Assembly (NCBI GenBank): GCA_963761645.1
Contig: CAVXIG010000067.1
Coordinates: 118,760-182,759 of the forward strand
DNA from: an uncultured Acidobacteriota bacterium
GTDB lineage: Bacteria > Acidobacteriota > Thermoanaerobaculia > Multivoradales > UBA5704
Length of the DNA: 64,000 bases
Reading direction: 5' to 3'
Shown: piece by piece, positions 1 to 64,000 of the stretch
How positions within the stretch are numbered: position 1 is the stretch's first letter
Layout: every line of letters begins with the position of its first letter
Translations under genes and position numbers: made by a program
The notes under the pieces: model-generated
The model's input: only the letters and a program-made list of their open reading frames with translations
Told to the model about the DNA's origin: nothing
Databases searched by the model: none

Positions 1-524
1 GGGAGCCCGACCTGTCCGGCGATCTGGCGGGCGAACGCGGGATCGAGCACCAGGGCCGCCGCGGCGGTCGCGTCCGGGGTGCTGGCGAGCGGCGAGGCGG
101 CGCCGAGGAGGAGGGCGCCGTCCGGCAGGCGCGCGATCGCGGAGGTCCGTACCTGCCCCCAGGGGACGGGCGCGCCGCTGGCGGCGACCATCGTCCCGTG
201 CGAGAAGATGGCGACTCCCGAGAGCGAGCTGGTCTGCCGGAAGCGGTCGAGGAAGGCGGCGAGGCCGGCGGCGTCCCCCCCTTCGACCAGGCGCTTGACC
301 GTCGGACGCTCCGAGAGCAGATGGGCCGAGGTCCGCACGTCGCGCACCGAGCGCTCGACCGCCTCCTGGGCGGCCGCCCCCGCGAGGTTGACCCGCGCGA
401 TCCCCTGCTCGTCCGCGAACCGCTCGATCAGCCCCAGCGCCGCGGCCGCGACCGCGATCACCGCCAGCAGGACGAGGCCGGCGTTGAGACCGATGAGGAG
501 GGTGCCGAGGCGGGTGCGACGCAT
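1..524 (-). CDS. membrane sensor/signalling protein, N-terminal part (partial, continues beyond window start)
   Basis: Manual minus-strand translation from ATG at 522-524 gives MRRTRLGTLLIGLNAGLVLLAVIAVAAAALGLIERFADEQGIARVNLAGAAAQEAVERSVRDV... This is an N-terminal TM helix followed by an extracytoplasmic sensor-like region. It is open to position 1, so it is absent from the ORF track. Confidence 0.4.
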   Translation of the reverse strand, partial: MRRTRLGTLLIGLNAGLVLLAVIAVAAAALGLIERFADEQGIARVNLAGAAAQEAVERSVRDVRTSAHLLSERPTVKRLVEGGDAAGLAAFLDRFRQTSSLSGVAIFSHGTMVAASGAPVPWGQVRTSAIARLPDGALLLGAASPLASTPDATAAAALVLDPAFARQIAGQVGL

Positions 525-551
525 GGGATTGGAAAGATTAACATTCCTGTC

Positions 552-1418
552 CTACCGCGCCGTCCGCCACTCGATCACGCTCTTGATCCCCAGCGTCGCC
601 AGGGCGAGCAGGGCCAGCAGCGACGCCACCGCGAAGGCGGCCGCGAACTGGTATTCGTTGTAGAGGATCTCGACGTGCAGGGGCATGGTGTTGGTCTCGC
701 CGCGGATGTGCCCGGAGACCACCGAGACGGCGCCGAACTCGCCCATCGCCCGGGCGTTGCAGAGCACGACGCCGTAGAGCAGGCCCCAGCGGATCTTCGG
801 CAGGCTCACCCGGAAGAAGGTCTGCAGGCCCGAGGCGCCGAGGGTCAGCGCCGCCTCCTCCTCGTCGTTGCCCTGCGACTGCATCAGCGGGATCAGCTCC
901 CGCGCCACCATCGGCGAGGTCACGAAGATGGTCGCCAGCACGATCCCCGGCACGGCGAAGATGACCTTGACGTCGTGCGCCGCGAGCCACGCGCCGAAGA
1001 AGCCGTGGGCGCCGAAGAGGAGCACGTAGATCATCCCCGAGATCACCGGCGAGACGCTGAACGGCAGGTCGATCAGCGTGATCAGCAGGTTCTTGGCCGG
1101 AAAGCGGAACTTGGAGATCGACCACGCCGCGGCGAGGCCGAAGAGGAGATTGACCGGCACCGCGATCGCCGCCGTCAGCAGCGTCAGGCGGACGGCGGCG
1201 AGGGCCACCGGCTCGGTGATCGCGGCCAGATAGGCCTCGAACCCCTTCGCCAGCGCCTGGGTGAAGACCAGGGCCAGCGGGATGAAGAGGAAGAAGCCGA
1301 GGAACGTCAGCGCGGCCCCGAGCAGGAGCCAGCGGACCCACCGCGGCTCGGTGAGCGCGCCGTGCCGCTCGGCGCCCGAGGCGCGGCCGCGTGGAAAGGT
1401 GGGGACCGCGCCGGCCAT
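552..1418 (-). CDS. cysW: sulfate ABC transporter permease CysW
   Basis: 288-aa ORF with multi-TM permease signature (...[21 protein letters not shown]...) typical of CysW. Its ATG lies 2 nt after the cysT stop (TGAcgATG). Confidence 0.9.
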
Positions 1419-1420
1419 CG

Positions 1421-2242
1421 TCAGTGTCTCCGTCGACCGCCCGCAGCCTGCGGCCGCGGCGCCAGGTCAGGAAGTTGATCATCAGCAGCAGGCCGAACGA
1501 GGCGAGCAGGAAGACCAGCGCGATCGAGGTGGCGCCGGCGTAGTCGTACTGCTCGAGCTTGATCATGATCAGCAGCGGCACGATCTCCGATTTCATCGGC
1601 ATGTTGCCGGCGATGAAGATCACCGAGCCGTACTCGCCGAGGGCGCGCGCGAAGGCGAGCACGAAGCCGGTCATCGCCGCCGGCAGCAGCTCGGGGAAGA
1701 GCACCCGCCGGAAGGTCTGCCAGCGCCCCGCGCCCAGGCTGGCCGCCGCCTCCTCGACCTCCGGATCGAGGTCGGCGAGCACCGGCTGCACCGTGCGCAC
1801 CACGAACGGCAGGCCGATGAAGGTGAGCGCCACCACCACGCCCAGGCGGGTGTAGGCCACCTCGATCCCCATCGGGACGAGCCAGCGGCCGATCCAGCCG
1901 TTCTGGGCGTAGAGGGTGGCGAGCGCGATGCCGGCCACCGCCGTGGGCAGCGCGAACGGCAGGTCGACCAGGGCGTCGACCAGCCGCTTGCCCGGAAAGC
2001 TGTAGCGCTCGAGGACCCAGGCCACCAGCAGGCCGAAGACGAGGTTGATCGCGGCGGCGGCGAACGCGGAGCCGAGGCTCAAGCCGGTAGGCCGCGAGCG
2101 CCCGCGGCCCGCTGACGTCCGCCCAGAAAGTGGCCCAGGGGAGCGTCGCCGACTTCAGGAAGACGGTCGACAGCGGGATCAGGATGAGCAGCGCGAGATA
2201 GGTCAGCGTGAAGCCGAGCGACAGCCCGAAGCCGGGGAGCAC
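1421..2242 (-). CDS. cysT: sulfate ABC transporter permease CysT (apparently frameshifted twice)
   Basis: The N-terminus [25 protein letters not shown]...AAYRL is in the frame of ORF 1421..2242. The conserved core [18 protein letters not shown]...[18 protein letters not shown]...[11 protein letters not shown]...[11 protein letters not shown] is in the frame of ORF 538..2082. The stop at 1421-1423 is back in the first frame. This implies indels near ~2080 and ~1450. Confidence 0.8.
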
Positions 2243-2352
2243 GCTGCCCCCCGCAGGCGCTTGCGCGGCCGCGCCGAGACCGGCAACGGCGACGGCAGGC
2301 TCGCCGCTCGCTTCTCCACCGCTTCCACCTCGGGCGTCCTCAATTTCGTCCG

Positions 2353-3369
2353 CTACCGTCCGGCGCCGTAGATCTGGTCGAAGACGCCGCCGTCCGCGAA
2401 GTGGGCCTGCTGCGCCTTGGTCCAGCCGCCGAAGACCTGATCGATGGTGAACAGCTGCACCTTCGGGAACTGCGCCGCGTACTTGGCGGCGACCGCCTCG
2501 TTGCGCGGCCGGTAGTAGTGCCGGGCCGCGATCTCCTGCCCCTCGGGGGTGTAGAGGAACTGCAGGTAGGCGGTGGCCACCTGCACCGTCTTGTGCTTGG
2601 CGGCGACCTTGTCGACCACCGCGACCGGCGGCTCGGCGAGGACGCTGATCGACGGCGCCACGATCTGGAAATCACCCTTGGCGCCCATCTCCCCCTTGAC
2701 CGCGAACATCGCCTCGTTCTCCCAGGCGATCAGCACGTCGCCGATCCCGCGCTCGACGAAGGTGACGGTGGAGCCGCGGGCGCCGGTGTCGAGGATCGGC
2801 ACGTTCTTGAAGATCCGGCCGACGAAGTCCTTGGCCTTGGCGGGATCGTTGTTGAACTTGCGCAGGGCGTAGCCCCAGGCCGCCAGGTAGTTCCAGCGCG
2901 CGCCGCCCGAGGTCTTCGGGTTGGGGGTGATCACCGAGACGCCGGGGCGCGTGAGGTCGTCCCAGTCGCGGATCTTCTTGGGATTCCCCTTGCGCACCAG
3001 GAAGACGATCGTCGAGGTGTAGGGGGTGCTGTTGTTGGGCAGGCGCGTCTGCCAGTTCTTGGCGATCAGCCCGGATTTGGCCACGGCGTCGATGTCGTAG
3101 GCGAGCGCCAGGGTGACGACGTCGGCGCCCAGGCCGTCGATCACCGAGCGGGCCTGCTTGCCGGAGCCGCCGTGCGACTGCTGGACGGTGACGTCCTGGC
3201 CCGTCTTGGCCTTCCACGCCTTGGCGAAGGCGGTGTTGACGTCCTGGTAGAGCTCGCGCGTCGGATCGTAGGAGACGTTGAGCAGCTTGATTCCCGCCGC
3301 ATGGGCGGACCCCGCGAGGAGCAGGGAGAGCCCGAGGGCGGCGGCCGGTAGAAATTTTCGATGGCTCAT
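2353..3369 (-). CDS. sbp: sulfate/thiosulfate-binding periplasmic protein Sbp/CysP
   Basis: Intact 338-aa ORF with signal peptide and Sbp-like sequence throughout ([16 protein letters not shown]...[28 protein letters not shown]...). Confidence 0.9.
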
Positions 3370-3385
3370 GGCTTTGCGTTCCTCT

Positions 3386-4747
3386 CTAGAAAGCGATCTG
3401 GAAGCGGCTGAAGAAAATCTTTTCGTCCTCGCGGTCGCCGGTCGCGGCGCCGCCCTCGAACTTGGTGGTCTCGTAGTCGAACATCAGCCGCAGGTTCCGG
3501 TTGAGGTACCAGTTGAGACCCACCGCCCAGGCCTTCGCCGAGCGCGCCGAGCTGGTGATGCTGGCGAAGACGGGGAAGGTGGCGTCGTCGAGCGTCAGCT
3601 CGCTGTAGCGCGCCGCGAGCTCGAAAGCGCCCCAGGTGTGGGCCGCCCGGTCGAAGACCGTCTTCGGGTTGACGCTGCGGTAGGTGGGCTCGCCGCCGGC
3701 GATCACCCAGGATCCCGCCAGTTGCCAGGACTTGTGCTCCAGGCGTGTCGGAGACGAGGTCGCGGCGCACGTCCTGGCGCGAGATCACGTACTCGGCGAG
3801 CAGGCCGAACGGTCCGCTGTAGAAGTACCCCTGGGGGGAGAGCCGGGTGCGGGTGCCGTTGGCCACCGTGGTGCCGGTGGCGGTCGCGTCCGAGCGGTAG
3901 GAGAAGAAGGTCTGCTGTCCGGGCGTGCGGTAGGACGGGCAGGCTGGTGGCCGTGGGCGTTCCGTTCTGGTCCCCCTGGCTCGCCGCGATGCCGAAGCCC
4001 AGGTTCTTGAGCGGTCCGGTCCCCTTCACGAACGGCTGGAAGAAGACGCGGCCCGCCAGGTCCTTGTCGTTGTTGGTGTCGGCGTCGCCGTTGCCGAGGT
4101 CGACCACGCCGTTGAAGACGCCGAGGGCGTAGCTCACCGTCCCGCCGGCGAGATCGCCGCCGATCTGGACGCCGAGGTCGCGGTTGGGCACCAGGTTGGT
4201 CGGGCAGGGCGCGCTCGACGAACAGGATGTCGGTGGCCGACTGCAGGCGCTCGAGACCGACCGGCGGCTTGAACTTGCCGGCACGGACGCGGAAGGCGGG
4301 GTTGAAACGCCCTTCGATATAGGCGTCTTGCAGCACGGTGGTGCCGGCGCCGAAGTCGGGCATGATGCGGAAGTCGAAGATCTTGTAGACCGTCCCCTCG
4401 AAGATCGGCCGCACCCGGCGCAGCAGGAAGGTCTCCGCCTGCGGCCTCTTCTCGTCGTCGACCCAGAAGCGGCCGTCGAAATGCGCGTAGCCGCGCACCT
4501 TGAGCACGAAGTTGCCGTCGGCCGAGCGCAGCGAGAAGCCGTCCTTGCCGGCGACCGCCTGGCCGGCGGTCTTCGCCTTCTCGGCGGCGGCCTCCTTGTC
4601 GATCTCGATCTTGCGGTCGAGGACGCGGATCTTCTGATCCAGCTCCTCGAGCTTCTCGTCGACGCTTGCGGGAGGTGGATCCTGCGCCCGGACGGCGGCC
4701 GGCATGGCCAGCAGGGCGCAGCACAACCAGATCGAAATATTCTTCAT
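3386..4747 (-). CDS. phosphate-selective porin O/P family outer-membrane porin (frameshifted)
   Basis: N-term with signal peptide [22 protein letters not shown]... (ORF 3785..4759). Middle beta-barrel segment in ORF 3703..4284. C-term ...[21 protein letters not shown]...[11 protein letters not shown] with terminal Phe in ORF 3386..3706. Three frames imply at least two indels. Confidence 0.7.
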
Positions 4748-4776
4748 CGGAATCTCCAAAGGTCAGGTGTTGAGGC

Positions 4777-5600
4777 TCACGACACCGCCTCCGGCGAGCG
4801 GACGATCAGCACCGGCAGATGGGCCACCTCGGGCAGCAGCCGGCCGACGAAGCCGCCGAGCGCGATCCGCCCGTCGCGCCCGGGCAGCGGCGCCCCCAGC
4901 ACCAGCAGGTCGTGCTCCCCCTCGGCGATCTGGGCGACCACCTCCTCGCGCACGCCGCCGTAGCGGACGCGGGTCGCGACCGGCACGCCGATGCGGTTGA
5001 GGGTGCGGGCGCTGCCGGCGAGGAAGCGCTCGGCCAGGGTTTCCGACGAGGTGCCGCGCGCCGTTTCCGGCAGCACGGTGAGGATCGTCACCTCCGCTCC
5101 CAGGTGGCGGGCGAGGCGGCCGGAGAAGGAGACGTCCTCCTTGCCGGGCTCGCCGACGGCGACGCAGATCAGCAGCCGCGCCGGCACGTTGACCCGGCCG
5201 GCGGGGCGCCGCGCCGTCCGTGGCCGGCGTGAGCAGGAGGTGATGCTGGCCGGCCGCGAGCACGCCCTCGGCCATCTCGATCCCGTCGCGGGGGGGCAGG
5301 GAGAGGATCACCAAGTCGCAGGGGCGGCGGAAGACCTCCTCGGCGACCGCCTCGGCCGGCTTGCCGGCGGTCAGGCGGGTCTCCAGGGCCGCGAGGCCGC
5401 TGCCGAGCGCCTCGCGCGCTTCCTGCAAGCGCCCGCTCGCCGGCGTCGTCCAGCGTGGCGGGGCCGAGCACGGCGACCCGCGCGTGGGCCCGGCGGGCGA
5501 TCTCGCCGCCCAGCGCCAGGGCTGACCGCGACCGCCCCGAGCCGTTGAGCCGGTGAGCAGCAGGAAACGCAGCCCCGGATGCACCAGGGCGTGCACCCGC
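4777..5600 (-). CDS. tandem universal stress protein (UspA family), frameshifted
   Basis: Second USP domain is intact in ORF 4777..5187 (ARLLICVAVGEPGKEDV...HDLLVLGAPLPGRDG...LPVLIVRSP). First USP domain is split between the 4763..6490 and 5169..6707 frames (RFLLLTGSTARGG / ALGGEIARRAHARVAVLGP / ...CDLVILSLPP...). The 5' boundary with cysA is approximate. Confidence 0.5.
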
Positions 5601-5609
5601 CGCACCCCC

Positions 5610-6707
<1,098 letters not shown>

Positions 6708-6879
6708 GAATAGGGAGCGGCGGTGACACTGTCAGTCGAAAGGCGGTGACAAAAAATGGGAATTTTGGAACCTGCCCGAAGTCGGAGAAAGTTTCTTCTC
6801 TTTTCTTGTCCCCTTTCGGTCTCCTGCGGCAACTTATTCTTTGAAGGCGATTTGTTGATCTGCTTCAGGAGGAGTCAGC

Positions 6880-7686
6880 GTGGAGGAGAATCGTGTATCG
6901 GAGGGACTGGAGCGTTTCGCCAAGGCGGAGCTCTCCCGGGATGACAACCGCGAGTTCGTGCGCCGGCTGCTCGGCGGCTCGCCGCGGCTATCAACCCAGA
7001 ATGGCATGAACAGATCCGGCCTCGCGGAACGCGATGAGAGCGCCCGTTACGACGAGGCCTTTCGCAGGACCGAGCGCCGCCTCGCCGAGGCCCACGAGCG
7101 GATCCAGCGCGAGCGGCAGCTCGCCGGCGGCCAGTGGGGCAGCCTGGAAGGGCACCCGCCGACGCGGCGGCTGGTCATGGTCCGCAACGATGAGCGCCTG
7201 CACCATTGGGGGCTCTTCGATCTGCTGCTCGAGAAGAGCAACGAGGCCGCGGACCGCGACACCGCCGAGTCGGTGAGCCTCGCCGAGCTGGCCCTCGCCG
7301 TGGCCGAGCGGCTCGATCCCGAGATCTATGGCGAGGAGCGGTTGTCCGACTTCAAGACCGCCGCTCTCGGCGCTCTCGGGGACGCCCGCCGACTGGCCGG
7401 CGACTTCGCCGGGGCGCGCCTGGCCTACAGCCAGGCCCGCATCAACCTGGAGATGGGCACCGGCGACCTGATCGAGGAGGCCGGCCTGCTCGGCGGACTG
7501 GTCAAGCTGCTCTGCGACCTCGGCGAGTACGGCAAGGCCGCCCAGACGCTGCAGCGCGCCAGCTCTCTCTACCGCCGGATGGGGGACTCCCATCTCAACG
7601 GGGTCACCGTCCCCCGGCAGGAGAAGAAGGACGCCAAGGGGAAGGACGAGCGGGAGGACGGGCGCAAGGGCGCGCAGGCCTTATAG
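6880..7686 (+). CDS. hypothetical protein (alpha-helical, TPR-like C-terminal half)
   Basis: Intact 268-codon ORF starting at GTG 6880, divergent from the cysA promoter region. No recognisable catalytic motif. Confidence 0.55.
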   Translation: MEENRVSEGLERFAKAELSRDDNREFVRRLLGGSPRLSTQNGMNRSGLAERDESARYDEAFRRTERRLAEAHERIQRERQLAGGQWGSLEGHPPTRRLVMVRNDERLHHWGLFDLLLEKSNEAADRDTAESVSLAELALAVAERLDPEIYGEERLSDFKTAALGALGDARRLAGDFAGARLAYSQARINLEMGTGDLIEEAGLLGGLVKLLCDLGEYGKAAQTLQRASSLYRRMGDSHLNGVTVPRQEKKDAKGKDEREDGRKGAQAL

Positions 7687-8325
7687 CCCCTGTCGCCAGC
7701 GATACCCGAAGCTCACCAGCAGGTGCCCCGCGATGTTCGGCGCGTCCAGCTCGCCGCCGCGGATCGGGATGACGGCGCGGGCGGCGGAGATCTTCCCCTC
7801 GATCCCGAGCAGCCAGCTCTCCCGCAGCGCGATCCGCTTCTCCGCGCCGAGCTGAATCACCGGACCGGTCCACTGATAGCCCCCCTTGTCGAGCTGGCGG
7901 CCGCGAGCCGCCCCCTCCACGTGCGCGACCACCGGCCCCACCCCGGCGCGCACCAGGAATCGCCCCAGGTCCCAGCCGCGATTGATCATCACCAAGTTGT
8001 AGCCATGGGAGATCTCGAGGCTCTCGATCTCGGGTGGCGGGTTGCGCAGATAGAGCTTGTGGTGGACGAGCTCGAGCTCCCAGCCCCCCTGCCCGCTCCA
8101 CCGGCCGGCCCGGACCGAGTAGTAGACGGGGTCGGTGAACGGCTTCGAGTCCCAGCTCGCGTCCAATTCGAGGTCCTCGAGGCCCTCCTGGTGCAGGGCC
8201 AGCCGCGAGTCCCGGCTGGCGGCGCCGCCGAGGGAGGCCTGGAAGGTCCACCCCTGCTCGGCGCCGAGCGGAGCGGCGAGGGTGAGAGAAAGGATGGACG
8301 GCAGAACAATTTTCGAGAGTTTCAT
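7681..8325 (-). CDS. hypothetical secreted/outer-membrane protein
   Basis: Inner ATG at 8325 gives MKLSKIVLPSILSLTLAAPLGA signal peptide. It is beta-rich and ends ...GHLLVSFGYRWRQGL. It is convergent with 6880..7686. Confidence 0.6.
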   Translation of the reverse strand: MKLSKIVLPSILSLTLAAPLGAEQGWTFQASLGGAASRDSRLALHQEGLEDLELDASWDSKPFTDPVYYSVRAGRWSGQGGWELELVHHKLYLRNPPPEIESLEISHGYNLVMINRGWDLGRFLVRAGVGPVVAHVEGAARGRQLDKGGYQWTGPVIQLGAEKRIALRESWLLGIEGKISAARAVIPIRGGELDAPNIAGHLLVSFGYRWRQGL

Positions 8326-8378
8326 GCCCGGTTTCGCATGCACGCCGCGGACCCGGCTGCGGTATAGACTCCGGCCCC

Positions 8379-9295
8379 ATGCGCCTCGCGTTGCTCCTCA
8401 CCATGGTTTTCGTCCTCGCCATCGCCCTGCCCGGCTGCGTCTCGCTGCGGTCCTTCGCGGAGATCCGCCGCGCGCTCCCCGCCGACCGCTTCGTCCGCGT
8501 CGGCGAACAGCTCGTGCACGTCGAGCAGGCGGGAGAGGGCGAGCCGGTGGTGCTTCTCCACGGCTTCGGCGCCTCGACCTACTCGTGGCGCAAGGTGATG
8601 CCGGCCCTCGCCGCGTCCCATCGCGTGGTGGCGATCGACCTCAACGGCTTCGGCTACACCCAGCGGCCGGCGTCCCGCGCCAGCTACACGCGGGAGGCGC
8701 AGGCGAAGCTGGTGCTGGGGACGATGGACGCGCTGGGGATCGACCGCGCCCACATCTTCGGCCACTCCTACGGCGGCGGCATCACGCTCTACCTCGCCTC
8801 GCGCCACCCCGAGCGCTTCCGCACCATGGTGCTGGTGGACAGCTCCGCCCCCACCTACGCGAACGACCGCCGCAGCCGCGCCGCCGCCTGCCGCCCGCTG
8901 GCCGCGTTCTTCGTCCGCACCTGGTCCTGCGGCCCAGCGAGGTGCGCAAGGGGCTCCTGCGCTCCTTCCATGACGACTCCCTGGTCACCCCCGAGCTCGT
9001 GCGGGCCTACCTCGACCGCCTGACGATCGAGGGGGTGAGCTTCGCCTTCTACGGCCTGACGGCGCCGGCCCCCCCGGGCGAGCCGGTGGAGCTCGAGAAG
9101 ATCGACGTCCCGGCCCTGGTGATCTGGGGGGCCCACGACGCGCTGATCGCGCCGGAGGCGGGCCGCCGGGCCTCGGCGCGCATGCCCCACTCCGAGTTCG
9201 TCCTCTTCGCGAACAGCGGCCACATCCCGATGGAAGAGGAGCCGGAGACGTTCCTGGAGACCGTCCTCCCCTTCCTGGAGCGCCACCGCGGCTGA
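8379..9295 (+). CDS. alpha/beta-fold hydrolase (frameshifted)
   Basis: The N-terminal part carries the HGFGAS motif and the nucleophile elbow GHSYGG (ORF 8379..9023). The C-terminal part ...ALVIWGAHDALI...NSGHIPMEEEPE... is in the frame of ORF 8135..9295. This implies one indel near ~8900. Confidence 0.75.
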
Positions 9296-10452
9296 TGGCG
9301 AGACTCGGACTGGTCGCCACCTGCGTTCTCGGTCTCGAGGAGATCCTCGAAGGGGAGCTGCGCGGCATGGGAGCGCGGGAGATCGAGCGCCAGCGGGGCG
9401 CCGTCTCGTTCAGCGGCGACTGGCGGGACTGCTGGCGCGCCAACTGGCGGCTGCGCACGGCGAACCGGGTGCTCGTCGAGCTCGCCTCCTGGGACGCGCA
9501 GGACGGACCCGGCATCGCCGCCGGCGCGCGCGCCCTGATCTCCGGCCGCCCCGGCCCGCGGCTCTGGCGGGGGGGCCTCGACGCCGCCGCCCTCTTCCAC
9601 CCCGACCGCACCTTCTTCATCCAGGCCACCTCGACCGCCTCCGAGGTGCGCGACACCCGCTGGGCCGCGATGTCGCTCAAGGACGGCCTGGTGGACGGCC
9701 AGCGCGACCGCTGGGGCCGGCGCTCGGACGTCGACCGCGAGGACCCGGATCTCCACCTGCGCCTGCGCCTCCACCGCGACCGCGCGACCCTCCTCCTCGA
9801 CACCTCGGGCGAGCCGCTCGACCGCCGCGGCTACCGCGCCGTCACCGCCGCCGCGCCGGTGCGCGAGCAGCTCGCCGCCGCCTGCGTGCTCGCCTCGGGG
9901 TGGGACGGCCGGGGGCCGGTGGTCGATCCGATGTGCGGCTCGGGGACGCTGCTGATCGAGGCCGCCTGGTTCGCCCTCGGCTGGGCGCCCGGCCGCCTGC
10001 GCCCCCACTGGGCTTTCGAGCGCCTGCCGGGCTACGACGCGGAGGCCTTCACCGCCGTGCTCCAGGAGCCGATCCTCGCCGCCGGCCCCGACGTCCGCGT
10101 CCACGGCAACGACCTCTCCGCCGAGGCGCTCGACGCCGCGCGGGCCAACCTGGAGCAGGCCAACCTGCTCGACCGCGCCACCCTCACCCGCGGCGACGCC
10201 GCCGCCTTCCAGCCGCCGCCCGGGCCCGGCCTGGTGCTGATCAACCCGCCCCACGGCGAGCGCCTGGAGACCGACGCCGGCCGCTGGCGCGCCGTCGGCG
10301 ATCTCCTCAAGCAGCAGTTCAAGGGGTGGAAGGCCGCCATCCTGACCGGCGAGGACCGCGGCAAGCAGATCGGCCTCCGCCCCCGCCGCCGCATCCCGGT
10401 GATGAACGGCCCGACCGAGGGGCGGATCCTGGTCTGTTTCGATCTGTACTGA
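9295..10452 (+). CDS. THUMP-domain class I SAM-dependent RNA methyltransferase (RlmL/RlmK N-domain-like)
   Basis: Intact 385-aa ORF with a THUMP-like N-terminal region and methyltransferase motifs (VVDPMCGSGTLLIEAA, LVLINPPHGERL). Its ATG overlaps the upstream stop (TGATGG). Confidence 0.8.
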   Translation: MARLGLVATCVLGLEEILEGELRGMGAREIERQRGAVSFSGDWRDCWRANWRLRTANRVLVELASWDAQDGPGIAAGARALISGRPGPRLWRGGLDAAALFHPDRTFFIQATSTASEVRDTRWAAMSLKDGLVDGQRDRWGRRSDVDREDPDLHLRLRLHRDRATLLLDTSGEPLDRRGYRAVTAAAPVREQLAAACVLASGWDGRGPVVDPMCGSGTLLIEAAWFALGWAPGRLRPHWAFERLPGYDAEAFTAVLQEPILAAGPDVRVHGNDLSAEALDAARANLEQANLLDRATLTRGDAAAFQPPPGPGLVLINPPHGERLETDAGRWRAVGDLLKQQFKGWKAAILTGEDRGKQIGLRPRRRIPVMNGPTEGRILVCFDLY

Positions 10453-10458
10453 AGGGTT

Positions 10459-11757
10459 CTACAGCACCGTCTCCAGCGCCGCGATCAGCCGCTCGATCTC
10501 CTCCGGCGTGTTGTAGTGCGCCATCGAGATCCGCACGATGCCGCCGCGCTCCGCCAGGCCCAGATCCTCGATCAGCCGGCGGGCGTGGAAGTCGCCGTAA
10601 CGGATGCCGATGCGGAAGGGGTCGATCGCGGCCGGGATCTCGGCGGAGCTCCGCCCCTCGACCGAGAAGGCGACCGTGGCGATGCGGCCGGCCCGGCCGG
10701 GCGCGGGGTCGCCCAGGAGGCGGACGCCGGGCTTGCCGGCGAGGTACTCCAGCAGCGGCGCGGTGAGGCTCTCCTCGTGGAGGGCGATGGCCGCGAAGGC
10801 GGCCTCGATCCGCTCGCGGGCCGTGGCGTCTGCGCAGAGGCATCCGGCGCGGCGCCCCAGCTCCTCCAGGTACTCGACGATCGCCGGCACGCCGTGCGCC
10901 AGCTCGTAGTTGAGATTGCCGGGGAGGAGCTTGTAGGGCAGGGCGTCCTTGGGCACGAAGACGTGGTTGATATTGGCGAGGTCGAGCAGGAGATCCCGCC
11001 TGCCGTAGAGCAGCCCCTGGTGGGGGCCGAAGACCTTGTAGAGGCTGAACACGTAGAGGTCGACGTCCCAGGCGCGGACGTCCACCGCCCGGTGCGGGGC
11101 GTAGGCGACGCCGTCGACGCAGACCAGCGCCCCCCGCTGGTGGACGAAGCGGGCGATCTCCGCCACCGGATGCACCGTTCCCACCACGTTCGAGACGTGC
11201 GGAAAGCAGACCAGGCGGGTGCGCCCGGTCATCAGGGGGGCGAGGCCGGCGAGGTCGAGGCCGGCGGTGGCCGGGTCCGCCCGCCAGAAGCGGACCGTGG
11301 CGCCGCGCTCCTCGGCCAGGCGCAGCCAGGGGGTGACGTTCGCCTCGTGGTCGGCATTGGTGACCACGATCTCGTCCCCCGGGCCGATCCGCTCGCGGAA
11401 GGCCCGGGCCAGGTTCTGGAGGAGCTGGGTGGTCGAGGGGCCGAGGACCACCTCGGAGGGGTCGGCGGCGTTGACCAGCAGGGCGCAGGCCCGCGCCGCC
11501 GCCGCGATCCGTTCGGCCGCCAGGCGCGACGGCTCGTAGCTCGCGCCGACCTGGACGCTGGAGGTGAGCAGGTACTCCCTCACCCGGTCGGCCACGGAGG
11601 CCAGCACCTGAGAGCCGCCCGCATTGTCGAGGAAGACCCAACCGCCGGCGAGCGCCGGGAATTGCGCCCGGACGAAGTCGAGATCGAGGACGGGAAGAGG
11701 AGCGCGAGCGCCCAGGGACGGCGCCCTGACGGGCTCCTCGGACCGAAGCGCGCTCAT
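10459..11757 (-). CDS. class-V aminotransferase / cysteine desulfurase-like PLP enzyme
   Basis: ORF 10459..12081, trimmed to ATG 11757 (MSALRSEEP...). Fold-type-I class V features are present (...IVVTNADHEANVTPW..., ...VDLYVFSLYKVFGPHQG... with the lysine expected to bind PLP). The first ~108 aa of the listed ORF are antisense to the Gly-rich tail of the RRM gene. Confidence 0.8.
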   Translation of the reverse strand: MSALRSEEPVRAPSLGARAPLPVLDLDFVRAQFPALAGGWVFLDNAGGSQVLASVADRVREYLLTSSVQVGASYEPSRLAAERIAAAARACALLVNAADPSEVVLGPSTTQLLQNLARAFRERIGPGDEIVVTNADHEANVTPWLRLAEERGATVRFWRADPATAGLDLAGLAPLMTGRTRLVCFPHVSNVVGTVHPVAEIARFVHQRGALVCVDGVAYAPHRAVDVRAWDVDLYVFSLYKVFGPHQGLLYGRRDLLLDLANINHVFVPKDALPYKLLPGNLNYELAHGVPAIVEYLEELGRRAGCLCADATARERIEAAFAAIALHEESLTAPLLEYLAGKPGVRLLGDPAPGRAGRIATVAFSVEGRSSAEIPAAIDPFRIGIRYGDFHARRLIEDLGLAERGGIVRISMAHYNTPEEIERLIAALETVL

Positions 11758-11767
11758 CCCGGCAGGA

Positions 11768-12310
11768 TCAGAGGCTGCGCTTCTTGGCCCGCAGACCGCG
11801 GCGGCTGCCGCCTTCCTTGCGCGGCTTGAAGTTGCTGCCGCCGCCACCGCCGAAGCCGCCGCCGAAATCGCCACCGCCGCCGCCGCCGCCGAAGTCGCCG
11901 CCACCGCCGAAGCCGCCGCCGCCAAAGCCGCCACCGCCGCCGCCGTAGCCGCCGCCACCACCGTAGCCGCCACCGCCACCGCCGGCGTAGCCGCCACGGC
12001 CGCCGCCACCGCCGCCGGCATAGCCGCCGCCAGCGTAGCCGCCCGGCCGCGGGCCGCCGGGAGTGCGCTCGCGCGCCTCATTGACGTTCAGGTTGCGCCC
12101 CTGGAAATCGTAGCCGTTGAACTGCTGGACCGCCTTCACGGCCTCCTCGTCCGAGCTCATCTCGACGAAGCCGAAGCCGCGCGAGCGGCCCGTGGCGCGA
12201 TCCATCATGACCGTCGCCGACTCGCAGGTGCCAGCCTGGCTGAACAACGTGCGGAGATCGTCGTCGTTGGTCTTGAAGTTCAGGTTGCCTACGAAAAGCT
12301 TCTTTCCCAT
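11768..12310 (-). CDS. glycine-rich RNA-binding protein (RRM domain)
   Basis: ATG at 12310 gives MGKKLFVGNLNFKTNDDDLRTLFSQAGTCESATVMMDRATGRSRGFGFVEM... (RNP2 LFVGNL, RNP1 RGFGFVEM). It is followed by a ~90-aa (GGY/GGF)n tail encoded by the GGC/GCC-rich tract 11810-12060. Confidence 0.85.
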   Translation of the reverse strand: MGKKLFVGNLNFKTNDDDLRTLFSQAGTCESATVMMDRATGRSRGFGFVEMSSDEEAVKAVQQFNGYDFQGRNLNVNEARERTPGGPRPGGYAGGGYAGGGGGGRGGYAGGGGGGYGGGGGYGGGGGGFGGGGFGGGGDFGGGGGGGDFGGGFGGGGGSNFKPRKEGGSRRGLRAKKRSL

Positions 12311-12515
12311 GTTCTCTGTCGCTCCTGGTCTCTGTATGAGGCCGTAGTTTTTCGGTGCGCCGGCCCTGGACACCGCCGGCGGCCACCTTTTTTAGGGCGG
12401 TGGGGTCTCTGGCCGCGCAGCGACAAAGACGAACGCCTCCCTGTATCAGGACTCACAAAGATACCAGAGCAGGCAAGGTGCCGTAAACGCTTTTGGAGTC
12501 TTTTCCCCGATCTTG

Positions 12516-13229
12516 TCACGGACAGCCGGCGAAGGCGAGAGTGTCGGTGACCGCCTGGGGCGTGACCCCCTGGGGGTTGAAGTAGACCCGGACCTGGCCG
12601 GTGCGGGTGTCGGTCACGGTCAGCAGGTACTGGACGTTGGTGGCGGGGCCGGTGAAGATCCAGTGCCGGCCGTTGTCGGCGCAGCCGTCGAGCACCTTGA
12701 CCAGCAGCTCCAGGTTGTCGGGCGAGACGAACCAGAGGATCCCGGAGTCCCGGGAGGGGACCGGCAGGACGGAAGCCGCGCCGGCCTTGCCGTCGGCGGC
12801 CTTCCAGACGGCGCGGACGCGGAAACGGCCGCCGAGGCAGAGCGTCTGGGCGTCGGCCACGCAGGGGCCCGGCACCGCGAAGGTGGTGACCGCGGCCTCC
12901 CTGGAGTACTCCGAGAAGGTGCCCGAGCGGCCCGCGCGGATCCGGAAGACGTAGGCGGTCGCCGGCTGCAGCCCCTGGACCTCGGCCTCCTTGGAGCCGG
13001 CCGGAACCGCGCCGACGTCCTCGAAGGCGCCGTCGATGGTCCTCACCTCGACCCGGTACTCGGTCTCGTCGGTGGCGCGGTCTTTCCAGGTGAGCTTCGC
13101 CGCGGTCGGCGTGAGAGTCACGGCGGCGAGGCGGCTGGGCGCCGCCGGCGGCGCGGCCGCCACCGCCACGGCGCAGGAGAGCCCGAGGCAGAGGGCCGCG
13201 AGACAGCGTGGAAACAGACGCCCTGTCAT
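12516..13229 (-). CDS. secreted fibronectin type-III domain protein with conserved Cys-containing C-terminal domain
   Basis: Intact 237-aa ORF: signal peptide; FN3-like region (...LTWKDRATDETEYRVEVR...ATAYVFRIRAG...); then a ~110-aa C-terminal domain ending ...TDTLAFAGCP that is paralogous to the C-terminus of CDS 43738..44961. Confidence 0.7.
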   Translation of the reverse strand: MTGRLFPRCLAALCLGLSCAVAVAAAPPAAPSRLAAVTLTPTAAKLTWKDRATDETEYRVEVRTIDGAFEDVGAVPAGSKEAEVQGLQPATAYVFRIRAGRSGTFSEYSREAAVTTFAVPGPCVADAQTLCLGGRFRVRAVWKAADGKAGAASVLPVPSRDSGILWFVSPDNLELLVKVLDGCADNGRHWIFTGPATNVQYLLTVTDTRTGQVRVYFNPQGVTPQAVTDTLAFAGCP

Positions 13230-13390
13230 CTCAATGTCTCCGGGTCAATGTCTCCGGGTAACAATTCGGTTGTACGGCTCGCCGATTCTATACCGCCCTT
13301 CCGCGGCCGGACGGCACGCCGCGACATGCTAGAATCCCATCGACCCCGCCGGCCCGAACCGGGAGTCCCCTCGCGCCCCCTGGAGAAGCG

Positions 13391-16300
13391 ATGCCTGTCA
13401 AGTTCCACCCCCGCCGCAGCTTCGCCCTGAAGTCGATGTTCCTGCTCGCCCCGCTGGCGCTGGCGAGCCTGCCGCTGTTTTATCCGCCGGCGCCGGCACG
13501 GGCTCGGCCGCGCCCTGGGAAGGCGCGGCGTTCGCCGGCGATCCCGCCGCGGTGGCCCGCGCCGCCGCCAGGATCCAGGGCGAAGAGGGGGACGACGTCG
13601 TGGTGCTCCTGATGGAGGCGAGCTACAGCTTCGACGAGGCCGGGCGCGAGACCTACAGCCAGCGGCTGGTCTACCGCATCCTCACCGCCGGCGCCCACGA
13701 GAGCTGGTCGACGGTCGAGGAGGGGTGGGAGCCGTGGCACCAGGCGCGGCCGGAGATCCGCGCCCGCGTCATCACGCCGGACGGCGCCGAGCACCTGCTC
13801 GATCCCGCGACCATCGCCGAGAACAGCGCCACCCGGGACGCCGCCGACATGTTCGAGGACGGCCGGGTGCTGCGCGCCCCGCTCCCCGCCACCCGGGCCG
13901 GCGCCGTCGTCGAGCAGCAGGTGACGGTGCGCGACACCGCGCCGTTCTTCGACGGCGGCGTGGTGCGGCTGCACAGCCTCGATCCCGGGATGCCCCTGCT
14001 CCACGCCCGGCTGACGCTCGAGGCGCCGGCCGCGATGCCGCTGCGCTGGGTCGCCCGCGAGCTGCCCGGGGTCTCCCCGCGGGAGGAGATGGTGGCCGGG
14101 CGCCGCCGGCTGACCTTCGAGGCCCGCGACCTCGACCCGGCGGACGATCCCGAGCCGGGGCTGCCGGCGGAGACGCCGCGCTCGGCCTACGTGGCCTTCT
14201 CGACCGGCCGCTCGTGGGCCGACCTGGCGCGCCGCTACTCGGAGATCGTCGACCGCTCGATCCGCGGCGCCGACATCGCGCCCTTCCTGCGCGCGGCGTC
14301 GGCGGGAGCCCCGCCGGCCTCGCAGCTCGAGACCATCAACCGCATCCTCGCCCGGATGAGCGACGAGGTCCGCTACACCGGCATGGAGCTCGGCGAGGGC
14401 GGGCTGATCCCCCGCACCCCGGCCGAGACGCTGAAGCGCCGGTTCGGCGACTGCAAGGACAAGGCGGTGCTGCTGACCGCCCTGCTGCGCGCCGCGGACA
14501 TCCCCGCCTACGTGGCCCTGCTCAACGCCGACGAGAGCGATCAGGACGTCGAGGAGTCGCTCCCCGGCTTCGGCCTGTTCAACCACGCGATCGTCGTGGT
14601 GCCCGGCGCGCCGGCGATCTGGATCGATCCCACCGATCCGTACGCGCGGGCCGGCGAGCTGCCGGTCGCCGACCAGGGGCGGCGCGCCCTCGTCGCCAGC
14701 CCCACCGCCACCGGCCTGGTCCGCACCCCCGAGGCCACCGCGGCCGAGAACCGGCAGGTCGAGACCCGCGAGGTCTTCCTCGCCGACCTCGGCCCCTCGC
14801 GCATCGTCGAGACCAGCGAGTACCAGGGGGCGATCGAGCGCGACGTGCGGGCCTTGTATGGGCTGCAGGACGGCCAGACGGTGCGCCAGGCGCTCAAGGA
14901 ATACGCCACCACCGCCTATCTCGCCGAGGACCTCGTCGGGGTGAGCCACTCGAACGCCACCGACCTCTCGGCGCCGATGCGCCTGCGGGTCGAGGTGAAG
15001 AACGCCCGCCGCGGCTTCACCGACGAGCGCAACGCCGGGGTCGGGATCAGCCCGGCGTCGCTGCTCAACCGCCTCCCCGACGAGTTCTCGTCGGCGGCGA
15101 CGGCGAGGACGCGAGCCCCGAGCCCCGGCAGGCCGACTACGTCTTCAGCCGGCCGATGACGGTCGAGGTCCGCTACCGGATCGTGCCGCCGGCGGGCTAC
15201 GCGCCGCAGCCGCTGCCCGCCGCGCGGGTGCGCCGTCTCGGCCCCGCCACCCTGTCGGAGGAGTACGCCGCGGCCGACGGCAACGTCGTCACCGCCACCT
15301 TCCGGCTCGACACCGGCAAGCGCCGCATCTCCCCCAAGGAGTTCGAGGCCCTGCGCTCGGGCGTGCGCGAGGCGCAGCAGGACAAGGTCGCGCTGCTGCT
15401 CTTCGACCAGGTCGGCGAGGCCCACCTCAACGCCGGCCGGGTGCGCGAGGCGCTGGCGGAGTTCCAGCGCCTGGCGGCGGCGGAGCCCGCCAAGGCCCTC
15501 CCCCGCACCCGCATCGCCCGCGCCCTGCTCGCCGGCGGCATGGGCGAGGCCGCGCGCGAGGAGGCGCGGCGGGCCATCCGCCTCGAACCGAAGCTCGCCC
15601 CCGCCTGGCGCCAGCTCGGCTGGGTCCTGCAGCACGACGAGCTCGGCCGCCGCTTCGGCCCCGGCTTCGACCGCGCCGGCGCCCTCGCCGCCTACCGCAA
15701 GGCCCGGGAGCTCGATCCCAGGGACCCGGTCACCCGCGCCGATCTGGCCATCCTCCTCGAGCACGACGCCCGCGGCCTGCGCTACAGCCCGCGGGCCGAC
15801 CTCGGCGCGGCGATCGACGAGTACAAGGCGCTCAAGAAGGACCTCGCGGCGAAGACCGTCGACGACAGCCTGCTGATCGCCCTGGTGCGGGCGGGGCGCT
15901 TCGCCGAGGCCAAGGAGCTGGCGGCCCAGATGAAGGACTCGCAGACCGGCTCCGTCCTCTCGCTGGTCGCCACCGCGGCCACCGACGGCATCGACGCCGC
16001 GGTGCGCGAGGGGGAGCGCGCGTTCGGCGACGACACCGCCCGCGCCTCGGCCCTGCAGGCGGCGGCCCAGAACCTGACGCTGGCGCGCCGCTACCCCGAA
16101 GCCGCGGCCCTGATGGAGCGGGCCAGCCGCCAGTCCGACAACGCCGCCGCCCTGCTCTCGATGGCCGACGCCCTGCGCCGGGCGCGGCGGCACGAGGAGA
16201 TCGTGCTGCCGGCGAACCAGCCGGCGACCCCGGCCCGCCGGCTGATGGCGATGACCACCGGCGAGAGGCTCGACTTCAAGGAGCTGGCCTCCCTCTTCTC

Positions 16301-17589
16301 CCGCGATGTCCAGCCCGGCATCCTCAAGGAGAGCGCGCAGGCCCAGCGGCTGCTCGACGCCGGCACCGCTCCGGCCCGCCGGCAGCTCCGCTCGCAGCAG
16401 GTGCCCTGGAACGTGGCGGTCGACTTCGCCCTCGGCGCCATGCAGGAGACGGTCAGCGGCGACGACGCCACGGGCTATCGCGTCGGGCTCTCCTTCCCCT
16501 TCGAGAAGAGCGCCAGGAACCTCAACGTCTACGTCGTGCCCGAAGCCGGGGAGTACCGGATCGCGGCGCTGAGCACCGTCGTCTCGATGCTCGGCGAGGA
16601 GTCGCTCCGGCGGCTCCAGCGCGGCGATCTCGCCGGGGCGCGGAAGTGGCTCGACTGGGCGCGCGAGGAGACCGGAGGCGACGAGGGGAACGGCGGCGAT
16701 CCCATCCCCCAGAACCCCTTCCCGGCGCTGTGGGCTGAAAAATCCGCGGCGAGCGCCGACGACGCGCGCTGCGCCGCCGCCGCCCTGCTCACCACCACCC
16801 GGGAGAGCAGCGCCAGGGCGCTCCCCCTCCTGCGCGCCTGCCGCGACGCCGCCGGCGATCCGGCGCGGCGCAACGCCTTCGACATGGCGCTCGCCCTGGG
16901 CGACGCGGCCACCGACCGTTTCGCCGAGATGGAGGAGGATTCGGGGCGCCTGCTCGCCGCCGCCCCGGGCTCCGAGCGCGCCGAGCGGCTGCATGCCCTG
17001 GCCCTCGTCTCCCTCGGACGCTGGGGAGAGATCCGCGCGCTCGCCGAGCGGCGCCTCCAGCGCGCGGCCGACGATCCCTGGGCTCTCCAACTGCTCGCCA
17101 GCGACGCCCTGCACGCCCGCGACCTCGACCAGGCCGAGGCGCGGCTGCGGCAGATCGTCAAGTCCGGCAAGGCGACGGCGAGCAACTACAACGAGCTCGC
17201 CTGGCTGCTCCTCGAGCGGGGCCGGGTGGACGACGAGGCGCTCGACTTCGGCCAGCGCGCCGCCACCCTCTCCGATTACACGCAGTCGCCCGCCCTCCAT
17301 ACCCTCGCCTGCCTCTACGCCGAGAAGGGGCGCACCGCCGAGGCCTACCGGATCATCGTGCAGGCGATCGGCGCCAAGCCCGGCGAGGCCCCCGGCGCCG
17401 ACGACTGGTACGTCTTCGGCCGTCTCGCCGAGCAGTACGGCCTGCCGGACGTGGCCCGCAAGTACTACCGGAAGGTGACCCCGCCCAAGAGCCTGGACGC
17501 CGAGCCGATGTCCACCCACGCCCTGGCCACCCGCCGGCTCGGCCGCCCTCGGCGAGGAGAAGAAGCCGCAGCGCCGCGCGGCGCTCTGA
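13391..17589 (+). CDS. large secreted transglutaminase-like (DUF3857-type) / TPR-repeat protein (frameshifted)
   Basis: Signal peptide ORF 13391..13612 (MPVKFHPRRSFALKSMFLLAPLALASLPLF). DUF3857-like N-domain plus transglutaminase-like core RRFGDCKDKAVLLTALLRAADIPAYVALL in ORF 13552..15159. Long TPR/alpha-helical C-terminal region in ORF 13725..18236. Indels near ~13490 and ~15080. The C-terminal end (stop 17587-17589 after another inferred shift) is uncertain. Confidence 0.65.
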
Positions 17590-17730
17590 GCCGCTCTGGC
17601 CCCGTCTTTGCTTCGCTCCCGGACGGCACTCGTGCGCCTGCGTCCAACCGCGTTCCGAGGAGAAAGCGATGCTGTCCGAACCGCAGAAAGTATCCGCCCG
17701 CTCACGCCGCTCCACGCGGAGGCCGTCCCG

Positions 17731-19216
17731 ATGACCGGGGCCGCTCCGGCGGACGTCCCCGCGGGGTGGACCGCCAGGGCGAGCCGGCTGCTCACCGCGC
17801 TGTTCGTGATCGTCGTCCTCGAAGCCCTCTACACCGTTCCCAAGTACACCTGGGACCTCGCCGTCGGCGGCCGCTCAGGGGTCGGAATCCTGCTGGCCTT
17901 GAGCGTCGCCGGCGCGGCGGCAGCCCTCCTCTGGGCCGCGCGGCACCGGCTGGCGGCCCGGCTCCAGTCGGTGGGCGAACGGCTGGCGGCCGTCCCCCGC
18001 TGGCGCTGGCTCGCCCTGGTGATCGGAACCGGGCTCGTCCTGCGCGTCGCCTGGATGATCCTGTTCCCCGCCCCCCTGGCCTCGGACGGCCTCGCCTACT
18101 ACGACCTGGCCGCGCGGCTGGCGCACGGGCTCACCTATCAGACCCCCAAGGCCGAGTGGGCCGCGTGGCCGCCCGGCTACCCCTTCGTCCTGCTCGTCCA
18201 CTTCCGGCTCCTCGGCGTCGAGCCCCTGGGCGGTGAACGTCGCCAATCTCCTGCTCTTCGCCGGCGCGATGCTCGCCGTCTACGCCCTCGCCCGGCGCTT
18301 CGGCGAGGCGACCGCGCGCCTGGCGACGCTCCTGCTCGCCCTCTGGCCCAACCTGATCGCCTCGGCCGGCGTCGCGACCAAGGAGAGCGTGATCATCTTC
18401 CTGCTGCCGGTCCTGCTCCTGCTCTATCTGCGGGCCGGCGAGGAGCCTTCGCCGCGGGAAGGCGGCGGCGATGCGTTTCGTGGCGGGCATGGTGCTGGGG
18501 TACTGCACCCTGACCCAGCCGGGGATCCTGCTGTTCGCCGGGGTCTTCGCCGCCTACGAGTTGCTCCTCCGCGCGCCCGTCCTCCGCATCGCGGCGCGCC
18601 TCGCCCTGCTCGCCGCCGGCATGCTCGCCGTCATCCTCCCCTGGAGCGTCCGGAACTACCGCGTGCTCCACACGCCGGTGCTGGTCTCGACCCTCGGCGG
18701 CGACGTCTTCTACCGGGCCAACAACCCCCTGGCGACCGGCGGCTGGATCAAGGACGGCGAGCGCCCTTTGCGCGACTACGACGAGCTGACGCGAAGCCGC
18801 CTGGGCTACCAGTGGGGCAAGGAATGGATCCGCGAGAACCCGGACGAGTTCCTGCTCCTCGCGCTCCAGAAGCAGGTCCTCTTCCTGGGGGACGACGCCG
18901 TGGGCGTCTACGAGACCCTGAAGCGGGGGCTCGGCGTCGGCGGCAAGTCCTACGCCCTGGCGAAGCTCGGCGTCCAACGCCTACTGGTGGGGGATCTGGG
19001 CGCTGGTGCTCGCCGCCTTCTTCGTCCGCGCCGTCCACCTCCTGGCCGCGGCGCGCGGAGGTCGTGCTCTTCCTGCTGACCATCCTCTATTTCTGGGCGA
19101 TCGACAGCGTTTTCGAGAGCGGAGCCCGCCACCACACGCCGCTCGTGGGGCTGCTGGCGATCCTGGCGGCATCGCTGGCGGGGGCGGAGCCGCGGCGCGA
19201 GGTGACGCGCCTGTAA
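17731..19216 (+). CDS. integral-membrane glycosyltransferase, GT39/ArnT/PMT_2-like (frameshifted)
   Basis: ATG 17731 (MTGAAPADV...). Multi-TM with PMT_2/ArnT-like first-loop region (...ASDGLAYYDLAARLAHGLTYQTP...WPPGYPFVLL). Split across ORFs 17608..18513, 18233..19216 and 18471..19079. It ends at 19216. Confidence 0.55.
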
Positions 19217-19225
19217 ACTCCCCCC

Positions 19226-20995
19226 ATGAACATCCTCGGCCTCTCCGCCTTCTTCCACGAATCCGCCTGCTGCCTGCTGCGCGGCGGCCGACTGGTGGCG
19301 GCGGCCGAGGAGGAACGGTTCTCGCGGGTCAAGCACGATCCCCGGCTGCCGGTCGCCGCCTTCCGCTTCTGCCTGCGCGCGGGCGGGATCGGCATCACGG
19401 ACCTCGACGCCGTCGCCTACTACGAGTCGCCGGTCAGAAAGCTCTCCCGCCAGCTCTGGGCCGGCATCCCCGCGGGAGCCTCCCCGGGCCTGGACTGGCT
19501 CGATCCGCGGGCTCCGGAACGGGCGATCCGCGAGGGGCTGGGGTGGGACGGGCCGATCCTCACCTTCGATCACCACCTCTCCCACGCCGCGAGCTCGTTC
19601 CTCTTCTCGGAGTTTCCGGAGGCCGCCCTCCTCACCGTCGACGGCGTCGGCGAATGGGCCACCACGGCGTATGGCCGCGGGCGCGGCGCCGCGGTCGAGC
19701 TGTTCGAGGAGGTCGACTTCCCGCACTCCCTGGGCCTGCTCTACGCCACCCTCACCTCCTACCTGGGCTTCGAGGTCAACGACGGCGAGTACAAGGTGAT
19801 GGGCCTCGCCCCCTACGGCGAGCCGCGCTTTCTCGACGAGATGCGCCGGCTCGTCTCCCCGGGATCGGGAGGGACAATACCGGCTCGACCTCCAGTACTT
19901 CGATTTCATTCGCGGCCGGCGGATGTACTCGGACGCCCTGCCGCGCCTCTTCGGCGAGCCGCCGCGGAAGCCTGAGAGCGGAGATCACCCGCTTCCATCA
20001 GGACGTCGCGCGGAGCCTCCAGGCCGTGCTCGAAGAGATCCTGCTCGCGAAGGCCCACTGGCTCCACGAGCGCACCGGCCTTCCCCGACCTCTGCATGGC
20101 CGGAGGCGTGGCCCTCAACGTGGTCGCCAACGGCCGCATCCTGCGCGAGGGCCCTTTCGAGCGCCTGTTCGTCCAGCCCGCCGCCGGCGACTCCGGCGCC
20201 TGCCTCGGCGCCGCCGCCCTGGCCCACGCCCAGCTCACCGGCGGGCGGCCGGAGCCCCTGCGCCACGTCTATCTCGGACCGCGCTGGAGCTGCCGCGAGA
20301 TCGCCGGCCTGCTCGCCGCCACCGGGATCGCCGCCGAGGACTTCCGCGATCGCGAGGCCGAGCTGCTGGAGGCGGTGGTGGACCGGCTGGCGGCCGGCCG
20401 GGTGATCGGCTGGTTCCACGGCCCTCTGGAGCTCGGCCCTCGCGCGCTCGGCGGCCGGAGCCTGCTGGCCGACCCCGCGATCCCGGGATGCGCGACCGCC
20501 TGAACCACCTGGTCAAGAAGCGCGAGGCGTTCCGCCCCTTCGCGCCCAGCGTCCTCGCCGCCCACGCCGCCGGGCACTTCGATCTCGATCACCCCTCCCC
20601 CTACATGCTGGAGACCTGCCCGGTGACCTCGCCGCTCGACCTGCCGGCGGTCACCCACGTCGACGGCTCGGCCCGCCCGCAGACGGTCGATCCCGCGGTC
20701 GCCCCGCGCTACGCCGCCCTGCTCGAAGCCTTCCGGCGGCGCACCGGCTGCCCGCTGCTGGTGAACACCTCCTTCAACGTGCGCGGCGAGCCGATCGTCG
20801 CCTCCCCCGTGGACGCTCTCTCCTGCATGGGGGTCTCGGGGATCGACGTCCTGGTCCTGGAGGATTTCCTGATCGACCGCGCCAGCGCTGCCGTCGAACT
20901 GGGCCGACCTCCTCCCCGCCTGGCGCGAGCGCGCCCGCAGCGGCTTCGCCCGGGGTTCGAGCGCGATCAGCGCCGACCTCTACACGTTCGTATGA
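19226..20995 (+). CDS. carbamoyltransferase, NodU/CmcH family (frameshifted)
   Basis: N-terminal domain [38 protein letters not shown]...[12 protein letters not shown]...DGVGEWATT...FPHSLGLLY...[12 protein letters not shown] is co-linear with the NodU/NovN family. Further segments are in ORFs 19923..20405, 19006..23103 and 20096..20503 ([38 protein letters not shown]...[14 protein letters not shown]). It needs at least four frame changes. Its stop TGA 20993-20995 overlaps the next gene's ATG. Confidence 0.75.
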
Positions 20996-23103
20996 GATCG
21001 CTCTACGACGCCCTCGCCCAGCTCCTCGCCACTCCCGAGGGCCTGCGCACCGCCCGTCTCCTCCAGGCGGCCGGCCTGCTCGGCGCGCCCGCCGCCCCGG
21101 CACCCCGTCCTATCCCACGATTCCCGGAGCCGATCAGCATCTGGCAGCCGCGGCGAGGAATCGACGGCGAGACCGTCTTCGTCCGTCCCGATCCCCTGCC
21201 GCTCGGGGATCACCATGCGGCCACGCCGGTCCTCCGGCCCAAGAAGTCGCTGCTTCCGCTCCGCGTCGCCTTCTTCGGCGAGTCGGTCGCGGCGGGCTAT
21301 CTCTACGCTCCCCACCTGACGCCCGCCCAGGTGCTCGAAGCCCAGCTCCGGGCCGCCGGCGGGGCGGAGCTGCTTCGAGGTGATCGATCTCGCCCGCACC
21401 AACGAGACCCTCCCCTCCCTCGCCGCGACCGTGCGCGCCTCGCTTCAGATCAACCCGGACGTGCTCGTCCTCTTCGCCGGCAACAACTGGAACCTGCTGG
21501 AGACGCCGGAGGTCTCCCCCTACGCCCCGTCCGTCGCGGCGCGGCAGCGTTACGGTCAGGCGCTGCGGGAGGAAGGGATCGCGGGGCCGATCGGGCTCGC
21601 CGCGGAGAGACTCCGGCAGGCGGCGGAAGCGGCGTTCGGCGACATCGCGGAGCTCGCCTGGGCGGTGCACATCCCGGTCGTCGTGGTGATTCCGGAGGTC
21701 AACCTCGCCGACTGGGAGACGCGCCAGCCGCCGGTCTGGCTGAGCGGGGACGGCACCGGCCGCTGGCACGCCCTCTACGCCGAAGCCGTCGAACGCCTCG
21801 ACCAGCACGACTTCGCGGGCGCGATCGAAGTCCGCCCAAAGCGATGCGGGAGCTCGACGGCGGCGACTGCTCCTCGACGTGGCGCCTCCTCGCCCGAGCC
21901 CACCTTGGTCTTGGCAATCTGGAGGACGCGCGGAACGCCTGTCTCGCCGAAGTCGACGCCGCCCGCTACGCCACCCTCGCCTTCTTGAGCGCCCCCCAGG
22001 CCACCACGGCGGCCCGCGAGCTGTCGCGGGATCTTGCCCGCCGGCACGGCTTCCTCGCCGTGGACCTCCGCGACGTCTTTTCCGAGCACACCGGATCGAG
22101 CCTGCCGGACCGCCGCCTCTTCCTCGATTACTGCCATCTGACCCTGGAGGGGATCCAGGTCGCCATGGCCGCCGTCGCGGCCCAGGTGCTGAATCTCTCG
22201 GGAATGCTCGACGAGGAGGCGGACTGGCGGCGCCTGATCTCCTCCTCGCCGCTCTCTCCCGAAGCCGAAGCCGTCGCCTGTTTCGGAGCCGCCATCCACA
22301 CCGCCCACCGCCTCCTGTCGACCGGCCCCAAGCGCCCTATCCTGGAGCACTGGTGCGAGGCCGCCCTCGACGCCTCGCCCGGCATCGCCGAGACGATGCT
22401 CGACCTCGTCGCCGCCCGCTGCGCCCCCTGCCCCGCCGTGCTGACCGCCGCCCAGCAGCGCAACCTCGCCTCCCCCTACCGCCTCCTCCTCCAGCACGGC
22501 TGGCGCTGGGACCACCTCGACGCCGATCTGATCGAGGCCATCCGCGCCGTCCTGGAGCGCCGCGGCCACCCGGCCGGAGAGCGGATCGACCGCCTCCTCC
22601 TGGAGCACCTCGCGATCCGCGAGGAAGGGACCGAGTTGCTCGACGCGATCTACCTCTGGGAACCGCTGGAGAGGTTTTATCCGGAGGTGATGGATTTCGA
22701 GGATCTGTCCCGCCGGGCGACCTTTCGCAGCCCCTGGCCGGAGTCCTCGTTCTGCCTGATCTGCGACGCGGAACGGGACGTGGAGATCGCAATGACCGTC
22801 CGGCTCTCCGCGCCCGGACGGGTAGGGCTCGCCGTCAATGATCGGGATCTCGGAACCGTGGACGCGGGAGAACGCTGGACGCGGGCGGTGCTGCGGATCG
22901 AGCGGGAAAGTCTGTACCGCGGCCTGAATCGCCTTACCTTGCGCTGGCCGCCGCCGCCGGACGGCGAGGCCGCACTCGCCGCTGCCGCGGAACGCCTCGA
23001 AATTGGGGTCGCGGCGGACCTGCACCCGGTGTTCGGAGAGATTTTTTCGTTGCGCTCGACTCCATCCACATTCCGGGGAAGGGCCGGAACGTTTCACTGC
23101 TAG
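20992..23103 (+). CDS. hypothetical protein with SGNH/GDSL-hydrolase-like N-terminal region and large C-terminal domain (frameshifted)
   Basis: ATG 20992 ([10 protein letters not shown]...) is coupled to the carbamoyltransferase stop (ATGA). Contains ...LRVAFFGESVAAGYLY..., then the 21380..21988 frame (...DVLVLFAGNNWNLL...), then the 19006..23103 frame to stop 23103. No confident functional assignment. Confidence 0.5.
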   Translation: MRSLYDALAQLLATPEGLRTARLLQAAGLLGAPAAPAPRPIPRFPEPISIWQPRRGIDGETVFVRPDPLPLGDHHAATPVLRPKKSLLPLRVAFFGESVAAGYLYAPHLTPAQVLEAQLRAAGGAELLRGDRSRPHQRDPPLPRRDRARLASDQPGRARPLRRQQLEPAGDAGGLPLRPVRRGAAALRSGAAGGRDRGADRARRGETPAGGGSGVRRHRGARLGGAHPGRRGDSGGQPRRLGDAPAAGLAERGRHRPLARPLRRSRRTPRPARLRGRDRSPPKAMRELDGGDCSSTWRLLARAHLGLGNLEDARNACLAEVDAARYATLAFLSAPQATTAARELSRDLARRHGFLAVDLRDVFSEHTGSSLPDRRLFLDYCHLTLEGIQVAMAAVAAQVLNLSGMLDEEADWRRLISSSPLSPEAEAVACFGAAIHTAHRLLSTGPKRPILEHWCEAALDASPGIAETMLDLVAARCAPCPAVLTAAQQRNLASPYRLLLQHGWRWDHLDADLIEAIRAVLERRGHPAGERIDRLLLEHLAIREEGTELLDAIYLWEPLERFYPEVMDFEDLSRRATFRSPWPESSFCLICDAERDVEIAMTVRLSAPGRVGLAVNDRDLGTVDAGERWTRAVLRIERESLYRGLNRLTLRWPPPPDGEAALAAAAERLEIGVAADLHPVFGEIFSLRSTPSTFRGRAGTFHC

Positions 23104-23340
23104 GTCGAGAGGCAATTTTGCTGTTCGCCGGCCTTGTTTTCGATCCCTCCCGAGTTATTTTGAAGTCCGCCCGGGTTTCCGCGCTCCTCCGCTACGTCTC
23201 CGCGTTCCCCAAAACCTTGACGCGCTTCCCCGCGATGTCGCCGCGCTCCGCCGCAACATTGCGGAGCTCTGCCGCAACGTTGCGGAGCTCTTCTGGAACG
23301 CGGGCGGGAACCTCGGCAGGCTTGCGGCGGATGCCCGGGC

Positions 23341-25233
<1,893 letters not shown>

Positions 25234-25287
25234 TCAAGCGTGTAGACGTGCAAGCTGAAAAACGGGAGGAGAGGCCGAAGATCGTCA

Positions 25288-25378
25288 TCGCTTCCCTACG
25301 CTGGCATTACCCAGGTCAGGTGATGAGGGTCGTCCCCGAAGGACTCTCAGCCTTGCGGCCCCCCTAGCTCCGGGATGA
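25288..25378 (-). promoter_or_regulatory. TPP (THI-box) riboswitch upstream of thiC
   Basis: Minus-strand sequence ...ggggggccgcaaggCTGAGAgtccttcggggacgACCCtcatcaCCTGAcctgggtAATgCCAGCGtAGGGAagcg matches the TPP riboswitch consensus (CUGAGA ... ACCC ... CCUGAUCUGG ... AAUGCCAGCGUAGGGAA). It lies ~70 nt upstream of the thiC ATG (25221). Confidence 0.85.
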
Positions 25379-25396
25379 TCCTACACCGTCAGGGGA

Positions 25397-26002
25397 TCAA
25401 TACGCGAAGGCGCGGGCGTCGATAACCTCCCCGGTCTCGCTCCCCTCGACGCTGTCCACGTACGCGCGGGCCACCTGGGCGGCCGGCATGCCGGCGTCGC
25501 CGTCGCGCCCCATGGCTTCCAGCGTCTCGCTCACCCACGGCGGGCTGACGACGTTGATCCGCACCCCGCGCGGCATCTCCAGGGCGGCCGCCCGGGCGAA
25601 CCCCTCGAGGCCCGCGTTGACCAGGCTGATCGCCGCGCTCCCCCGCGTCGGCTCCTGGGAGAGCACGCCGCTGGTGAGCGTGAAGGAGCCGCCGTCGCGG
25701 ATCGTCGCCATCCCGGCGCGCACCAGATTCACCTGCCCCATCAGCTTGCTCGACAGGCTGAACTGGAAATCGGCGTCCGACAGCCCTTCCAGGGCGCCGA
25801 ACTTCGCCAGCCCCGCCACCGAGACCACGGCATCGAACGGCGCCGCCATCTCGAACAGGCGCTCGATGGAATCCTTCGCCGCCAGATCCACCTGATACTC
25901 CCCACCCGTGTGGCCGACCTGCACCACCTCATGCTTCCCCGCCAACGCCTCGACGACCGCCTTGCCGATGGTCCCCGTGGCTCCGATCACGATGATTCTC
26001 AT
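25397..26002 (-). CDS. short-chain dehydrogenase/reductase (SDR) family oxidoreductase
   Basis: ATG 26002 gives MRIIVIGATGTIGKAVVEAL (Rossmann glycine motif) within a ~200-aa SDR-like ORF. Confidence 0.8.
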   Translation of the reverse strand: MRIIVIGATGTIGKAVVEALAGKHEVVQVGHTGGEYQVDLAAKDSIERLFEMAAPFDAVVSVAGLAKFGALEGLSDADFQFSLSSKLMGQVNLVRAGMATIRDGGSFTLTSGVLSQEPTRGSAAISLVNAGLEGFARAAALEMPRGVRINVVSPPWVSETLEAMGRDGDAGMPAAQVARAYVDSVEGSETGEVIDARAFAY

Positions 26003-26085
26003 GCTGTTCCCCTCCTCTAGACCGCGCTCTCGCGCCTGGGCTGGCAGCATGGCAGGTGGGCGAAGGTGGGCGCAAGCCCCGCCCT

Positions 26086-27008
26086 TCAGCCGATCCGGGC
26101 GTCGAGCAGGTCGAGCACGCGGGCGTCGCCCTGGATATCGAACTTGCGTGCGAAGTAATGAGCGCCGCTGGTGATCGCCGGGAGGTCGTCCGCGGTCAGC
26201 GTCCGGGGTCTGCCGTCCCGGCTGCCGGTGAAGTCCGTATAGCGCAGATCGTCGTTCCGCAGCTCGAAGCGGCCGCCGTTGAGGAGCAGGGTCTGCACCA
26301 CGGCCTCGTCAGGGCAGATGGTGCCGTGAAACCACCGCAGCAGCTCCGGCTCACCGCGGGCGCGCTCGACGGCGTGCTCGGCGCAGGCCCGGCGGAGCGT
26401 CGTCCACTGCGTGCCGGCGTAGCAGGTGAGATCGCCCCCGAACGGCGACCCTCGCGAGCGCAGGCCGACCCGCGGCCCGTACACCAGATGGAAATGGACG
26501 AGCGACTGCATCGCCGTTGAGCGAGCGCAGCACCCGCAGTGCCGGGGTGGTCCAGCGCGGGGCCTCGCGGTACTGATACAGATAGCGGCGCACCCCCTGG
26601 CGGGGGCGGCCCCAGGGGTTCGCCGGAGCGCAGGCGTCCCAGTAGCGCAGAAAACCGTCGCAGCCGCTGGTCGCCAGCAGGGTCTCGAGCTCTTTCAGCG
26701 GCCGGACCGGGTAATCCTGAGCCGACAGGTAGACCAGCCAGTCGTAGGAGATTCCCCTCGCGGAGAGCCACTCCACGGCGTCGAAATAGGGCTGGATGAG
26801 CGAGAAATAGCCGCGCCGCGCCGGCTCGCGGAACTCGAAGACGTCGATGTCGAGCGGCCCGGCGCAATTCGTCCGCCGTACAATGGCCGGCGAACCCGTC
26901 ATGGCCGACGAGAATGAAGCAGTCGGGCTGCGCGCGCCGGAGCGTTCCCACCAGCCGGCGGATCTGCGGCGGCGCGAGATGATTCTGAATGAAGTAGCAG
27001 ATCCGCAC
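26086..27008 (-). CDS. glycosyltransferase, GT14 (core-2/I-branching)-like (frameshifted)
   Basis: N-term MRICYFIQNHLAPPQIRRLVGTLRRAQPDCFILVGHDG (ORF 26196..27008). Middle ...SARGISYDWLVYLSAQDYPVRPLKELETLL... (frame of 26351..27688). C-term ...AGTQWTTLRRACAEHAV...ICPDEAVVQTLLLNGGRFEL...AHYFARKFD (ORF 26086..26511). These resemble the GT14 motifs (GSQWF.L.R, PDE). Confidence 0.55.
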
Positions 27009-27041
27009 TCAAAGAATGCTAACTCAAGACGACATCCAACA

Positions 27042-28031
27042 ATGAAGATCACCTTCTTCCTGGCCGGAGAGAACGACCTCGCGGCCCTGCGGCGCCTCGA
27101 TCCGGACCGGGACTGGCGGGAGTTCCAGCGCGGCGAGCGCGTCTGGATCCTGCAGACCTGTCTGCGGCTGGCGCGCGCGGGGTACCCCGTCGAGCTGGCC
27201 GCGTCACCGCCTGCCGAGGGGATCGTCGTCTTCCATGCGAAACAGGCCCGGGCGCTGCGCTCCCAGTGGCGGCGGCTGGGGAACGCCGTTCTCCTCGGGG
27301 CGCGGGCCGACAACCGGGAGCCCCTGATCGCCGACTTCGAGGTCGTGCAGAATGGCCGCTTCGCGGACGAGGAGCGGCGCTTCCTCGTCCCCCACTGGCC
27401 GCAGCCGGCCCTGCTCCCCCGCGATCCCTCTCGCGGCGCCGCGATCCGGCGGATCGCCTTCAAGGGGTTCGAGCAGAACCTCCATCCCGAGTTCCGGTCG
27501 CCGGCCTGGCGGGAGTTCCTCGCCGGGAGGGGGATCGAATGGGAGATCGACGCGGTGCCGTTCGCCGGCGCTTCGACGGACCAGGCGGGGATCGACTGGC
27601 CTGACTTCCGGCAGGTGGACCTGTTGCTGGCGGTACGTCCGGAGGACCGGCGCCTGTGGACGCCGAAACCCGCCTCGAAGCTCTTCAACAGTTGGCTCGC
27701 CGGCGTCCCGGCCCTGCTCGGGCCGGAGTACGCCTATCGCGAGCTCCGCCGGTCGGAGCTGGACTACCTGGAAGTGAGCTCCCTGGCGGAGGCGAAGGCG
27801 GCGGTGCTCCGGCTCCTGGAGCGGCCGGATCTGTATCAGGCGATGGTCGAGAACGGCCGCGCCCGCGGCGCCGAGTTCACCGCCGAGGCGACCCTGTCGC
27901 GATGGGTGGACCTGTTGACCCGGAAGATCCCGGCCCTGGCCGCCTCCCGCTCCAGCCGCCGCCTACCCCTGCCGGTCCGCGCGGCGGGGCGCTGGCTGCG
28001 CCGGACCGCCACTCTGCGCCCCGCCCGGTAG
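27042..28031 (+). CDS. hypothetical protein, possible glycosyltransferase-like
   Basis: Inner ATG 27042 (MKITFFLAGENDL...). Intact 329-aa ORF with no frameshift. Weak resemblance of the C-terminal half to GT-B C-domains. Divergent from the GT14-like gene. Confidence 0.55.
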   Translation: MKITFFLAGENDLAALRRLDPDRDWREFQRGERVWILQTCLRLARAGYPVELAASPPAEGIVVFHAKQARALRSQWRRLGNAVLLGARADNREPLIADFEVVQNGRFADEERRFLVPHWPQPALLPRDPSRGAAIRRIAFKGFEQNLHPEFRSPAWREFLAGRGIEWEIDAVPFAGASTDQAGIDWPDFRQVDLLLAVRPEDRRLWTPKPASKLFNSWLAGVPALLGPEYAYRELRRSELDYLEVSSLAEAKAAVLRLLERPDLYQAMVENGRARGAEFTAEATLSRWVDLLTRKIPALAASRSSRRLPLPVRAAGRWLRRTATLRPAR

Positions 28032-28045
28032 GCTGCAAAAGAAAG

Positions 28046-28125
28046 ACGGGGCTCTCCTCCCCCCGGCGCAAGGACGGAGAGCCCCCGGCGTACCCGCTGA
28101 ACGGGTACGTCTCTTGGTTCAGTTT
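28046..28125 (+). terminator. tandem hairpins 3' of 27042..28031
   Basis: Hairpins cggggctctcc-N18-ggagagccccg and cgtacccg-ctgaa-cgggtacg, followed by the T-rich stretch tctcttggttcagtttt. Confidence 0.45.
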
Positions 28126-28391
28126 TCAAAGAATGAAATCAGCTTTCGCCGCGCGAAAAAGCGATCGGTTCGCACGGCGGATTCAATTCCACCGGGATCA
28201 CGCCTTTCTCTGCCGGCATTGGCCGCTGAACGCATGATATTCATAATAGCCATCGGCCACAAGCCTCTTCCGGGGCCGGATCTTCCCCGATCGGTATCGA
28301 TTGGCCTTTCCCTCCTGTAAAAGGGCTTTTCCTGGAGAGAAAGATCTTTCCCCGGTCGGGACGGCCTTTTCGGAGGGGGCGAAGAGGGGGG

Positions 28392-28420
28392 TTGACGAGA
28401 TCGCCCGATCCGGGTATAGT
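28392..28420 (+). promoter_or_regulatory. sigma70-like promoter (TTGACG-17-TATAGT)
   Basis: ggggggTTGACGagatcgcccgatccgggTATAGTacgcatac. It is ~150 nt upstream of ATG 28576, implying a long 5'UTR. Confidence 0.5.
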
Positions 28421-28575
28421 ACGCATACTTCACGGATTCACCCAGGAGAGTCACCCTGGTTTTCGGAACCCCGACGCACTGCTTCCGGATAGGCCGGAGG
28501 CGGGGCGTATAACAATCGATTGGGAACAGGGATCGGGATAATCCCCCCAGTCACACGATGAAAAGGAGAAGGATC

Positions 28576-28974
28576 ATGGCAACGAAAGGTAGTTCCATTC
28601 CCGAACGGATCGCGCGGTGGAAGGTGATCTCCGCCGGTCTCAGGCCGCTCCTCACGGACATGCCGCACCTCGCGGTGCTGCATGCCGAGCTGGAGAGGAT
28701 CATCACGCAGGCCGAGGAGCTCGACGTCCGGGCGGAGGCGCTCAAAGCCGAGAGCCGGGAGGTCAACAGCAACCGCGAGACGGTCGTGCGCGCCGGCGAC
28801 AATCTCCGCGGCCGTCTCGGCGCCTCGCTGCAGACGGCCTACGGCTTCCAGAGCGAGAAGCTGATCGAGTTCGGCCTCAAGCCGCGCAAGGCCCGGGGGC
28901 GCGACAAGAAACCGCGGGTCCGGCGCAATCCGGCGCCCGCGCCGGAATCGCCCGCGGCCGGCCCGGCGACGTAA
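28576..28974 (+). CDS. hypothetical small basic protein
   Basis: RBS aaaaGGAGaaGGAtc before ATG 28576 (MATKGSSIPERIARWKV...). 132 aa, coiled-coil-like with a Lys/Arg-rich C-terminus. Followed by a terminator. Confidence 0.6.
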   Translation: MATKGSSIPERIARWKVISAGLRPLLTDMPHLAVLHAELERIITQAEELDVRAEALKAESREVNSNRETVVRAGDNLRGRLGASLQTAYGFQSEKLIEFGLKPRKARGRDKKPRVRRNPAPAPESPAAGPAT

Positions 28975-28998
28975 AGACATAAAGAGGTAGACCCGTCA

Positions 28999-29037
28999 GG
29001 GCGGGTTCGGCGCGGCTGGCCGGACCCGCCCTTTTTG
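28999..29037 (+). terminator. rho-independent terminator
   Basis: gggcgggttcgg-cgcggctgg-ccggacccgccc followed by TTTTTG. Confidence 0.6.
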
Positions 29038-29086
29038 TCGAAAAACGTGTGAAATGTGAGCGGTTCGCTCTTTGACAACTAAAACC

Positions 29087-29123
29087 GAAAACCCCAGGGG
29101 AGCAGACGCGGACTGCTCCCCTG
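29087..29123 (-). terminator. perfect hairpin downstream of 29134..30912 (minus)
   Basis: cccaggggagcag-acgcgga-ctgctcccctggg (13-bp perfect stem), 10 nt after the stop of the minus-strand gene. Confidence 0.45.
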
Positions 29124-29133
29124 GGCCCTACCT

Positions 29134-30912
29134 TCACAGGGCCGCCCCTAGCCGTCGATGCCAAAATGCGATGAGGCGCTCGAACATGGAAGCTAGTCTA
29201 TACCCCCGGTCGAGCACCCGGTAGATCGAGATCCCCTCCTCCTGGTAGACCCACTCCATCTGGCGCTCCGGCCCGGTGCCGAACCGGCCTTCCCAGCGCT
29301 TGACGATCCTGATCTCGCGCGGTTTCCCGGCGTGGACCACGAGGTGGGTGATCCCCATCCTGCGCAGCAGGTCGAAGCCGTCGGCGTGGGGGACGAACCG
29401 GATGTGGTTGACGAGCCCGAGGTAGCTCTCCGCCATATAGCCGCTGTAGCCGTTGGCGATCGGTTTCCAGTGCACGGTGGCGGCGTAGAGGTAATCGTTC
29501 TCCCGGGCGTCCGCGTAGAGGGGGAGCTCGACGAGCGCCTTGACGCCGGGCTGGTCCCGCAGCCAGAAGTACGCCCGCGGCAGCTCCTTCTCGCGCGGCA
29601 CCCGTTCCCAGGCGATCCCGCGCGGGGCCAGCTCGAGGGCGAGGAGACCCGCGAGCCCCAGGGCGACGGCCGCCCGCGCCCGCGGGGTGGAGGCGCGGCG
29701 CAGCAGGAGGTCCACGCCGCGGGCGGCGAAGTAGACCACGGTGAGGGAGACGAAGGCATAGAACCGCGCCGGAACGCGCATCCCGGAGAGCCCGGGAATG
29801 ACTCGGGCGAGCGGCACGTACACCGGGGCGAACGAGAGGGCGAAACAGATCAGGCCCGACAGCGCGAGCCCCCGGGCCCAGGGGTCCGCCTTCCCCTCCC
29901 TCAGCCCGCGAAACGCGGCGAAGGCCCCCACGAAAAAGAGCAGCGTCGGCAGGAAGCCGGCGAACAGCTCGTTCTCGGGCCGATAGAAGAGATCCGCGCG
30001 CTCGCCCAGCAGGCCGTGCAGGAACCGCCCCGCCCCTTCGCCGAAATAAAGGTTTTGGCCGCTGGGGCTGAAGTAGCTGGCCAGCCTGGCACTGTACTGC
30101 TCGATCTCCTCCGGCGGCCGGGAGAGCCCCTGCGCGCGGGCCACCCGCACGTAGGGCAGGAAGAACGCGGCCACCGCCACCCCCGCCACCAGCGCCACCG
30201 GCGCCAGCACGCGCAGCGAGCGCAGGGAGACCAGCTCTCTCCGCTCCGCGGCGGCCCGGCTGAGCAGGATCGCCAGCAGCGGAAAATGAATCATGTACGC
30301 GAGGTAGCAGCCCCCCGACAGGTTGAGCAGATAGAACAGCAGGAAGAGGGCGGCGTCCTTCGCCGTCCGCCGGGCGAGCAGGCGGTCCCAGAACCAGAGG
30401 GTGAGCGGGATCCACTGCGCGATCAGGATCTGCAGATGGGCCATCTGCGCGAGCCGGAAGCAGGAGAAGGCGTACATCCATCCGCCCAGCACGGCCGCCG
30501 TCCAGGTGAGCCCGCTCCGGCGCAGCACCCAGCAGACCGCGAGGGCGCTCGCCACGAAGGAGGAGAGGAAGAGGAAGTTGTAGCCGGCGACGGCGTTGGG
30601 GACGGCCCGCAGGAACAGGACGAGCTCGGCCGCCGGCCCCAGCAGATGATCGGAGAACGCGAGGGCCCCCCGGGTCGGATAGAAGATGTTGGCGTCCCAG
30701 ACGCCGGGCAGGCCGAGCTGGATCTGGTGGGCTCCCCACTTGAGCACGTAGAGGTTGAAGAACGGGTCGCCGAGGTCGGGGCCGATGTGGTCCCCCCAGA
30801 GACGGGGGAGCGGCCAGAAGTAGACGAGGACGCCGGCCGTGTAGAGGAGCAGCACGGCCGGCCACGCGAGCGCGCGCGGCCAGCCGGGGGAGTCCTGGGG
30901 TTCCGGAGTCAT
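29134..30912 (-). CDS. large polytopic integral membrane protein (possible YfhO/PMT-like glycosyltransferase)
   Basis: Intact 592-aa ORF with ~12-14 predicted TM helices and a C-terminal soluble domain. No frameshift. The function is unknown. Confidence 0.7.
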   Translation of the reverse strand: MTPEPQDSPGWPRALAWPAVLLLYTAGVLVYFWPLPRLWGDHIGPDLGDPFFNLYVLKWGAHQIQLGLPGVWDANIFYPTRGALAFSDHLLGPAAELVLFLRAVPNAVAGYNFLFLSSFVASALAVCWVLRRSGLTWTAAVLGGWMYAFSCFRLAQMAHLQILIAQWIPLTLWFWDRLLARRTAKDAALFLLFYLLNLSGGCYLAYMIHFPLLAILLSRAAAERRELVSLRSLRVLAPVALVAGVAVAAFFLPYVRVARAQGLSRPPEEIEQYSARLASYFSPSGQNLYFGEGAGRFLHGLLGERADLFYRPENELFAGFLPTLLFFVGAFAAFRGLREGKADPWARGLALSGLICFALSFAPVYVPLARVIPGLSGMRVPARFYAFVSLTVVYFAARGVDLLLRRASTPRARAAVALGLAGLLALELAPRGIAWERVPREKELPRAYFWLRDQPGVKALVELPLYADARENDYLYAATVHWKPIANGYSGYMAESYLGLVNHIRFVPHADGFDLLRRMGITHLVVHAGKPREIRIVKRWEGRFGTGPERQMEWVYQEEGISIYRVLDRGYRLASMFERLIAFWHRRLGAAL

Positions 30913-30971
30913 CGGGCGGGATTGTAGGTCAATCCTCGGCCTCCACCGCCGGCATCAATGCCCGGGCGGCC

Positions 30972-33035
30972 CTACGCCGCCGCCCCGTTCCCCGAATTCC
31001 CCTTCTGATCGCTCTGGATGCTGCGGCGCAGCTCGGAGCGCAGGGTCTCGGCCTGGGGATCGGCGTCCACCGTGGGCAGGACGCCCACGCCCACCGTCTC
31101 GCCCAGCTTGCCGGAGAGCAGCAGGGCGAGCAGGTTCTCCACCAGGCTGCCGCCCCCCTTGCCGTCGCTGCTCATCTGGATCTTCGGCACGACGTCGGCG
31201 TGCGACTTCTCGATCGCCTCGGCGAACCGGCCCATCACGTTCTGGATCAACTGGAACTGCGGGCCGCCGTAGGCGCGCACCTGCTCCTCGAGAGCCAGCG
31301 CCTGGGCGATGCCCACGCGGCCGGCGCGATCGGCCTCGGACTCGCCGACCAGCCGGATCTTCTGCGCCTCGCCCTCCGCCAGGATGCGGGTCTTCGCCGC
31401 CTCCGCGGTCGCCAGGGCCTGGATCTGCGACGCCTGCTGCTGGGCGCGGGCGTACTCGGCCTTACCCTGGTTGGACTGCACGGTGATGGCGATCTCCGAC
31501 TCGGTGAGCGCCTGCTGCTGGCGCGCCCGGCTCTCCGCCTCGCGCAGCTCGCGCTCCTTGACCGCGGCGCGCTCCTGCCGGTTGTAGGTCTCCACCTGCT
31601 CCTCGGCGATCTGCCGCGAGCGGAGCTGCACCAGGATCTGCTCGATCTGGCCGCCGCCTTCACCCGACGTGGGCGTGCCGATCAGCACCTCCTGCAGCTC
31701 GAGGTTGTAGACCGTGAACTTCTCCTTCATCTGCACGCCCGAGAGGTCCTGGATCTCCGAGCGGTCCTGGAGGAGCTGGATCAGGGTGCGGGTCTGGCCG
31801 ATGTTCTTGAAATAGGCGCTGACCATCGGGTCCAGCGTCTGCTCGACCAGCTTCTTGACGTCCCCGAAGCGCTGGATGACCAGCGGCGCCTTGCGGTAGT
31901 CGATGTGCACCACCACCGACAGCGGCAGGCTCGGCTCGAAGGCGTCCTTGGTGATCAGCTTCACCTCGGCGAGGTTCTCGTCGAACTTGTGGGAGCCCGT
32001 TTCCGTCCGGTTCCACTTGAGGATGAAGTTGGTCGTCGGCACCATGATCACCTTGCCGGCGTAGGTGTTGAACGCGTACTTGCCCGGCAGCAGCGGCTCG
32101 CTCCAGACGCCGCGCTCCCCCACCGTCACCAGCTCGCCGTGCTTGTAGTCCTTGCCCGAGAGGTCGCGCCCGCTGTCGCCGGTGTAGGAGACGACGACGC
32201 CGACGGTGCCGACCTCGACGGTGGTCTTCGGCACCAGCTCCTCGGTGGCGAAGAGGCGGTTGATGTAGTAGGTGCCCTCGACCAGCACCTGGAGCTGCCG
32301 GCCGCGCTGGCCGCCGGCGAGCAGGAACTTGTCGGCGTCCTGGAAGCTGTTGTGGTACGTCTGGGCTTGAGCGGGATCGTTGCCGACCAGCGGCGCGATG
32401 ATCTCCCCCGACGGCACGGCCGGGCCGTCGTGCACGGTGACGATGGCGATGCGGTCCTCGGCGCCGCGGATGACCACCGGGTGGTAGCCGTCGCGCTCGC
32501 CGATGAGCTGCCCCATCTTGGCGAACACCGCCTCCTCGCTGCGGTCCAGGGGCAGGTAGTAGAGATGGTCGCGGGTCAGCACCACGAACAGCGCCAGGTT
32601 GATCGCATAGGAGCCCTCGCGCAGGAGCATGCGCTGCGGGCCCTTCTGGCCGCCGGCGCGCAGGAAGGCCGCGGCGTCCTGGAAGTCGTGGGCGCGCACG
32701 TTGGAGGCCAGCGACTGGGACGGCGGCAGCGACTGGCCGTCGCGGGCGAAGATATAGCCGATCTCACCCTGCGGGATGGTGACCAGCGGCATTCTGTGGA
32801 CGCGGTACTGGAACGGCTTCAGGAAGTGCCAGCCGCCGCGCAGGAGCTCCGGCTGGAAACCGGCCTCCTTCTCCAGCGCGATCAGGCCGGAGTGCACGGA
32901 ACCCTTGGCGCTGATGAGCTTCTCCAGGATCCCCACCCGGTTGTTGGGAATGTAGACCAGCATCGAGCGAAGGATCACGACGAAGAGGAGGAACCCCACG
33001 GCGAGGGCGGCGACGATGAAGAGGGACATGATCAT
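30972..33035 (-). CDS. flotillin / SPFH (band-7) domain protein
   Basis: Intact 687-aa ORF: N-terminal TM anchor, SPFH-like region, then a long coiled-coil with EA/Q-rich heptads (...REAESRARQQQALTESEIAITVQSNQGKAEYARAQQQASQIQALATAEAAK...) typical of flotillin/YqiK-like proteins. Confidence 0.85.
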   Translation of the reverse strand: MIMSLFIVAALAVGFLLFVVILRSMLVYIPNNRVGILEKLISAKGSVHSGLIALEKEAGFQPELLRGGWHFLKPFQYRVHRMPLVTIPQGEIGYIFARDGQSLPPSQSLASNVRAHDFQDAAAFLRAGGQKGPQRMLLREGSYAINLALFVVLTRDHLYYLPLDRSEEAVFAKMGQLIGERDGYHPVVIRGAEDRIAIVTVHDGPAVPSGEIIAPLVGNDPAQAQTYHNSFQDADKFLLAGGQRGRQLQVLVEGTYYINRLFATEELVPKTTVEVGTVGVVVSYTGDSGRDLSGKDYKHGELVTVGERGVWSEPLLPGKYAFNTYAGKVIMVPTTNFILKWNRTETGSHKFDENLAEVKLITKDAFEPSLPLSVVVHIDYRKAPLVIQRFGDVKKLVEQTLDPMVSAYFKNIGQTRTLIQLLQDRSEIQDLSGVQMKEKFTVYNLELQEVLIGTPTSGEGGGQIEQILVQLRSRQIAEEQVETYNRQERAAVKERELREAESRARQQQALTESEIAITVQSNQGKAEYARAQQQASQIQALATAEAAKTRILAEGEAQKIRLVGESEADRAGRVGIAQALALEEQVRAYGGPQFQLIQNVMGRFAEAIEKSHADVVPKIQMSSDGKGGGSLVENLLALLLSGKLGETVGVGVLPTVDADPQAETLRSELRRSIQSDQKGNSGNGAAA

Positions 33036-33152
33036 CTCCAGTTTCTGGATCGAGTTATTTGGATCGGCGGTCTGGAATCTACCCCAGGCCCCATGGCGAC
33101 GCCCCGCCGACGGCGGTTCGGGGGGCCATGAACTGGATCAGGGGGTATATAG

Positions 33153-34353
<1,201 letters not shown>

Positions 34354-34486
34354 ACAGCACTTCTTCGGGCCCGTCCGAGGCCTCCCGCCCGGGCATTAAT
34401 GCCCGGGCGGGCCTATCCGCTCTCCTTGACAGACTAGGAGAGCGCATGCCACCATTCCCCTAGTCAAGCTAGGAGAACGAAACGCC

Positions 34487-34830
34487 ATGCCCAAGACCGC
34501 GGACCTGCTTCCCGGCACCCTCGACATGCTGATCCTCAAGGCGGTGTCGCTTGAAACCGCTGCACGGGTATGGCGTGCTGCTGCGCATCCGCCAGATCTC
34601 CGGCGACGCGCTGGAGGTGCCGCAAGGCTCCCTCTATCCGGCGCTCTACCGGCTGGAGCACCAGAAGCTCATCGCCTCCGAGTGGGGGCAGAGCGACAAC
34701 AACCGCAAGGCCAAGTTCTACACCCTGACCGAGGCCGGGCCGTCTCCGCCTGCAGGAGGAGACGGCCGACTGGAAGCGCCTGGCGTCCGCGATTGCCGCG
34801 GCCCTGAACACCGTGCCGGACGAGGTGTGA
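34487..34830 (+). CDS. PadR-family transcriptional regulator (frameshifted)
   Basis: MPKTADLLPGTLDMLILKAV... (34487..34807) continues as ...LHGYGVLLRIRQISGDALEVPQGSLYPALYRLEHQKLIASEWGQSDNNRKAKFYTLTEAG (34551..35093), a canonical PadR winged-helix sequence. The stop TGA 34828-34830 overlaps the next ATG. Confidence 0.7.
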
Positions 34831-34831
34831 C

Positions 34832-37501
34832 ATGTTGGGACAGCTCTTCTCCGTGCTCCGGACGCTCCGCCACCGGCCTCAGTTCGAGGACGCCATGGCC
34901 GAGGAGATGCGCTTCCATATCGAGCAGTACACGGCCGATCTCGTCAGCTCCGGCGTGCCGCCGGCGGAAGCGGCGCGCCGCGCCCGCCTGGAGTTCGGCA
35001 GCCTCGACAACGCCAAGACGGACTGCCGCGAGGCGAGCGGACTGCGCCTGTTCGACGAGCTCCATCAGGACCTGCGCTACGCCGTCCGCCTGATGCGCAA
35101 GACGCCGGGCTTCACGATCACCGCCCTGGCCACCCTGGCGCTCTGCATCGGCGCCAACCTGACCATCTTCGCCGTCGTCGACTCGGTGCTGCTCCGGCCG
35201 CTCCCCTTCCCCGCCGCCGGCCGGCTGATGAGCGTGTACAACACCTATCCCAAGGCCGGCGTCCCCAACGACGGCTGCTCGCTGCCGAACTACTACGAGC
35301 GCCGGGGTCATATCGCCGCCTTCTCAGGGCTGGCGGTCTACCGCGACGCCATGGCGGTCGTGGGCGAAACGGGCGCGACGGAGCAGATACCGGTCTCGCG
35401 GGTCTCCCCGGACTTCTTCTCCACCCTGGGGCTCGGCCCGGTGATGGGGCGCGCGTTTACGGAGGCGGAGACCGTAGCAGGGGAAAAACGACGCGGCCAT
35501 CCTCACGGACAGCTACTGGCGGCAGCGCCTGGGCGCCGACCCGCGCGTGCTCGGCCGCAAGATCCGCGTCAACGCCATCTCCCGGACCGTGGTCGGGGTC
35601 TTGCCGCCCAGCTTCAGCTTCCTCTCGTCCCAGGCGCTGATCTACCTCCCGCTCGCGTCGAGCCCGGACGAGCGCGAGCCCCAGCGGCGGCACTCCGGGA
35701 CCGCCCGCATGATCGCCCGGCTCCGGCCGGGGGCCACTCTGGCGGCAGGCCCAGGCGCAGATCGACGCCCGCAACGCCGCCGTGGAGGTGGACGGCCCGG
35801 AGGCGAGGATGATGGCCGACGCGGGCTTCCGCTCGCTCGTGGTGTCCCTGCGGGCGGACCATGTGGCCGCGGTCCGTCCCACCCTGCTGCTGGTGCAGGC
35901 GGGGGCTCTCTTCCTGCTCCTCATCGGCGGAGTCAACCTGGTGAACCTGCTGCTCATCCGCGCCAGCGGCCGGGTGAAGGAGCTGGCGGTCCGGCAGGCG
36001 CTCGGAGCGAGCCGGCGGCACGTCGTGAGCGGCGCCCTGGTGGAGAGCACGCTGCTGGCGCTGACCGGAGGCCTTCTCGGGCTGGCCGCCGGAGCGGGAG
36101 GCATCCGCCTTCTGGCCCTGCTGGGAGTCGATCGCCTGCCCCTGGGATCGCACGTGGCCTTCGACGGCCGCCTGGCGCTGATCGCCCTGGCGGGCTCGCT
36201 CGCCATGGGGATCGCGCTCGGCCTGCCGGTCGTCTGGCTCAGCCTGCGCAACGCCGCGGCCCCCGGGCTGCAGGCCGAGTCCCGGGGCACCACGGCCGGC
36301 CGGGCCGCGCAACGGCTGCGCCACGCCTTCATCGTCGCCCAGATCGCCCTGGCCTTCGTGCTGCTCGCCGGGGCGGGCCTGCTGGGCTTGAGCCTCCGGA
36401 AGGTGATGACCGTCTCCCCCGGATTCCGGCCCGCCGACGTCCTGAGCGGACAGTTGGTTCTGCCGGTGAGGAGCTATCCGGACCGGCAGGACCTGCTCGC
36501 GGTCACCGAGAGGCTCACCGTGGAAATCGGCCGCCAGCCGGGCGTGCAGGCGGTGGGCTTCGCCACCAACGTGCCGCTGAGCGGCAGCAGCAACAAGAGC
36601 GCGGCCACGGTCCAGGGGCACCGGTCCCGGCCTGGAGAGCCGCCGCACGGGGTCTACTCCTACAGCGTGGGCGGCGACTACTTCTCCGCCCTGGGCTTCT
36701 CGCTGCGCGAGGGCCGCTTCCTCACGGCCGAGGACTCCCGCCGCGCTGAGCGGTACTGCGTCGTCGACGAGGACTTCGCCCGCCGGTACTGGCCTAAAAA
36801 CAGATGCGATCGGCCAGAAGGTCTTCGAAGGGGGCTCAGCCGGGGAGAGCCCCGCCGAGGCCTATACCGTCGTCGGCGTCGTCGGTCCGGTGAAGCAGGC
36901 GGGGCTGGTCGAGGATGAGGCCCAGGGCGCGGTCTACTACCCCTTCGGCCACCGGATCGACCACAACCTTTGGGTGGTGGTCCGCACAAGCCTGCCTCCG
37001 GAATCGCTCGGGCCGGCGTTGCGCGGGGCCGTCCGGGCGGTCGATCCCGAGTTGCCGGTCAACGACCTCCGCTCGCTGGAGGCCCGCATTGCCGACAGCC
37101 TCATATCCCGCCGCTCGCCGGCCCTGCTGGCGGGGCTCTTCGCCGGTATCGCCCTGCTCCTCACCGCGATTGGAACCTACGGAGTCCTGAGCTATGCCGT
37201 GGCGCAGCGCCGCCGCGAGATCGGCCTGCGCATGGCGCTGGGAGCCCGGCCGGAGCAGGTGCGCGTTCAGTTCCTCTCTCTCGCCCTGCGCCTGCTGGCG
37301 GCCGGCACGGTTCTTGGAGTTCTCGGCGCCTGGCTGACCGGCCGGGCCATGCAGGCGATTCTCTTTCAAGTTCCGCCCCTTCACGTGGCGACGCTCGCCG
37401 GCTCCGCCGCCATCCTGGGCCTGGTGGCTCTCCTCGCCTGCCTGCTCCCCTCCGACCGCGCCGCCCGGATCTCGCCGATGGAGGCGATGATCGAGGAGTG
37501 A
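34832..37501 (+). CDS. ABC transporter permease, duplicated FtsX/MacB-like 'ADOP' family (frameshifted)
   Basis: ~890 codons spread over ORFs 34832..35812, 35547..36749, 35782..36918 and 36890..37501. Two FtsX-type modules (TM1, periplasmic MacB-like domain, 3 TM) ending ...RAARISPMEAMIEE. The PadR plus duplicated-permease pairing is characteristic of Acidobacteria. Confidence 0.7.
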
Positions 37502-37555
37502 GGGCTCGCGCTTCTTGTCCTTGCCGTCCCTTTCGTCCCTGCTTCGTGCTTCTCC

Positions 37556-38275
37556 TCACTCCTGCCGGAGCACCTCGAGCGGGCGCGCGTGGGTCGGGTG
37601 CCATGCCACGGCGACCGCGCTCGCGAAAGCGATCACAACGGCGACCGCGATCATCACCGGTGCCTGTACGGGATCGAGCACGAGCTTCGCCGCCGGCCGC
37701 AGGCGATTGATGATTCCGAAGGCGAGGGCCACGGCCCCCATTCCGGCGACACCCGCTACCAGCCCGAGCAGCGCGTACTCGACCGCGATCCCGGCCAGGA
37801 TCCGCGCGCTCGAATATCCGATCGCCTTGAAGATCCCCATCTCGCGCCGACGTTGGAGCATCGCGAGGCCACCGAATTGGCGATCAGGACTCCGCCCGCC
37901 ACAAGCGCCAACCCGGCGACGGCAATGACGAAGGCGAACAGGTTCGCGACCGCGACCTGCGTCTCCGAGACCAGATCGGCGGCCCGCAGCACCAGGGCAT
38001 CCGGCGCGTCGCGCGCGAGGTCCCTAGCGACCGTATCGAGCCGCCCCTCCTCCACTCCGCCGGTTGAATTCACCTGCGCCGCCGGACCCCCGAGCCGCAG
38101 GGCCGTGGCTTCGTCGAGGATCAGGCCCGATACGCGCGGCACGAGCGGTGAGACGCGCTGGAGATCATAGAAGCCCGCGATCGAAACGGTGGCGCGCTCG
38201 CCCCTGGGGGACGAAAGCTCGACGGCGTCGCCCGTCTCGAGCTTCCACGGTTCGCCCCGCAGCCGCGCGGGCGCG
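37556..38275 (-). CDS. ABC transporter permease, short FtsX-family (frameshifted; 5' boundary approximate)
   Basis: Periplasmic-domain segment ...VSIAGFYDLQRVSPLVPRVSGLILDEATALRLGG... plus TM helices LFAFVIAVAGLALVAGGVLIAN, GIAVEYALLGLVAGVAGMGAVALAF, APVMIAVAVVIAFASAVAVAW (ORFs 37756..38877 and 37556..37861). Confidence 0.5.
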
Positions 38276-38993
38276 AGCGCCGCTCCCGGCCCCTTGCTCC
38301 AGGCGCCCTCCACGATCCGAACGGTTCCCGTGCGGTCCGCGTCGAGGCCCGTAATTCCGCGCAAAACGTCGAGCGAAGGGCCGCCCGGGATTCGCGCGGC
38401 GGCCGGCGATCTCACGAAACGCTGGACGGACTTCACGCCCGCGCGTTCGAGCGCCGCGGCGACCGGGCCGGCGTCGGCCGGGCGATCAGGAGCGCCGGCC
38501 GCGTGACGAGCGCGCGGGCGATGGCGACGCGCTGCTGCTGGCCGCCCGAGAGCTGGTGCGGCCGGTGCCCGAGGCGGTCCGACAGCCCCACGAGCGCGAG
38601 CATCTCCCGCGCGGCGTCCCGGGCGCGCAAGCCCGACGAGCTCACGTGGAGCGGCGCCTCGACATTCTCCTGGGCCGTCAGCGACCCGATCAGGTTGAAC
38701 GACTGGAACACGACGCCGATCTTCTCGTTGCGCAGCCGCGCCATGGCGCGTTCGCCGAGCCGCGTGATGTCGGTGCCGCCGACGACGATACGCCCCGAGG
38801 TCGGGGAATCGAGACCGGCGAGGATGCCGAGCAGGGTCGACTTGCCCGAGCCCGACGGTCCGGTGAGAGCGATCCACTCTCCGGGCTCGACATGGAAGGA
38901 AACGCCCCTGAGGATGGGCACGAGCTCGCCGCCGAGCGGAAGAGAGCGCGTCAGGTCGATGGCCTCGATCGCGGGCCTGTCGTTGGGATGCAT
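38276..38993 (-). CDS. ABC transporter ATP-binding protein (LolD/MacB-type; frameshifted near D-loop)
   Basis: ATG 38993 MHPNDRPAIEAIDL...GEWIALTGPSGSGKSTLLGILAGL (Walker A)...[24 protein letters not shown]. The sequence after the Walker B region is out of frame. The 3' end is estimated from typical length. Confidence 0.65.
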
Positions 38994-39104
38994 GGTCAGA
39001 TCAGCCTCCGGTAGAGTCACTGGTCTCTACAACGCACCCCGGCGGCAGGTATTACCAGGTACCGGGAGGCTCGCGCCTTGCGGCAGGCGAAGCCAGATAG
39101 GAAA

Positions 39105-40355
39105 ATGCGGCCCGAGCCTCTCGAAAGGCAACATTTCGTGAAAAACAGAGCGACTCCTCCGCAATTTCAGAGTGACCGGGATCGCGCGAACACCACCTCG
39201 GGCCGTGCGCGCCTCGAATCCATCGACGTCGTCCGCGGCGTGATCATGATCATCATGGCGCTCGATCACACCCGCGACTTCTTCGGCATCCCCGGGCAGA
39301 ACCCCACCGACCTGGCCAGCGCCACGGCGGCCCTGTTCCTCACCCGCTGGATCACGCACTTCTGCGCGCCGGTGTTCTTCCTGCTCACGGGCACGGGCGC
39401 CTACCTCTCGCTGCGGCGGAAGTCGCCGGGCGAGCTTTCCCGGTTCCTGTTCACCCGCGGGCTCTGGCTGATCTTCCTGGAAGCTCGTGCTGCTGCGGTG
39501 CTTCGCCTACCAGTTCAACGTCGATTACCGGGTGACGATGCTCCTCGTCCTCTGGGCGCTCGGCTGGGCGATGATCACGCTCGCGGCGCTCGTCCGCCTG
39601 CCGGCGTCCGTGGTGACCGCCTTCGGCGTCCTCCTGATCGCGGGCCACAACCTCTTCGACACCGTGAGGTCGGCGAACCCGCTCTGGTCCATCCTGCACG
39701 CGCCGGGTTTCGTCCTCAACACCCCGGAGCACGTCGTGTTCGTGGCCTATCCGCTCATCCCCTGGATCGGCGTGACCGCCGTCGGATACGGCCTCGGACA
39801 GGTCTACAGCCTGGGATGCCGATCGCCGGCGGGCCTTGCTCCTGCGCCTGGGGCTGGCCCTGAGCGTGGCGTTCCTCGTGATTCGCGGCCTGAATGTCTA
39901 CGGCGACCCGTCGCGCTGGATGGGGCAGAAGACCGCGGCGTTCACCGTGCTCTCGTTCCTGAACACGACCAAGTACCCGCCGTCGCTGCTGTTCCTGCTG
40001 ATGACGCTCGGTCCGGCGCTGGTCTTTCTGGGGCTGGTCGATCGCCGCACGCCACGGCTCCTGCGGCCGGCGCTGGTGATCGGCAAGGTGCCGCTGTTCT
40101 ATTACATGCTGCACTTTTTTCTCATCCACCTGCTCGCCGTCATCACCTGCTCACGTGCGGTATGGATCGGCGCACTGGATGTTCGAGTCCCCGGACCTCG
40201 CGCACTATCCGTTCACCGCGCCGCCCGGCTGGGGATATTCGCTGCCGATCATCTACCTGGTCTGGGCGTTCGTCGTGATCGCGATGTATCCGCTCTGCCG
40301 GTGGTTCGCGGCGCTCAAGCAGCGGCGAAGCGATGCGTGGCTGAGTTACCTCTGA
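39105..40355 (+). CDS. DUF1624 / heparan-alpha-glucosaminide N-acetyltransferase-like membrane acyltransferase (frameshifted)
   Basis: ...[23 protein letters not shown]... (39078..39863), then multi-TM segments in 39487..40278, 39836..40570 and 40155..40355 (ending ...WLSYL). There are three frame changes. Confidence 0.6.
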
Positions 40356-40376
40356 GAGGCCCTGTCAGCCAGGGCC

Positions 40377-41420
40377 TCACCCCAGATACTCAGGCTTTTT
40401 CTCCGTCGTATCGAACTTCTGGCTGGTCTTGTAGAGCTCGAACTTCCCGTTCTGAGCGACCTGCTGCGTCTTCGCCAGCAGCGCAGAGACCTGGGCGCCG
40501 CTCATCGGCTGGAAGCTCTGCGCCGCTTTCAGGGCCTGATCGAGGATGCCGATGGAATCGATCCCGGTGATCACGACGCTCACCGGCAGGTTCATCGTGT
40601 AGTGCAGGCACTCGACCGGAGTGACGGCCTTGCTGTCGAGGATGATCTGATCCCCCATCGGCTTCATTCCCAGCACCGCGATCTGGTGCTGGAGCGCCAC
40701 CGGCAGGACCTCCTTCTCGAAGCTCTTGTAGTGCGCGTCCATCACGTTGAGCGGCATCTGCACGGTGTCGAAGCTGAACTTGTGGGCATCCGCCGTCTTG
40801 ATCATGTGCAGGTGGATCTCCGGGCTCTTGTGGCCGGTGAAGCCGATGTACCGGACCTTTCCCGCCTTCTTCGCCGCCAGCACCGCCTCCAGGGCGCCGC
40901 CGGGCGCGAAGATGCGGTCCGCGTCACTCATTCGGATGATCTCGTGGAACTGCAGGAGGTCGATATGGTCGACCTGCAGCCGCTTGAGCGACTCGTCGAG
41001 CTGGCGGGTGGCGGACTCCTTGGTGCGGCCGTCGATCTTGGTCATCAGGAAGGCTTTCTGGCGATAGCCGTCCTTGAGGGCCTTGCCCATCCACTCCTCG
41101 CTCTTGCCGTCGTTGTAATCCCAGGAGTTGTCGAGGAAGTTGAGGCCGCGGTCGAGCGACGCACGCATGATCTGAAGGCTCTCCTTCTCGGAGATCCGCC
41201 CGATATGAGCGCCGCCGACGCCGACGAGCGAGACCTTCTCCCCCGTGCGCCCGAGGGTGCGGTACGGCACCCCCTGCCTCACCTCGGCGGCCCAGGCGAA
41301 TCCGCCGGAGCCCACGGCCACCGCGGCAGCGGCCGACAGCTCCAGGAACTGCCGCCGGGTAACCCCGTGGCTCTCCTCTCCCTGGGCTTTTTCCTCTGAC
41401 TCTTCGTTCGGTCCGCGCAT
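40377..41420 (-). CDS. aldo/keto reductase with twin-arginine signal peptide
   Basis: ATG 41420 MRGPNEESEEKAQGEESHGVTRRQFLELSAAAAVAVG (Tat motif) followed by an intact AKR domain (...GVGGAHIG...LDNSWDYNDGKSEEWMGKAL...). Confidence 0.85.
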   Translation of the reverse strand: MRGPNEESEEKAQGEESHGVTRRQFLELSAAAAVAVGSGGFAWAAEVRQGVPYRTLGRTGEKVSLVGVGGAHIGRISEKESLQIMRASLDRGLNFLDNSWDYNDGKSEEWMGKALKDGYRQKAFLMTKIDGRTKESATRQLDESLKRLQVDHIDLLQFHEIIRMSDADRIFAPGGALEAVLAAKKAGKVRYIGFTGHKSPEIHLHMIKTADAHKFSFDTVQMPLNVMDAHYKSFEKEVLPVALQHQIAVLGMKPMGDQIILDSKAVTPVECLHYTMNLPVSVVITGIDSIGILDQALKAAQSFQPMSGAQVSALLAKTQQVAQNGKFELYKTSQKFDTTEKKPEYLG

Positions 41421-41525
41421 CGGCTCACCTCTTCGCAAGTTCCTCGTTGATGGATGCCAGAACGAGCGGTCCGGTACCGCCATCCAGGAGGAAACTTGCA
41501 GCAAGAGACGAGCCAGAGAAGGACG

Positions 41526-41768
41526 CTACCCCTTCCCCAACTCGCGCCAGCTCTCCTCGTGGACCTCGACGCCGTGCTTCTTCGCCGCTGCCTTGATGCG
41601 CTTCCAGGCCTCGTCGCGATCTTCGTCGCTCACATCCTTGACCTGATCGAAGCGGGCGATCGCGTTGCGCACGTGGCTGGCGTCCTCGAGGGGCTCCTTG
41701 CGCTGCTTGGGAAAGGCGAAGTTGCCGGTCGAGAGATCGTTACGCTCTTCGGTGTCCAGTTTTGCCAT
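41526..41768 (-). CDS. conserved hypothetical small acidic protein
   Basis: Intact 80-aa ORF MAKLDTEERNDLSTGNFAFPKQRKEPLEDASHVRNAIARFDQVKDVSDEDRDEAWKRIKAAAKKHGVEV... with a downstream hairpin. Family not assigned. Confidence 0.55.
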   Translation of the reverse strand: MAKLDTEERNDLSTGNFAFPKQRKEPLEDASHVRNAIARFDQVKDVSDEDRDEAWKRIKAAAKKHGVEVHEESWRELGKG

Positions 41769-41814
41769 GGTCTCTTCCTCCCTCGACCGTTCTTTAATTC
41801 ATGAACGATGCCAC

Positions 41815-42285
41815 TTACTGGATCGCGCCCGCATGGCCGAGAAACCGGCGCAGCATGCTGATCTGGCCGCCGTGGTAGCCCTCGTGGAAACCGAGCTGGA
41901 TCAACCCCTGGGCCAGAGGGGTGCCATTCTCCACCGGGGCCGCGAGCTCCTCGTCGGTGCGGGCCCGCACGGCCGCGAGGAGGGTGGCCTGCGAGCGGTC
42001 GAGCTCGGCGCGGATCGACTCCAGGGGTACGGGGTGGTCGTCGGGGCCCAGGGGAGCGCTGCCGCGGGCATAGCGGGCGGCCTTTTCCGGATCCCAGACA
42101 GGCGGCTGGTTCAGGAGCTTCATCACCACGTTCCGGTGGTAGAGCAGGTGGCCCAGCACCCAGTTGAGGCTGTTGCCCCCCGGCTCGGGCGCGCGCAACG
42201 ACTCCTCGTGGGTGATCCCCTCGAGGTTGCGCGTCAAGCTCCCGTGGCTGGCTTCGAAGATCTTGGCGATGACTTGTCCGTCCAT
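41815..42285 (-). CDS. DinB/DinB_2 family (damage-inducible, His-triad four-helix bundle) protein
   Basis: ATG 42285 MDGQVIAKIFEASHGSLTRNLEGITHEESL...NSLNWVLGHLLYHRN...FHEGYHGGQISMLRR. Conserved His positions are typical of DinB_2. Confidence 0.75.
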   Translation of the reverse strand: MDGQVIAKIFEASHGSLTRNLEGITHEESLRAPEPGGNSLNWVLGHLLYHRNVVMKLLNQPPVWDPEKAARYARGSAPLGPDDHPVPLESIRAELDRSQATLLAAVRARTDEELAAPVENGTPLAQGLIQLGFHEGYHGGQISMLRRFLGHAGAIQ

Positions 42286-42322
42286 GGTCGGTCTCCTCTC
42301 ACGACATACAATAGCCGTTCCC

Positions 42323-43684
42323 ATGAAAATCATCGCCCTCTTCTCCACCTTCGCGCTCCTCCTTCTGCCGGGAGGGGCATCCGGCGCCGGCCCGTCTCCC
42401 AAGCCCGTGGACCGCGCCGCGCTGGCCGCCCAGGTCCGCGCCGAGTTCCTCTCCTCGTGGCAGGCCTACGAGCGGTATGCCTGGGGGCACGACGAGCTCC
42501 AGCCCCTGAGCAGGACGCCGCGCGACTGGTACGGCGAGCCCCTCCTGATGACTCCGGTGGACTCGCTCGACACGCTGCTCCTCCTGGGCTTCAAGGACGA
42601 GGCGGCGAAGGCCCAGGCCCTGATCGTCGACAAGCTCTCCTTCGACAAAGACATCTCGGTCAAGAACTTCGAGGTCACCATCCGCCTCCTGGGCGGCCTG
42701 CTCTCGGGATACCAGATGACCGGCGACGCGCGCCTGCTCCGCCTCGCCGAGGATCTGGGCAAGCGGCTCCTGCCCGTCTTCAACTCCCCCACCGGCATGC
42801 CCTACATGTACGTCAACCTCAGGACGGGCAAGACCTCGGGCGCGCGCTCCAATCCGGCGGAGATCGGCACGCTCCTGCTCGAGCTCGGCACCCTCTCGAA
42901 GCTGACGAAAAATCCGGTCTTCTACGACAAGGCGAAGAACGCCGTCGTCCAGCTCTACAAGCGGCGCTCGAAATTGGGCCTCGTGGGCGAGGAGATCGAC
43001 GTCGAGACGGGGGAATGGATCAGCCGGGCCAGCCATGTCGGCGGCGGCATCGACTCCTACTACGAATACCTCCTGAAGTGCTCGCACCTCTTCGGCGACA
43101 AGGATTGCGGAACCATGTGGCGGGAAAGCGTCCGCGCCCTCGACAAGCATCTGGCCGATCAAGCCCCTACCGGGCTCTGGTACGGCCAGGTGGACATGAT
43201 GACGGCAAAGCGGACGGCCACCGAGTTCGGAGCCCTGCACGCCTTCCTGCCCGCCGTCCTGGCGCTCGGCGGCGACCTCGGCCGGGCGAAGCGGCTCCAG
43301 GAGTCAGCCTACAAGATGTGGAACCTGAACGGGATCGAGCCCGAGGTGATCGATTACCGGACGATGAAGGTCACGGCCGCCGGCTACCCCCTGCGGCCAG
43401 AGATCATGGAATCGGCCTACTACCTGTTCCATTCCACGAAGGACCCGCGCTACCTGGAGATGGGCCGGACGTTTTTCGCCGGGCTCATGGCCCACTGCCG
43501 GACCGACGCCGGCTACACGGTCCTCAAGGACGTCACGACCCGGGAGAAGGGGGACCTGATGCCCAGCTACTTCCTGGCCGAGACGCTCAAGTATCTCTAT
43601 CTGCTCTTCGCGCCGGAGAAGGCGATCGATCTGGAAAAGGTTGTCTTCAACACCGAGGCGCATCCGCTGCGGCGGAGCTGGTAG
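42323..43684 (+). CDS. glycoside hydrolase family 47 (class I alpha-1,2-mannosidase)-like secreted protein
   Basis: ATG 42323 gives an MKIIALFSTFALLLLPGGASGA signal peptide. GH47 hallmarks are present: VKNFEVTIRLLGGLLSGYQMTGD, GGGIDSYYEYLLK, AETLKYLYLLF. Intact 453 aa. Confidence 0.85.
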   Translation: MKIIALFSTFALLLLPGGASGAGPSPKPVDRAALAAQVRAEFLSSWQAYERYAWGHDELQPLSRTPRDWYGEPLLMTPVDSLDTLLLLGFKDEAAKAQALIVDKLSFDKDISVKNFEVTIRLLGGLLSGYQMTGDARLLRLAEDLGKRLLPVFNSPTGMPYMYVNLRTGKTSGARSNPAEIGTLLLELGTLSKLTKNPVFYDKAKNAVVQLYKRRSKLGLVGEEIDVETGEWISRASHVGGGIDSYYEYLLKCSHLFGDKDCGTMWRESVRALDKHLADQAPTGLWYGQVDMMTAKRTATEFGALHAFLPAVLALGGDLGRAKRLQESAYKMWNLNGIEPEVIDYRTMKVTAAGYPLRPEIMESAYYLFHSTKDPRYLEMGRTFFAGLMAHCRTDAGYTVLKDVTTREKGDLMPSYFLAETLKYLYLLFAPEKAIDLEKVVFNTEAHPLRRSW

Positions 43685-43691
43685 ATAAAAA

Positions 43692-43729
43692 GCCGGGGCA
43701 GGGCCGGAGGGAGTCGGCCCTGCCCGGGG
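43692..43729. terminator. bidirectional hairpin between convergent genes
   Basis: ccggggcagggccg-gagggagt-cggccctgccccgg lies between stop 43684 (+) and stop 43738 (-). Confidence 0.5.
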
Positions 43730-43737
43730 GAGGAGGC

Positions 43738-44961
43738 TCACGGGCAGGTGGCGAACGCCTCGGCGTCGCGCACGGGCGCCGGGGTGGTGCCGGCGGGGTT
43801 GACGTAGACCCAGGTGCGGCCGGTCTGCGTGTCGCGCACCTTGACCGTGAACTCGATGTCGGTGACGGCCGCGAGGTCGAGCCAGTAATGGCCGTTGACG
43901 GCGCAGCGGTCGAGCACCTGGAGGAGGACCTGCGGCTCCTCCTCCGGGGAGAAGGCGAAGAGGCCGGTGTTGGGAGCTTCCGGCATGGCCATCCGCTTGG
44001 AGCTCCGGTCCCCGCGGGACGCCGACGGCCGCCACTGCACGGTCGCCTCGAACCTGCCGCCGTTGAGGCAGACGCCACGCGTCTCATCGCACGGCGCCGT
44101 CGAGCCGTCGGCAGTGTCAGGCCCTCCCGCCCGGATCCCGGACTGGACGACGGCCGCGCCGCATCCCGCGCCGTCCTCGTGGATGGTCACCGTCGCGCTG
44201 GCGGCGCCGAGCGCGGCGCCGGTGGCCTTGCTGAGCTTGACGGAGAAGGTCTCGTCCGGCTCCGCGGCGCTGTCCTTCTTGAGGGGCACCTCGATCGTCT
44301 TCGGGCTGCCATCGCCGCTGTCCCAGTTCAGCGTGCCTTTGCGGGGGGTGAAGTCCTTGCCCGACTTGGCGCTCCCCGGGGCGGTGCCGAACTTGACGGA
44401 CGCCTTGCCGTCGCTGCCGCCGGTGCGCTCCACGGTCACCGTCACCACTCCGGCCGCTTCGTTCACGGTATAGGACGTGGGGTTGAGCGCGATCGTTCCA
44501 TGCCCTGTGCCACCCCCACCACCGCCGCCGCCGTCGTTGCCGCGGACGACCACCGTGCCGCGCATGCCGCCGGTGGGGCTGCCGTGGACCTGGCAGTAAA
44601 AGCCGTGGGAGCCCGGCGCCGTAAAGGTGGTCTGAAACGTGCCATTGGTGGCCGGCCCGCCGCTGGTGAAGCTGTCGTCGTCGGCATGGACGTTGTGCTG
44701 GGTGCTCTGCGACCAGGTCCAGCAGACCGGCTGCCCGGGATCGACGGTTACCGTCGAGGGGGAGAACGAAGTGCCGCTGATCGTGATCTTCGCCTGCACG
44801 CCTTGGCAGCCCGCCGGCGCATCGTCATCGCCCCCGCGTCCGCCGCCGTCGTCATAGTCCTTGGGATCGACGCCCATGTGGTGATGCTGCGCCGAGGCGG
44901 CGGTGGCGAGCAGAAAGCCGAGCGCGAGGGCCGGCAGGGTAATTCGGTGGAGCATCGTCAT
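43738..44961 (-). CDS. secreted type-1 copper (cupredoxin/plastocyanin-like) + Calx-beta domain protein with conserved Cys-containing C-terminal domain
   Basis: Intact 407-aa ORF. Signal peptide. Cupredoxin-like region with candidate Cu ligands (...STQHNVH...GFYCQVHGSPTGGM). Gly-linker. Calx-beta-like repeat (YTVNEAAGVVTVTVERTGGSDGKASVKFGTAPGSAKSGKDFTPRKGTLNWDSGDGSPKTIEVPL...DETFSVKL). C-terminal domain ...VCLNGGRFEATVQW...LLQVLDRCAVNGHYWLDLAAVTDIEFTVKVRDTQTGRTWVYVNPAGTTPAPVRDAEAFATCP is paralogous to 12516..13229. Confidence 0.75.
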   Translation of the reverse strand: MTMLHRITLPALALGFLLATAASAQHHHMGVDPKDYDDGGGRGGDDDAPAGCQGVQAKITISGTSFSPSTVTVDPGQPVCWTWSQSTQHNVHADDDSFTSGGPATNGTFQTTFTAPGSHGFYCQVHGSPTGGMRGTVVVRGNDGGGGGGGGTGHGTIALNPTSYTVNEAAGVVTVTVERTGGSDGKASVKFGTAPGSAKSGKDFTPRKGTLNWDSGDGSPKTIEVPLKKDSAAEPDETFSVKLSKATGAALGAASATVTIHEDGAGCGAAVVQSGIRAGGPDTADGSTAPCDETRGVCLNGGRFEATVQWRPSASRGDRSSKRMAMPEAPNTGLFAFSPEEEPQVLLQVLDRCAVNGHYWLDLAAVTDIEFTVKVRDTQTGRTWVYVNPAGTTPAPVRDAEAFATCP

Positions 44962-45111
44962 TTCCTCCTTGGATGAACGCGCGCGGCTTCCCGGCGGACG
45001 GGGCGCGGCGGTAGCTTGTCCGTGAGTGCCTCCTCCGGCTCGTGCGGTTCAAAATGGCGGCCTGGAACCTACGCGGTATGATCCCGCCCGGCCGGAGCCC
45101 TGAGCCGACAC

Positions 45112-46344
45112 ATGCCCGAACGAAACGACCCTTACGTCTCCCTGCGCAACCGCAACTTCCTCTGGTTCGTCGCCAGCACGGTCGCGTTCACCCTCGGGAC
45201 GATGATCCAGGCGACGGTGGTGGCCTGGCAGGTCTACGCTCTCACCAGGGACCCGCTCTCGCTGGGGCTGGTCGGACTGGCCGAGGCGCTGCCGTTCATC
45301 GGCGCCGCCCTCTACGCGGGGCACGTCGCCGACCGCCACAACCGCAAGCACCTCTCCCTGCTGTCGATCGGCGTTCAGACGCTCGCCGCGCTGATCCTGC
45401 TCGCCTATACGGTGCGGCCGGAGGTGCTCACCGGGGGCCGGGTCTGGCCGATCTACGCGGTGGTGTTCCTCAGCGGGATCGCGCGCAGCTTCCTGCAGCC
45501 GGCCCGCACCGCGCTGAGCGCCGAGATCGTGCCGCGCGAGACCTACGCCAACGCGGTCGCCTGGCGCGCGTCGCTCTGGGAGCTCGCCGCCGTGGTGGGG
45601 CCGGCGGTGGGTGGTCTGCTCTACGGCTTCTCGGGCGCCCGCACGGCGTATGCCACCGAGGCGGCGCTCTGTCTGGCCGGGCTGATCTTCTACGCCCGCA
45701 TCGACTATACGCCCCGGCCCAGGGCGGCCCAGGAAGGGAGCATCGGCGAGAACCTCACGATCGGCATCCGGTTCCTGATCACCCAGCCGGAGCTGCTCGG
45801 CGCGCAGTTGCTCGATCTCTTCTCCGTGCTCTTCGGCGGCGCGGTGGCATTGCTGCCGATCTTCGCCTCCGAGATCCTGCACGTGGGGCCCGAGGGGCTC
45901 GGCGTGCTCCGCGCCGCTCCCGCCGCCGGCGCCGTGCTGATGTCCGTCTTCCTGGCGCACCGGAAGCTGCGGCGCGCCGGGCGCACGCTCCTCCTGTGCG
46001 TCGCCGGATTCGGGCTCTGCTGGATCTTCTTCGCGCTCTCGCCATGGTTCTGGCTGTCGCTGATCCTGCTGGCCGTCAGCGGCATGCTGGACAGCGTCAG
46101 CGTGGTGATCCGCTCGACGCTGCTGGCGATCCGCACGCCGCAGCACCTGCTGGGCCGCGTCTCGGCGGTGAACCAGATCTTCATCGGCTCGTCCAACGAG
46201 ATCGGCTCCTTCGAGTCCGGGGTGGCGGCCAAGCTTCTCGGCGCGGTAAATTCGGTGATCTTCGGCGGCCTGATGACGCTCGGAGTGGTCGGCGTCGTCG
46301 CCTGGAAGATCCCGGCGCTGCGGGATCTGGACGAGCTCGATTGA
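45112..46344 (+). CDS. MFS transporter (EntS/YbdA-like 12-TM exporter)
   Basis: Intact 410-aa ORF with 12 predicted TM helices and the MFS motif region ...GHVADRHNRK... Confidence 0.85.
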   Translation: MPERNDPYVSLRNRNFLWFVASTVAFTLGTMIQATVVAWQVYALTRDPLSLGLVGLAEALPFIGAALYAGHVADRHNRKHLSLLSIGVQTLAALILLAYTVRPEVLTGGRVWPIYAVVFLSGIARSFLQPARTALSAEIVPRETYANAVAWRASLWELAAVVGPAVGGLLYGFSGARTAYATEAALCLAGLIFYARIDYTPRPRAAQEGSIGENLTIGIRFLITQPELLGAQLLDLFSVLFGGAVALLPIFASEILHVGPEGLGVLRAAPAAGAVLMSVFLAHRKLRRAGRTLLLCVAGFGLCWIFFALSPWFWLSLILLAVSGMLDSVSVVIRSTLLAIRTPQHLLGRVSAVNQIFIGSSNEIGSFESGVAAKLLGAVNSVIFGGLMTLGVVGVVAWKIPALRDLDELD

Positions 46345-46372
46345 AGCGGTAGGATCGAGCGGGAGGATCGAA

Positions 46373-46924
46373 ATGCCCTCAGCGTTCTCGCATGCCGTCG
46401 CCGGACTGGGGATCGCCGCCTGCTTCTGCGGACCGGAGACGCCCAGGAGCCTGTGGGCGCTCGGCGCCGTCTGCGCCGCGCTGCCGGACGTCGACGTGCT
46501 CGGCTTCCAGTTCGGCATCCGCTACGGCGCCCTCTGGGGGCATCGCGGGTTCACCCACTCGATCGTCTTCGCGGCGGCGCTCGCCGGACTGATCACGGCG
46601 CTGATCCTGGGGCTCGGCTTCCGGCACGGCTTGCCGGGGCTGCCCGGATTGCCGCCCTGGCGGCTCTGGCTCTTCCTGTTCCTCGCCACCATCTCCCACG
46701 GCCTTCTGGACATGCTGACCGACGGCGGCCTGGGGGTGGCCCTGCTGGCCCCCTTCGACAACCGCCGCTTCTTCTTCCCCTTCCAGCCGATCGAGGTCGC
46801 CTCGTTCGGAGTCGCCTGGCTTTTCACCCGCCGCGGCGCGCTCGTCCTGGCGAGCGAGCTCCGCTGGGTCTGGCTCCCCTCGGCGGCGCTCGCGGCGGTC
46901 GCGGTGCTCGTCCGGCGGACCTAG
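46373..46924 (+). CDS. membrane-bound metal-dependent hydrolase, YdjM/DUF457 family
   Basis: Intact 183-aa ORF MPSAFSHAVAGLGIAAC...HRGFTHSIVFAA...ISHGLLDMLTDGG with His-rich motifs typical of DUF457. Confidence 0.8.
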   Translation: MPSAFSHAVAGLGIAACFCGPETPRSLWALGAVCAALPDVDVLGFQFGIRYGALWGHRGFTHSIVFAAALAGLITALILGLGFRHGLPGLPGLPPWRLWLFLFLATISHGLLDMLTDGGLGVALLAPFDNRRFFFPFQPIEVASFGVAWLFTRRGALVLASELRWVWLPSAALAAVAVLVRRT

Positions 46925-47211
46925 GCAGCCGGCGCCAGCTTGTCGATCTCCGCGAGATCGGCCGGGGTGAGCCGCCAGCCGGCGGCCTTGACGTTGGCTT
47001 GCACCTGCTCGGGGGAGGTGGCGCCAGCGATCACCGAGGCGATCGGCGGATGGCTCAGCAGCCAGGAGAAGGCGAGCTCGAGCAGGGAGTGGCCGCGGGA
47101 GGCCGCGAAGTTGGCCAGCTCCTCGACGATGGCAAGGCCGAGCCCGATGATCGAAACCTCGAGGGAGCCGATCTTGCGGTTTTCCATGTTGAATCCCTCC
47201 GGAATCAGCAT
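46921..47211 (-). pseudogene. aldo/keto reductase remnant (internal in-frame deletion)
   Basis: The 96-aa ORF joins an AKR N-terminus (MENRKIGSLEVSIIGLGL) directly to an AKR C-terminus (...ELANFAASRGHSLLELAFSWLLSHPPIASVIAGATSPEQVQANVKAA...), skipping ~230 aa of barrel. It overlaps both neighbouring genes by a few nt. Confidence 0.5.
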
Positions 47212-48714
47212 CCACCGTGCGTAACGGGGGCCGAGGCGATCAGCTCTTGCAGGACTTCGGGCTGCACGGGCTTGACCAGGTGATGACCGAAACCCGCCTC
47301 CTGGCTATGGATCCGGTCGCTGTCCTGGCCATAACCGGTGACGGCCACGATGAACACGTCCCGGAAACTGGGCAGTTTCCGCATGCCGGGCGACCTCATA
47401 GCCGCTCATGCCCGGCAGCCCGATATCGAGCAGGACGATCTCGGGCCGGAATTCCACGGCCTGGGCGAGGGCCTCCGTTCCGTTCAGGCGCTCCGGACCT
47501 CGTGCCCCCAGAGCTGGAGGAGAAGCTCCAGGGTCTCCGTGGCGTCCCGGTTGTCGTCCACCACGAGCACGCGGCGGGAGCTGGCCGGCCCGCTCCCGGC
47601 CGGCTGGGGCAGGCGGCGCCGGGGCCTGAACGGCGAGGAGCGGCAGGCGGACGATGAACTCGCTGCCGAGACCGGAGCCCTCGCTCCGAACCTCGACCGA
47701 GCCGCCGTGCAGCTTCACCAGCCGGTGCACCATGGTGAGGCCGATGCCGAGGCCGCCTTCCGTCCGGTCCAGCGAGCGATCCCCCTGCGTGAACAGGTCG
47801 AAGACGTTCGGCAGCAGCTCGGCCGGGATGCCGATGCCGGTGTCATGGACCCGGATCACCGCCATCGCCCCTTCCCTCTCCACCGTCAACCGGAGGTGAC
47901 CGCCTTGGGTGTAAATTTGGCCGCATTGTTAAGCAGGTTCATCACGACCTGCGAGAGCCGGGTCAGATCGCCTTCGATCCGCAGAGGCTCGTCCGGAAGC
48001 CGGACCTCGAGGGATGTTCGCGGGAGTCGATCAGCGGCTGGCTCGATTCGACCGCGCTGGTCACGATCTGCGCGATCTCCAGCGGCTCTCTCTGCAGCGT
48101 GATCTTGCCGATGGCGATCCGGCTCACGTCCAGGAGGTCGTCCACCAGCCGGGTCAGATGCGTGACCTGGCGGTCGAGCACGGTCCTGGCCCAGTCAGGG
48201 CGGATTCGTCGACGCCGTTCATCCGCATCACGCTGAGCGCGTTGCGGATCGGCGCCAGCGGGTTGCGCAGCTCGTGGGACAGCATGGCGAGGAACTCGTT
48301 CCTGCGCAGGTCGGCCTCCTCGAGCATTTCGACCGCTTGCGCTCGGTCAGGTCGCGGGTGATCTTGGCGAAGCCGCGCAAGCCGCTTCTCGCCGTCGTAC
48401 AGGGCGGTGATGACGACGTTGGCCCAGAAGGCCGAGCCGTCCTTGCGGACCCGCCAGCCCTCGTCCTCGAACCGTCCTTCCGACCGGGCTATCCGCAGCT
48501 CGTGCTCCGGCCAGCCGCGCGCGAGGGCATCGGCCGGATAGAAGAGGGAGAAGTGCCGCCCCAGGATCTCCTCGGCCTGGTAGCCCTTGATCAGCTGCGC
48601 GCCGCTGTTCCAACTGGCGATCTTGCCCTCGGGGTCGAGCATGAAGATGGCGTAGTCCTTCACCCCCTCCACCAGCAACCGGAACCGCTCCTCGCTCTGC
48701 GGATTTCTCTTCAT
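47205..48714 (-). CDS. hybrid sensor histidine kinase (PAS-HisKA-HATPase-receiver), frameshifted
   Basis: PAS plus H-box ...[17 protein letters not shown] (48154..48714). HisKA remainder (47963..48181). HATPase_c ...[25 protein letters not shown]...[19 protein letters not shown] plus receiver start (47305..47889). Receiver end ...[29 protein letters not shown] (47205..47399). Confidence 0.7.
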
Positions 48715-48744
48715 TCCATGCCCTCAGGAGTACGGGTCAGGGTG

Positions 48745-51114
48745 TCATCTCGTCTTCGAAAGCACCTCGGCATCCGGATTGAACGTCAGGCTCTTCGGTT
48801 TCGCGGCGAACGCCAGCGGAAAGCTCTGCACGGATCGATCCACCATCACCCGGCGGCGCTCGATACGGCCGTCGGCGTACTCGATGGCGACCGGAACGGA
48901 CATCTTGAAACCGGCGGGGACATCGGACTGGCTGACCTTGAGCGTGGCCACGTACTTCCCCTCGGCGTTCGGCGATGCCGCGAGGTCGTAGCTCGAGCGG
49001 TAGGTGGGGACCGCCATGCCGTCCACCCACTCGTCGAAGAACCAGGACCAGTCGCCGGGGACGTGGCGGGCGAGCACCGCCTCGAAATCACCGGTGGACG
49101 GCGCCTTGCCCTGGTAAGTGTGGATGAAATCGCGCAGGACGTCGAGGAAGGCCTGATCGCCGCCGGTCTGGTCGCGCAGCATGCCGCGCAGCATGTGGAG
49201 CACCAGGGCGCCCTTGCCGTAGACCTGGGAGCCGTAGGCGGTCGGCACCTCGCCGGTGTCCGCCCGCCAGCCATGGCCGATCGGACCGGTGCGGTCGCCA
49301 TAGGCGCGGTTGGCGAGGTTTACGTCCATGCGGGTGAACTTGCTGAAGCCGGACTTGATCGAGCCGTTCTGCTCGTCGTTGTAGGCGTGGATGATCTCCT
49401 GGAGGTAGCGCGGGCCGTCCTTCACCGTCGACTCGACGAACATCATCCCCGAATACTCCGCGAAGGCCTCCCCCAGCCAGGCGTCGCGGTAGCTCGCGGC
49501 CCCCACCAGAACGCCCCAGAACTGGTGCGCCGCCTCGTGCGCCCGGAACAGCTCCCCGACTCCCGGCCCCAGGATGTCGAAGCTCTTCTCGGCGAGCTGG
49601 ATGAAGCCGTCGAACGCCTGGCCGTGCCCCGCGGCGATGCTGGAGACGTAGATGGGCTCGTCCGGCAGCTTCGTATCGAACAGCTTCTGGTAGAAGTCGA
49701 GGCTGTCGATCACGTCCTGCCCCACCTCGCGGAAACGGCCGCCGCGGCTCACCTCGACCTTGGAGCCGAAGCAGATGACGTCCGGCACGCCGTCGCGGGT
49801 CAGCTTCTCCTCGTGGAAGTGGTCGGAGTAGGTGAAGGTCAGCATCTTGACCGGATGGTCGACGATCCAGACGGAGGTCGAGGCCTTCCCCTCCTCCCCG
49901 CCGCTCCCCTCTTCCCGGCGCCCCATGGCCCGCACCTCGAACTTCTTGCGCGTGGTCAGCTCCAGGCGGGCGGTATGGGTGTCGAGGAGGATGGTCTCGT
50001 CCCCTTCGGTGCTCGGATACCAGTCCCGCCCCGCCGCGAAGTTGCGGATGTCCATCTCGTATTCGAGATCGAGCCGCCGCTCCACCCCCTTGGCGAGGGG
50101 CTGGTCGAGCAGGACGATCAGCGAGCCGTCGTAGAGCCGGTCGTCGAGGCTGGCGCGGCGGGCACCGACGTGATCGCGCAGGACGGGCAGGGGCTTCCCC
50201 CCCTCGCTCACCGACGTCACCTTGGCGAAGTTGTGGAGGTAGAGCTGCACGGCCCGCGCGCCGTCCCGCCGCGGCAGCAGGCGGACGCCGACCTTGAACT
50301 TCCCCTTCATCCAGTCCTTGTCGCGGCCCCCCTCGGTGAGGTCGACGGCGATGTCGAAGTGCTGGAGATCGACCGCCGGCTGCCAGCGGCTGGTGGGGCG
50401 CCCCCGCTCGTCCCGCTCCGCGGGGCGGTCCAGGCTCACCCAGACCTCGATGGCGGGGTGCGAGGAGTTGAAAGTTTCGAGATGGATCTCCTCCAGGCGC
50501 TGGGCGTCGTAGTCGAAGGCGACCCAGCCGAAGTCGCCGGTCTTCATGTCGGCCCGGAGATAGCGGTCGCCGGGGTCGGCGAGGGCTTCGACGATCCGGG
50601 CGTCGGCGTCGTAGACCCGCTGGGTGAGCCAGTGCTCGTGGCGGTCGCGGGCCAGCTTGTTGACCGCGAAGCTGGCGGCGGCCGGGACCTTGGCGGGATC
50701 GAGCGGCAGATCGCCGGGAGCGCCGGAGGAGCGGAGGACGAGGGCGGTGAAGGGCTCGTCGACCCCGGCGAGATCGGGCCGCCGGGCGAAGCGCCGGAGT
50801 TGGGCGAGCTCCGCGGCGTCGGGCACGGCCATCTGAAATCGCCCCTTCCCCTCGAAGACCAGGCCGGTGACGGCGCCGCCGGAGGTGGGCTCCTGCGAGC
50901 CAGATCTTGCCGGATTCGAAGGTCCACGTGGCCCCCTCGACCGTCCAGGTGAGGCCGCCGGAGGGCACCGCGACCGGATCGGAGCGGAAACGCCATTTCT
51001 GCAGGCGGTCGTAATCGTCCCGCAGGTGGGAAAGGACTGGGCGGTCTGGGCGGCGGCGGGGAGAGCGAGGGCGAGAAGGAAAACCGACGGCAGGATGGCG
51101 CGTTTGGGGTGCAT
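48745..51114 (-). CDS. M1-family zinc aminopeptidase (aminopeptidase N-like), secreted; N-terminal indels
   Basis: ATG 51114 gives an MHPKRAILPSVFLLALALPAAAQ signal peptide. HEAAHQFWG...WLGEAFAEY forms the HExxH-x18-E zinc site. The N-terminal ~60 aa are scrambled between three frames (ORFs 48745..51231, 49088..50968, 50544..50996). Confidence 0.8.
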   Translation of the reverse strand: MHPKRAILPSVFLLALALPAAAQTAQSFPTCGTITTACRNGVSAPIRSRCPPAASPGRSRGPRGPSNPARSGSQEPTSGGAVTGLVFEGKGRFQMAVPDAAELAQLRRFARRPDLAGVDEPFTALVLRSSGAPGDLPLDPAKVPAAASFAVNKLARDRHEHWLTQRVYDADARIVEALADPGDRYLRADMKTGDFGWVAFDYDAQRLEEIHLETFNSSHPAIEVWVSLDRPAERDERGRPTSRWQPAVDLQHFDIAVDLTEGGRDKDWMKGKFKVGVRLLPRRDGARAVQLYLHNFAKVTSVSEGGKPLPVLRDHVGARRASLDDRLYDGSLIVLLDQPLAKGVERRLDLEYEMDIRNFAAGRDWYPSTEGDETILLDTHTARLELTTRKKFEVRAMGRREEGSGGEEGKASTSVWIVDHPVKMLTFTYSDHFHEEKLTRDGVPDVICFGSKVEVSRGGRFREVGQDVIDSLDFYQKLFDTKLPDEPIYVSSIAAGHGQAFDGFIQLAEKSFDILGPGVGELFRAHEAAHQFWGVLVGAASYRDAWLGEAFAEYSGMMFVESTVKDGPRYLQEIIHAYNDEQNGSIKSGFSKFTRMDVNLANRAYGDRTGPIGHGWRADTGEVPTAYGSQVYGKGALVLHMLRGMLRDQTGGDQAFLDVLRDFIHTYQGKAPSTGDFEAVLARHVPGDWSWFFDEWVDGMAVPTYRSSYDLAASPNAEGKYVATLKVSQSDVPAGFKMSVPVAIEYADGRIERRRVMVDRSVQSFPLAFAAKPKSLTFNPDAEVLSKTR

Positions 51115-51704
51115 CGGGGAGAAGTTTAACGGATCAGAGGGCGGAGAGTGAACGGGCGAGCATGATCGGCATGGACAGAAGGTGAGCCATTTGACGAGGA
51201 CCTCTCCGCGCGCCGAAAAGATATGCGGCAACAGCTCAGCAGCTCTCGGGGAGCTGATTCACTGACGAGAAGGGCGGAGCGCAAACGGGGGAGTCGTAGC
51301 CGGAGCTGGGGCCTCAAGCGGCCCGATACGCTGAAGAGTCTCGAGACGAGGATGACTTCTCGACGCTGACAGTCGCGGCAGGCTCCCGCGTCCTCGACGA
51401 GATCTCATCACACTCACGTTCATAGTGCCGCAGGTTTCCTGCAAAGACGGGGCGGTCTGTCGCGGCGGCTGGGAGGTCGAGGGCTATGAGGAGGCGGGAG
51501 GGAGTATGGCGCGGTTCGGAAGCTGGGGAGAAGTGCAGCGGATCAGGGCGTTGAGGCAGTTGGGGCGCGAATCCGTGGTCGGGTTCAAGGATGGCCGCCG
51601 CAGGGCGTGATGGCCTTCGGAATCACGTCTGCTGCCATATTCTTCCTCTGAAACCTTTCCCGGGCTCCAGCATCCAAGCGGCATAGGAGGGACGTAGTCT
51701 AGCC

Positions 51705-52559
51705 ATGTCCAATTGGGAAACCCTGGGCGCGGTGGTGGAGCCGCGCGATTTGCTCGACACCCGGCTGCAGCTCCACTGGGCGGCGCAGGCCGCGGCGGCG
51801 GTCGGCAAACAGCTCCTGCCTCATCAGCCGGACTTCAGCGAGCAGAGCCTGGAATGGCTGGCAGGCTCCCGCGTCCTCGCGCAGGGTGTGGTGGCCGGAG
51901 CGCGGCCGTTCCGCTCCGCGATCCGCCTGGGGAGTCCGGCGCTTCTCCTGCTCGGCGAGGACGGGGAGACGCTGCGCGAGCTGCCCCTGGAGGGGCGCAC
52001 GCTCGACGGGGCTTACGAGTGGGTGCGACGGGAAGTCGAATCGCTCCGCGGCCGGCCGCTCGGAATGCCTCTGGAGCGCCCGGAGGGGCTTCCTGTCCAT
52101 CCGGTGAGCGCCGGGGCGCCGTTCTCGTTCACCGGTCCCGCCGCCGCCGAGCTGGAGCGCTACTACGCCGGCTCCGACCGGCTGCTGCGCGCGCTTCGCG
52201 AGCGGAATTCCGGCGCGTCGCCGGTGGCCTGCTGGCCTCACCACTTCGACATCGCGACGCTGATCCGGCTGAATCCGGGCGCGGACCCCGAGACCGCCCG
52301 CTCGATCGGCGTTGGCCTGAGCCCGGGGGACGGCGGAAATCCCGAGCCCTATTTCTATGTGCTCCCCTGGCCCCGGCCGGCGGGAGATCTGCCGGAGCTC
52401 GACGGCGGCCGGTGGCATACCGGCGATTGGGTGGGCGCGGTGCTGGCCGCATCAGATTTCACGAAAGCGGGCTCGAACGGCGGCCAGCGCGAACGGATCG
52501 AACGTTTTCTCAATTCAGCGGTCGCCGCTTGCCGCGGGCTGCTGGGAGGCCGGGCATGA
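51705..52559 (+). CDS. conserved hypothetical protein (unknown fold), coupled to downstream Rieske-flavodoxin gene
   Basis: Intact 284-aa ORF MSNWETLGAVVEPRDLLDTRLQLHWAAQ...CWPHHFDIATLI...NPEPYFYVLPWP... Its stop TGA 52557-52559 overlaps the ATG 52556-52558 of the next gene. Confidence 0.6.
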   Translation: MSNWETLGAVVEPRDLLDTRLQLHWAAQAAAAVGKQLLPHQPDFSEQSLEWLAGSRVLAQGVVAGARPFRSAIRLGSPALLLLGEDGETLRELPLEGRTLDGAYEWVRREVESLRGRPLGMPLERPEGLPVHPVSAGAPFSFTGPAAAELERYYAGSDRLLRALRERNSGASPVACWPHHFDIATLIRLNPGADPETARSIGVGLSPGDGGNPEPYFYVLPWPRPAGDLPELDGGRWHTGDWVGAVLAASDFTKAGSNGGQRERIERFLNSAVAACRGLLGGRA

Positions 52560-53717
52560 GCAACGAAGCGCGCTGGCACGATCTGGGCTCCGTGGAGGAG
52601 CTTGCGCGGCACCGGTTGCGGCAGATCACCATCGGCCGCACGAAGATCGCGTTGACCTGCCAGGACGGCCGGTTCGGGGCGATCTCGGGAATCTGCAACC
52701 ACGCCGGCGGACCGCTCGGCGACGGGCACCACGATGGCGACTACGTGGTCTGCCCCTGGCATCACTGGAAGTTCCACTCCCGGACCGGCGAGGGGGAGCC
52801 CGGCTTCGAGCAGGACTGCGTGCCGAGCTACGAGCTGCGGGAAGAGGAGGGGCGGCTCTGGATCAACCTGATGCCGGTGACGCGGCGCCACAAGCTGCCG
52901 CACGACGCCGCATCCGCTCGCCCGGCCGGTGCGCCGGGAGGACGGGCCGGTGCGCGTGCTGGGAATCTCGACGACGGTGATGGACCCCGCCTATCCCCGC
53001 TACTCCACCTCCGAGGCGCTGCTGGAGACGGCGCTCGCCGCGGCCGGCGAGATGGGAGCCGAGGCCCGCTGCCTGCGGCTTTCAGACCTCAAGTTCCGCG
53101 CCTGCGAGGGGTACTACTCGAAGAGCGCCCACGCCTGCACCTGGCCGTGCTCGATCACCCAGATGGACCCGGCCGACGAGATGACCGAGGTCTACGAGGG
53201 GATCGTCCACTGGGCCGACGTGATCCTGGTCGGAACGCCGATCCGCTGGGGCTCGGCGAGCTCGCTCTACTACAAGATGGTCGAGCGGATGAACTGCGTG
53301 CAGAACCAGGTGACGATCCGCAACCGGGTGCTGCTGCGCAACAAGGTGGCGGCGTTCATCATCACCGGCGGGCAGGACAACGTCCAGGCGGTGGCCGGCC
53401 AAATGCTGGGCTTCTTCGGCGAGATCGGCTGCCTGTTCCCGCAGTTCCCCTACATCGCCCACTCGCGCGGCTGGTCGGCCGAGGACATGGAGCGCAACAT
53501 CGCCTTCGTGCAGCAGAGCGAATCGCTCCACCAGGCCGCCCGCGAGCTGGCGGCCCGCGCGGTGAACACCTCGAAGGTTCTGCTGATGACGCAGGTGGAG
53601 ACCGAGAAGGTGGCCCGCGGCGGCCGCAAGGGCAATCAGCCGATGGCCCCGGAGTCGCCGGCGGAGATGGCGGCGGGGGTGGAGAGGATGAGGGCTGCTA
53701 GACTCCCGCCCCGATGA
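52556..53717 (+). CDS. Rieske [2Fe-2S] domain fused to flavodoxin-like NAD(P)H-dependent FMN reductase (one frameshift)
   Basis: Rieske motifs CNHAGGPL...CPWHHWKF (ORF 51713..53701 frame). Then, after a shift near ~52925, ...VRVLGISTTVMDPAYPRYSTSEALLE...ADVILVGTPIRWGSAS...AAFIITGGQD... (ORF 52929..53717), a NADPH-dependent FMN reductase/flavodoxin-like fold. Confidence 0.65.
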
Positions 53718-53829
53718 AAGGTCCAAGACGCGCACTCCCCCTGATGCCATCGCCGCCCGGCCACGCTCCGGCTGCTGCTGTCCTCTTCCTGCTCCCTCCT
53801 CTGTCTGCTGCGAAGCTGTCGTATCTGTT

Positions 53830-54345
53830 CGGCTCGACGGCCCCTTTCACACCTTCTTCCTTCCCCGGCCGGAGCCGCCAAGCATCTGGGTCGCCGGCGT
53901 GTCGGGCCTGTTCACCCAGGAGTTCTACCGCTCGGCCGCCGCGCATCTCACCGACAACGGGGTCCTCTGCCAGTGGGTGCCTCTCTACGAGATGGAGCGG
54001 CAGGACTTCCGGACCATGCTGGCCACCATCAGCAGCGTCTTCCCGAACGTCGCCTTCTGGCAGGTGGGTAGGGATGTGATCCTGCTCGCCTCGCCGCAGC
54101 CGTTCCGGCTGGAGCTCAAGCCGACGGTGGAGCGGCTGCGCAACCCCGCCCTCGCCCGCGACTTCTCGGCCCTCGGCCTCACCATGCGGTCGGTGGTCGA
54201 TTTCCTGACCACCCCCGAGGTGCGCCCCGACCAGGTGCAGGGCATCCTCGGCGGCGAGAAGACGGTCCTCAACGTGGACGACAAGCCGGTGCTGGAGTTC
54301 TCGACGGCGCGGAATCTGTACGAGTTGGTGAAGCGCAGGAAGTAG
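53830..54345 (+). pseudogene. spermidine-synthase-like protein, C-terminal fragment only
   Basis: ORF 53899..54345 ...IWVAGVSGLFTQEFYRSAAAHLTDNGVLCQWVPLYEM...NVAFWQVG... matches the C-terminal third of spermidine-synthase-family (aminopropyltransferase-like) proteins. No N-terminal Rossmann/membrane region precedes it. Confidence 0.45.
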
Positions 54346-54364
54346 GGCCTTCCTCTGGGAATGC

Positions 54365-54628
54365 AGGGGTGGGGCTCGTCCCCGCCCTCGCCCCGAAAGG
54401 GCGAAATTTGAATAGCCTGGGGTTTTAACCCCAGGTAGGCGGCCTCCCCTTTTCCATACCCGCCCTGAGGGGGCGGTGCCTTTCAGCGGCAATCCCTCGG
54501 TTCAGGAAAAGTTGGGTCCCGCCCCTTCAGGGCGGGTGGGGATGGGGGGACTGCCTACCTGGGGTTGAAACCCCAGGCTATTCAAATTCCGCCCTTTCAG
54601 GGCGGGGGAAGGGACAAGCCCCTCCCCT
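54365..54628. repeat. MITE-like element / long nested inverted repeat with REP-type GC palindromes
   Basis: Left arm 54365-54430 (ggggtggggctcgtccccgccctcgccccgaaagggcgaaatttgaatagcctggggttttaaccccaggtaggc) is the near-exact reverse complement of right arm 54553-54628 (gcctacctggggttgaaaccccaggctattcaaatttcgccctttcagggcgggggaagggacaagcccctcccc). Each arm contains the 20-bp palindrome cctggggtt(t/g)aaaccccagg. The 122-bp core holds two more cccgccc-N4-gggcgg palindromes. Confidence 0.6.
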
Positions 54629-54646
54629 ACATTTCTTGCCAGCCCC

Positions 54647-55669
54647 CTACTGCCGTTGTGTCACCCGCGCTTCCCGCTCGGCCCGCGCGGCGTCCAGATC
54701 CAGGCGCTTGGCGGTCTCGAGGAGCTGCGGCCTTTCGAAGGAGGTCTCGCGCATCTGCCCCATGCGGTAGGCGCGGGTGGTGTAGGCGTTCTCCACCAGG
54801 TCGTTGAGGGCGTTCGGCATGCGGGTGGTGGTCGAGAGGGCCAGGGTACCCAGACGGTAGGGACCCGCGGCCTGGCGCTCGTGGAACATCAGCCCGTAGA
54901 AGGAGAGCTCGAGCCAGTGGCGGCCGGGCTCCAGGTTGGCCGCTGCCTGCGCGAAGCCGATCGGCTCCCCCGCCGGCGTGTAGAGCGTGCCGCCGAGATG
55001 GAAACGGCCGGTCTCGGCGACCTCGATCTCGGCGGAGATCACGAGATTGCCGTCGCGCAGGGTGTCGCGGTAGCGGCCGGTCAGGTGCGCGGACGGATCG
55101 CTGTAGAGGAAGCCGCCGGCGGCCTCGCGCAGGTCGCCGTTGGCGAGCCGCGCCCGCACGCGCACCATGTAGCTCGCCGCCGGAGCCGCCTCGATCCCGG
55201 TGGGCGTCCAGCGGGCCGAATAGATGCCGTCGCCCGCCTTGCGGTCGGCCCCCTGGCCGTCGTCCCGGTACGCAACCAGGGCGTTGATGCTGCCGGCGGC
55301 GTCCACGATCTCGCCGGTGACCTGAGCGGCGGCGACCGCTTTGCCGCGGCTCTCCAGCGTGGCGTAGAGATCCACCGGCTGCCCCTTCTCGAAGCTCACC
55401 TTGGCGGCCCAGACGGAGATCGCGGGCTCGGCGTCGTCCGGCCCGCGCCGCGTCTGCCGGGTCGGGATCCGTTTCGCCTGGATGGGATCCGCCTCCCCCT
55501 TCTTGAGGGCGCGGGAGCTCTCCGGGTAGCGCGCCTGCTCCCGGTACTCTTTCGCCGTCTCGCGGGCCAGTTGGCCGGCCTCCACCTGCGCCGCGGCGGG
55601 CCGGCCGCCGAGCGCCGGAGCCGCGAGCATCACCATCGCGATGGCAACCTTTTTCTTCGCGTCGATCAT
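54647..55669 (-). CDS. hypothetical membrane-anchored/secreted protein, operon partner of lipase-like hydrolase
   Basis: Intact 340-aa ORF MIDAKKKVAIAMVMLAAPALGG... Its ATG lies 10 nt after the stop of 55680..56690. No known domain recognised. Confidence 0.6.
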   Translation of the reverse strand: MIDAKKKVAIAMVMLAAPALGGRPAAAQVEAGQLARETAKEYREQARYPESSRALKKGEADPIQAKRIPTRQTRRGPDDAEPAISVWAAKVSFEKGQPVDLYATLESRGKAVAAAQVTGEIVDAAGSINALVAYRDDGQGADRKAGDGIYSARWTPTGIEAAPAASYMVRVRARLANGDLREAAGGFLYSDPSAHLTGRYRDTLRDGNLVISAEIEVAETGRFHLGGTLYTPAGEPIGFAQAAANLEPGRHWLELSFYGLMFHERQAAGPYRLGTLALSTTTRMPNALNDLVENAYTTRAYRMGQMRETSFERPQLLETAKRLDLDAARAEREARVTQRQ

Positions 55670-55679
55670 CTCGGGCCTC

Positions 55680-56690
55680 CTAGTAGAGAAGAGTGATGTA
55701 TTGAGCGGTGGTCATCGACGTCTGCACGGTGGTGTTGGGGGCGCAGGGGACGCCGCCGCAGGTCCAGTTGCCGCCCGGGATCGCCTTGCGGGTGTCGGAG
55801 TCGCTGGCGTCGCGCTCGTCGCTGTGGTTCTCGTGCGCCGCGTCGAGGTTGCGGAAGCCGCTCGCCTCCTGCTTGTTCGAGTTGTTGCAGACGTTGGTGT
55901 TGTCGTAGCTCGCCGTCGCGCTGCCGTTGCAGGCGAAGATCGAGGCGTACTGCACGACGCCGTCGTCCTCGCCGTTGAGGCAGGCGCTGGAGCCGAAGAT
56001 CGCCTCGTAGCCGCCGGTCAGGTAGATGGTCTTCGCCGGGGCGTTGGAGAAGGTGCGCACCTGGACGTCGTCGGAGCTGCGCAGCCAGTAGGTGGCGTCG
56101 TCGCAGCTCTGGATGAAGACGGCGATGAAGCTGCAGAGCGGGTTCGACTGCAGGCAGACGGCGTCCGCCCCCTGCGAGCCGCGATGGGCGCCGCCGGTGG
56201 TGACCGCCAGACTGAGGCGCTGCGCCACCTGGTCGTAGGGGCCGTTGGCGTTGAAGTTGGGATCGGAGGCGTCGTTGTTGCCGAGGATGTAGTCGATCAC
56301 CGTGCCGCCCATGCTGTGGGCGATCACCCAGAAGGTGCCCCCCTGCGCGTAGGTGAGGCGGCAGCGGTTGCCGCCGGCGTCGGCGCCGCCGTTGGTGGCG
56401 TTGACGATCTCGTTGGCCACCTCGCCGGCCGCCTGCGCGTCCCAGTAGGGACGGGTGCCGTTGTAGCCCACCACGTAGTAGGAGGTCGCGAGGTTCTTCG
56501 TCGCCGTGCGGATGAAGTCGTTCGATCCGTTCACCCAGTAATTCCGGGCGGAGGCGTAGCTGGTGAACGTGTTGGTGTTGGTCTGCTTGCCGTGAACGAA
56601 GATCAGGCAGGGCTGGGCTCCCGCCTCCGCGGCGACGGCGGCGAACGCCAGCGTCGCAAGGAGCGGGACGATCAGACGACGGAACCTCAT
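55680..56690 (-). CDS. secreted alpha/beta-hydrolase, lipase/esterase-like (AHSMGG nucleophile elbow, Cys-rich C-terminus) - copy 1
   Basis: Intact 336-aa ORF with signal peptide, IFVHGKQTNTN (oxyanion region) and VIAHSMGGTV (GxSxG, as in Bacillus LipA-type lipases). 12 Cys are in the C-terminal half. Confidence 0.75.
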   Translation of the reverse strand: MRFRRLIVPLLATLAFAAVAAEAGAQPCLIFVHGKQTNTNTFTSYASARNYWVNGSNDFIRTATKNLATSYYVVGYNGTRPYWDAQAAGEVANEIVNATNGGADAGGNRCRLTYAQGGTFWVIAHSMGGTVIDYILGNNDASDPNFNANGPYDQVAQRLSLAVTTGGAHRGSQGADAVCLQSNPLCSFIAVFIQSCDDATYWLRSSDDVQVRTFSNAPAKTIYLTGGYEAIFGSSACLNGEDDGVVQYASIFACNGSATASYDNTNVCNNSNKQEASGFRNLDAAHENHSDERDASDSDTRKAIPGGNWTCGGVPCAPNTTVQTSMTTAQYITLLY

Positions 56691-56776
56691 CGGGCGACCT
56701 CCTCCGTTGAAAAGTCCATGGTTGAGCCAGGGCTTAAAGAGAAGGGTGCGCGCGGGGAGGCGAAACGCGCCTGAAG

Positions 56777-57328
56777 TTATGAAGGTGAAGAAAGGTGCGG
56801 GAGGGGTGGTGTAGAGTTTTTTTTTTTTTTTTTTTTGTTATAAGAAAATGCGATCCCGGTGGGCGTCCAGCGGGCCGAGTAGATGCCGTCGCCCGCCTTG
56901 CGGTCGGCCCCCTGGCCGTCGTCCCGGTACGCAACCAGGGCGTTGATGCTGCCGGCGGCGTCCACGATCTCGCCGGTGACCTGAGCGGCGGCGACCGCTT
57001 TGCCGCGGCTCTCCAGCGTGGCGTAGAGATCCACCGGCTGCCCCTTCTCGAAGCTCACCTTGGCGGCCCAGACGGAGATCGCGGGCTCGGCGTCGTCCGG
57101 CCCGCGCCGCGTCTGCCGGGTCGGGATCCGTTTCGCCTGGATGGGATCCGCCTCCCCCTTCTTGAGGGCGCGGGAGCTCTCCGGGTAGCGCGCCTGCTCC
57201 CGGTACTCTTTCGCCGTCTCGCGGGCCAGTTGGCCGGCCTCCACCTGCGCCGCGGCGGGCCGGCCGCCGAGCGCCGGAGCCGCGAGCATCACCATCGCGA
57301 TGGCAACCTTTTTCTTCGCGTCGATCAT
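56777..57328 (-). pseudogene. truncated duplicate of 54647..55669 (N-terminal 165 aa) reading through into poly-A (…NKKKKKKN…)
   Basis: ORF 56777..57328 is identical to the partner-protein N-terminus up to ...ARWTPTGI. It then diverges into the junction and homopolymer and terminates. Confidence 0.6.
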
Positions 57329-57338
57329 CTCGGGCCTC

Positions 57339-58349
57339 CTAGTAGAGAAGAGTGATGTATTGAGCGGTGGTCATCGACGTCTGCACGGTGGTGTTGGGGG
57401 CGCAGGGGACGCCGCCGCAGGTCCAGTTGCCGCCCGGGATCGCCTTGCGGGTGTCGGAGTCGCTGGCGTCGCGCTCGTCGCTGTGGTTCTCGTGCGCCGC
57501 GTCGAGGTTGCGGAAGCCGCTCGCCTCCTGCTTGTTCGAGTTGTTGCAGACGTTGGTGTTGTCGTAGCTCGCCGTCGCGCTGCCGTTGCAGGCGAAGATC
57601 GAGGCGTACTGCACGACGCCGTCGTCCTCGCCGTTGAGGCAGGCGCTGGAGCCGAAGATCGCCTCGTAGCCGCCGGTCAGGTAGATGGTTTTCGCCGGGG
57701 CGTTGGAGAAGGTGCGCACCTGGACGTCGTCGGAGCTGCGCAGCCAGTAGGTGGCGTCGTCGCAGCTCTGGATGAAGACGGCGATGAAGCTGCAGAGCGG
57801 GTTCGACTGCAGGCAGACGGCGTCCGCCCCCTGCGAGCCGCGGTGGGCGCCGCCGGTGGTGACCGCCAGACTGAGGCGCTGCGCCACCTGGTCGTAGGGG
57901 CCGTTGGCGTTGAAGTTGGGATCGGAGGCGTCGTTGTTGCCGAGGATGTAGTCGATCACCGTGCCGCCCATGCTGTGGGCGATCACCCAGAAGGTGCCCC
58001 CTTGCGCGTAGGTGAGGCGGCAGCGGTTGCCGCCGGCGTCGGCGCCGCCGTTGGTGGCGTTGACGATCTCGTTGGCCACCTCGCCGGCCGCCTGCGCGTC
58101 CCAGTAGGGACGGGTGCCGTTGTAGCCCACCACGTAGTAGGAGGTCGCGAGGTTCTTCGTCGCCGTGCGGATGAAGTCGTTCGATCCGTTCACCCAGTAA
58201 TTCCGGGCGGAGGCGTAGCTGGTGAACGTGTTGGTGTTGGTCTGCTTGCCGTGAACGAAGATCAGGCAGGGCTGGGCTCCCGCCTCCGCGGCGATGGCGG
58301 CGAACGCCAGCGTCGCAAGGAGCGGGACGATCAGACGGCGGAACTTCAT
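57339..58349 (-). CDS. secreted lipase/esterase-like alpha/beta-hydrolase - copy 2
   Basis: 336-aa ORF with 99% identity to 55680..56690. It has its own upstream region, which is shared with copy 1 for ~80 nt. Confidence 0.75.
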   Translation of the reverse strand: MKFRRLIVPLLATLAFAAIAAEAGAQPCLIFVHGKQTNTNTFTSYASARNYWVNGSNDFIRTATKNLATSYYVVGYNGTRPYWDAQAAGEVANEIVNATNGGADAGGNRCRLTYAQGGTFWVIAHSMGGTVIDYILGNNDASDPNFNANGPYDQVAQRLSLAVTTGGAHRGSQGADAVCLQSNPLCSFIAVFIQSCDDATYWLRSSDDVQVRTFSNAPAKTIYLTGGYEAIFGSSACLNGEDDGVVQYASIFACNGSATASYDNTNVCNNSNKQEASGFRNLDAAHENHSDERDASDSDTRKAIPGGNWTCGGVPCAPNTTVQTSMTTAQYITLLY

Positions 58350-58441
58350 CGGGCGACCTCCTCCGGTGAAAAGTCCATGGTTTAGCCAGGGCTTACAAAG
58401 AGAAGGGTGCGCCGGGGGAGGCGAAACGCGCCTCCCCGAAG

Positions 58442-60367
58442 TTACTTGAACCGGCCGAAGAACAGGCCGCCGTGGAGGGCGGCGGCGTAGAGAATCCCGG
58501 GCTGGTTGCGAGCCGTGACCAGGAGCTTGGCCGCCCGTTTCGACCCTTCGAAGGGGCCGCCGATCGGCTTCAGGGTGGCGCCGCCGTCCCGGCTGCGCAG
58601 GACCCCCTGCTGGAAGGTGGCGATGTAGATCGTGTTCGGGTCGGTGGCGTCGACCGCCAGAGCCCCGTAGAAGTCCGGGTAGGGGGACCGCGCGTGGACG
58701 ACCTGCCAGCTCTCCCCGCTATCCCGGCTGCGCAGGATCTGGGTGGTCCGGTTGTCGACGATGTAGAGGGTGCGGAAATCGCTCGGCGCGACGGCGGCCA
58801 GGGAGGGGTCCCCCTTCAGCGTCTTCCAGGTGGCCCCGCCGTCGTTGCTCCTGGCGAGGAACTGGCCGAAGCTGCTCGTGCCGTTGGTCGCCAGCATCAG
58901 AGCGTAGAGATTGCGGGAGTTTCGCGGATCGACCCAGAGCTCGACCGTGCTGACGGCGTCGTCGTCATCGTCCGGCAGTTCGCACGGAATGACCCGCGTC
59001 CAGGTCCGGCCGTCGTTCGTGCTCCGGCTCAGGCCGCAGTCCCGGCCGGAGAGGAGGGTCCCGGGGGTGGGGACGGCGATCCGGTAGGTGGACGTGGCGT
59101 CGATCTGATCCCAGGCCTCCCCGCCGTCGCGGCTCTCCCACAGCCCAGCGCCGTTGGCCGCGTACAGACGGTCGGGATCGGCGGGATCGAAGGCGAGGTC
59201 GAACAGCCCGTCGCGGCCGAGCCCGCGGGCGAAAGGCTGCCAGGTGCGGCCGCCGTCGGTGCTGCGGAACGAACGGTCCCCGCGGGTGGCGAGGCCGACG
59301 TAGCTCGTGTCCGGCCGGCTCGGATGGATCTCGAACAGGGCGACCGGGCCGGCGCTCAAGCCCGGCTCGACGCCGATCCGCCAGCGCTCGCCGCCGTTGG
59401 CGCTCTTGGCGACCCCCCGCTCGTAGGTGCCGGCGTAGAGGACGCCCGGCCGGGAGGGGTCCGCGGCCAGCGAGAAGATCTCCAGGGTCTCGCCGAACGG
59501 GAGTGGCGGCAGGCCGCGGGCGAGCTGCCTCCAGGTGGCGCCGTCGTCCGTGCTCGCGAAGACCCCGTCCAACCCCGCCGCGTAGAGCTTCGACGGCGAG
59601 GTGGGATCGGCCAGGAAGGCTTCGTCGAGGGAAAGGCCGGCGGGGAGGCTCCCGGTCAGCCGCCAGTCGCGGGCGCCGTCGTCGCTGCGGAAGATTCCGT
59701 TCCCCGCTCTCATGTAGAGGATTCCACGGGCCAGGGAGAGATGGCCGTACAGGACCGGCTGGCCGCTCACCAAAGGACCCGTGAGGGACCAGTTCTTCCC
59801 AGAGTCGGTGCTCTTGTGGAGCCCCGATCCATCCGCGTAGTAGGCGGTCCCTGGCGAGCCCGGGTCCGCCACGATCGAGGTGATCGGGCCGTTGATGAAG
59901 GTCGCCGACCAGGTGCTCCCGCCGTCGGCGCTGCGCAGCAGCAGGGCGCCCGAGCCGGCCAGGAGGACGGACGGGTTTCCCGGGATCACGGCCAGCGACG
60001 TGACGTCGAGCGAGATCGCCGGCGGCGAGGTTACCTGCCAGGTTTTGCCGCCGTCCGTGCTGCGCGCGAGCTGGTCCCCTCCCACGTAGATCGCGGCGGG
60101 ATGAGAGGGATCGAGCGCCACGACCTCGAGGCGCCGGCCGAAGAGGCCCGTCCAGGTCTCGCCGCCGTCGGCGCTCCGGTAGAGGACGCCCGACGCCGCG
60201 TAGACCACCGAGGGATCGCGGGGATCGACCGCCAGGCCCTGCGGAGTGCCGCCCCCCGGGCCGAAAGGTGCCCAGCGGTTCCGCGGCGCCTGCGCGAAGG
60301 CCGCCGAGGCGAGAGCCAGAGAGATCAGGACGATCGATAAGGTCGCGGAAAGCTTCACTCGGTGCAT
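58442..60367 (-). CDS. secreted BNR/Asp-box repeat beta-propeller protein
   Basis: ATG 60367 gives an MHRVKLSATLSIVLISLALASAAFAQ signal peptide. There are more than 10 S-x-D-G-G-x-T-W (Asp-box) motifs, e.g. STDGGKTW, SADGGSTW, STDDGATW, STDGGRTW, SNDGGATW. Intact 641 aa. Confidence 0.8.
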   Translation of the reverse strand: MHRVKLSATLSIVLISLALASAAFAQAPRNRWAPFGPGGGTPQGLAVDPRDPSVVYAASGVLYRSADGGETWTGLFGRRLEVVALDPSHPAAIYVGGDQLARSTDGGKTWQVTSPPAISLDVTSLAVIPGNPSVLLAGSGALLLRSADGGSTWSATFINGPITSIVADPGSPGTAYYADGSGLHKSTDSGKNWSLTGPLVSGQPVLYGHLSLARGILYMRAGNGIFRSDDGARDWRLTGSLPAGLSLDEAFLADPTSPSKLYAAGLDGVFASTDDGATWRQLARGLPPLPFGETLEIFSLAADPSRPGVLYAGTYERGVAKSANGGERWRIGVEPGLSAGPVALFEIHPSRPDTSYVGLATRGDRSFRSTDGGRTWQPFARGLGRDGLFDLAFDPADPDRLYAANGAGLWESRDGGEAWDQIDATSTYRIAVPTPGTLLSGRDCGLSRSTNDGRTWTRVIPCELPDDDDDAVSTVELWVDPRNSRNLYALMLATNGTSSFGQFLARSNDGGATWKTLKGDPSLAAVAPSDFRTLYIVDNRTTQILRSRDSGESWQVVHARSPYPDFYGALAVDATDPNTIYIATFQQGVLRSRDGGATLKPIGGPFEGSKRAAKLLVTARNQPGILYAAALHGGLFFGRFK

Positions 60368-60548
60368 CGGAATCTCCTTACTCGAATCTTCCTTCGAACA
60401 ATCCACCCGTCGGCCGGGGCAGGCCGGCTTCGCTCCGTTTCCAGGTCTGGCCGCCGTCCGTCTTCCATGACCTACTATGCGCGCATGGTGAGGGAAAACC
60501 GGCAAGGCGAAACTTTTCGTGCCGCTGTATCATCCCACCCGCCGCCCC

Positions 60549-61647
60549 GATGAGCACTCCTCTCCCAACCAGCGTCGAGATCCAGGACGTCACCAAGCGG
60601 TTCGGCGGCGTGACCGCCGTCGACGGCGTGTCGCTCGCCATCGCCCGCGGCGAGTTCTTCGCCCTGCTGGGGCCGAGCGGCTGCGGCAAGACGACGCTGC
60701 TGCGGATGATCGCCGGCTTCGAGACGCCGAGCGCCGGGACGATCCGCATCCAGGATCAGGACGTGACGCGGATCCCCCCGCACCGGCGGCCGGTCAACAT
60801 GGTCTTCCAGCAGTACGCCCTGTTTCCTCACCTGACGGTCGAGGAGAACGTCGGCTTCGGCCTGCGCTATCGAGCGAAACGGGAGGCGCACGGAGCCAGG
60901 ATCGGCGAGGCGCTGGCGCTGGTGCGGCTGACCGGCCTGGAGAAGCGGCGGCCGGACCAGTTGAGCGGCGGCCAGCGGCAGCGGGTGGCGCTCGCCCGCG
61001 CCCTGGTGCTGAAGCCCGAGGTGCTGCTGCTCGACGAGCCGCTGGCGGCGCTCGATCCCAACCTGCGCCGCGAGGTGCAGGTGGAGCTCAAGGCGCTCCA
61101 GCGCGAGCTCGGGATCACCTTCGCCTTCGTCACCCACGACCGCGAGGAGGCGCTGGCGATGAGCGACCGCATCGCGGTGATGAACCAGGGGAAAGTCGAG
61201 CAGGTGGGGAGCCCCGCCGGGGTTTTCGAAGCCCCCGAGACCGAATTCGTGGCCCGCTTCCTCGGCGCCACCAACCTCTTCACCGCCGAGGTGCGGCGGA
61301 TGGAGGGCGGCGTCCTCCTCCTCCAGCTTCCGGACGGCACCGAGCTCGCGGTGTCCGCGGCGGGACCGCCGCGGCTGCGGCGCGAGCCGGTGCGTTTCGT
61401 GGTGCGGCCGGAGAAGCTCGTCCTGCGCGCCGTCCCCGCTCCCCCCGAGGTCTCGCTGGCGGTGACGGTCGAGGACCGCGTCTACCACGGCGCCAGCACC
61501 GAATGGATCGTCCGCGACCGCCGCGGCGAGCGCTTCACCGTCCTCTCCCAGAACGCCGGGCCGGCGGGAGAGGCGCTGCCGTTCTCGCCGGGCAGCCCGG
61601 CCTTCCTGGGCTGGGACCCGCGGCACAGCGTGGTGCTGCGGGAGTAG
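60549..61647 (+). CDS. ABC transporter ATP-binding protein (PotA/CysA-like importer ATPase with C-terminal TOBE-like domain), orphan
   Basis: Intact ORF MSTPLPTSVEIQDVTKRFGGVTAVDGVSLAIARGEFFALLGPSGCGKTTLLRMIAGF...[15 protein letters not shown]...LLLDEPLAALD...FVTHDREEA. There is no adjacent permease or binding-protein gene in the window. Confidence 0.85.
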
Positions 61648-61667
61648 GACGAAAAGAGGGAGGAGGG

Positions 61668-61690
61668 GCGGCAGACCCGCCCCTCGGAGT
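61668..61690. terminator. GC hairpin between convergent ABC-ATPase gene and small peptide gene
   Basis: gaggaggggcgg-cagac-ccgcccctcgg lies 20 nt after stop 61647 (+) and 9 nt after stop 61699 (-). Confidence 0.45.
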
Positions 61691-61698
61691 TCGAGCCC

Positions 61699-61878
61699 TT
61701 ATGCCTGAACCGGGCAACCTCTGGTGCAGGCGTCCGAATGTACGGGGTGGTACACCGTATCGTCGATCGGGACCGTGTACTGGTTGTAGGAGATGATGTC
61801 ACCGCCGGTCACATGGCGCAGATCCGACAGGGTTTCCTTCCGCAACGTCAACTTCTTGGCGTTTCCCAATTTCTTCAA
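61699..61878 (-). CDS. candidate RiPP/bacteriocin-type precursor peptide with Lys-rich KETL leader ending in a double-glycine (GG) site
   Basis: Not in the ORF track (59 codons, TTG start). Minus strand reads GAAGGAGG-tcagcc-TTG AAG AAA..., translating to MKKLGNAKKLTLRKETLSDLRHVTGG|DIISYNQYTVPIDDTVYHPVHSDACTRGCPVQA* with stop TAA at 61699-61701. Strong SD at 6-nt spacing. The leader resembles K-K-L-x-L-x-KETL-x-x-L...GG leaders of rSAM/PCAT-processed peptides. The core has CxxxC. Bounded by a hairpin terminator. Confidence 0.45.
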   Translation of the reverse strand: MKKLGNAKKLTLRKETLSDLRHVTGGDIISYNQYTVPIDDTVYHPVHSDACTRGCPVQA

Positions 61879-62028
61879 GGCTGACCTCCTTCTTTGCTTC
61901 TTCGCGCCACAGGCGCGGAGATATTTCAGCGTCTCGACCGCCGAAATGGAGCCCGAGACGCTCTCAAGGCGTGCTGACGCGAAGATTGGCGGGATCCCGG
62001 GGCAGAGGTTCCCCGATCAGGGAGAGGG

Positions 62029-62154
62029 GGTCTCCCCAGTGGGTACAGGGGTCTCCCCGGCGGGTACGGGCGTCCCCCCGATGGGGATAGGGGTCTCCCC
62101 GGTGGGTACGGGCGTCCCCCCGGCCGGTACAGGCGTCCCCCCGGCCGGCGTCGA
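62029..62154. repeat. 6 x 21-bp tandem repeat (consensus GSGTCYCCCCRGYGGGTACRG)
   Basis: Units: gggtctccccagtgggtacag / gggtctccccggcgggtacgg / gcgtccccccgatggggatag / gggtctccccggtgggtacgg / gcgtccccccggccggtacag / gcgtccccccggccggcgtcg. There are no spacers, so it is not a CRISPR. It lies 150-280 bp upstream of the peptide gene. Confidence 0.7.
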
Positions 62155-62451
62155 CAGAGCTCCGCGGCAGTTTCAACAGAGCTCCGCGGCTGGCAACGGA
62201 TCGAACGCTGCGGAGAAGCGCGGCGACGTTGCGGAGAAGCGCGGAAGCCCCGGCGAGCTTCAAAATAACTCGGGCGGAGAAGCAATCAAGTCCGGCGAAC
62301 AGCGAAATCGCCTCTCCGTCTTGCGGTAAAACGTCCTGAACCACCCCCGGAACGCGGACGGAACCGGGAAAAATCGCCGGCGGGGAGACCGGCAACCCGG
62401 GGTAGGGACCCGCCAAAACCGCGGCGGCAATCTCCGCAGGAGACCGCAATC

Positions 62452-62479
62452 TTGACGGAATTGCATCGAGGCTTATACT
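62452..62479 (+). promoter_or_regulatory. sigma70-like promoter (TTGACG-16-TATACT) for TPR gene
   Basis: cTTGACGgaattgcatcgaggctTATACTg, ~80 nt upstream of ATG 62560. Confidence 0.45.
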
Positions 62480-62559
62480 GACCGCCATCCTGCTAATCTA
62501 AAGGCGATCGGAGTTGCGCGGCGCCGCAGTGCGCGCCGGCCCTCCAGGAGGGGGTTGGA

Positions 62560-64000
62560 ATGCGGCGCAGCCGTGGACCAGGATGGACAGCTCTGACCGC
62601 GCTCTTCGTTCTGGCGGTTGCCAGCGGGAGCGCGCAAGCGCCTCCGGCTCCAGTCCCCCTCTCTACCGGCACGGCTCTGGAGCGCGCCTTCGCCGCCGGC
62701 GAGACCCAGGTCTTCGATGCCGTCCTCACCGCCGGCAGGCTCTACTCGCTGACCGTCGAGCAGCGGGGGATCCACCTGGTCGTCGACGTGCGCGGACCGG
62801 AGGGCGGGAGCCTCGCCGCGGTCGACTCCCCCCTGGACCGCTGGGGGATCGAGACCGTCCTTCTCCGCCCGGCCTCCACCGGTTCCTACCGGCTCGAGGT
62901 GCGCGCCGCGACGAAGGGCGTCGGGCCGGGCCGCTGCGCGATCCGCCTGGAAGAGATACCGGAATCCGCCACTGCCGCCGGCCGGGAACAGGATCAACGC
63001 CCTGGCCGCGATGACGGAGGCGGGCAGTATCCTGCGCCGCGAGCCCACCGGCAGTCTCGACAAAGTTCGGGCCGCCTTGCAGAAGGCGCGCGGCCACTTC
63101 CAGGCCGCGGGCGATCCGCCGGGAGAGGCCGAGGCGGTCGCCGCCCTCGCCGCCGTCACTCATCGTCTGGGAAAACAGCGCCAGGCCGTCGATCTCTATC
63201 GCGAGGCGGTCTCCCGCTGGCGGGAGCTCGGCCGGCCCGAGCGCGAGATGCAGGCCGCTAACGATCTCGGGCTGACCCTCTGGGAAACGAGCGAGCTGCC
63301 CGCCGCCGACGAGGCTCTCGCCCGCGCCCTCGATCTCGCGCGCCGCCTCGGTCTGGCCTACCCCGAGGCCGACCTGCGCAACAACCAGTGCCTGGTGCTC
63401 CACGCCCGCGGCGGCGTGCGGCCGGCGCTCGCCTGCTACCGGGAGGCCCTGGCGCTCTACCATCAGCTCGGCGAGACGAAGGACGAGGCCACGGCGCTCA
63501 ACAACCTCGGCTTCGCCTACTTCGGCCTCGGCGAGCCGCAGCCGGCCGAGGAGAGCTACCGCCAGGCGCTGGCGATCCGCCGGGCGATCGGCGACCGGGG
63601 CGGCGAGGCCCAGACGCTCAACAACCTCGCCGTCCTCTACCGCGGCCTGGGCGAGATCGGCGAAGCGCTCAAGGCCTACGGCGAGGCCCGGGAGATCCTC
63701 GCCGCGCTGGACGACCGCCGGCAGGAGGCCTCCACCCTGAACAACCTGGGAGTCGCCTACAGCGCCATCGGCGAGGCGGAGCGGGCGCGGCTCTATCTGA
63801 CCCAGGCCCTGGCGATCCGCCGGACGGTCGAGGACCGCCGCGGCGAGATCGCGACCCTCAACAACCTCGGCTGGCTCGAGCGCAGAGGCGGCGCGGCCGG
63901 CAAGGCGATCCTCCTCCACCGCCAGGCCCTCGAGGTCGCCGTCGCGACCCATGACGCGCGCAACGAGGGGATCAGCCGCAGCTTGCTCGGAGAGGCTCTG
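62560..64000 (+). CDS. secreted TPR-repeat protein (partial at window end; one frameshift ~62990)
   Basis: MRRSRGPGWTALTALFVLAVASGSAQA signal peptide and N-domain (62560..63261). After a shift there are more than 8 TPR units with a recurring ...A.TLNNLG.(A/V)Y...GE...A...Y.(Q/E)AL.I signature (63388..63954 frame). The ORF is open at position 64000. Confidence 0.7.

What the first reader, a model, noticed from the sequence alone, without database searches (positions are those of the whole stretch)
55192..58431. Tandem duplication of lipase gene plus half of its partner gene, joined by an A20 homopolymer (retro-copy signature or misassembly)
Two 1.58-kb copies (55192-56772 and 56849-58431) are ~99% identical. 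The upstream copy carries the lipase-like gene and exactly the first 165 codons of the partner gene. In gene (minus-strand) sense it ends in tcgcattttcttataac + A20, followed by a diverged remnant of the BNR gene 3' end, and then the second complete copy. A 20-nt poly(A) run at the 3' end of a copied transcribed segment is the hallmark of reverse-transcribed (cDNA-derived) insertions and is very unusual in a 70%-GC genome. The truncated partner ORF therefore reads ...WTPTGIAFSYNKKKKKKN*. The differences between copies are 2 aa near the lipase N-terminus with no adenine-biased mutation pattern, so it is not DGR-like.
Basis: partly seen in the sequence, partly recalled or inferred. Interest (0 to 1): 0.65.

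Follow-up and report, generated by a model that had tools for sequence, protein, structure and literature searches.

The report
Probable false duplication at assembly join
The 1.6-kb repeat joined by a run of 20 T's is really in the sequence, but it most likely comes from two overlapping sequence pieces from two closely related strains being joined end to end in an error-prone metagenome assembly, not from a reverse-transcribed gene copy.

Summary
The repeat is real in the sequence. Copies 55192-56772 and 56851-58433 differ by 11 substitutions and one 2-nt indel. They are separated by a C-depleted 44-nt copy of the BNR gene's 3' end, a T20 run (the only homopolymer of 8 or more in 64 kb) and 14 unmatched bases. 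Two details were wrong: 159 codons of the partner gene are shared, not 165, and the truncated ORF ends ...KKKKKKNSTPPLPHLSSPS*.

All 163 related loci carry one copy of the lipase-like gene. The copy differences sit at naturally polymorphic, mostly synonymous sites, so they look like two strain alleles. The window is a poor consensus: 18 isolated 1-nt indels break three conserved genes at 17.5-22 kb, and other genes are frameshifted. Two more deletion-only tracts (51145-51590, 53745-53865) lie within 6 kb of the junction, one of them next to a 1.7-kb deletion. The window holds no reverse transcriptase motif, group II intron or retron RNA.

Best reading (about 0.7): an unmerged overlap, or false heterotype duplication, in a long-read MAG assembly, with raw-read noise at the join. 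A real duplication with a badly rendered junction (about 0.17) needs reads to exclude. A retro-copy is unlikely (about 0.03).

The parts
55192..56772 (-). Copy A of the repeat. It holds the first 159 codons of the partner gene, lipase-like gene A and the upstream intergenic region. It is contiguous with the rest of the partner gene.
   Evidence: Of the 11 A/B substitution sites, copy A has the state of the closest relatives at seven, copy B at one, and three are ambiguous; the GC/CG swap is two of copy A's seven. The intergenic region of copy A matches L001 and L004-L006.
56851..58433 (-). Copy B of the repeat. It is contiguous with the intact BNR gene.
   Evidence: B's state is seen in other relatives at 10 of the 11 differing substitution sites. 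The 4 differences in the bulk coding sequence are all synonymous transitions.
56773..56816 (+). Degraded copy of the BNR 3' end (template 58434-58492). C is almost completely erased on the + strand, while A and G are retained.
   Evidence: score 41, against a control maximum of 35. Base counts go from A13 C17 G23 T6 in the template to A13 C1 G22 T8 in the remnant..
56817..56836 (+). T20 homopolymer (A20 in gene sense).
   Evidence: it is the only homopolymer of 8 or more in the window.
56837..56850 (+). 14-nt filler, GTTATAAGAAAATG, of unknown origin.
   Evidence: It has no other copy in the window at up to 2 mismatches. The 31-mer across it is absent from the JGI metagenome contigs. It gave no significant match to sequencing adapters recalled from memory.
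54647..55669 (-). Full-length partner gene (340 aa, DUF4785_3rd / choice-of-anchor X).
   Evidence: It sits next to the lipase-like gene in 145 of 163 related loci.
55680..56690 (-). Lipase-like gene A (336 aa).
   Evidence: It has no hit in Pfam, NCBIfam or by PDB sequence search. It carries an AHSMGG motif. The AlphaFold2 model hits family I bacterial lipases weakly.
56777..57328 (-). Truncated partner ORF (183 aa). It has 159 native residues followed by AFSYNKKKKKKNSTPPLPHLSSPS*.
57339..58349 (-). Lipase-like gene B (336 aa; R2K and V19I relative to A).
58442..60505 (-). BNR/Sortilin-type beta-propeller gene. Its 3' end is the template of the remnant.
   Evidence: This gene is variable or replaced in the closest relatives L004-L006 and L084.
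53745..53865 (+). Second deletion-only tract. It is the 5' start of the MFS/spermine-synthase gene with 35 small deletions and no insertions. It is followed by loss of about 1.7 kb of the gene.
   Evidence: The gene is intact in L001, L004, L005, L006 and L084. The deletions are purine-biased on the + strand (Fisher p=0.001).
51145..51590 (+). Third deletion-only tract. It is a VapBC toxin-antitoxin module with 176 deleted bases relative to L001, few substitutions (0-3 per 50 nt up to 51400, more beyond) and a handful of insertions at its far end.
   Evidence: The deletions are pyrimidine-biased on the + strand (Fisher p=6e-9).
17542..21841 (+). Cluster of 18 isolated 1-nt indels (12 insertions, 6 deletions, mostly outside homopolymers). 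They break the PMT_2 gene, the carbamoyltransferase gene and a 691-aa gene.
   Evidence: by comparison with the JGI contig L164.

Best explanation
The tandem duplication is most likely an assembly artefact: a false 'heterotype' duplication made by an unmerged overlap.

The window comes from a metagenome-assembled Thermoanaerobaculia genome. Its indel-dominated consensus errors point to error-prone single-molecule reads. I infer that two sequence pieces (reads or contigs) from two closely related strains overlapped by about 1.64 kb, from codon 160 of the partner gene to 59 nt inside the BNR gene. I infer that they were concatenated instead of merged.

The left piece ends in unpolished noise, namely a pyrimidine-dropout version of the BNR 3' end running into a T homopolymer. 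The right piece starts with 14 junk bases. Because no real molecule spans the false join, polishing could not clean it. Each copy itself was polished by reads of its own strain and so kept that strain's alleles.

Shown here: the anatomy, the uniqueness of the duplication, the allele-like differences between copies, and the poor consensus with sibling lesions. Inferred: the sequencing technology and the exact assembler step.
For: 1. Single copy everywhere else. All 163 related loci from genomes and metagenomes have one lipase-like gene, including relatives at about 95% nucleotide identity (L004, L005, L006, L084, L085).
2. The A/B differences are 11 substitutions and one 2-nt indel. The 4 in the bulk coding sequence are all synonymous transitions. 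At 10 of 11 sites B's state exists as a natural allele in relatives. The differences cluster next to the strain-variable BNR side. This is what two strain haplotypes look like, not a fresh duplicate and not read error.
3. The unit boundaries fall in mid-codon in one gene and 59 nt inside another.
4. The joint is not genomic-looking. It has a T20, which is unique in 64 kb, 14 unmatched bases, and a copy of the BNR end in which 16 of 17 C's are deleted or read as T while all A's and all but one G survive.
5. The same kind of lesion recurs twice within 6 kb, without poly(A). These deletion-only tracts are at 51145-51590 and 53745-53865, and the second sits at a 1.7-kb deletion breakpoint. The dropouts are pyrimidine-biased on one strand in tracts b and c and on the other strand in tract a, as expected from single reads of either orientation.
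6. The contig has many other consensus errors:
- 18 isolated 1-nt indels at 17.5-22 kb break three conserved genes.
- There is a +1 frameshift at about 52905 relative to four relatives.
- An acyltransferase gene is split across frames at about 39.5 kb.
- Several other ORFs give truncated domain hits.
7. The window's ThiC is 100% identical to an unannotated NCBI/ENA protein on a 193-kb contig. Unannotated NCBI/ENA records of this kind include the long-read MAG sets seen among the relatives.
8. The literature lists the hallmarks of false duplications: haplotype-specific variants, gaps or junk between the copies, and half depth (PMC9516828). Single chimeric nanopore reads and polishing failures are known to produce local misassemblies, including a 1.2-kb duplication (PMC7500977).
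Against: No reads or coverage are available, so the join cannot be tested directly. The source record and its sequencing technology could not be identified. The T20 and the 14-nt filler match no adapter I could recall, so their origin is unexplained. The near-total C specificity of the dropout in the remnant is only loosely explained as channel- or base-specific read noise. The lipase-like and partner genes in both copies have no frameshifts, so local consensus quality is good apart from the joint. A real duplication at low frequency with a badly polished junction would look similar.
Confidence: 0.7

Rival explanations
1. A real tandem duplication exists in the organism or in one sub-population. 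It would have formed by illegitimate recombination, end joining or template switching, possibly involving DNA from a related strain. Only the junction is mis-rendered by a poor consensus.
For: Both copies are clean, frame-intact and carry natural-looking alleles. The degraded tract really derives from the BNR 3' end, which is what a true head-to-tail junction would contain. Long reads can span and assemble true 1.6-kb duplications.
Against: A junction that real reads span should have been polished as well as the flanking copies were. A fresh duplicate should be identical, yet the copies differ by 0.8% at polymorphic sites, with B's variants clustered near the variable BNR side. No duplication is seen in any of 163 relatives. 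Sibling lesions nearby argue for a consensus or assembly cause.
Confidence: 0.17
2. This is an RT-mediated retro-copy. An mRNA covering the lipase-like gene and the 5' part of the partner gene was polyadenylated, reverse-transcribed and inserted, leaving A20 and a target-site duplication (the BNR 3' end).
For: In gene sense the A20 follows the copied segment and is itself followed by a second copy of the 59 nt that precede the unit, which is formally like a target-site duplication. Bacterial RTs that make poly-dA exist (DRT9, PMC12483538).
Against: No [YF]xDD motif occurs in six frames. No ORF scanned hit an RT family in Pfam. No group II intron or retron RNA was found. The copy is tandem and starts exactly where the supposed target-site duplication ends. 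The 3' end lies in mid-codon 160 with no terminator. Fourteen unrelated bases precede the A-run. The 'target-site duplication' is a C-erased, deletion-riddled copy, and the same dropout lesion occurs at two sites without poly(A). The copies differ at polymorphic sites rather than being parent and fresh copy.
Confidence: 0.03
3. One in-vivo complex rearrangement produced the duplication, the 1.7-kb deletion and the degraded tracts together. The mechanism would be error-prone, template-switching repair synthesis (MMBIR/BIR-like), possibly under dCTP depletion.
For: Three lesions cluster within 6 kb, two of them at breakpoints. In the remnant, C is skipped or replaced by T, followed by a T run, as expected if dCTP were limiting.
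Against: Deletion densities of 20-45% per base with almost no substitutions are far beyond any known polymerase error spectrum (established knowledge). The bias switches between purines and pyrimidines from tract to tract. The rest of the window carries ordinary consensus errors far from these sites.
Confidence: 0.04

Closest known systems
False heterotype duplication / unmerged overlap in genome assemblies (Ko et al. 2022, PMC9516828)
   Same: Two near-identical copies sit in tandem and differ by haplotype-type variants. Non-genomic material (a gap or junk) lies between them. The boundaries are unrelated to biology. Gene content is inflated falsely.
   Different: Here the 'haplotypes' would be co-occurring strains in a metagenome rather than the alleles of a diploid. 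The spacer is a T20 plus noise rather than an N-gap. Depth and read discordance could not be tested.
Misassembly from single chimeric or low-quality nanopore reads, with imperfect polishing (Courtine et al. 2020, PMC7500977)
   Same: That paper reports local structural errors and a 1.2-kb duplication at an assembly discontinuity. It also reports residual indels that break genes after polishing.
   Different: The sequencing technology of this window is inferred, not known. No adapter sequence was recognisable at the joint.
Processed retro-copy (poly(A)-tailed cDNA insertion with target-site duplication), as made by LINE-type retrotransposition
   Same: An A-run follows the 3' end of a copied transcribed segment, and it is followed by a repeat of the sequence that precedes the copy.
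   Different: The arrangement is tandem, not dispersed. There is no RT in the window. The 3' end is in mid-codon. There is a 14-nt filler. The flank repeat is degraded. The organism is bacterial, and no such pathway is known in bacteria.
DRT9 poly-dA-synthesising defence reverse transcriptase (Tang et al. 2025, PMC12483538)
   Same: It is a bacterial enzyme that makes dA homopolymers.
   Different: Its product is protein-primed, extrachromosomal and kilobase-scale. It is not known to integrate. No DRT gene or ncRNA is present in the window.

Membership tests
False (heterotype) duplication / assembly join artefact | The copies differ by haplotype- or strain-specific variants rather than being identical or differing by random errors. 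| tested here: met
   There are 11 substitutions. At 10 of the 11 sites B's state occurs in relatives. The 4 differences in the bulk coding sequence are all synonymous.
False (heterotype) duplication / assembly join artefact | A gap or non-genomic sequence lies between the duplicated copies. | tested here: met
   The spacer is a T20, a 14-nt unmatched filler and a C-erased 44-nt tract. It is unique in the window.
False (heterotype) duplication / assembly join artefact | Read depth is about half per copy, and reads are discordant or do not span the join. | not testable with these tools
   No reads are available and the source record could not be retrieved.
False (heterotype) duplication / assembly join artefact | There is independent evidence of assembly or consensus errors in the same contig. 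| tested here: met
   Eighteen 1-nt indels break three genes. There are frameshifts at about 52905 and about 39.5 kb. Two other deletion-only tracts are present.
False (heterotype) duplication / assembly join artefact | Related genomes show a single-copy state. | tested here: met
   All 163 of 163 related loci are single copy.
RT-mediated retro-copy (processed copy) | A poly(A) run lies at the 3' end of the copy in sense orientation. | tested here: inconclusive
   An A20 is present in gene sense, but it is separated from the copied segment by 14 unrelated bases, and it sits in a noise tract.
RT-mediated retro-copy (processed copy) | Intact target-site duplications flank the insert. | tested here: not met
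   The only candidate is the 59-nt BNR 3' end. Its second copy has 15 deletions and 4 C>T changes.
RT-mediated retro-copy (processed copy) | A reverse transcriptase source is present. | tested here: not met
   There is no [YF]xDD motif in six frames of the 64-kb window, no ORF scanned hit an RT family in Pfam, and no group II intron or retron RNA was found. The rest of the genome was not available.
RT-mediated retro-copy (processed copy) | The ends of the copy coincide with the ends of a transcript. | tested here: not met
   The 3' end lies after nucleotide 478 of the partner ORF, in mid-codon 160, with no terminator there.
Diversity-generating retroelement (TR/VR pair) | The repeats differ by adenine-specific substitutions, with an RT and an accessory gene nearby. 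| tested here: not met
   The differences are mixed transitions and transversions with no A bias. No RT was found.
Genuine tandem segmental duplication (slippage or illegitimate recombination) | The head-to-tail junction is clean or shows microhomology, and the copies are near-identical at birth. | tested here: not met
   The junction holds 34 nt of untemplated sequence plus a degraded tract. The copies are 0.8% diverged at polymorphic sites.

The most novel reading that the evidence does not exclude
The junction is genuine. An Acidobacterial cell would have made a tandem copy of a transcribed segment by error-prone, template-switching DNA synthesis (by a reverse transcriptase or a repair polymerase). 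That synthesis skipped or mis-paired template G's, as under dCTP depletion, and added a dT/dA homopolymer before re-priming. This would be a bacterial analogue of retro-duplication or kataegis-like break repair, and it would have left three scars in 6 kb.
Probability: 0.04. Interest if true: 0.8.

Novelty: not a real feature. Interest (0 to 1): 0.1.

Why it matters
If it were real, a poly(A)-joined duplicate of a transcribed segment in a bacterium would point to an unknown RNA-mediated or error-prone gene-duplication pathway. As it most likely stands, its value is practical. It shows how a false strain-level duplication looks in a long-read MAG: near-identical copies carrying strain alleles, a junk homopolymer joint, and deletion-only tracts nearby. 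It also warns that this contig's gene content (one extra lipase-like gene, a truncated partner, and 'lost' VapBC and MFS genes) should not be taken at face value.

Tried and rejected
- Exact-protein look-ups of the four window proteins, and of the 100%-identical ThiC hit P0121, found no retrievable contig. The source record and its reads could not be identified.
- The 31-mer across the filler and partner junction is absent from the JGI metagenome contigs. The filler has no second copy in the window.
- I compared the joint with sequencing adapters and primers recalled from memory: ONT ligation, rapid and cDNA, Nextera ME, TruSeq, SMRTbell and SMART. The best matches were a short Nextera ME match and a Mu-end match, at p of about 0.01-0.04 each. 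These are not significant after about 32 tests, so the adapter origin is rejected as unproven.
- I first thought the degraded tracts worsen progressively towards the breakpoint. The per-bin counts do not show a steady gradient, so I dropped this idea.
- I considered that the degraded tracts are the common subsequence of two unrelated sequences merged by a consensus step. The T20 and the filler cannot be derived from the partner-gene flank, so this does not explain the joint (reasoning).
- I considered natural pseudogene decay for the deletion-only tracts and for the 1-nt indels. I rejected it. One tract has 176 deleted bases against a handful of insertions at its far end, and few substitutions (0-3 per 50 nt up to 51400). 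The isolated 1-nt insertions lie outside homopolymers. The relatives at 95% identity are intact.
- DGR, group II intron and retron origins were rejected.
- A crude GC3-periodicity scan for further degraded tracts was too noisy to use.


Full report
**What is in the sequence.** All genes here are on the minus strand. In gene sense the order is as follows:

- the BNR/Sortilin-type gene (58442-60505);
- an intergenic region with a hairpin;
- lipase-like gene B (57339-58349);
- a truncated partner ORF (56777-57328);
- 14 unmatched bases;
- A20;
- a 44-nt degraded copy of the BNR 3' end;
- the intergenic region again;
- lipase-like gene A (55680-56690);
- the full partner gene (54647-55669, DUF4785_3rd).

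The two copies, 55192-56772 and 56851-58433, differ by 11 substitutions and one 2-nt indel. T20 (56817-56836) is the only homopolymer of 8 or more in 64 kb. Region 56772-56854 is the only stretch with at most one C per 40 nt and has the lowest G+C in the window. None of this is chance.

The shared part of the partner gene is 478 nt, which is 159 codons, not 165. The truncated ORF runs on to ...KKKKKKNSTPPLPHLSSPS*, ending at the relic of the BNR stop codon.

**The remnant.** The 44 nt left of the T-run align with the true BNR 3' end (58434-58492). The score is 41, against a maximum of 35 in 2418 control windows and 30 in 2000 shuffles. The changes are not ordinary divergence. Base counts go from A13 C17 G23 T6 to A13 C1 G22 T8. 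Twelve C's are deleted and four are read as T, while A and G are essentially untouched.

**Organism and relatives.** The lipase-like protein has hundreds of homologues, the closest in Thermoanaerobaculia (Acidobacteriota) MAGs. I fetched 163 related loci from genome and metagenome collections. Five of them are about 95% identical in DNA (L004, L005, L006, L084, L085). Every locus has exactly one lipase-like gene, and 145 have the partner next to it. The duplication is therefore unique to this window. The 31-mer across the filler junction is absent from the JGI metagenome contigs.

**The two copies look like two strain alleles.** I polarised the differences with six outgroups. Of the 11 substitution sites, copy A carries the state of the closest relatives at seven (the GC/CG swap counts as two of these), copy B at one, and three are ambiguous. 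The four differences in the bulk coding sequence are all synonymous transitions. The two amino-acid changes, R2K and V19I, lie in the signal peptide. At 10 of the 11 substitution sites B's state exists as a natural allele in other relatives. The differences cluster in the 140 nt next to the BNR gene, which is itself variable or replaced among the closest relatives. This pattern fits two co-occurring haplotypes. It does not fit a fresh duplicate, which should be identical, nor read noise, which in this contig consists of indels.

**The contig is a poor consensus.**

- Compared with an Illumina-type JGI relative (L164), the window has 18 isolated 1-nt indels at 17.5-22 kb. Twelve are insertions and six are deletions, and most lie outside homopolymers.
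- These indels break the PMT_2 gene, the carbamoyltransferase gene and a 691-aa gene. The Pfam N- and C-terminal domains of the carbamoyltransferase fall in different frames.
- A +1 insertion at about 52905 frameshifts a Rieske/flavoreductase-type gene relative to L004, L005, L006 and L010.
- An acyltransferase gene is split across frames at about 39.5 kb.
- Several other ORFs give truncated domain hits.

The window's ThiC is 100% identical to an unannotated NCBI/ENA protein on a 193,272-bp contig. That contig is probably the source. Unannotated ENA MAG records among the relatives include long-read (Flye-style 'contig_N') assemblies.

**Sibling lesions.** Two more tracts of the same kind lie within 6 kb of the junction.

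- Window 53745-53865 is the start of an MFS/spermine-synthase gene that is intact in all relatives. It carries 35 small deletions and no insertions. It is followed by loss of about 1.7 kb, so that only the last 170 of 797 residues remain.
- Window 51145-51590 is a VapBC module with 176 deleted bases relative to L001, few substitutions (0-3 per 50 nt up to 51400, more beyond) and a handful of insertions at its far end.

The dropouts are base-biased: pyrimidines on the + strand in the VapBC tract and in the BNR remnant, and purines on the + strand in the MFS tract (Fisher p = 6e-9, 5e-6 and 1e-3). One rule covers all three: pyrimidine loss in the orientation of a single read. Neither sibling tract has a poly(A). 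No known mutational process deletes 20-45% of bases with almost no substitutions. This is how unpolished single-molecule noise or a failed consensus looks.

**Most likely mechanism.** Two sequence pieces from two strains overlapped from partner codon 160 to 59 nt inside the BNR gene. They were concatenated rather than merged.

- The left piece ends in noise, namely the C-erased BNR end and the T-run.
- The right piece begins with 14 junk bases.
- No real molecule crosses the false join, so polishing left it raw.
- Each copy was polished by its own strain's reads.

This matches the published hallmarks of false heterotype duplications: haplotype-specific variants and a gap or junk between copies (PMC9516828). 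It also matches reports that single chimeric nanopore reads and imperfect polishing create local misassemblies, including a kilobase duplication (PMC7500977).

The anatomy, the uniqueness, the allele pattern and the consensus errors are shown here. The sequencing technology and the assembler step are inferred. I give this reading about 0.7.

**Rivals.**

- A real duplication whose junction is merely badly rendered cannot be excluded without reads (about 0.17). Against it, a junction that reads span should polish as well as the flanking copies did, and the copies are 0.8% apart.
- The retro-copy reading is weak (about 0.03):
  - The six-frame translation holds no [YF]xDD motif.
  - No ORF scanned hit an RT family in Pfam.
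  - There is no group II intron or retron RNA. The only Rfam hits are a TPP riboswitch and Acido-Lenti-1.
  - The copy is tandem and ends in mid-codon.
  - The supposed target-site duplication is the C-erased tract.
- A single in-vivo complex rearrangement by error-prone template switching, for example under dCTP depletion, would be remarkable (about 0.04). It has to explain error densities beyond any known polymerase and ordinary consensus errors elsewhere in the window.

**Gene identity.** 'Lipase-like' is a fair but weak label. There is no hit in Pfam, NCBIfam or by PDB sequence search. The protein has an AHSMGG nucleophile-elbow motif. An AlphaFold2 model (mean pLDDT 64, N-terminal half 70-93) gives Foldseek hits to family I bacterial lipases at E of about 1e-4 and TM of about 0.3.

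**Verdict.** It is most probably not a feature of the organism. Interest is low unless read mapping shows spanning molecules.

Noticed in passing
window 51145-51590: The VapBC toxin-antitoxin module is present only as a deletion-riddled copy. It has 176 deleted bases relative to L001, few substitutions (0-3 per 50 nt up to 51400) and only a handful of insertions at its far end. The deletions are pyrimidine-biased on the + strand.
   Followed up: yes
window 53745-54342: The MFS/spermine-synthase gene is intact in all close relatives. Here it is reduced to a deletion-riddled 5' stub joined to its last 170 codons, with about 1.7 kb missing.
   Followed up: yes
window 17542-21841; about 39480; about 52905: Isolated 1-nt indels, mostly outside homopolymers, frameshift the PMT_2 gene, the carbamoyltransferase gene, a 691-aa gene, an HGSNAT-type acyltransferase gene and a Rieske/flavoreductase-type gene. 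Truncated domain hits at 4763-6505, 8286-9023, 38433-39026, 40377-41525 and 48154-48723 suggest further breaks.
   Followed up: partly
window 55680-56690 and 54647-55669; loci L001-L163: The lipase-like protein and its DUF4785_3rd/choice-of-anchor-X partner form a conserved two-gene cassette. The lipase-like protein keeps 68-75% amino-acid identity across Acidobacteriota, Gamma- and Alphaproteobacteria, Myxococcota and Binatia. It has about 12 invariant cysteines and no profile-library annotation. The function of the pair is unknown.
   Followed up: partly
window 54360-54633: A 97-nt inverted repeat (85% complementary) lies between the partner gene and the MFS remnant. One arm matches the Rfam family Acido-Lenti-1 RNA (54558-54604, 41.6 bits). 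A similar element occurs in L006 next to the DUF5996 gene.
   Followed up: no
window 58442-60505 versus L004-L006, L084: The BNR/Sortilin-type gene upstream of the cassette is strain-variable. It is about 87-89% identical in L001 and L085, and it is replaced by a different sequence of about 1.9 kb (in L006 ending in a BNR-like GLFVGRFE* C-terminus) in the closest relatives.
   Followed up: partly
window 25276-25375: A TPP riboswitch (RF00059, 67.8 bits) lies upstream of thiC (23341-25221). This is an ordinary arrangement.
   Followed up: no
window 11798-12058: A GCC-rich stretch with 9-15-nt periodicity encodes a glycine-rich N-terminal extension of the class-V aminotransferase ORF (10459-12087, minus strand).
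   Followed up: no
window 23061-23204 and 62219-62362: A 144-nt inverted repeat pair (78% complementary) has its arms 39 kb apart in intergenic regions. It may be a dispersed REP-like element.
   Followed up: no

What the first reader, a model, noticed from the sequence alone, without database searches (positions are those of the whole stretch)
61699..61878. Unannotated small ORF resembling a double-glycine-leader RiPP/bacteriocin precursor
A 59-codon minus-strand ORF missed by the ORF track (TTG start) has a near-consensus SD (GAAGGAGG, 6-nt spacer), a proper TAA stop and a downstream GC hairpin. Its product is MKKLGNAKKLTLRKETLSDLRHVTGG|DIISYNQYTVPIDDTVYHPVHSDACTRGCPVQA. The N-terminus has the K-K-L-x-L-x-KETL-x-x-L...(T)GG architecture typical of leader peptides cleaved at a double-glycine site by C39-peptidase ABC exporters. 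In several families these are substrates for radical-SAM maturases. The 33-aa core has a CxxxC pair, and the Tyr/His/Asp-rich content fits a modified peptide rather than an enzyme. No maturase or C39-ABC exporter is visible within the window, and the adjacent ABC ATPase lacks a peptidase domain. It is therefore either an orphan precursor processed in trans or the edge of a cluster lying beyond 64 kb. A 6x21-bp repeat array sits 150-280 bp upstream.
Basis: partly seen in the sequence, partly recalled or inferred. Interest (0 to 1): 0.7.

Follow-up and report, generated by a model that had tools for sequence, protein, structure and literature searches.

The report
Stand-alone lanthipeptide-like precursor peptide gene
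A real, conserved 59-codon gene in a soil Acidobacteriota genome encodes what looks like the precursor of a secreted, probably ring-modified peptide, but the enzymes that would process it are not nearby in this or any related genome examined.

Summary
ORF 61699..61878 (-) has a TTG start, the SD GAAGGAGG with a 6-nt spacer, a TAA stop, a 9-bp GC hairpin downstream and a 21-bp repeat array upstream.

It is a real gene. About 75 distinct homologues of 45-79 aa exist, named Thermoanaerobaculia/Acidobacteriota where any name is given. dN/dS is 0.21-0.48, the start position is conserved, and a -10-like box, 5'UTR hairpin and SD recur.

- **Leader:** residues 1-26 fit the LxLxKx5L...GG leader described for Bacteroidetes class I lanthipeptides. 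NCBIfam NF038153 matches 100 of 106 relatives at E<=1, but this peptide scores 16.5 bits against a cut-off of 22.
- **Core:** it ends in a family-wide motif, NDTVY[HY]P-xx-[ST][DE]xC[ST]xGCP. 81% of core cysteines have Ser/Thr at -3, as thioether rings require.
- **Missing machinery:** no LanB/LanC, radical-SAM/SPASM enzyme or C39 exporter lies in the 64 kb. None lies within 10 kb in about 8 contexts of this family or 4 of a sister family.
- **Shared leader:** at least five other Cys-rich core families use the same leader, scattered in the same genomes.

Best reading: an orphan precursor processed in trans, probably lanthipeptide-like. The chemistry is unproven. It is a new member of a known kind, of moderate interest.

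The parts
61699..61878 (-). 59-codon precursor-peptide gene (TTG start, TAA stop): MKKLGNAKKLTLRKETLSDLRHVTGG|DIISYNQYTVPIDDTVYHPVHSDACTRGCPVQA
   Evidence: Homologues. dN/dS 0.21-0.48. The start position is shared by homologues with ATG, GTG or TTG starts.
61801..61878 (-). Leader, residues 1-26. L10-x-L12-x-K14-x5-L20 fits LxLxKx5L. V23 is at -4, L20 at -7 and D19 at -8. G25-G26 is the predicted cleavage site.
   Evidence: NF038153 matches residues 1-20, E 0.0072, 16.5 bits. 100 of 106 relatives hit it at E<=1. G25/G26, L20, T16 and K9 are at least 90% conserved, and L10 and E15 are invariant. Motif from PMC7268733.
61702..61800 (-). Predicted core, residues 27-59, net charge about -3. It holds the conserved block I38-D-D-T-V-Y-H-P45 and the C-terminal S49-D-A-C52-T53-R-G-C56-P.
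   Evidence: Alignments A2, A3 and A7. T41 and P45 are invariant, and V42, Y43, G54 and C55 are at least 90% conserved in A7. 81% of 146 core Cys have S/T at -3.
61885..61892 (-). Shine-Dalgarno GAAGGAGG, 6 nt before the TTG start
   Evidence: AAGGAGG-type SD recurs in family members.
61899..61921 (-). Short G+C hairpin in the 5' UTR (GCGCC-tgt-GGCGC core)
   Evidence: Analogous hairpins sit at the same place upstream of most homologues. The function is inferred.
61923..61928 (-). -10-like hexamer TGAAAT, 44 nt before the start. The close relative L002 has TAAAAT.
   Evidence: A TAnAAT box lies 40-50 nt before the start in 11 of 13 upstream regions from different contexts. The window's TGAAAT (A-to-G at position 2) and L015 (67 nt) are the exceptions. 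Homology with L002 extends only to 61950. The promoter role is inferred, and the consensus scan did not call it.
61663..61685 (-). 9-bp G+C hairpin between the convergent peptide gene and the ABC ATPase gene. Likely a shared terminator with a weak U-tract.
   Evidence: -25.2 kcal/mol for 61 nt, z = -1.6. Not called by the consensus scan.
62006..62164 (.). 21-bp tandem array, 6-7 units each with a GGGGnnnCCCC palindrome. It is nearby, but no link to the gene was shown.
   Evidence: No coding signal: G+C at the third codon position is 0.69-0.74 against at least 0.83 in genes. Absent from the syntenic L002.

Best explanation
This is an autonomous small gene of about 290 bp, with a promoter-like box, 5'UTR hairpin, strong SD, TTG start, ORF and hairpin. 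It makes a 59-aa precursor peptide of a family confined, as far as any source names it, to Acidobacteriota of the class Thermoanaerobaculia.

**Shown here.**
- The gene is conserved and under purifying selection.
- The first 26 residues are a Lys-rich, non-hydrophobic leader of the LxLxKx5L...V-x-G-G type. It is homologous at family level to the NCBIfam class I lanthipeptide leader model.
- The same leader heads at least five other Cys-rich core families scattered through the same genomes.
- No processing gene lies nearby in any context examined.

**Inferred.**
- The leader docks the peptide to modification enzymes and to a Gly-Gly-specific protease/exporter encoded elsewhere, a one-machinery, many-dispersed-substrates arrangement.
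- Cleavage after G26 releases a 33-aa anionic core.
- Ser49 and Thr53 are dehydrated and attacked by Cys52 and Cys56, giving two adjacent 4-residue (methyl)lanthionine rings, S-x-x-C then T-x-G-C. This resembles the nisin/gallidermin A/B motif SxxxCTP(G/S)C, but with ring A one residue shorter and the motif placed at the C-terminus.
- The invariant NDTVY[HY]P block is a recognition or activity determinant.
- The biological activity is unknown. The acidic core argues against a classic cationic pore-former.
For: - **Real gene:** homologues, dN/dS 0.21-0.48 in 10 pairs, and recurring -10-like box, hairpin and SD.
- **Leader:** NF038153 hit on residues 1-20. 100 of 106 relatives hit it at E<=1, with a best E of 1.3e-8. 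2 of 10 sampled relatives pass the curated cut-off. NCBI already names two relatives 'class I lanthipeptide', P0071 in this family and P0121 in the sister family.
- **Motif:** the LxLxKx5L plus GG description comes from PMC7268733.
- **Core:** 118 of 146 core Cys (81%) have S/T at -3 against an S/T background of 17.5%. This holds at three separate sites: TDFC, SDxC and TxGC. 40 of 75 cores carry the strict [ST]xxC[ST]xGC.
- **Shared leader:** other core families carry the same leader in the same loci. A leader-dominated profile finds 1103 clusters at E<=10.
- **No fold:** AlphaFold2 with a 48-sequence alignment gave pLDDT 58 and pTM 0.15.
- **Precedent:** unclustered lanthipeptide proteases are reported in PMC8960859 (abstract).
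Against: - No LanB, LanC, LanM, C39 peptidase or any other maturase was found in the 64-kb window. None was found within 10 kb in about 12 further contexts, 352 kb in all.
- This peptide is below the NF038153 cut-off (16.5 against 22 bits).
- That model covers only a short leader type, which rSAM-modified peptides also use.
- A few family members have one Cys or none, so thioether rings cannot be the family's universal feature.
- The S/T-at-minus-3 statistic is inflated by shared ancestry.
- Position -12 of the leader is Glu, not the hydrophobic residue of the classic GG-leader consensus.
- The window's -10-like box reads TGAAAT, lacking the usual A at position 2.
- There are no expression or mass-spectrometry data.
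Confidence: 0.55

Rival explanations
1. It is an unmodified Gly-Gly-leader peptide, like a class II microcin or a pheromone. The leader only directs export and cleavage by a distant C39-type ABC exporter, and Cys52 and Cys56 form a disulfide in the periplasm or outside the cell.
For: It has a GG leader but no maturase anywhere nearby. The CxxxC pair could close a small disulfide loop. Single relatives give weak hits to the BlpC (E 1.3e-4) and ComC (E 0.015) pheromone models.
Against: No exporter is nearby either. Ser/Thr at -3 of each Cys is strongly conserved at three separate sites, which a disulfide does not need. The best and most consistent model hit is a lanthipeptide leader. The core is acidic and non-amphipathic, unlike typical microcins or bacteriocins (read from the sequence).
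Confidence: 0.2
2. It is a RiPP precursor of another class. The same leader type recruits a different trans-encoded enzyme, such as a radical-SAM/SPASM, MNIO or ATP-grasp enzyme. That enzyme acts on the invariant NDTVY[HY]P block or on the Cys residues.
For: The most conserved element, NDTVYxP, contains no Cys, and some members lack Cys altogether. LxLxK-type GG leaders also occur on rSAM targets: TIGR04149 hit 2 of 106 relatives with a best E of 0.0071.
Against: The peptide itself gave no TIGR04149 hit. No SPASM, YcaO, ATP-grasp or DUF692 gene lies in any context. The only weak Radical_SAM hit (L015, 227 aa, below the Pfam cut-off) is 4 kb away beyond an amino-acid permease.
Confidence: 0.13
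3. It is a small cytoplasmic protein, for example a regulatory or metal-binding one, whose N-terminus only resembles a leader. It is neither cleaved nor exported.
For: The family is stably syntenic within lineages and sits among housekeeping genes. Three contigs place it divergent from a PHB_acc_N-phasin operon. Others place it between a pseudouridine synthase and an inositol phosphatase. No export genes are nearby. His, Asp and Cys residues could bind a metal.
Against: The leader is shared by several unrelated Cys-rich core families, which is the hallmark of a targeting or recognition module. A variable-length linker follows the GG. No fold is predicted. The leader is homologous to a RiPP leader model.
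Confidence: 0.09
4. It is a chance open frame in G+C-rich DNA.
For: Short ORFs abound in this window.
Against: There are about 75 distinct homologous cores, down to roughly 40% identity to this peptide, with conserved start, GG and C-terminal motif. dN/dS is below 0.5. The SD and promoter-like box are conserved.
Confidence: 0.02

Closest known systems
Bacteroidetes-type class I lanthipeptide precursors (LxLxKx5L...GG leaders; NCBIfam NF038153 lant_leader_L1a; pinensin group)
   Same: The leader motif fits exactly (L10xL12xK14x5L20) and ends in GG. The model hits nearly the whole family. The core has Ser/Thr placed N-terminal to Cys at ring-forming spacing.
   Different: In the described systems LanB, LanC and often a C39 protease are in the cluster (PMC7268733). 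Here none lies within the window or within 10 kb in any relative. This peptide is below the curated cut-off. The phylum is Acidobacteriota, not Bacteroidetes.
Prochlorosins (ProcA precursors processed by a single ProcM in marine cyanobacteria)
   Same: Many precursor genes are dispersed around the genome, share one conserved GG-ended leader and carry different cores. Processing is in trans. The description of prochlorosins rests on my own knowledge of the literature. The dispersed, shared leader here is shown.
   Different: Prochlorosins use a long Nif11-type leader and a class II LanM. Their cores are hypervariable, whereas this core family is conserved across genomes. No enzyme has been identified here.
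Nisin/gallidermin lipid II-binding rings A/B (SxxxCTP(G/S)C)
   Same: The motif S49-D-A-C-T-R-G-C56 gives two back-to-back Ser/Thr-to-Cys units, the second being T-x-G-C as in nisin ring B (motif quoted in PMC7268733).
   Different: Ring A would be one residue shorter. Pro is replaced by a variable residue. The motif sits at the C-terminus of the core, not the N-terminus. No sequence model of the gallidermin/nisin family matched.
   Same: It has a short Lys-rich K-K-L-x-L-x-K-E-T-I/L leader ending in GG.
   Different: The peptide gave no hit and only 2 of 106 relatives matched weakly. No radical-SAM/SPASM neighbour was found.
Thermoanaerobaculia tha/the lanthipeptide clusters (ThaA/TheA with LanM and a GMC oxidase; PMC13083261)
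   Same: They come from the same bacterial class, have Cys-rich cores and show that lanthionine chemistry exists in these organisms.
   Different: TheA has an unrelated, longer leader (MKKIDVVRAWRDEEYRNSL...NPAG...SGG) and sits in a cluster with its enzymes.

Membership tests
Double-glycine (C39/PCAT-cleaved) leader peptides | Gly-Gly (or GA/GS) at -2/-1, directly followed by the core | tested here: met
   G25-G26 are each at least 90% conserved in 106 relatives, and a few have G-A.
Double-glycine (C39/PCAT-cleaved) leader peptides | Hydrophobic residues at -4, -7, -12 and -15 and an acidic residue at -8 (classic LSxxELxxIxGG consensus, from my own knowledge) | tested here: inconclusive
   V at -4, L at -7, D at -8 and L at -15 fit. 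Position -12 is Glu, not hydrophobic (read and alignment A3).
Double-glycine (C39/PCAT-cleaved) leader peptides | No Sec-type hydrophobic signal; the leader is short and hydrophilic | tested here: met
   The 26-aa leader has 6 Lys/Arg in the first 14 residues and no hydrophobic stretch (from the sequence).
Double-glycine (C39/PCAT-cleaved) leader peptides | A C39-peptidase ABC exporter encoded with the peptide | tested here: not met
   There is no Peptidase_C39 in the window ORFs or in about 12 related contexts. No Q...CGxAxL motif occurs in 352 kb. The ABC exporter next to L020 is MsbA-like and lacks an N-terminal peptidase. The rest of the genome could not be searched.
Class I lanthipeptide precursors (NF038153 lant_leader_L1a type) | Score at or above the curated NCBIfam cut-off (22 bits) | tested here: not met
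   The window peptide scores 16.5 bits, E 0.0072. Ten relatives score between no hit and 24.0 bits, and only P0071 and P0060 pass.
Class I lanthipeptide precursors (NF038153 lant_leader_L1a type) | LxLxKx5L leader motif ending in GG (PMC7268733) | tested here: met
   L10-T-L12-R-K14-ETLSD-L20 ... G25G26.
Class I lanthipeptide precursors (NF038153 lant_leader_L1a type) | Core with Ser/Thr N-terminal to Cys partners | tested here: met
   S49xxC52 and T53xxC56. 81% of 146 core Cys in 75 distinct cores have S/T at -3.
Class I lanthipeptide precursors (NF038153 lant_leader_L1a type) | LanB dehydratase and LanC cyclase in the same cluster | tested here: not met
   No Lant_dehydr or LANC_like domain occurs in any scanned ORF of the window or in the precomputed Pfam lists of the related loci. 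Presence elsewhere in the genome is not testable with these tools.
Class I lanthipeptide precursors (NF038153 lant_leader_L1a type) | Dehydrated residues and thioether rings in the product | not testable with these tools
   This needs mass spectrometry or NMR of the matured peptide.
TIGR04149 GG_sam_targ_CFB (rSAM-modified RiPP) | Match to the family model | tested here: not met
   The peptide gave no hit at E<=10. 2 of 106 relatives hit, with a best E of 0.0071.
TIGR04149 GG_sam_targ_CFB (rSAM-modified RiPP) | Adjacent radical-SAM/SPASM maturase | tested here: not met
   The only radical-SAM genes seen are ThiC at 23341-25221 and a weak, sub-threshold 227-aa hit 4 kb from the L015 homologue.

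The most novel reading that the evidence does not exclude
The gene may be one element of a large, dispersed library of stand-alone precursor genes in Thermoanaerobaculia. At least six core families share one leader, and a leader-dominated profile finds more than 1,000 protein clusters. The library would be matured in trans by a single promiscuous enzyme set. That would be a prochlorosin-like combinatorial RiPP system in a soil phylum, built on a class I-type leader or on an as-yet-unknown maturase that recognises the NDTVYxP block.
Probability: 0.25. Interest if true: 0.7.

Novelty: new member of a known kind. Interest (0 to 1): 0.45.

Why it matters
**What it adds.** Standard ORF calling with a 60-aa floor missed this gene, and this copy falls below the NCBI naming cut-off. 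It nevertheless belongs to a conserved, uncharacterised peptide family with no Pfam model and no NCBIfam model covering its core.

**Why the orphan arrangement matters.** The family, and several sister families with the same leader, always occur as orphans. If they are matured in trans, cluster-based genome miners such as antiSMASH or RODEO would systematically miss them. The RiPP potential of Acidobacteriota, a phylum now recognised as biosynthetically rich (PMC13083261), would then be underestimated.

**A practical test.** The conserved S-x-x-C-T-x-G-C tail gives a concrete, testable structural prediction.

**If it is not matured in trans.** The result is an ordinary small secreted-peptide gene of unknown role.

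Tried and rejected
- **tha/the clusters:** these are lanthipeptide clusters of Thermoanaerobaculia (PMC13083261). I read TheA's sequence from Supplementary Table 11. Its leader is of a different, longer type, so these enzymes are not implicated.
- **ABC exporter next to the sister peptide in L020:** a three-frame translation shows a frameshifted MsbA/MdlB-like exporter starting '...EEVLGKAYDARLMRRLLAYLRPY' with no C39 domain.
- **Weak Radical_SAM hit in L015:** 26.5 bits, below the cut-off of 29.5, 227 aa, no SPASM domain, and 4 kb away beyond a permease. Not taken as a maturase.
- **Subtilases:** one lies next to the sister peptide in L021/L022 and two lie 6-10 kb from the homologue in L002. 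NCBIfam gave only generic, far-sub-threshold subtilase hits and nothing LanP-specific.
- **Paralogues in the window:** a regex scan and a leader-HMM scan of all six frames found none.
- **Rfam:** nothing at 55-64 kb.
- **The 21-bp array as coding sequence:** rejected on third-position G+C.
- **PF28317:** it is precomputed for two sister-family proteins but is absent from the local Pfam copy, so its meaning stays unknown.
- **Collection scans:** the genome and metagenome scans returned only 1 and 7 loci.

Full report
**1. The observation.**

On the minus strand the sequence reads ...GAAGGAGG-tcagcc-TTG AAG AAA ... CAG GCA TAA.
- The ORF is 61699..61878 (-), 59 codons, and encodes (M)KKLGNAKKLTLRKETLSDLRHVTGGDIISYNQYTVPIDDTVYHPVHSDACTRGCPVQA.
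- G+C by codon position is 0.50/0.40/0.77 in a window of 69.9% G+C.
- The gene converges on a PotA-like ABC ATPase at 60268..61647 (+), which is ABC_tran plus TOBE_2 with no peptidase domain.
- The 51-nt gap between them holds a 9-bp G+C hairpin at 61663-61685, followed by a weak U-tract. The consensus terminator scan did not call it.
- The 21-bp array is real, at 62006-62164.
- An ORF of this length is not significant on its own here. Everything below rests on comparison with other sequences.

**2. It is a real, conserved gene.**

- A word-indexed search of 5.8 billion proteins found five homologues at 98-54% identity.
- An exhaustive HMMER scan of 1.84 billion cluster representatives found 32 clusters at E<=1e-3, nearly all 45-91 aa.
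- A profile search found 89 proteins.
- Sources that name them say Thermoanaerobaculia. The only genome-collection hit is an uncultured Acidobacteriota MAG.
- The family consensus is MKKQxxxKKLTLxKETLxxLxxVxGG, then 1-15 variable residues, then [IL][ND]DTVY[HYR]PxxSDxC[TS]xGCPxxx.
- Nei-Gojobori dN/dS is 0.21-0.48 in ten pairs spanning dS 0.18-1.25.
- The start position is shared by homologues with ATG, GTG or TTG, and TTG occurs in 8 of 12.
- In 11 of 13 upstream regions from different genomic contexts a TAnAAT box lies 40-50 nt before the start. A short G+C hairpin and an AAGGAGG-type SD follow it. The window's box reads TGAAAT, where its close relative has TAAAAT.
- Homology between the window and the syntenic contig L002 runs from the ATPase through the peptide gene and stops at 61950, 72 nt upstream of the start.
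- The unit therefore looks like a compact, self-contained gene of about 290 bp.

**3. The leader.**

- The only NCBIfam hit of the peptide is NF038153 lant_leader_L1a ('class I lanthipeptide'). It covers residues 1-20 with E 0.0072 and 16.5 bits, below the cut-off of 22. Pfam has nothing.
- At family level the link is firm. 100 of 106 relatives match NF038153 at E<=1, with a best E of 1.3e-8. 11 match the sibling model L1b, and only 2 match the rSAM-target model TIGR04149.
- Ten sampled relatives score between no hit and 24.0 bits, and two pass the cut-off.
- NCBI already names P0071 (this family) and P0121 (sister family) 'class I lanthipeptide'.
- Walker et al. 2020 describe class I LanAs of Bacteroidetes with an LxLxKx5L leader that often ends in Gly-Gly, with a C39 protease in the cluster (PMC7268733). 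The peptide fits the motif exactly: L10-T-L12-R-K14-ETLSD-L20, then V23-T-G25-G26.
- Against the classic GG-leader consensus, positions -4 (V), -7 (L), -8 (D) and -15 (L) fit. Position -12 (E) does not.

**4. The core.**

- The region right after GG varies in length. The C-terminal 22 or so residues are the conserved part.
- In 75 distinct cores, 118 of 146 cysteines (81%) have Ser/Thr at -3, against an S/T background of 17.5%.
- This holds at three different sites: an optional T-D-F-C, then S-D-x-C and T-x-G-C. 40 of 75 cores carry the strict [ST]xxC[ST]xGC.
- That is the arrangement needed for lanthionine rings, with the dehydrated residue N-terminal to its Cys. It resembles the nisin/gallidermin motif SxxxCTP(G/S)C quoted, though ring A would be one residue shorter and the motif sits at the C-terminus.
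- The statistic is inflated by shared ancestry.
- A few members have one Cys or none while keeping NDTVYxP. Thioether rings therefore cannot be the whole story.
- The predicted 33-aa core has a net charge of about -3, unlike typical cationic bacteriocins.
- AlphaFold2 with 48 sequences predicts no fold: pLDDT 58, pTM 0.15.

**5. Surroundings.**

- Pfam scans of about 40 ORFs across the 64 kb show no LanB/LanC, SPASM enzyme, YcaO, ATP-grasp or C39 peptidase. The only radical-SAM protein is ThiC.
- Related contexts fall into about eight types:
  - window, L002 and L013: ABC ATPase and BNR/sortilin genes;
  - L001, L004 and L006: divergent from a PHB_acc_N-phasin-patatin operon, next to ArsA-like ATPases;
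  - L005 and L017-19: BrkB and isoamylase;
  - L007 and L010-12: pseudouridine synthase and inositol phosphatase, with a tandem paralogue in L007;
  - L008 and L009: ornithine cyclodeaminase and M20 peptidase;
  - L015, L014 and L016: one context each.
- None has a maturase or exporter within 10 kb.
- L002 shows what lies beyond the window's edge in a close relative: toxin-antitoxin modules, the permeases and binding protein of the same ABC importer, and two subtilases. This argues against the 'edge of a cluster' idea.

**6. One leader, many cores.**

- A leader HMM run over all six-frame ORFs of the fetched loci found further small ORFs with the same leader but unrelated Cys-rich cores. They lie a few kb from family members.
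- Database searches extend these into families:
  - ...EPASGGPxICWFSDCNPCDTxxQC;
  - KNAPKLVIHRETL...SPCPSIIDDCPSWG...TDTCAC;
  - VSCSCGIPCSDVSVCW;
  - a doubled VDCSFIVTGC;
  - SLAPCHSGNPPCPFT.
- A leader-dominated profile retrieves 1103 clusters at E<=10.
- Four contexts of the ICWFSDCNPC family are also orphan.
- A shared leader on dispersed genes with different cores points to a common, trans-acting recognition and processing system. The known analogue is the prochlorosin system (my own knowledge). Unclustered lanthipeptide proteases are documented (PMC8960859).

**7. Verdict.**

- Best explanation (0.55): an orphan GG-leader RiPP precursor, probably lanthipeptide-like, processed in trans.
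- Rivals: an unmodified exported peptide with a Cys52-Cys56 disulfide (0.20); another RiPP chemistry on the same leader (0.13); a cytoplasmic small protein (0.09); a chance ORF (0.02).
- It cannot be filed as a class I lanthipeptide. The curated score and the LanB/LanC neighbourhood were both tested and not met. It does look as if it works like one.
- Novelty: a new member of a known kind. The core family is uncharacterised and this copy is unannotated, but the leader type is already modelled and some relatives are already named.
- Interest is moderate. The unusual point is the consistent orphan, dispersed organisation.

Noticed in passing
window 62006-62164 (also 62151-62190 and 62205-62244): There is a tandem array of 6-7 units of 21 bp, each holding a GGGGnnnCCCC palindrome. 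Two further two-copy tandem duplications of 22 and 21 nt lie beside it. None has a coding signal, and none is present in the syntenic relative L002. The 21-bp period, about two helical turns, would suit repeated protein-binding sites, but nothing links it to the peptide gene.
   Followed up: partly
window 62219-62350 (-) and window 23073-23204 (+); L002 8728-8856: A dispersed non-coding repeat of about 130 bp (GAGGCRATTTYGCTGTTCGCCGG...CCCGAGTTATTTTGAAG...) occurs twice in the window at 78% identity and once in L002 at 75%. Each copy continues into short 21-nt tandem repeats. It matches no Rfam family at 55-64 kb.
   Followed up: partly
L002/L013 7250-10780, compared with window 61512-61950: In the close relative, the PotA-like ATPase is separated from its permeases and binding protein by an island of about 3.6 kb. 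The island carries NTP_transf_2/HepT toxin-antitoxin modules and two leader-type peptide genes. The last 70-130 bp or so of the ATPase gene is present three times, which suggests repeated insertion at the 3' end of that gene.
   Followed up: partly
window 62560-64000 (+): Third-position G+C shows coding in the frame of ORF 62560.., whose N-terminus looks like a signal peptide, up to about 62930. It then switches to the frame of the TPR ORF 62753..64000. This indicates a frameshift, a pseudogene or a sequencing error in the divergent TPR-protein gene.
   Followed up: partly
L002 8197-8424 (-); L001 about 13380-13560 (+); L007 17404-17553 (-) and about 17790-17960 (+); proteins P0085-P0124: At least five other conserved families of 48-76-aa peptides carry the same KKLxLxKETLxxL...GG leader with different Cys-rich cores, for example ICWFSDCNPCDTxxQC. 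They are scattered through the same genomes and are equally orphan. Two members carry a precomputed PF28317 hit that the local Pfam copy does not contain.
   Followed up: partly
L021 10247-12802 (-) and L022; L002 1-4436: A large S8 subtilase lies convergent and about 90 bp from the sister-family peptide gene in L021/L022. Two S8 genes lie 6-10 kb from the homologue in L002. NCBIfam gives only generic subtilase similarity, so a leader-protease role is an untested guess.
   Followed up: partly
L001, L004, L006 around 9300-10000: In three contigs the family gene is divergent from a PHB_acc_N (PhaR-like)-phasin-phasin-patatin operon. The shared intergenic region holds conserved inverted repeats (ccgcaGTGCGGcaa / TTGACGCGGTGCGGCAAG). 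These may be regulator sites for the PHB operon rather than for the peptide gene.
   Followed up: no
window 55226-55266 and 56885-56925: The same 15-bp tandem repeat (GCCGTCGCCCCCCTG, 2.7 copies) occurs in two neighbouring minus-strand ORFs with no strong family assignment. This suggests paralogous low-complexity segments.
   Followed up: no
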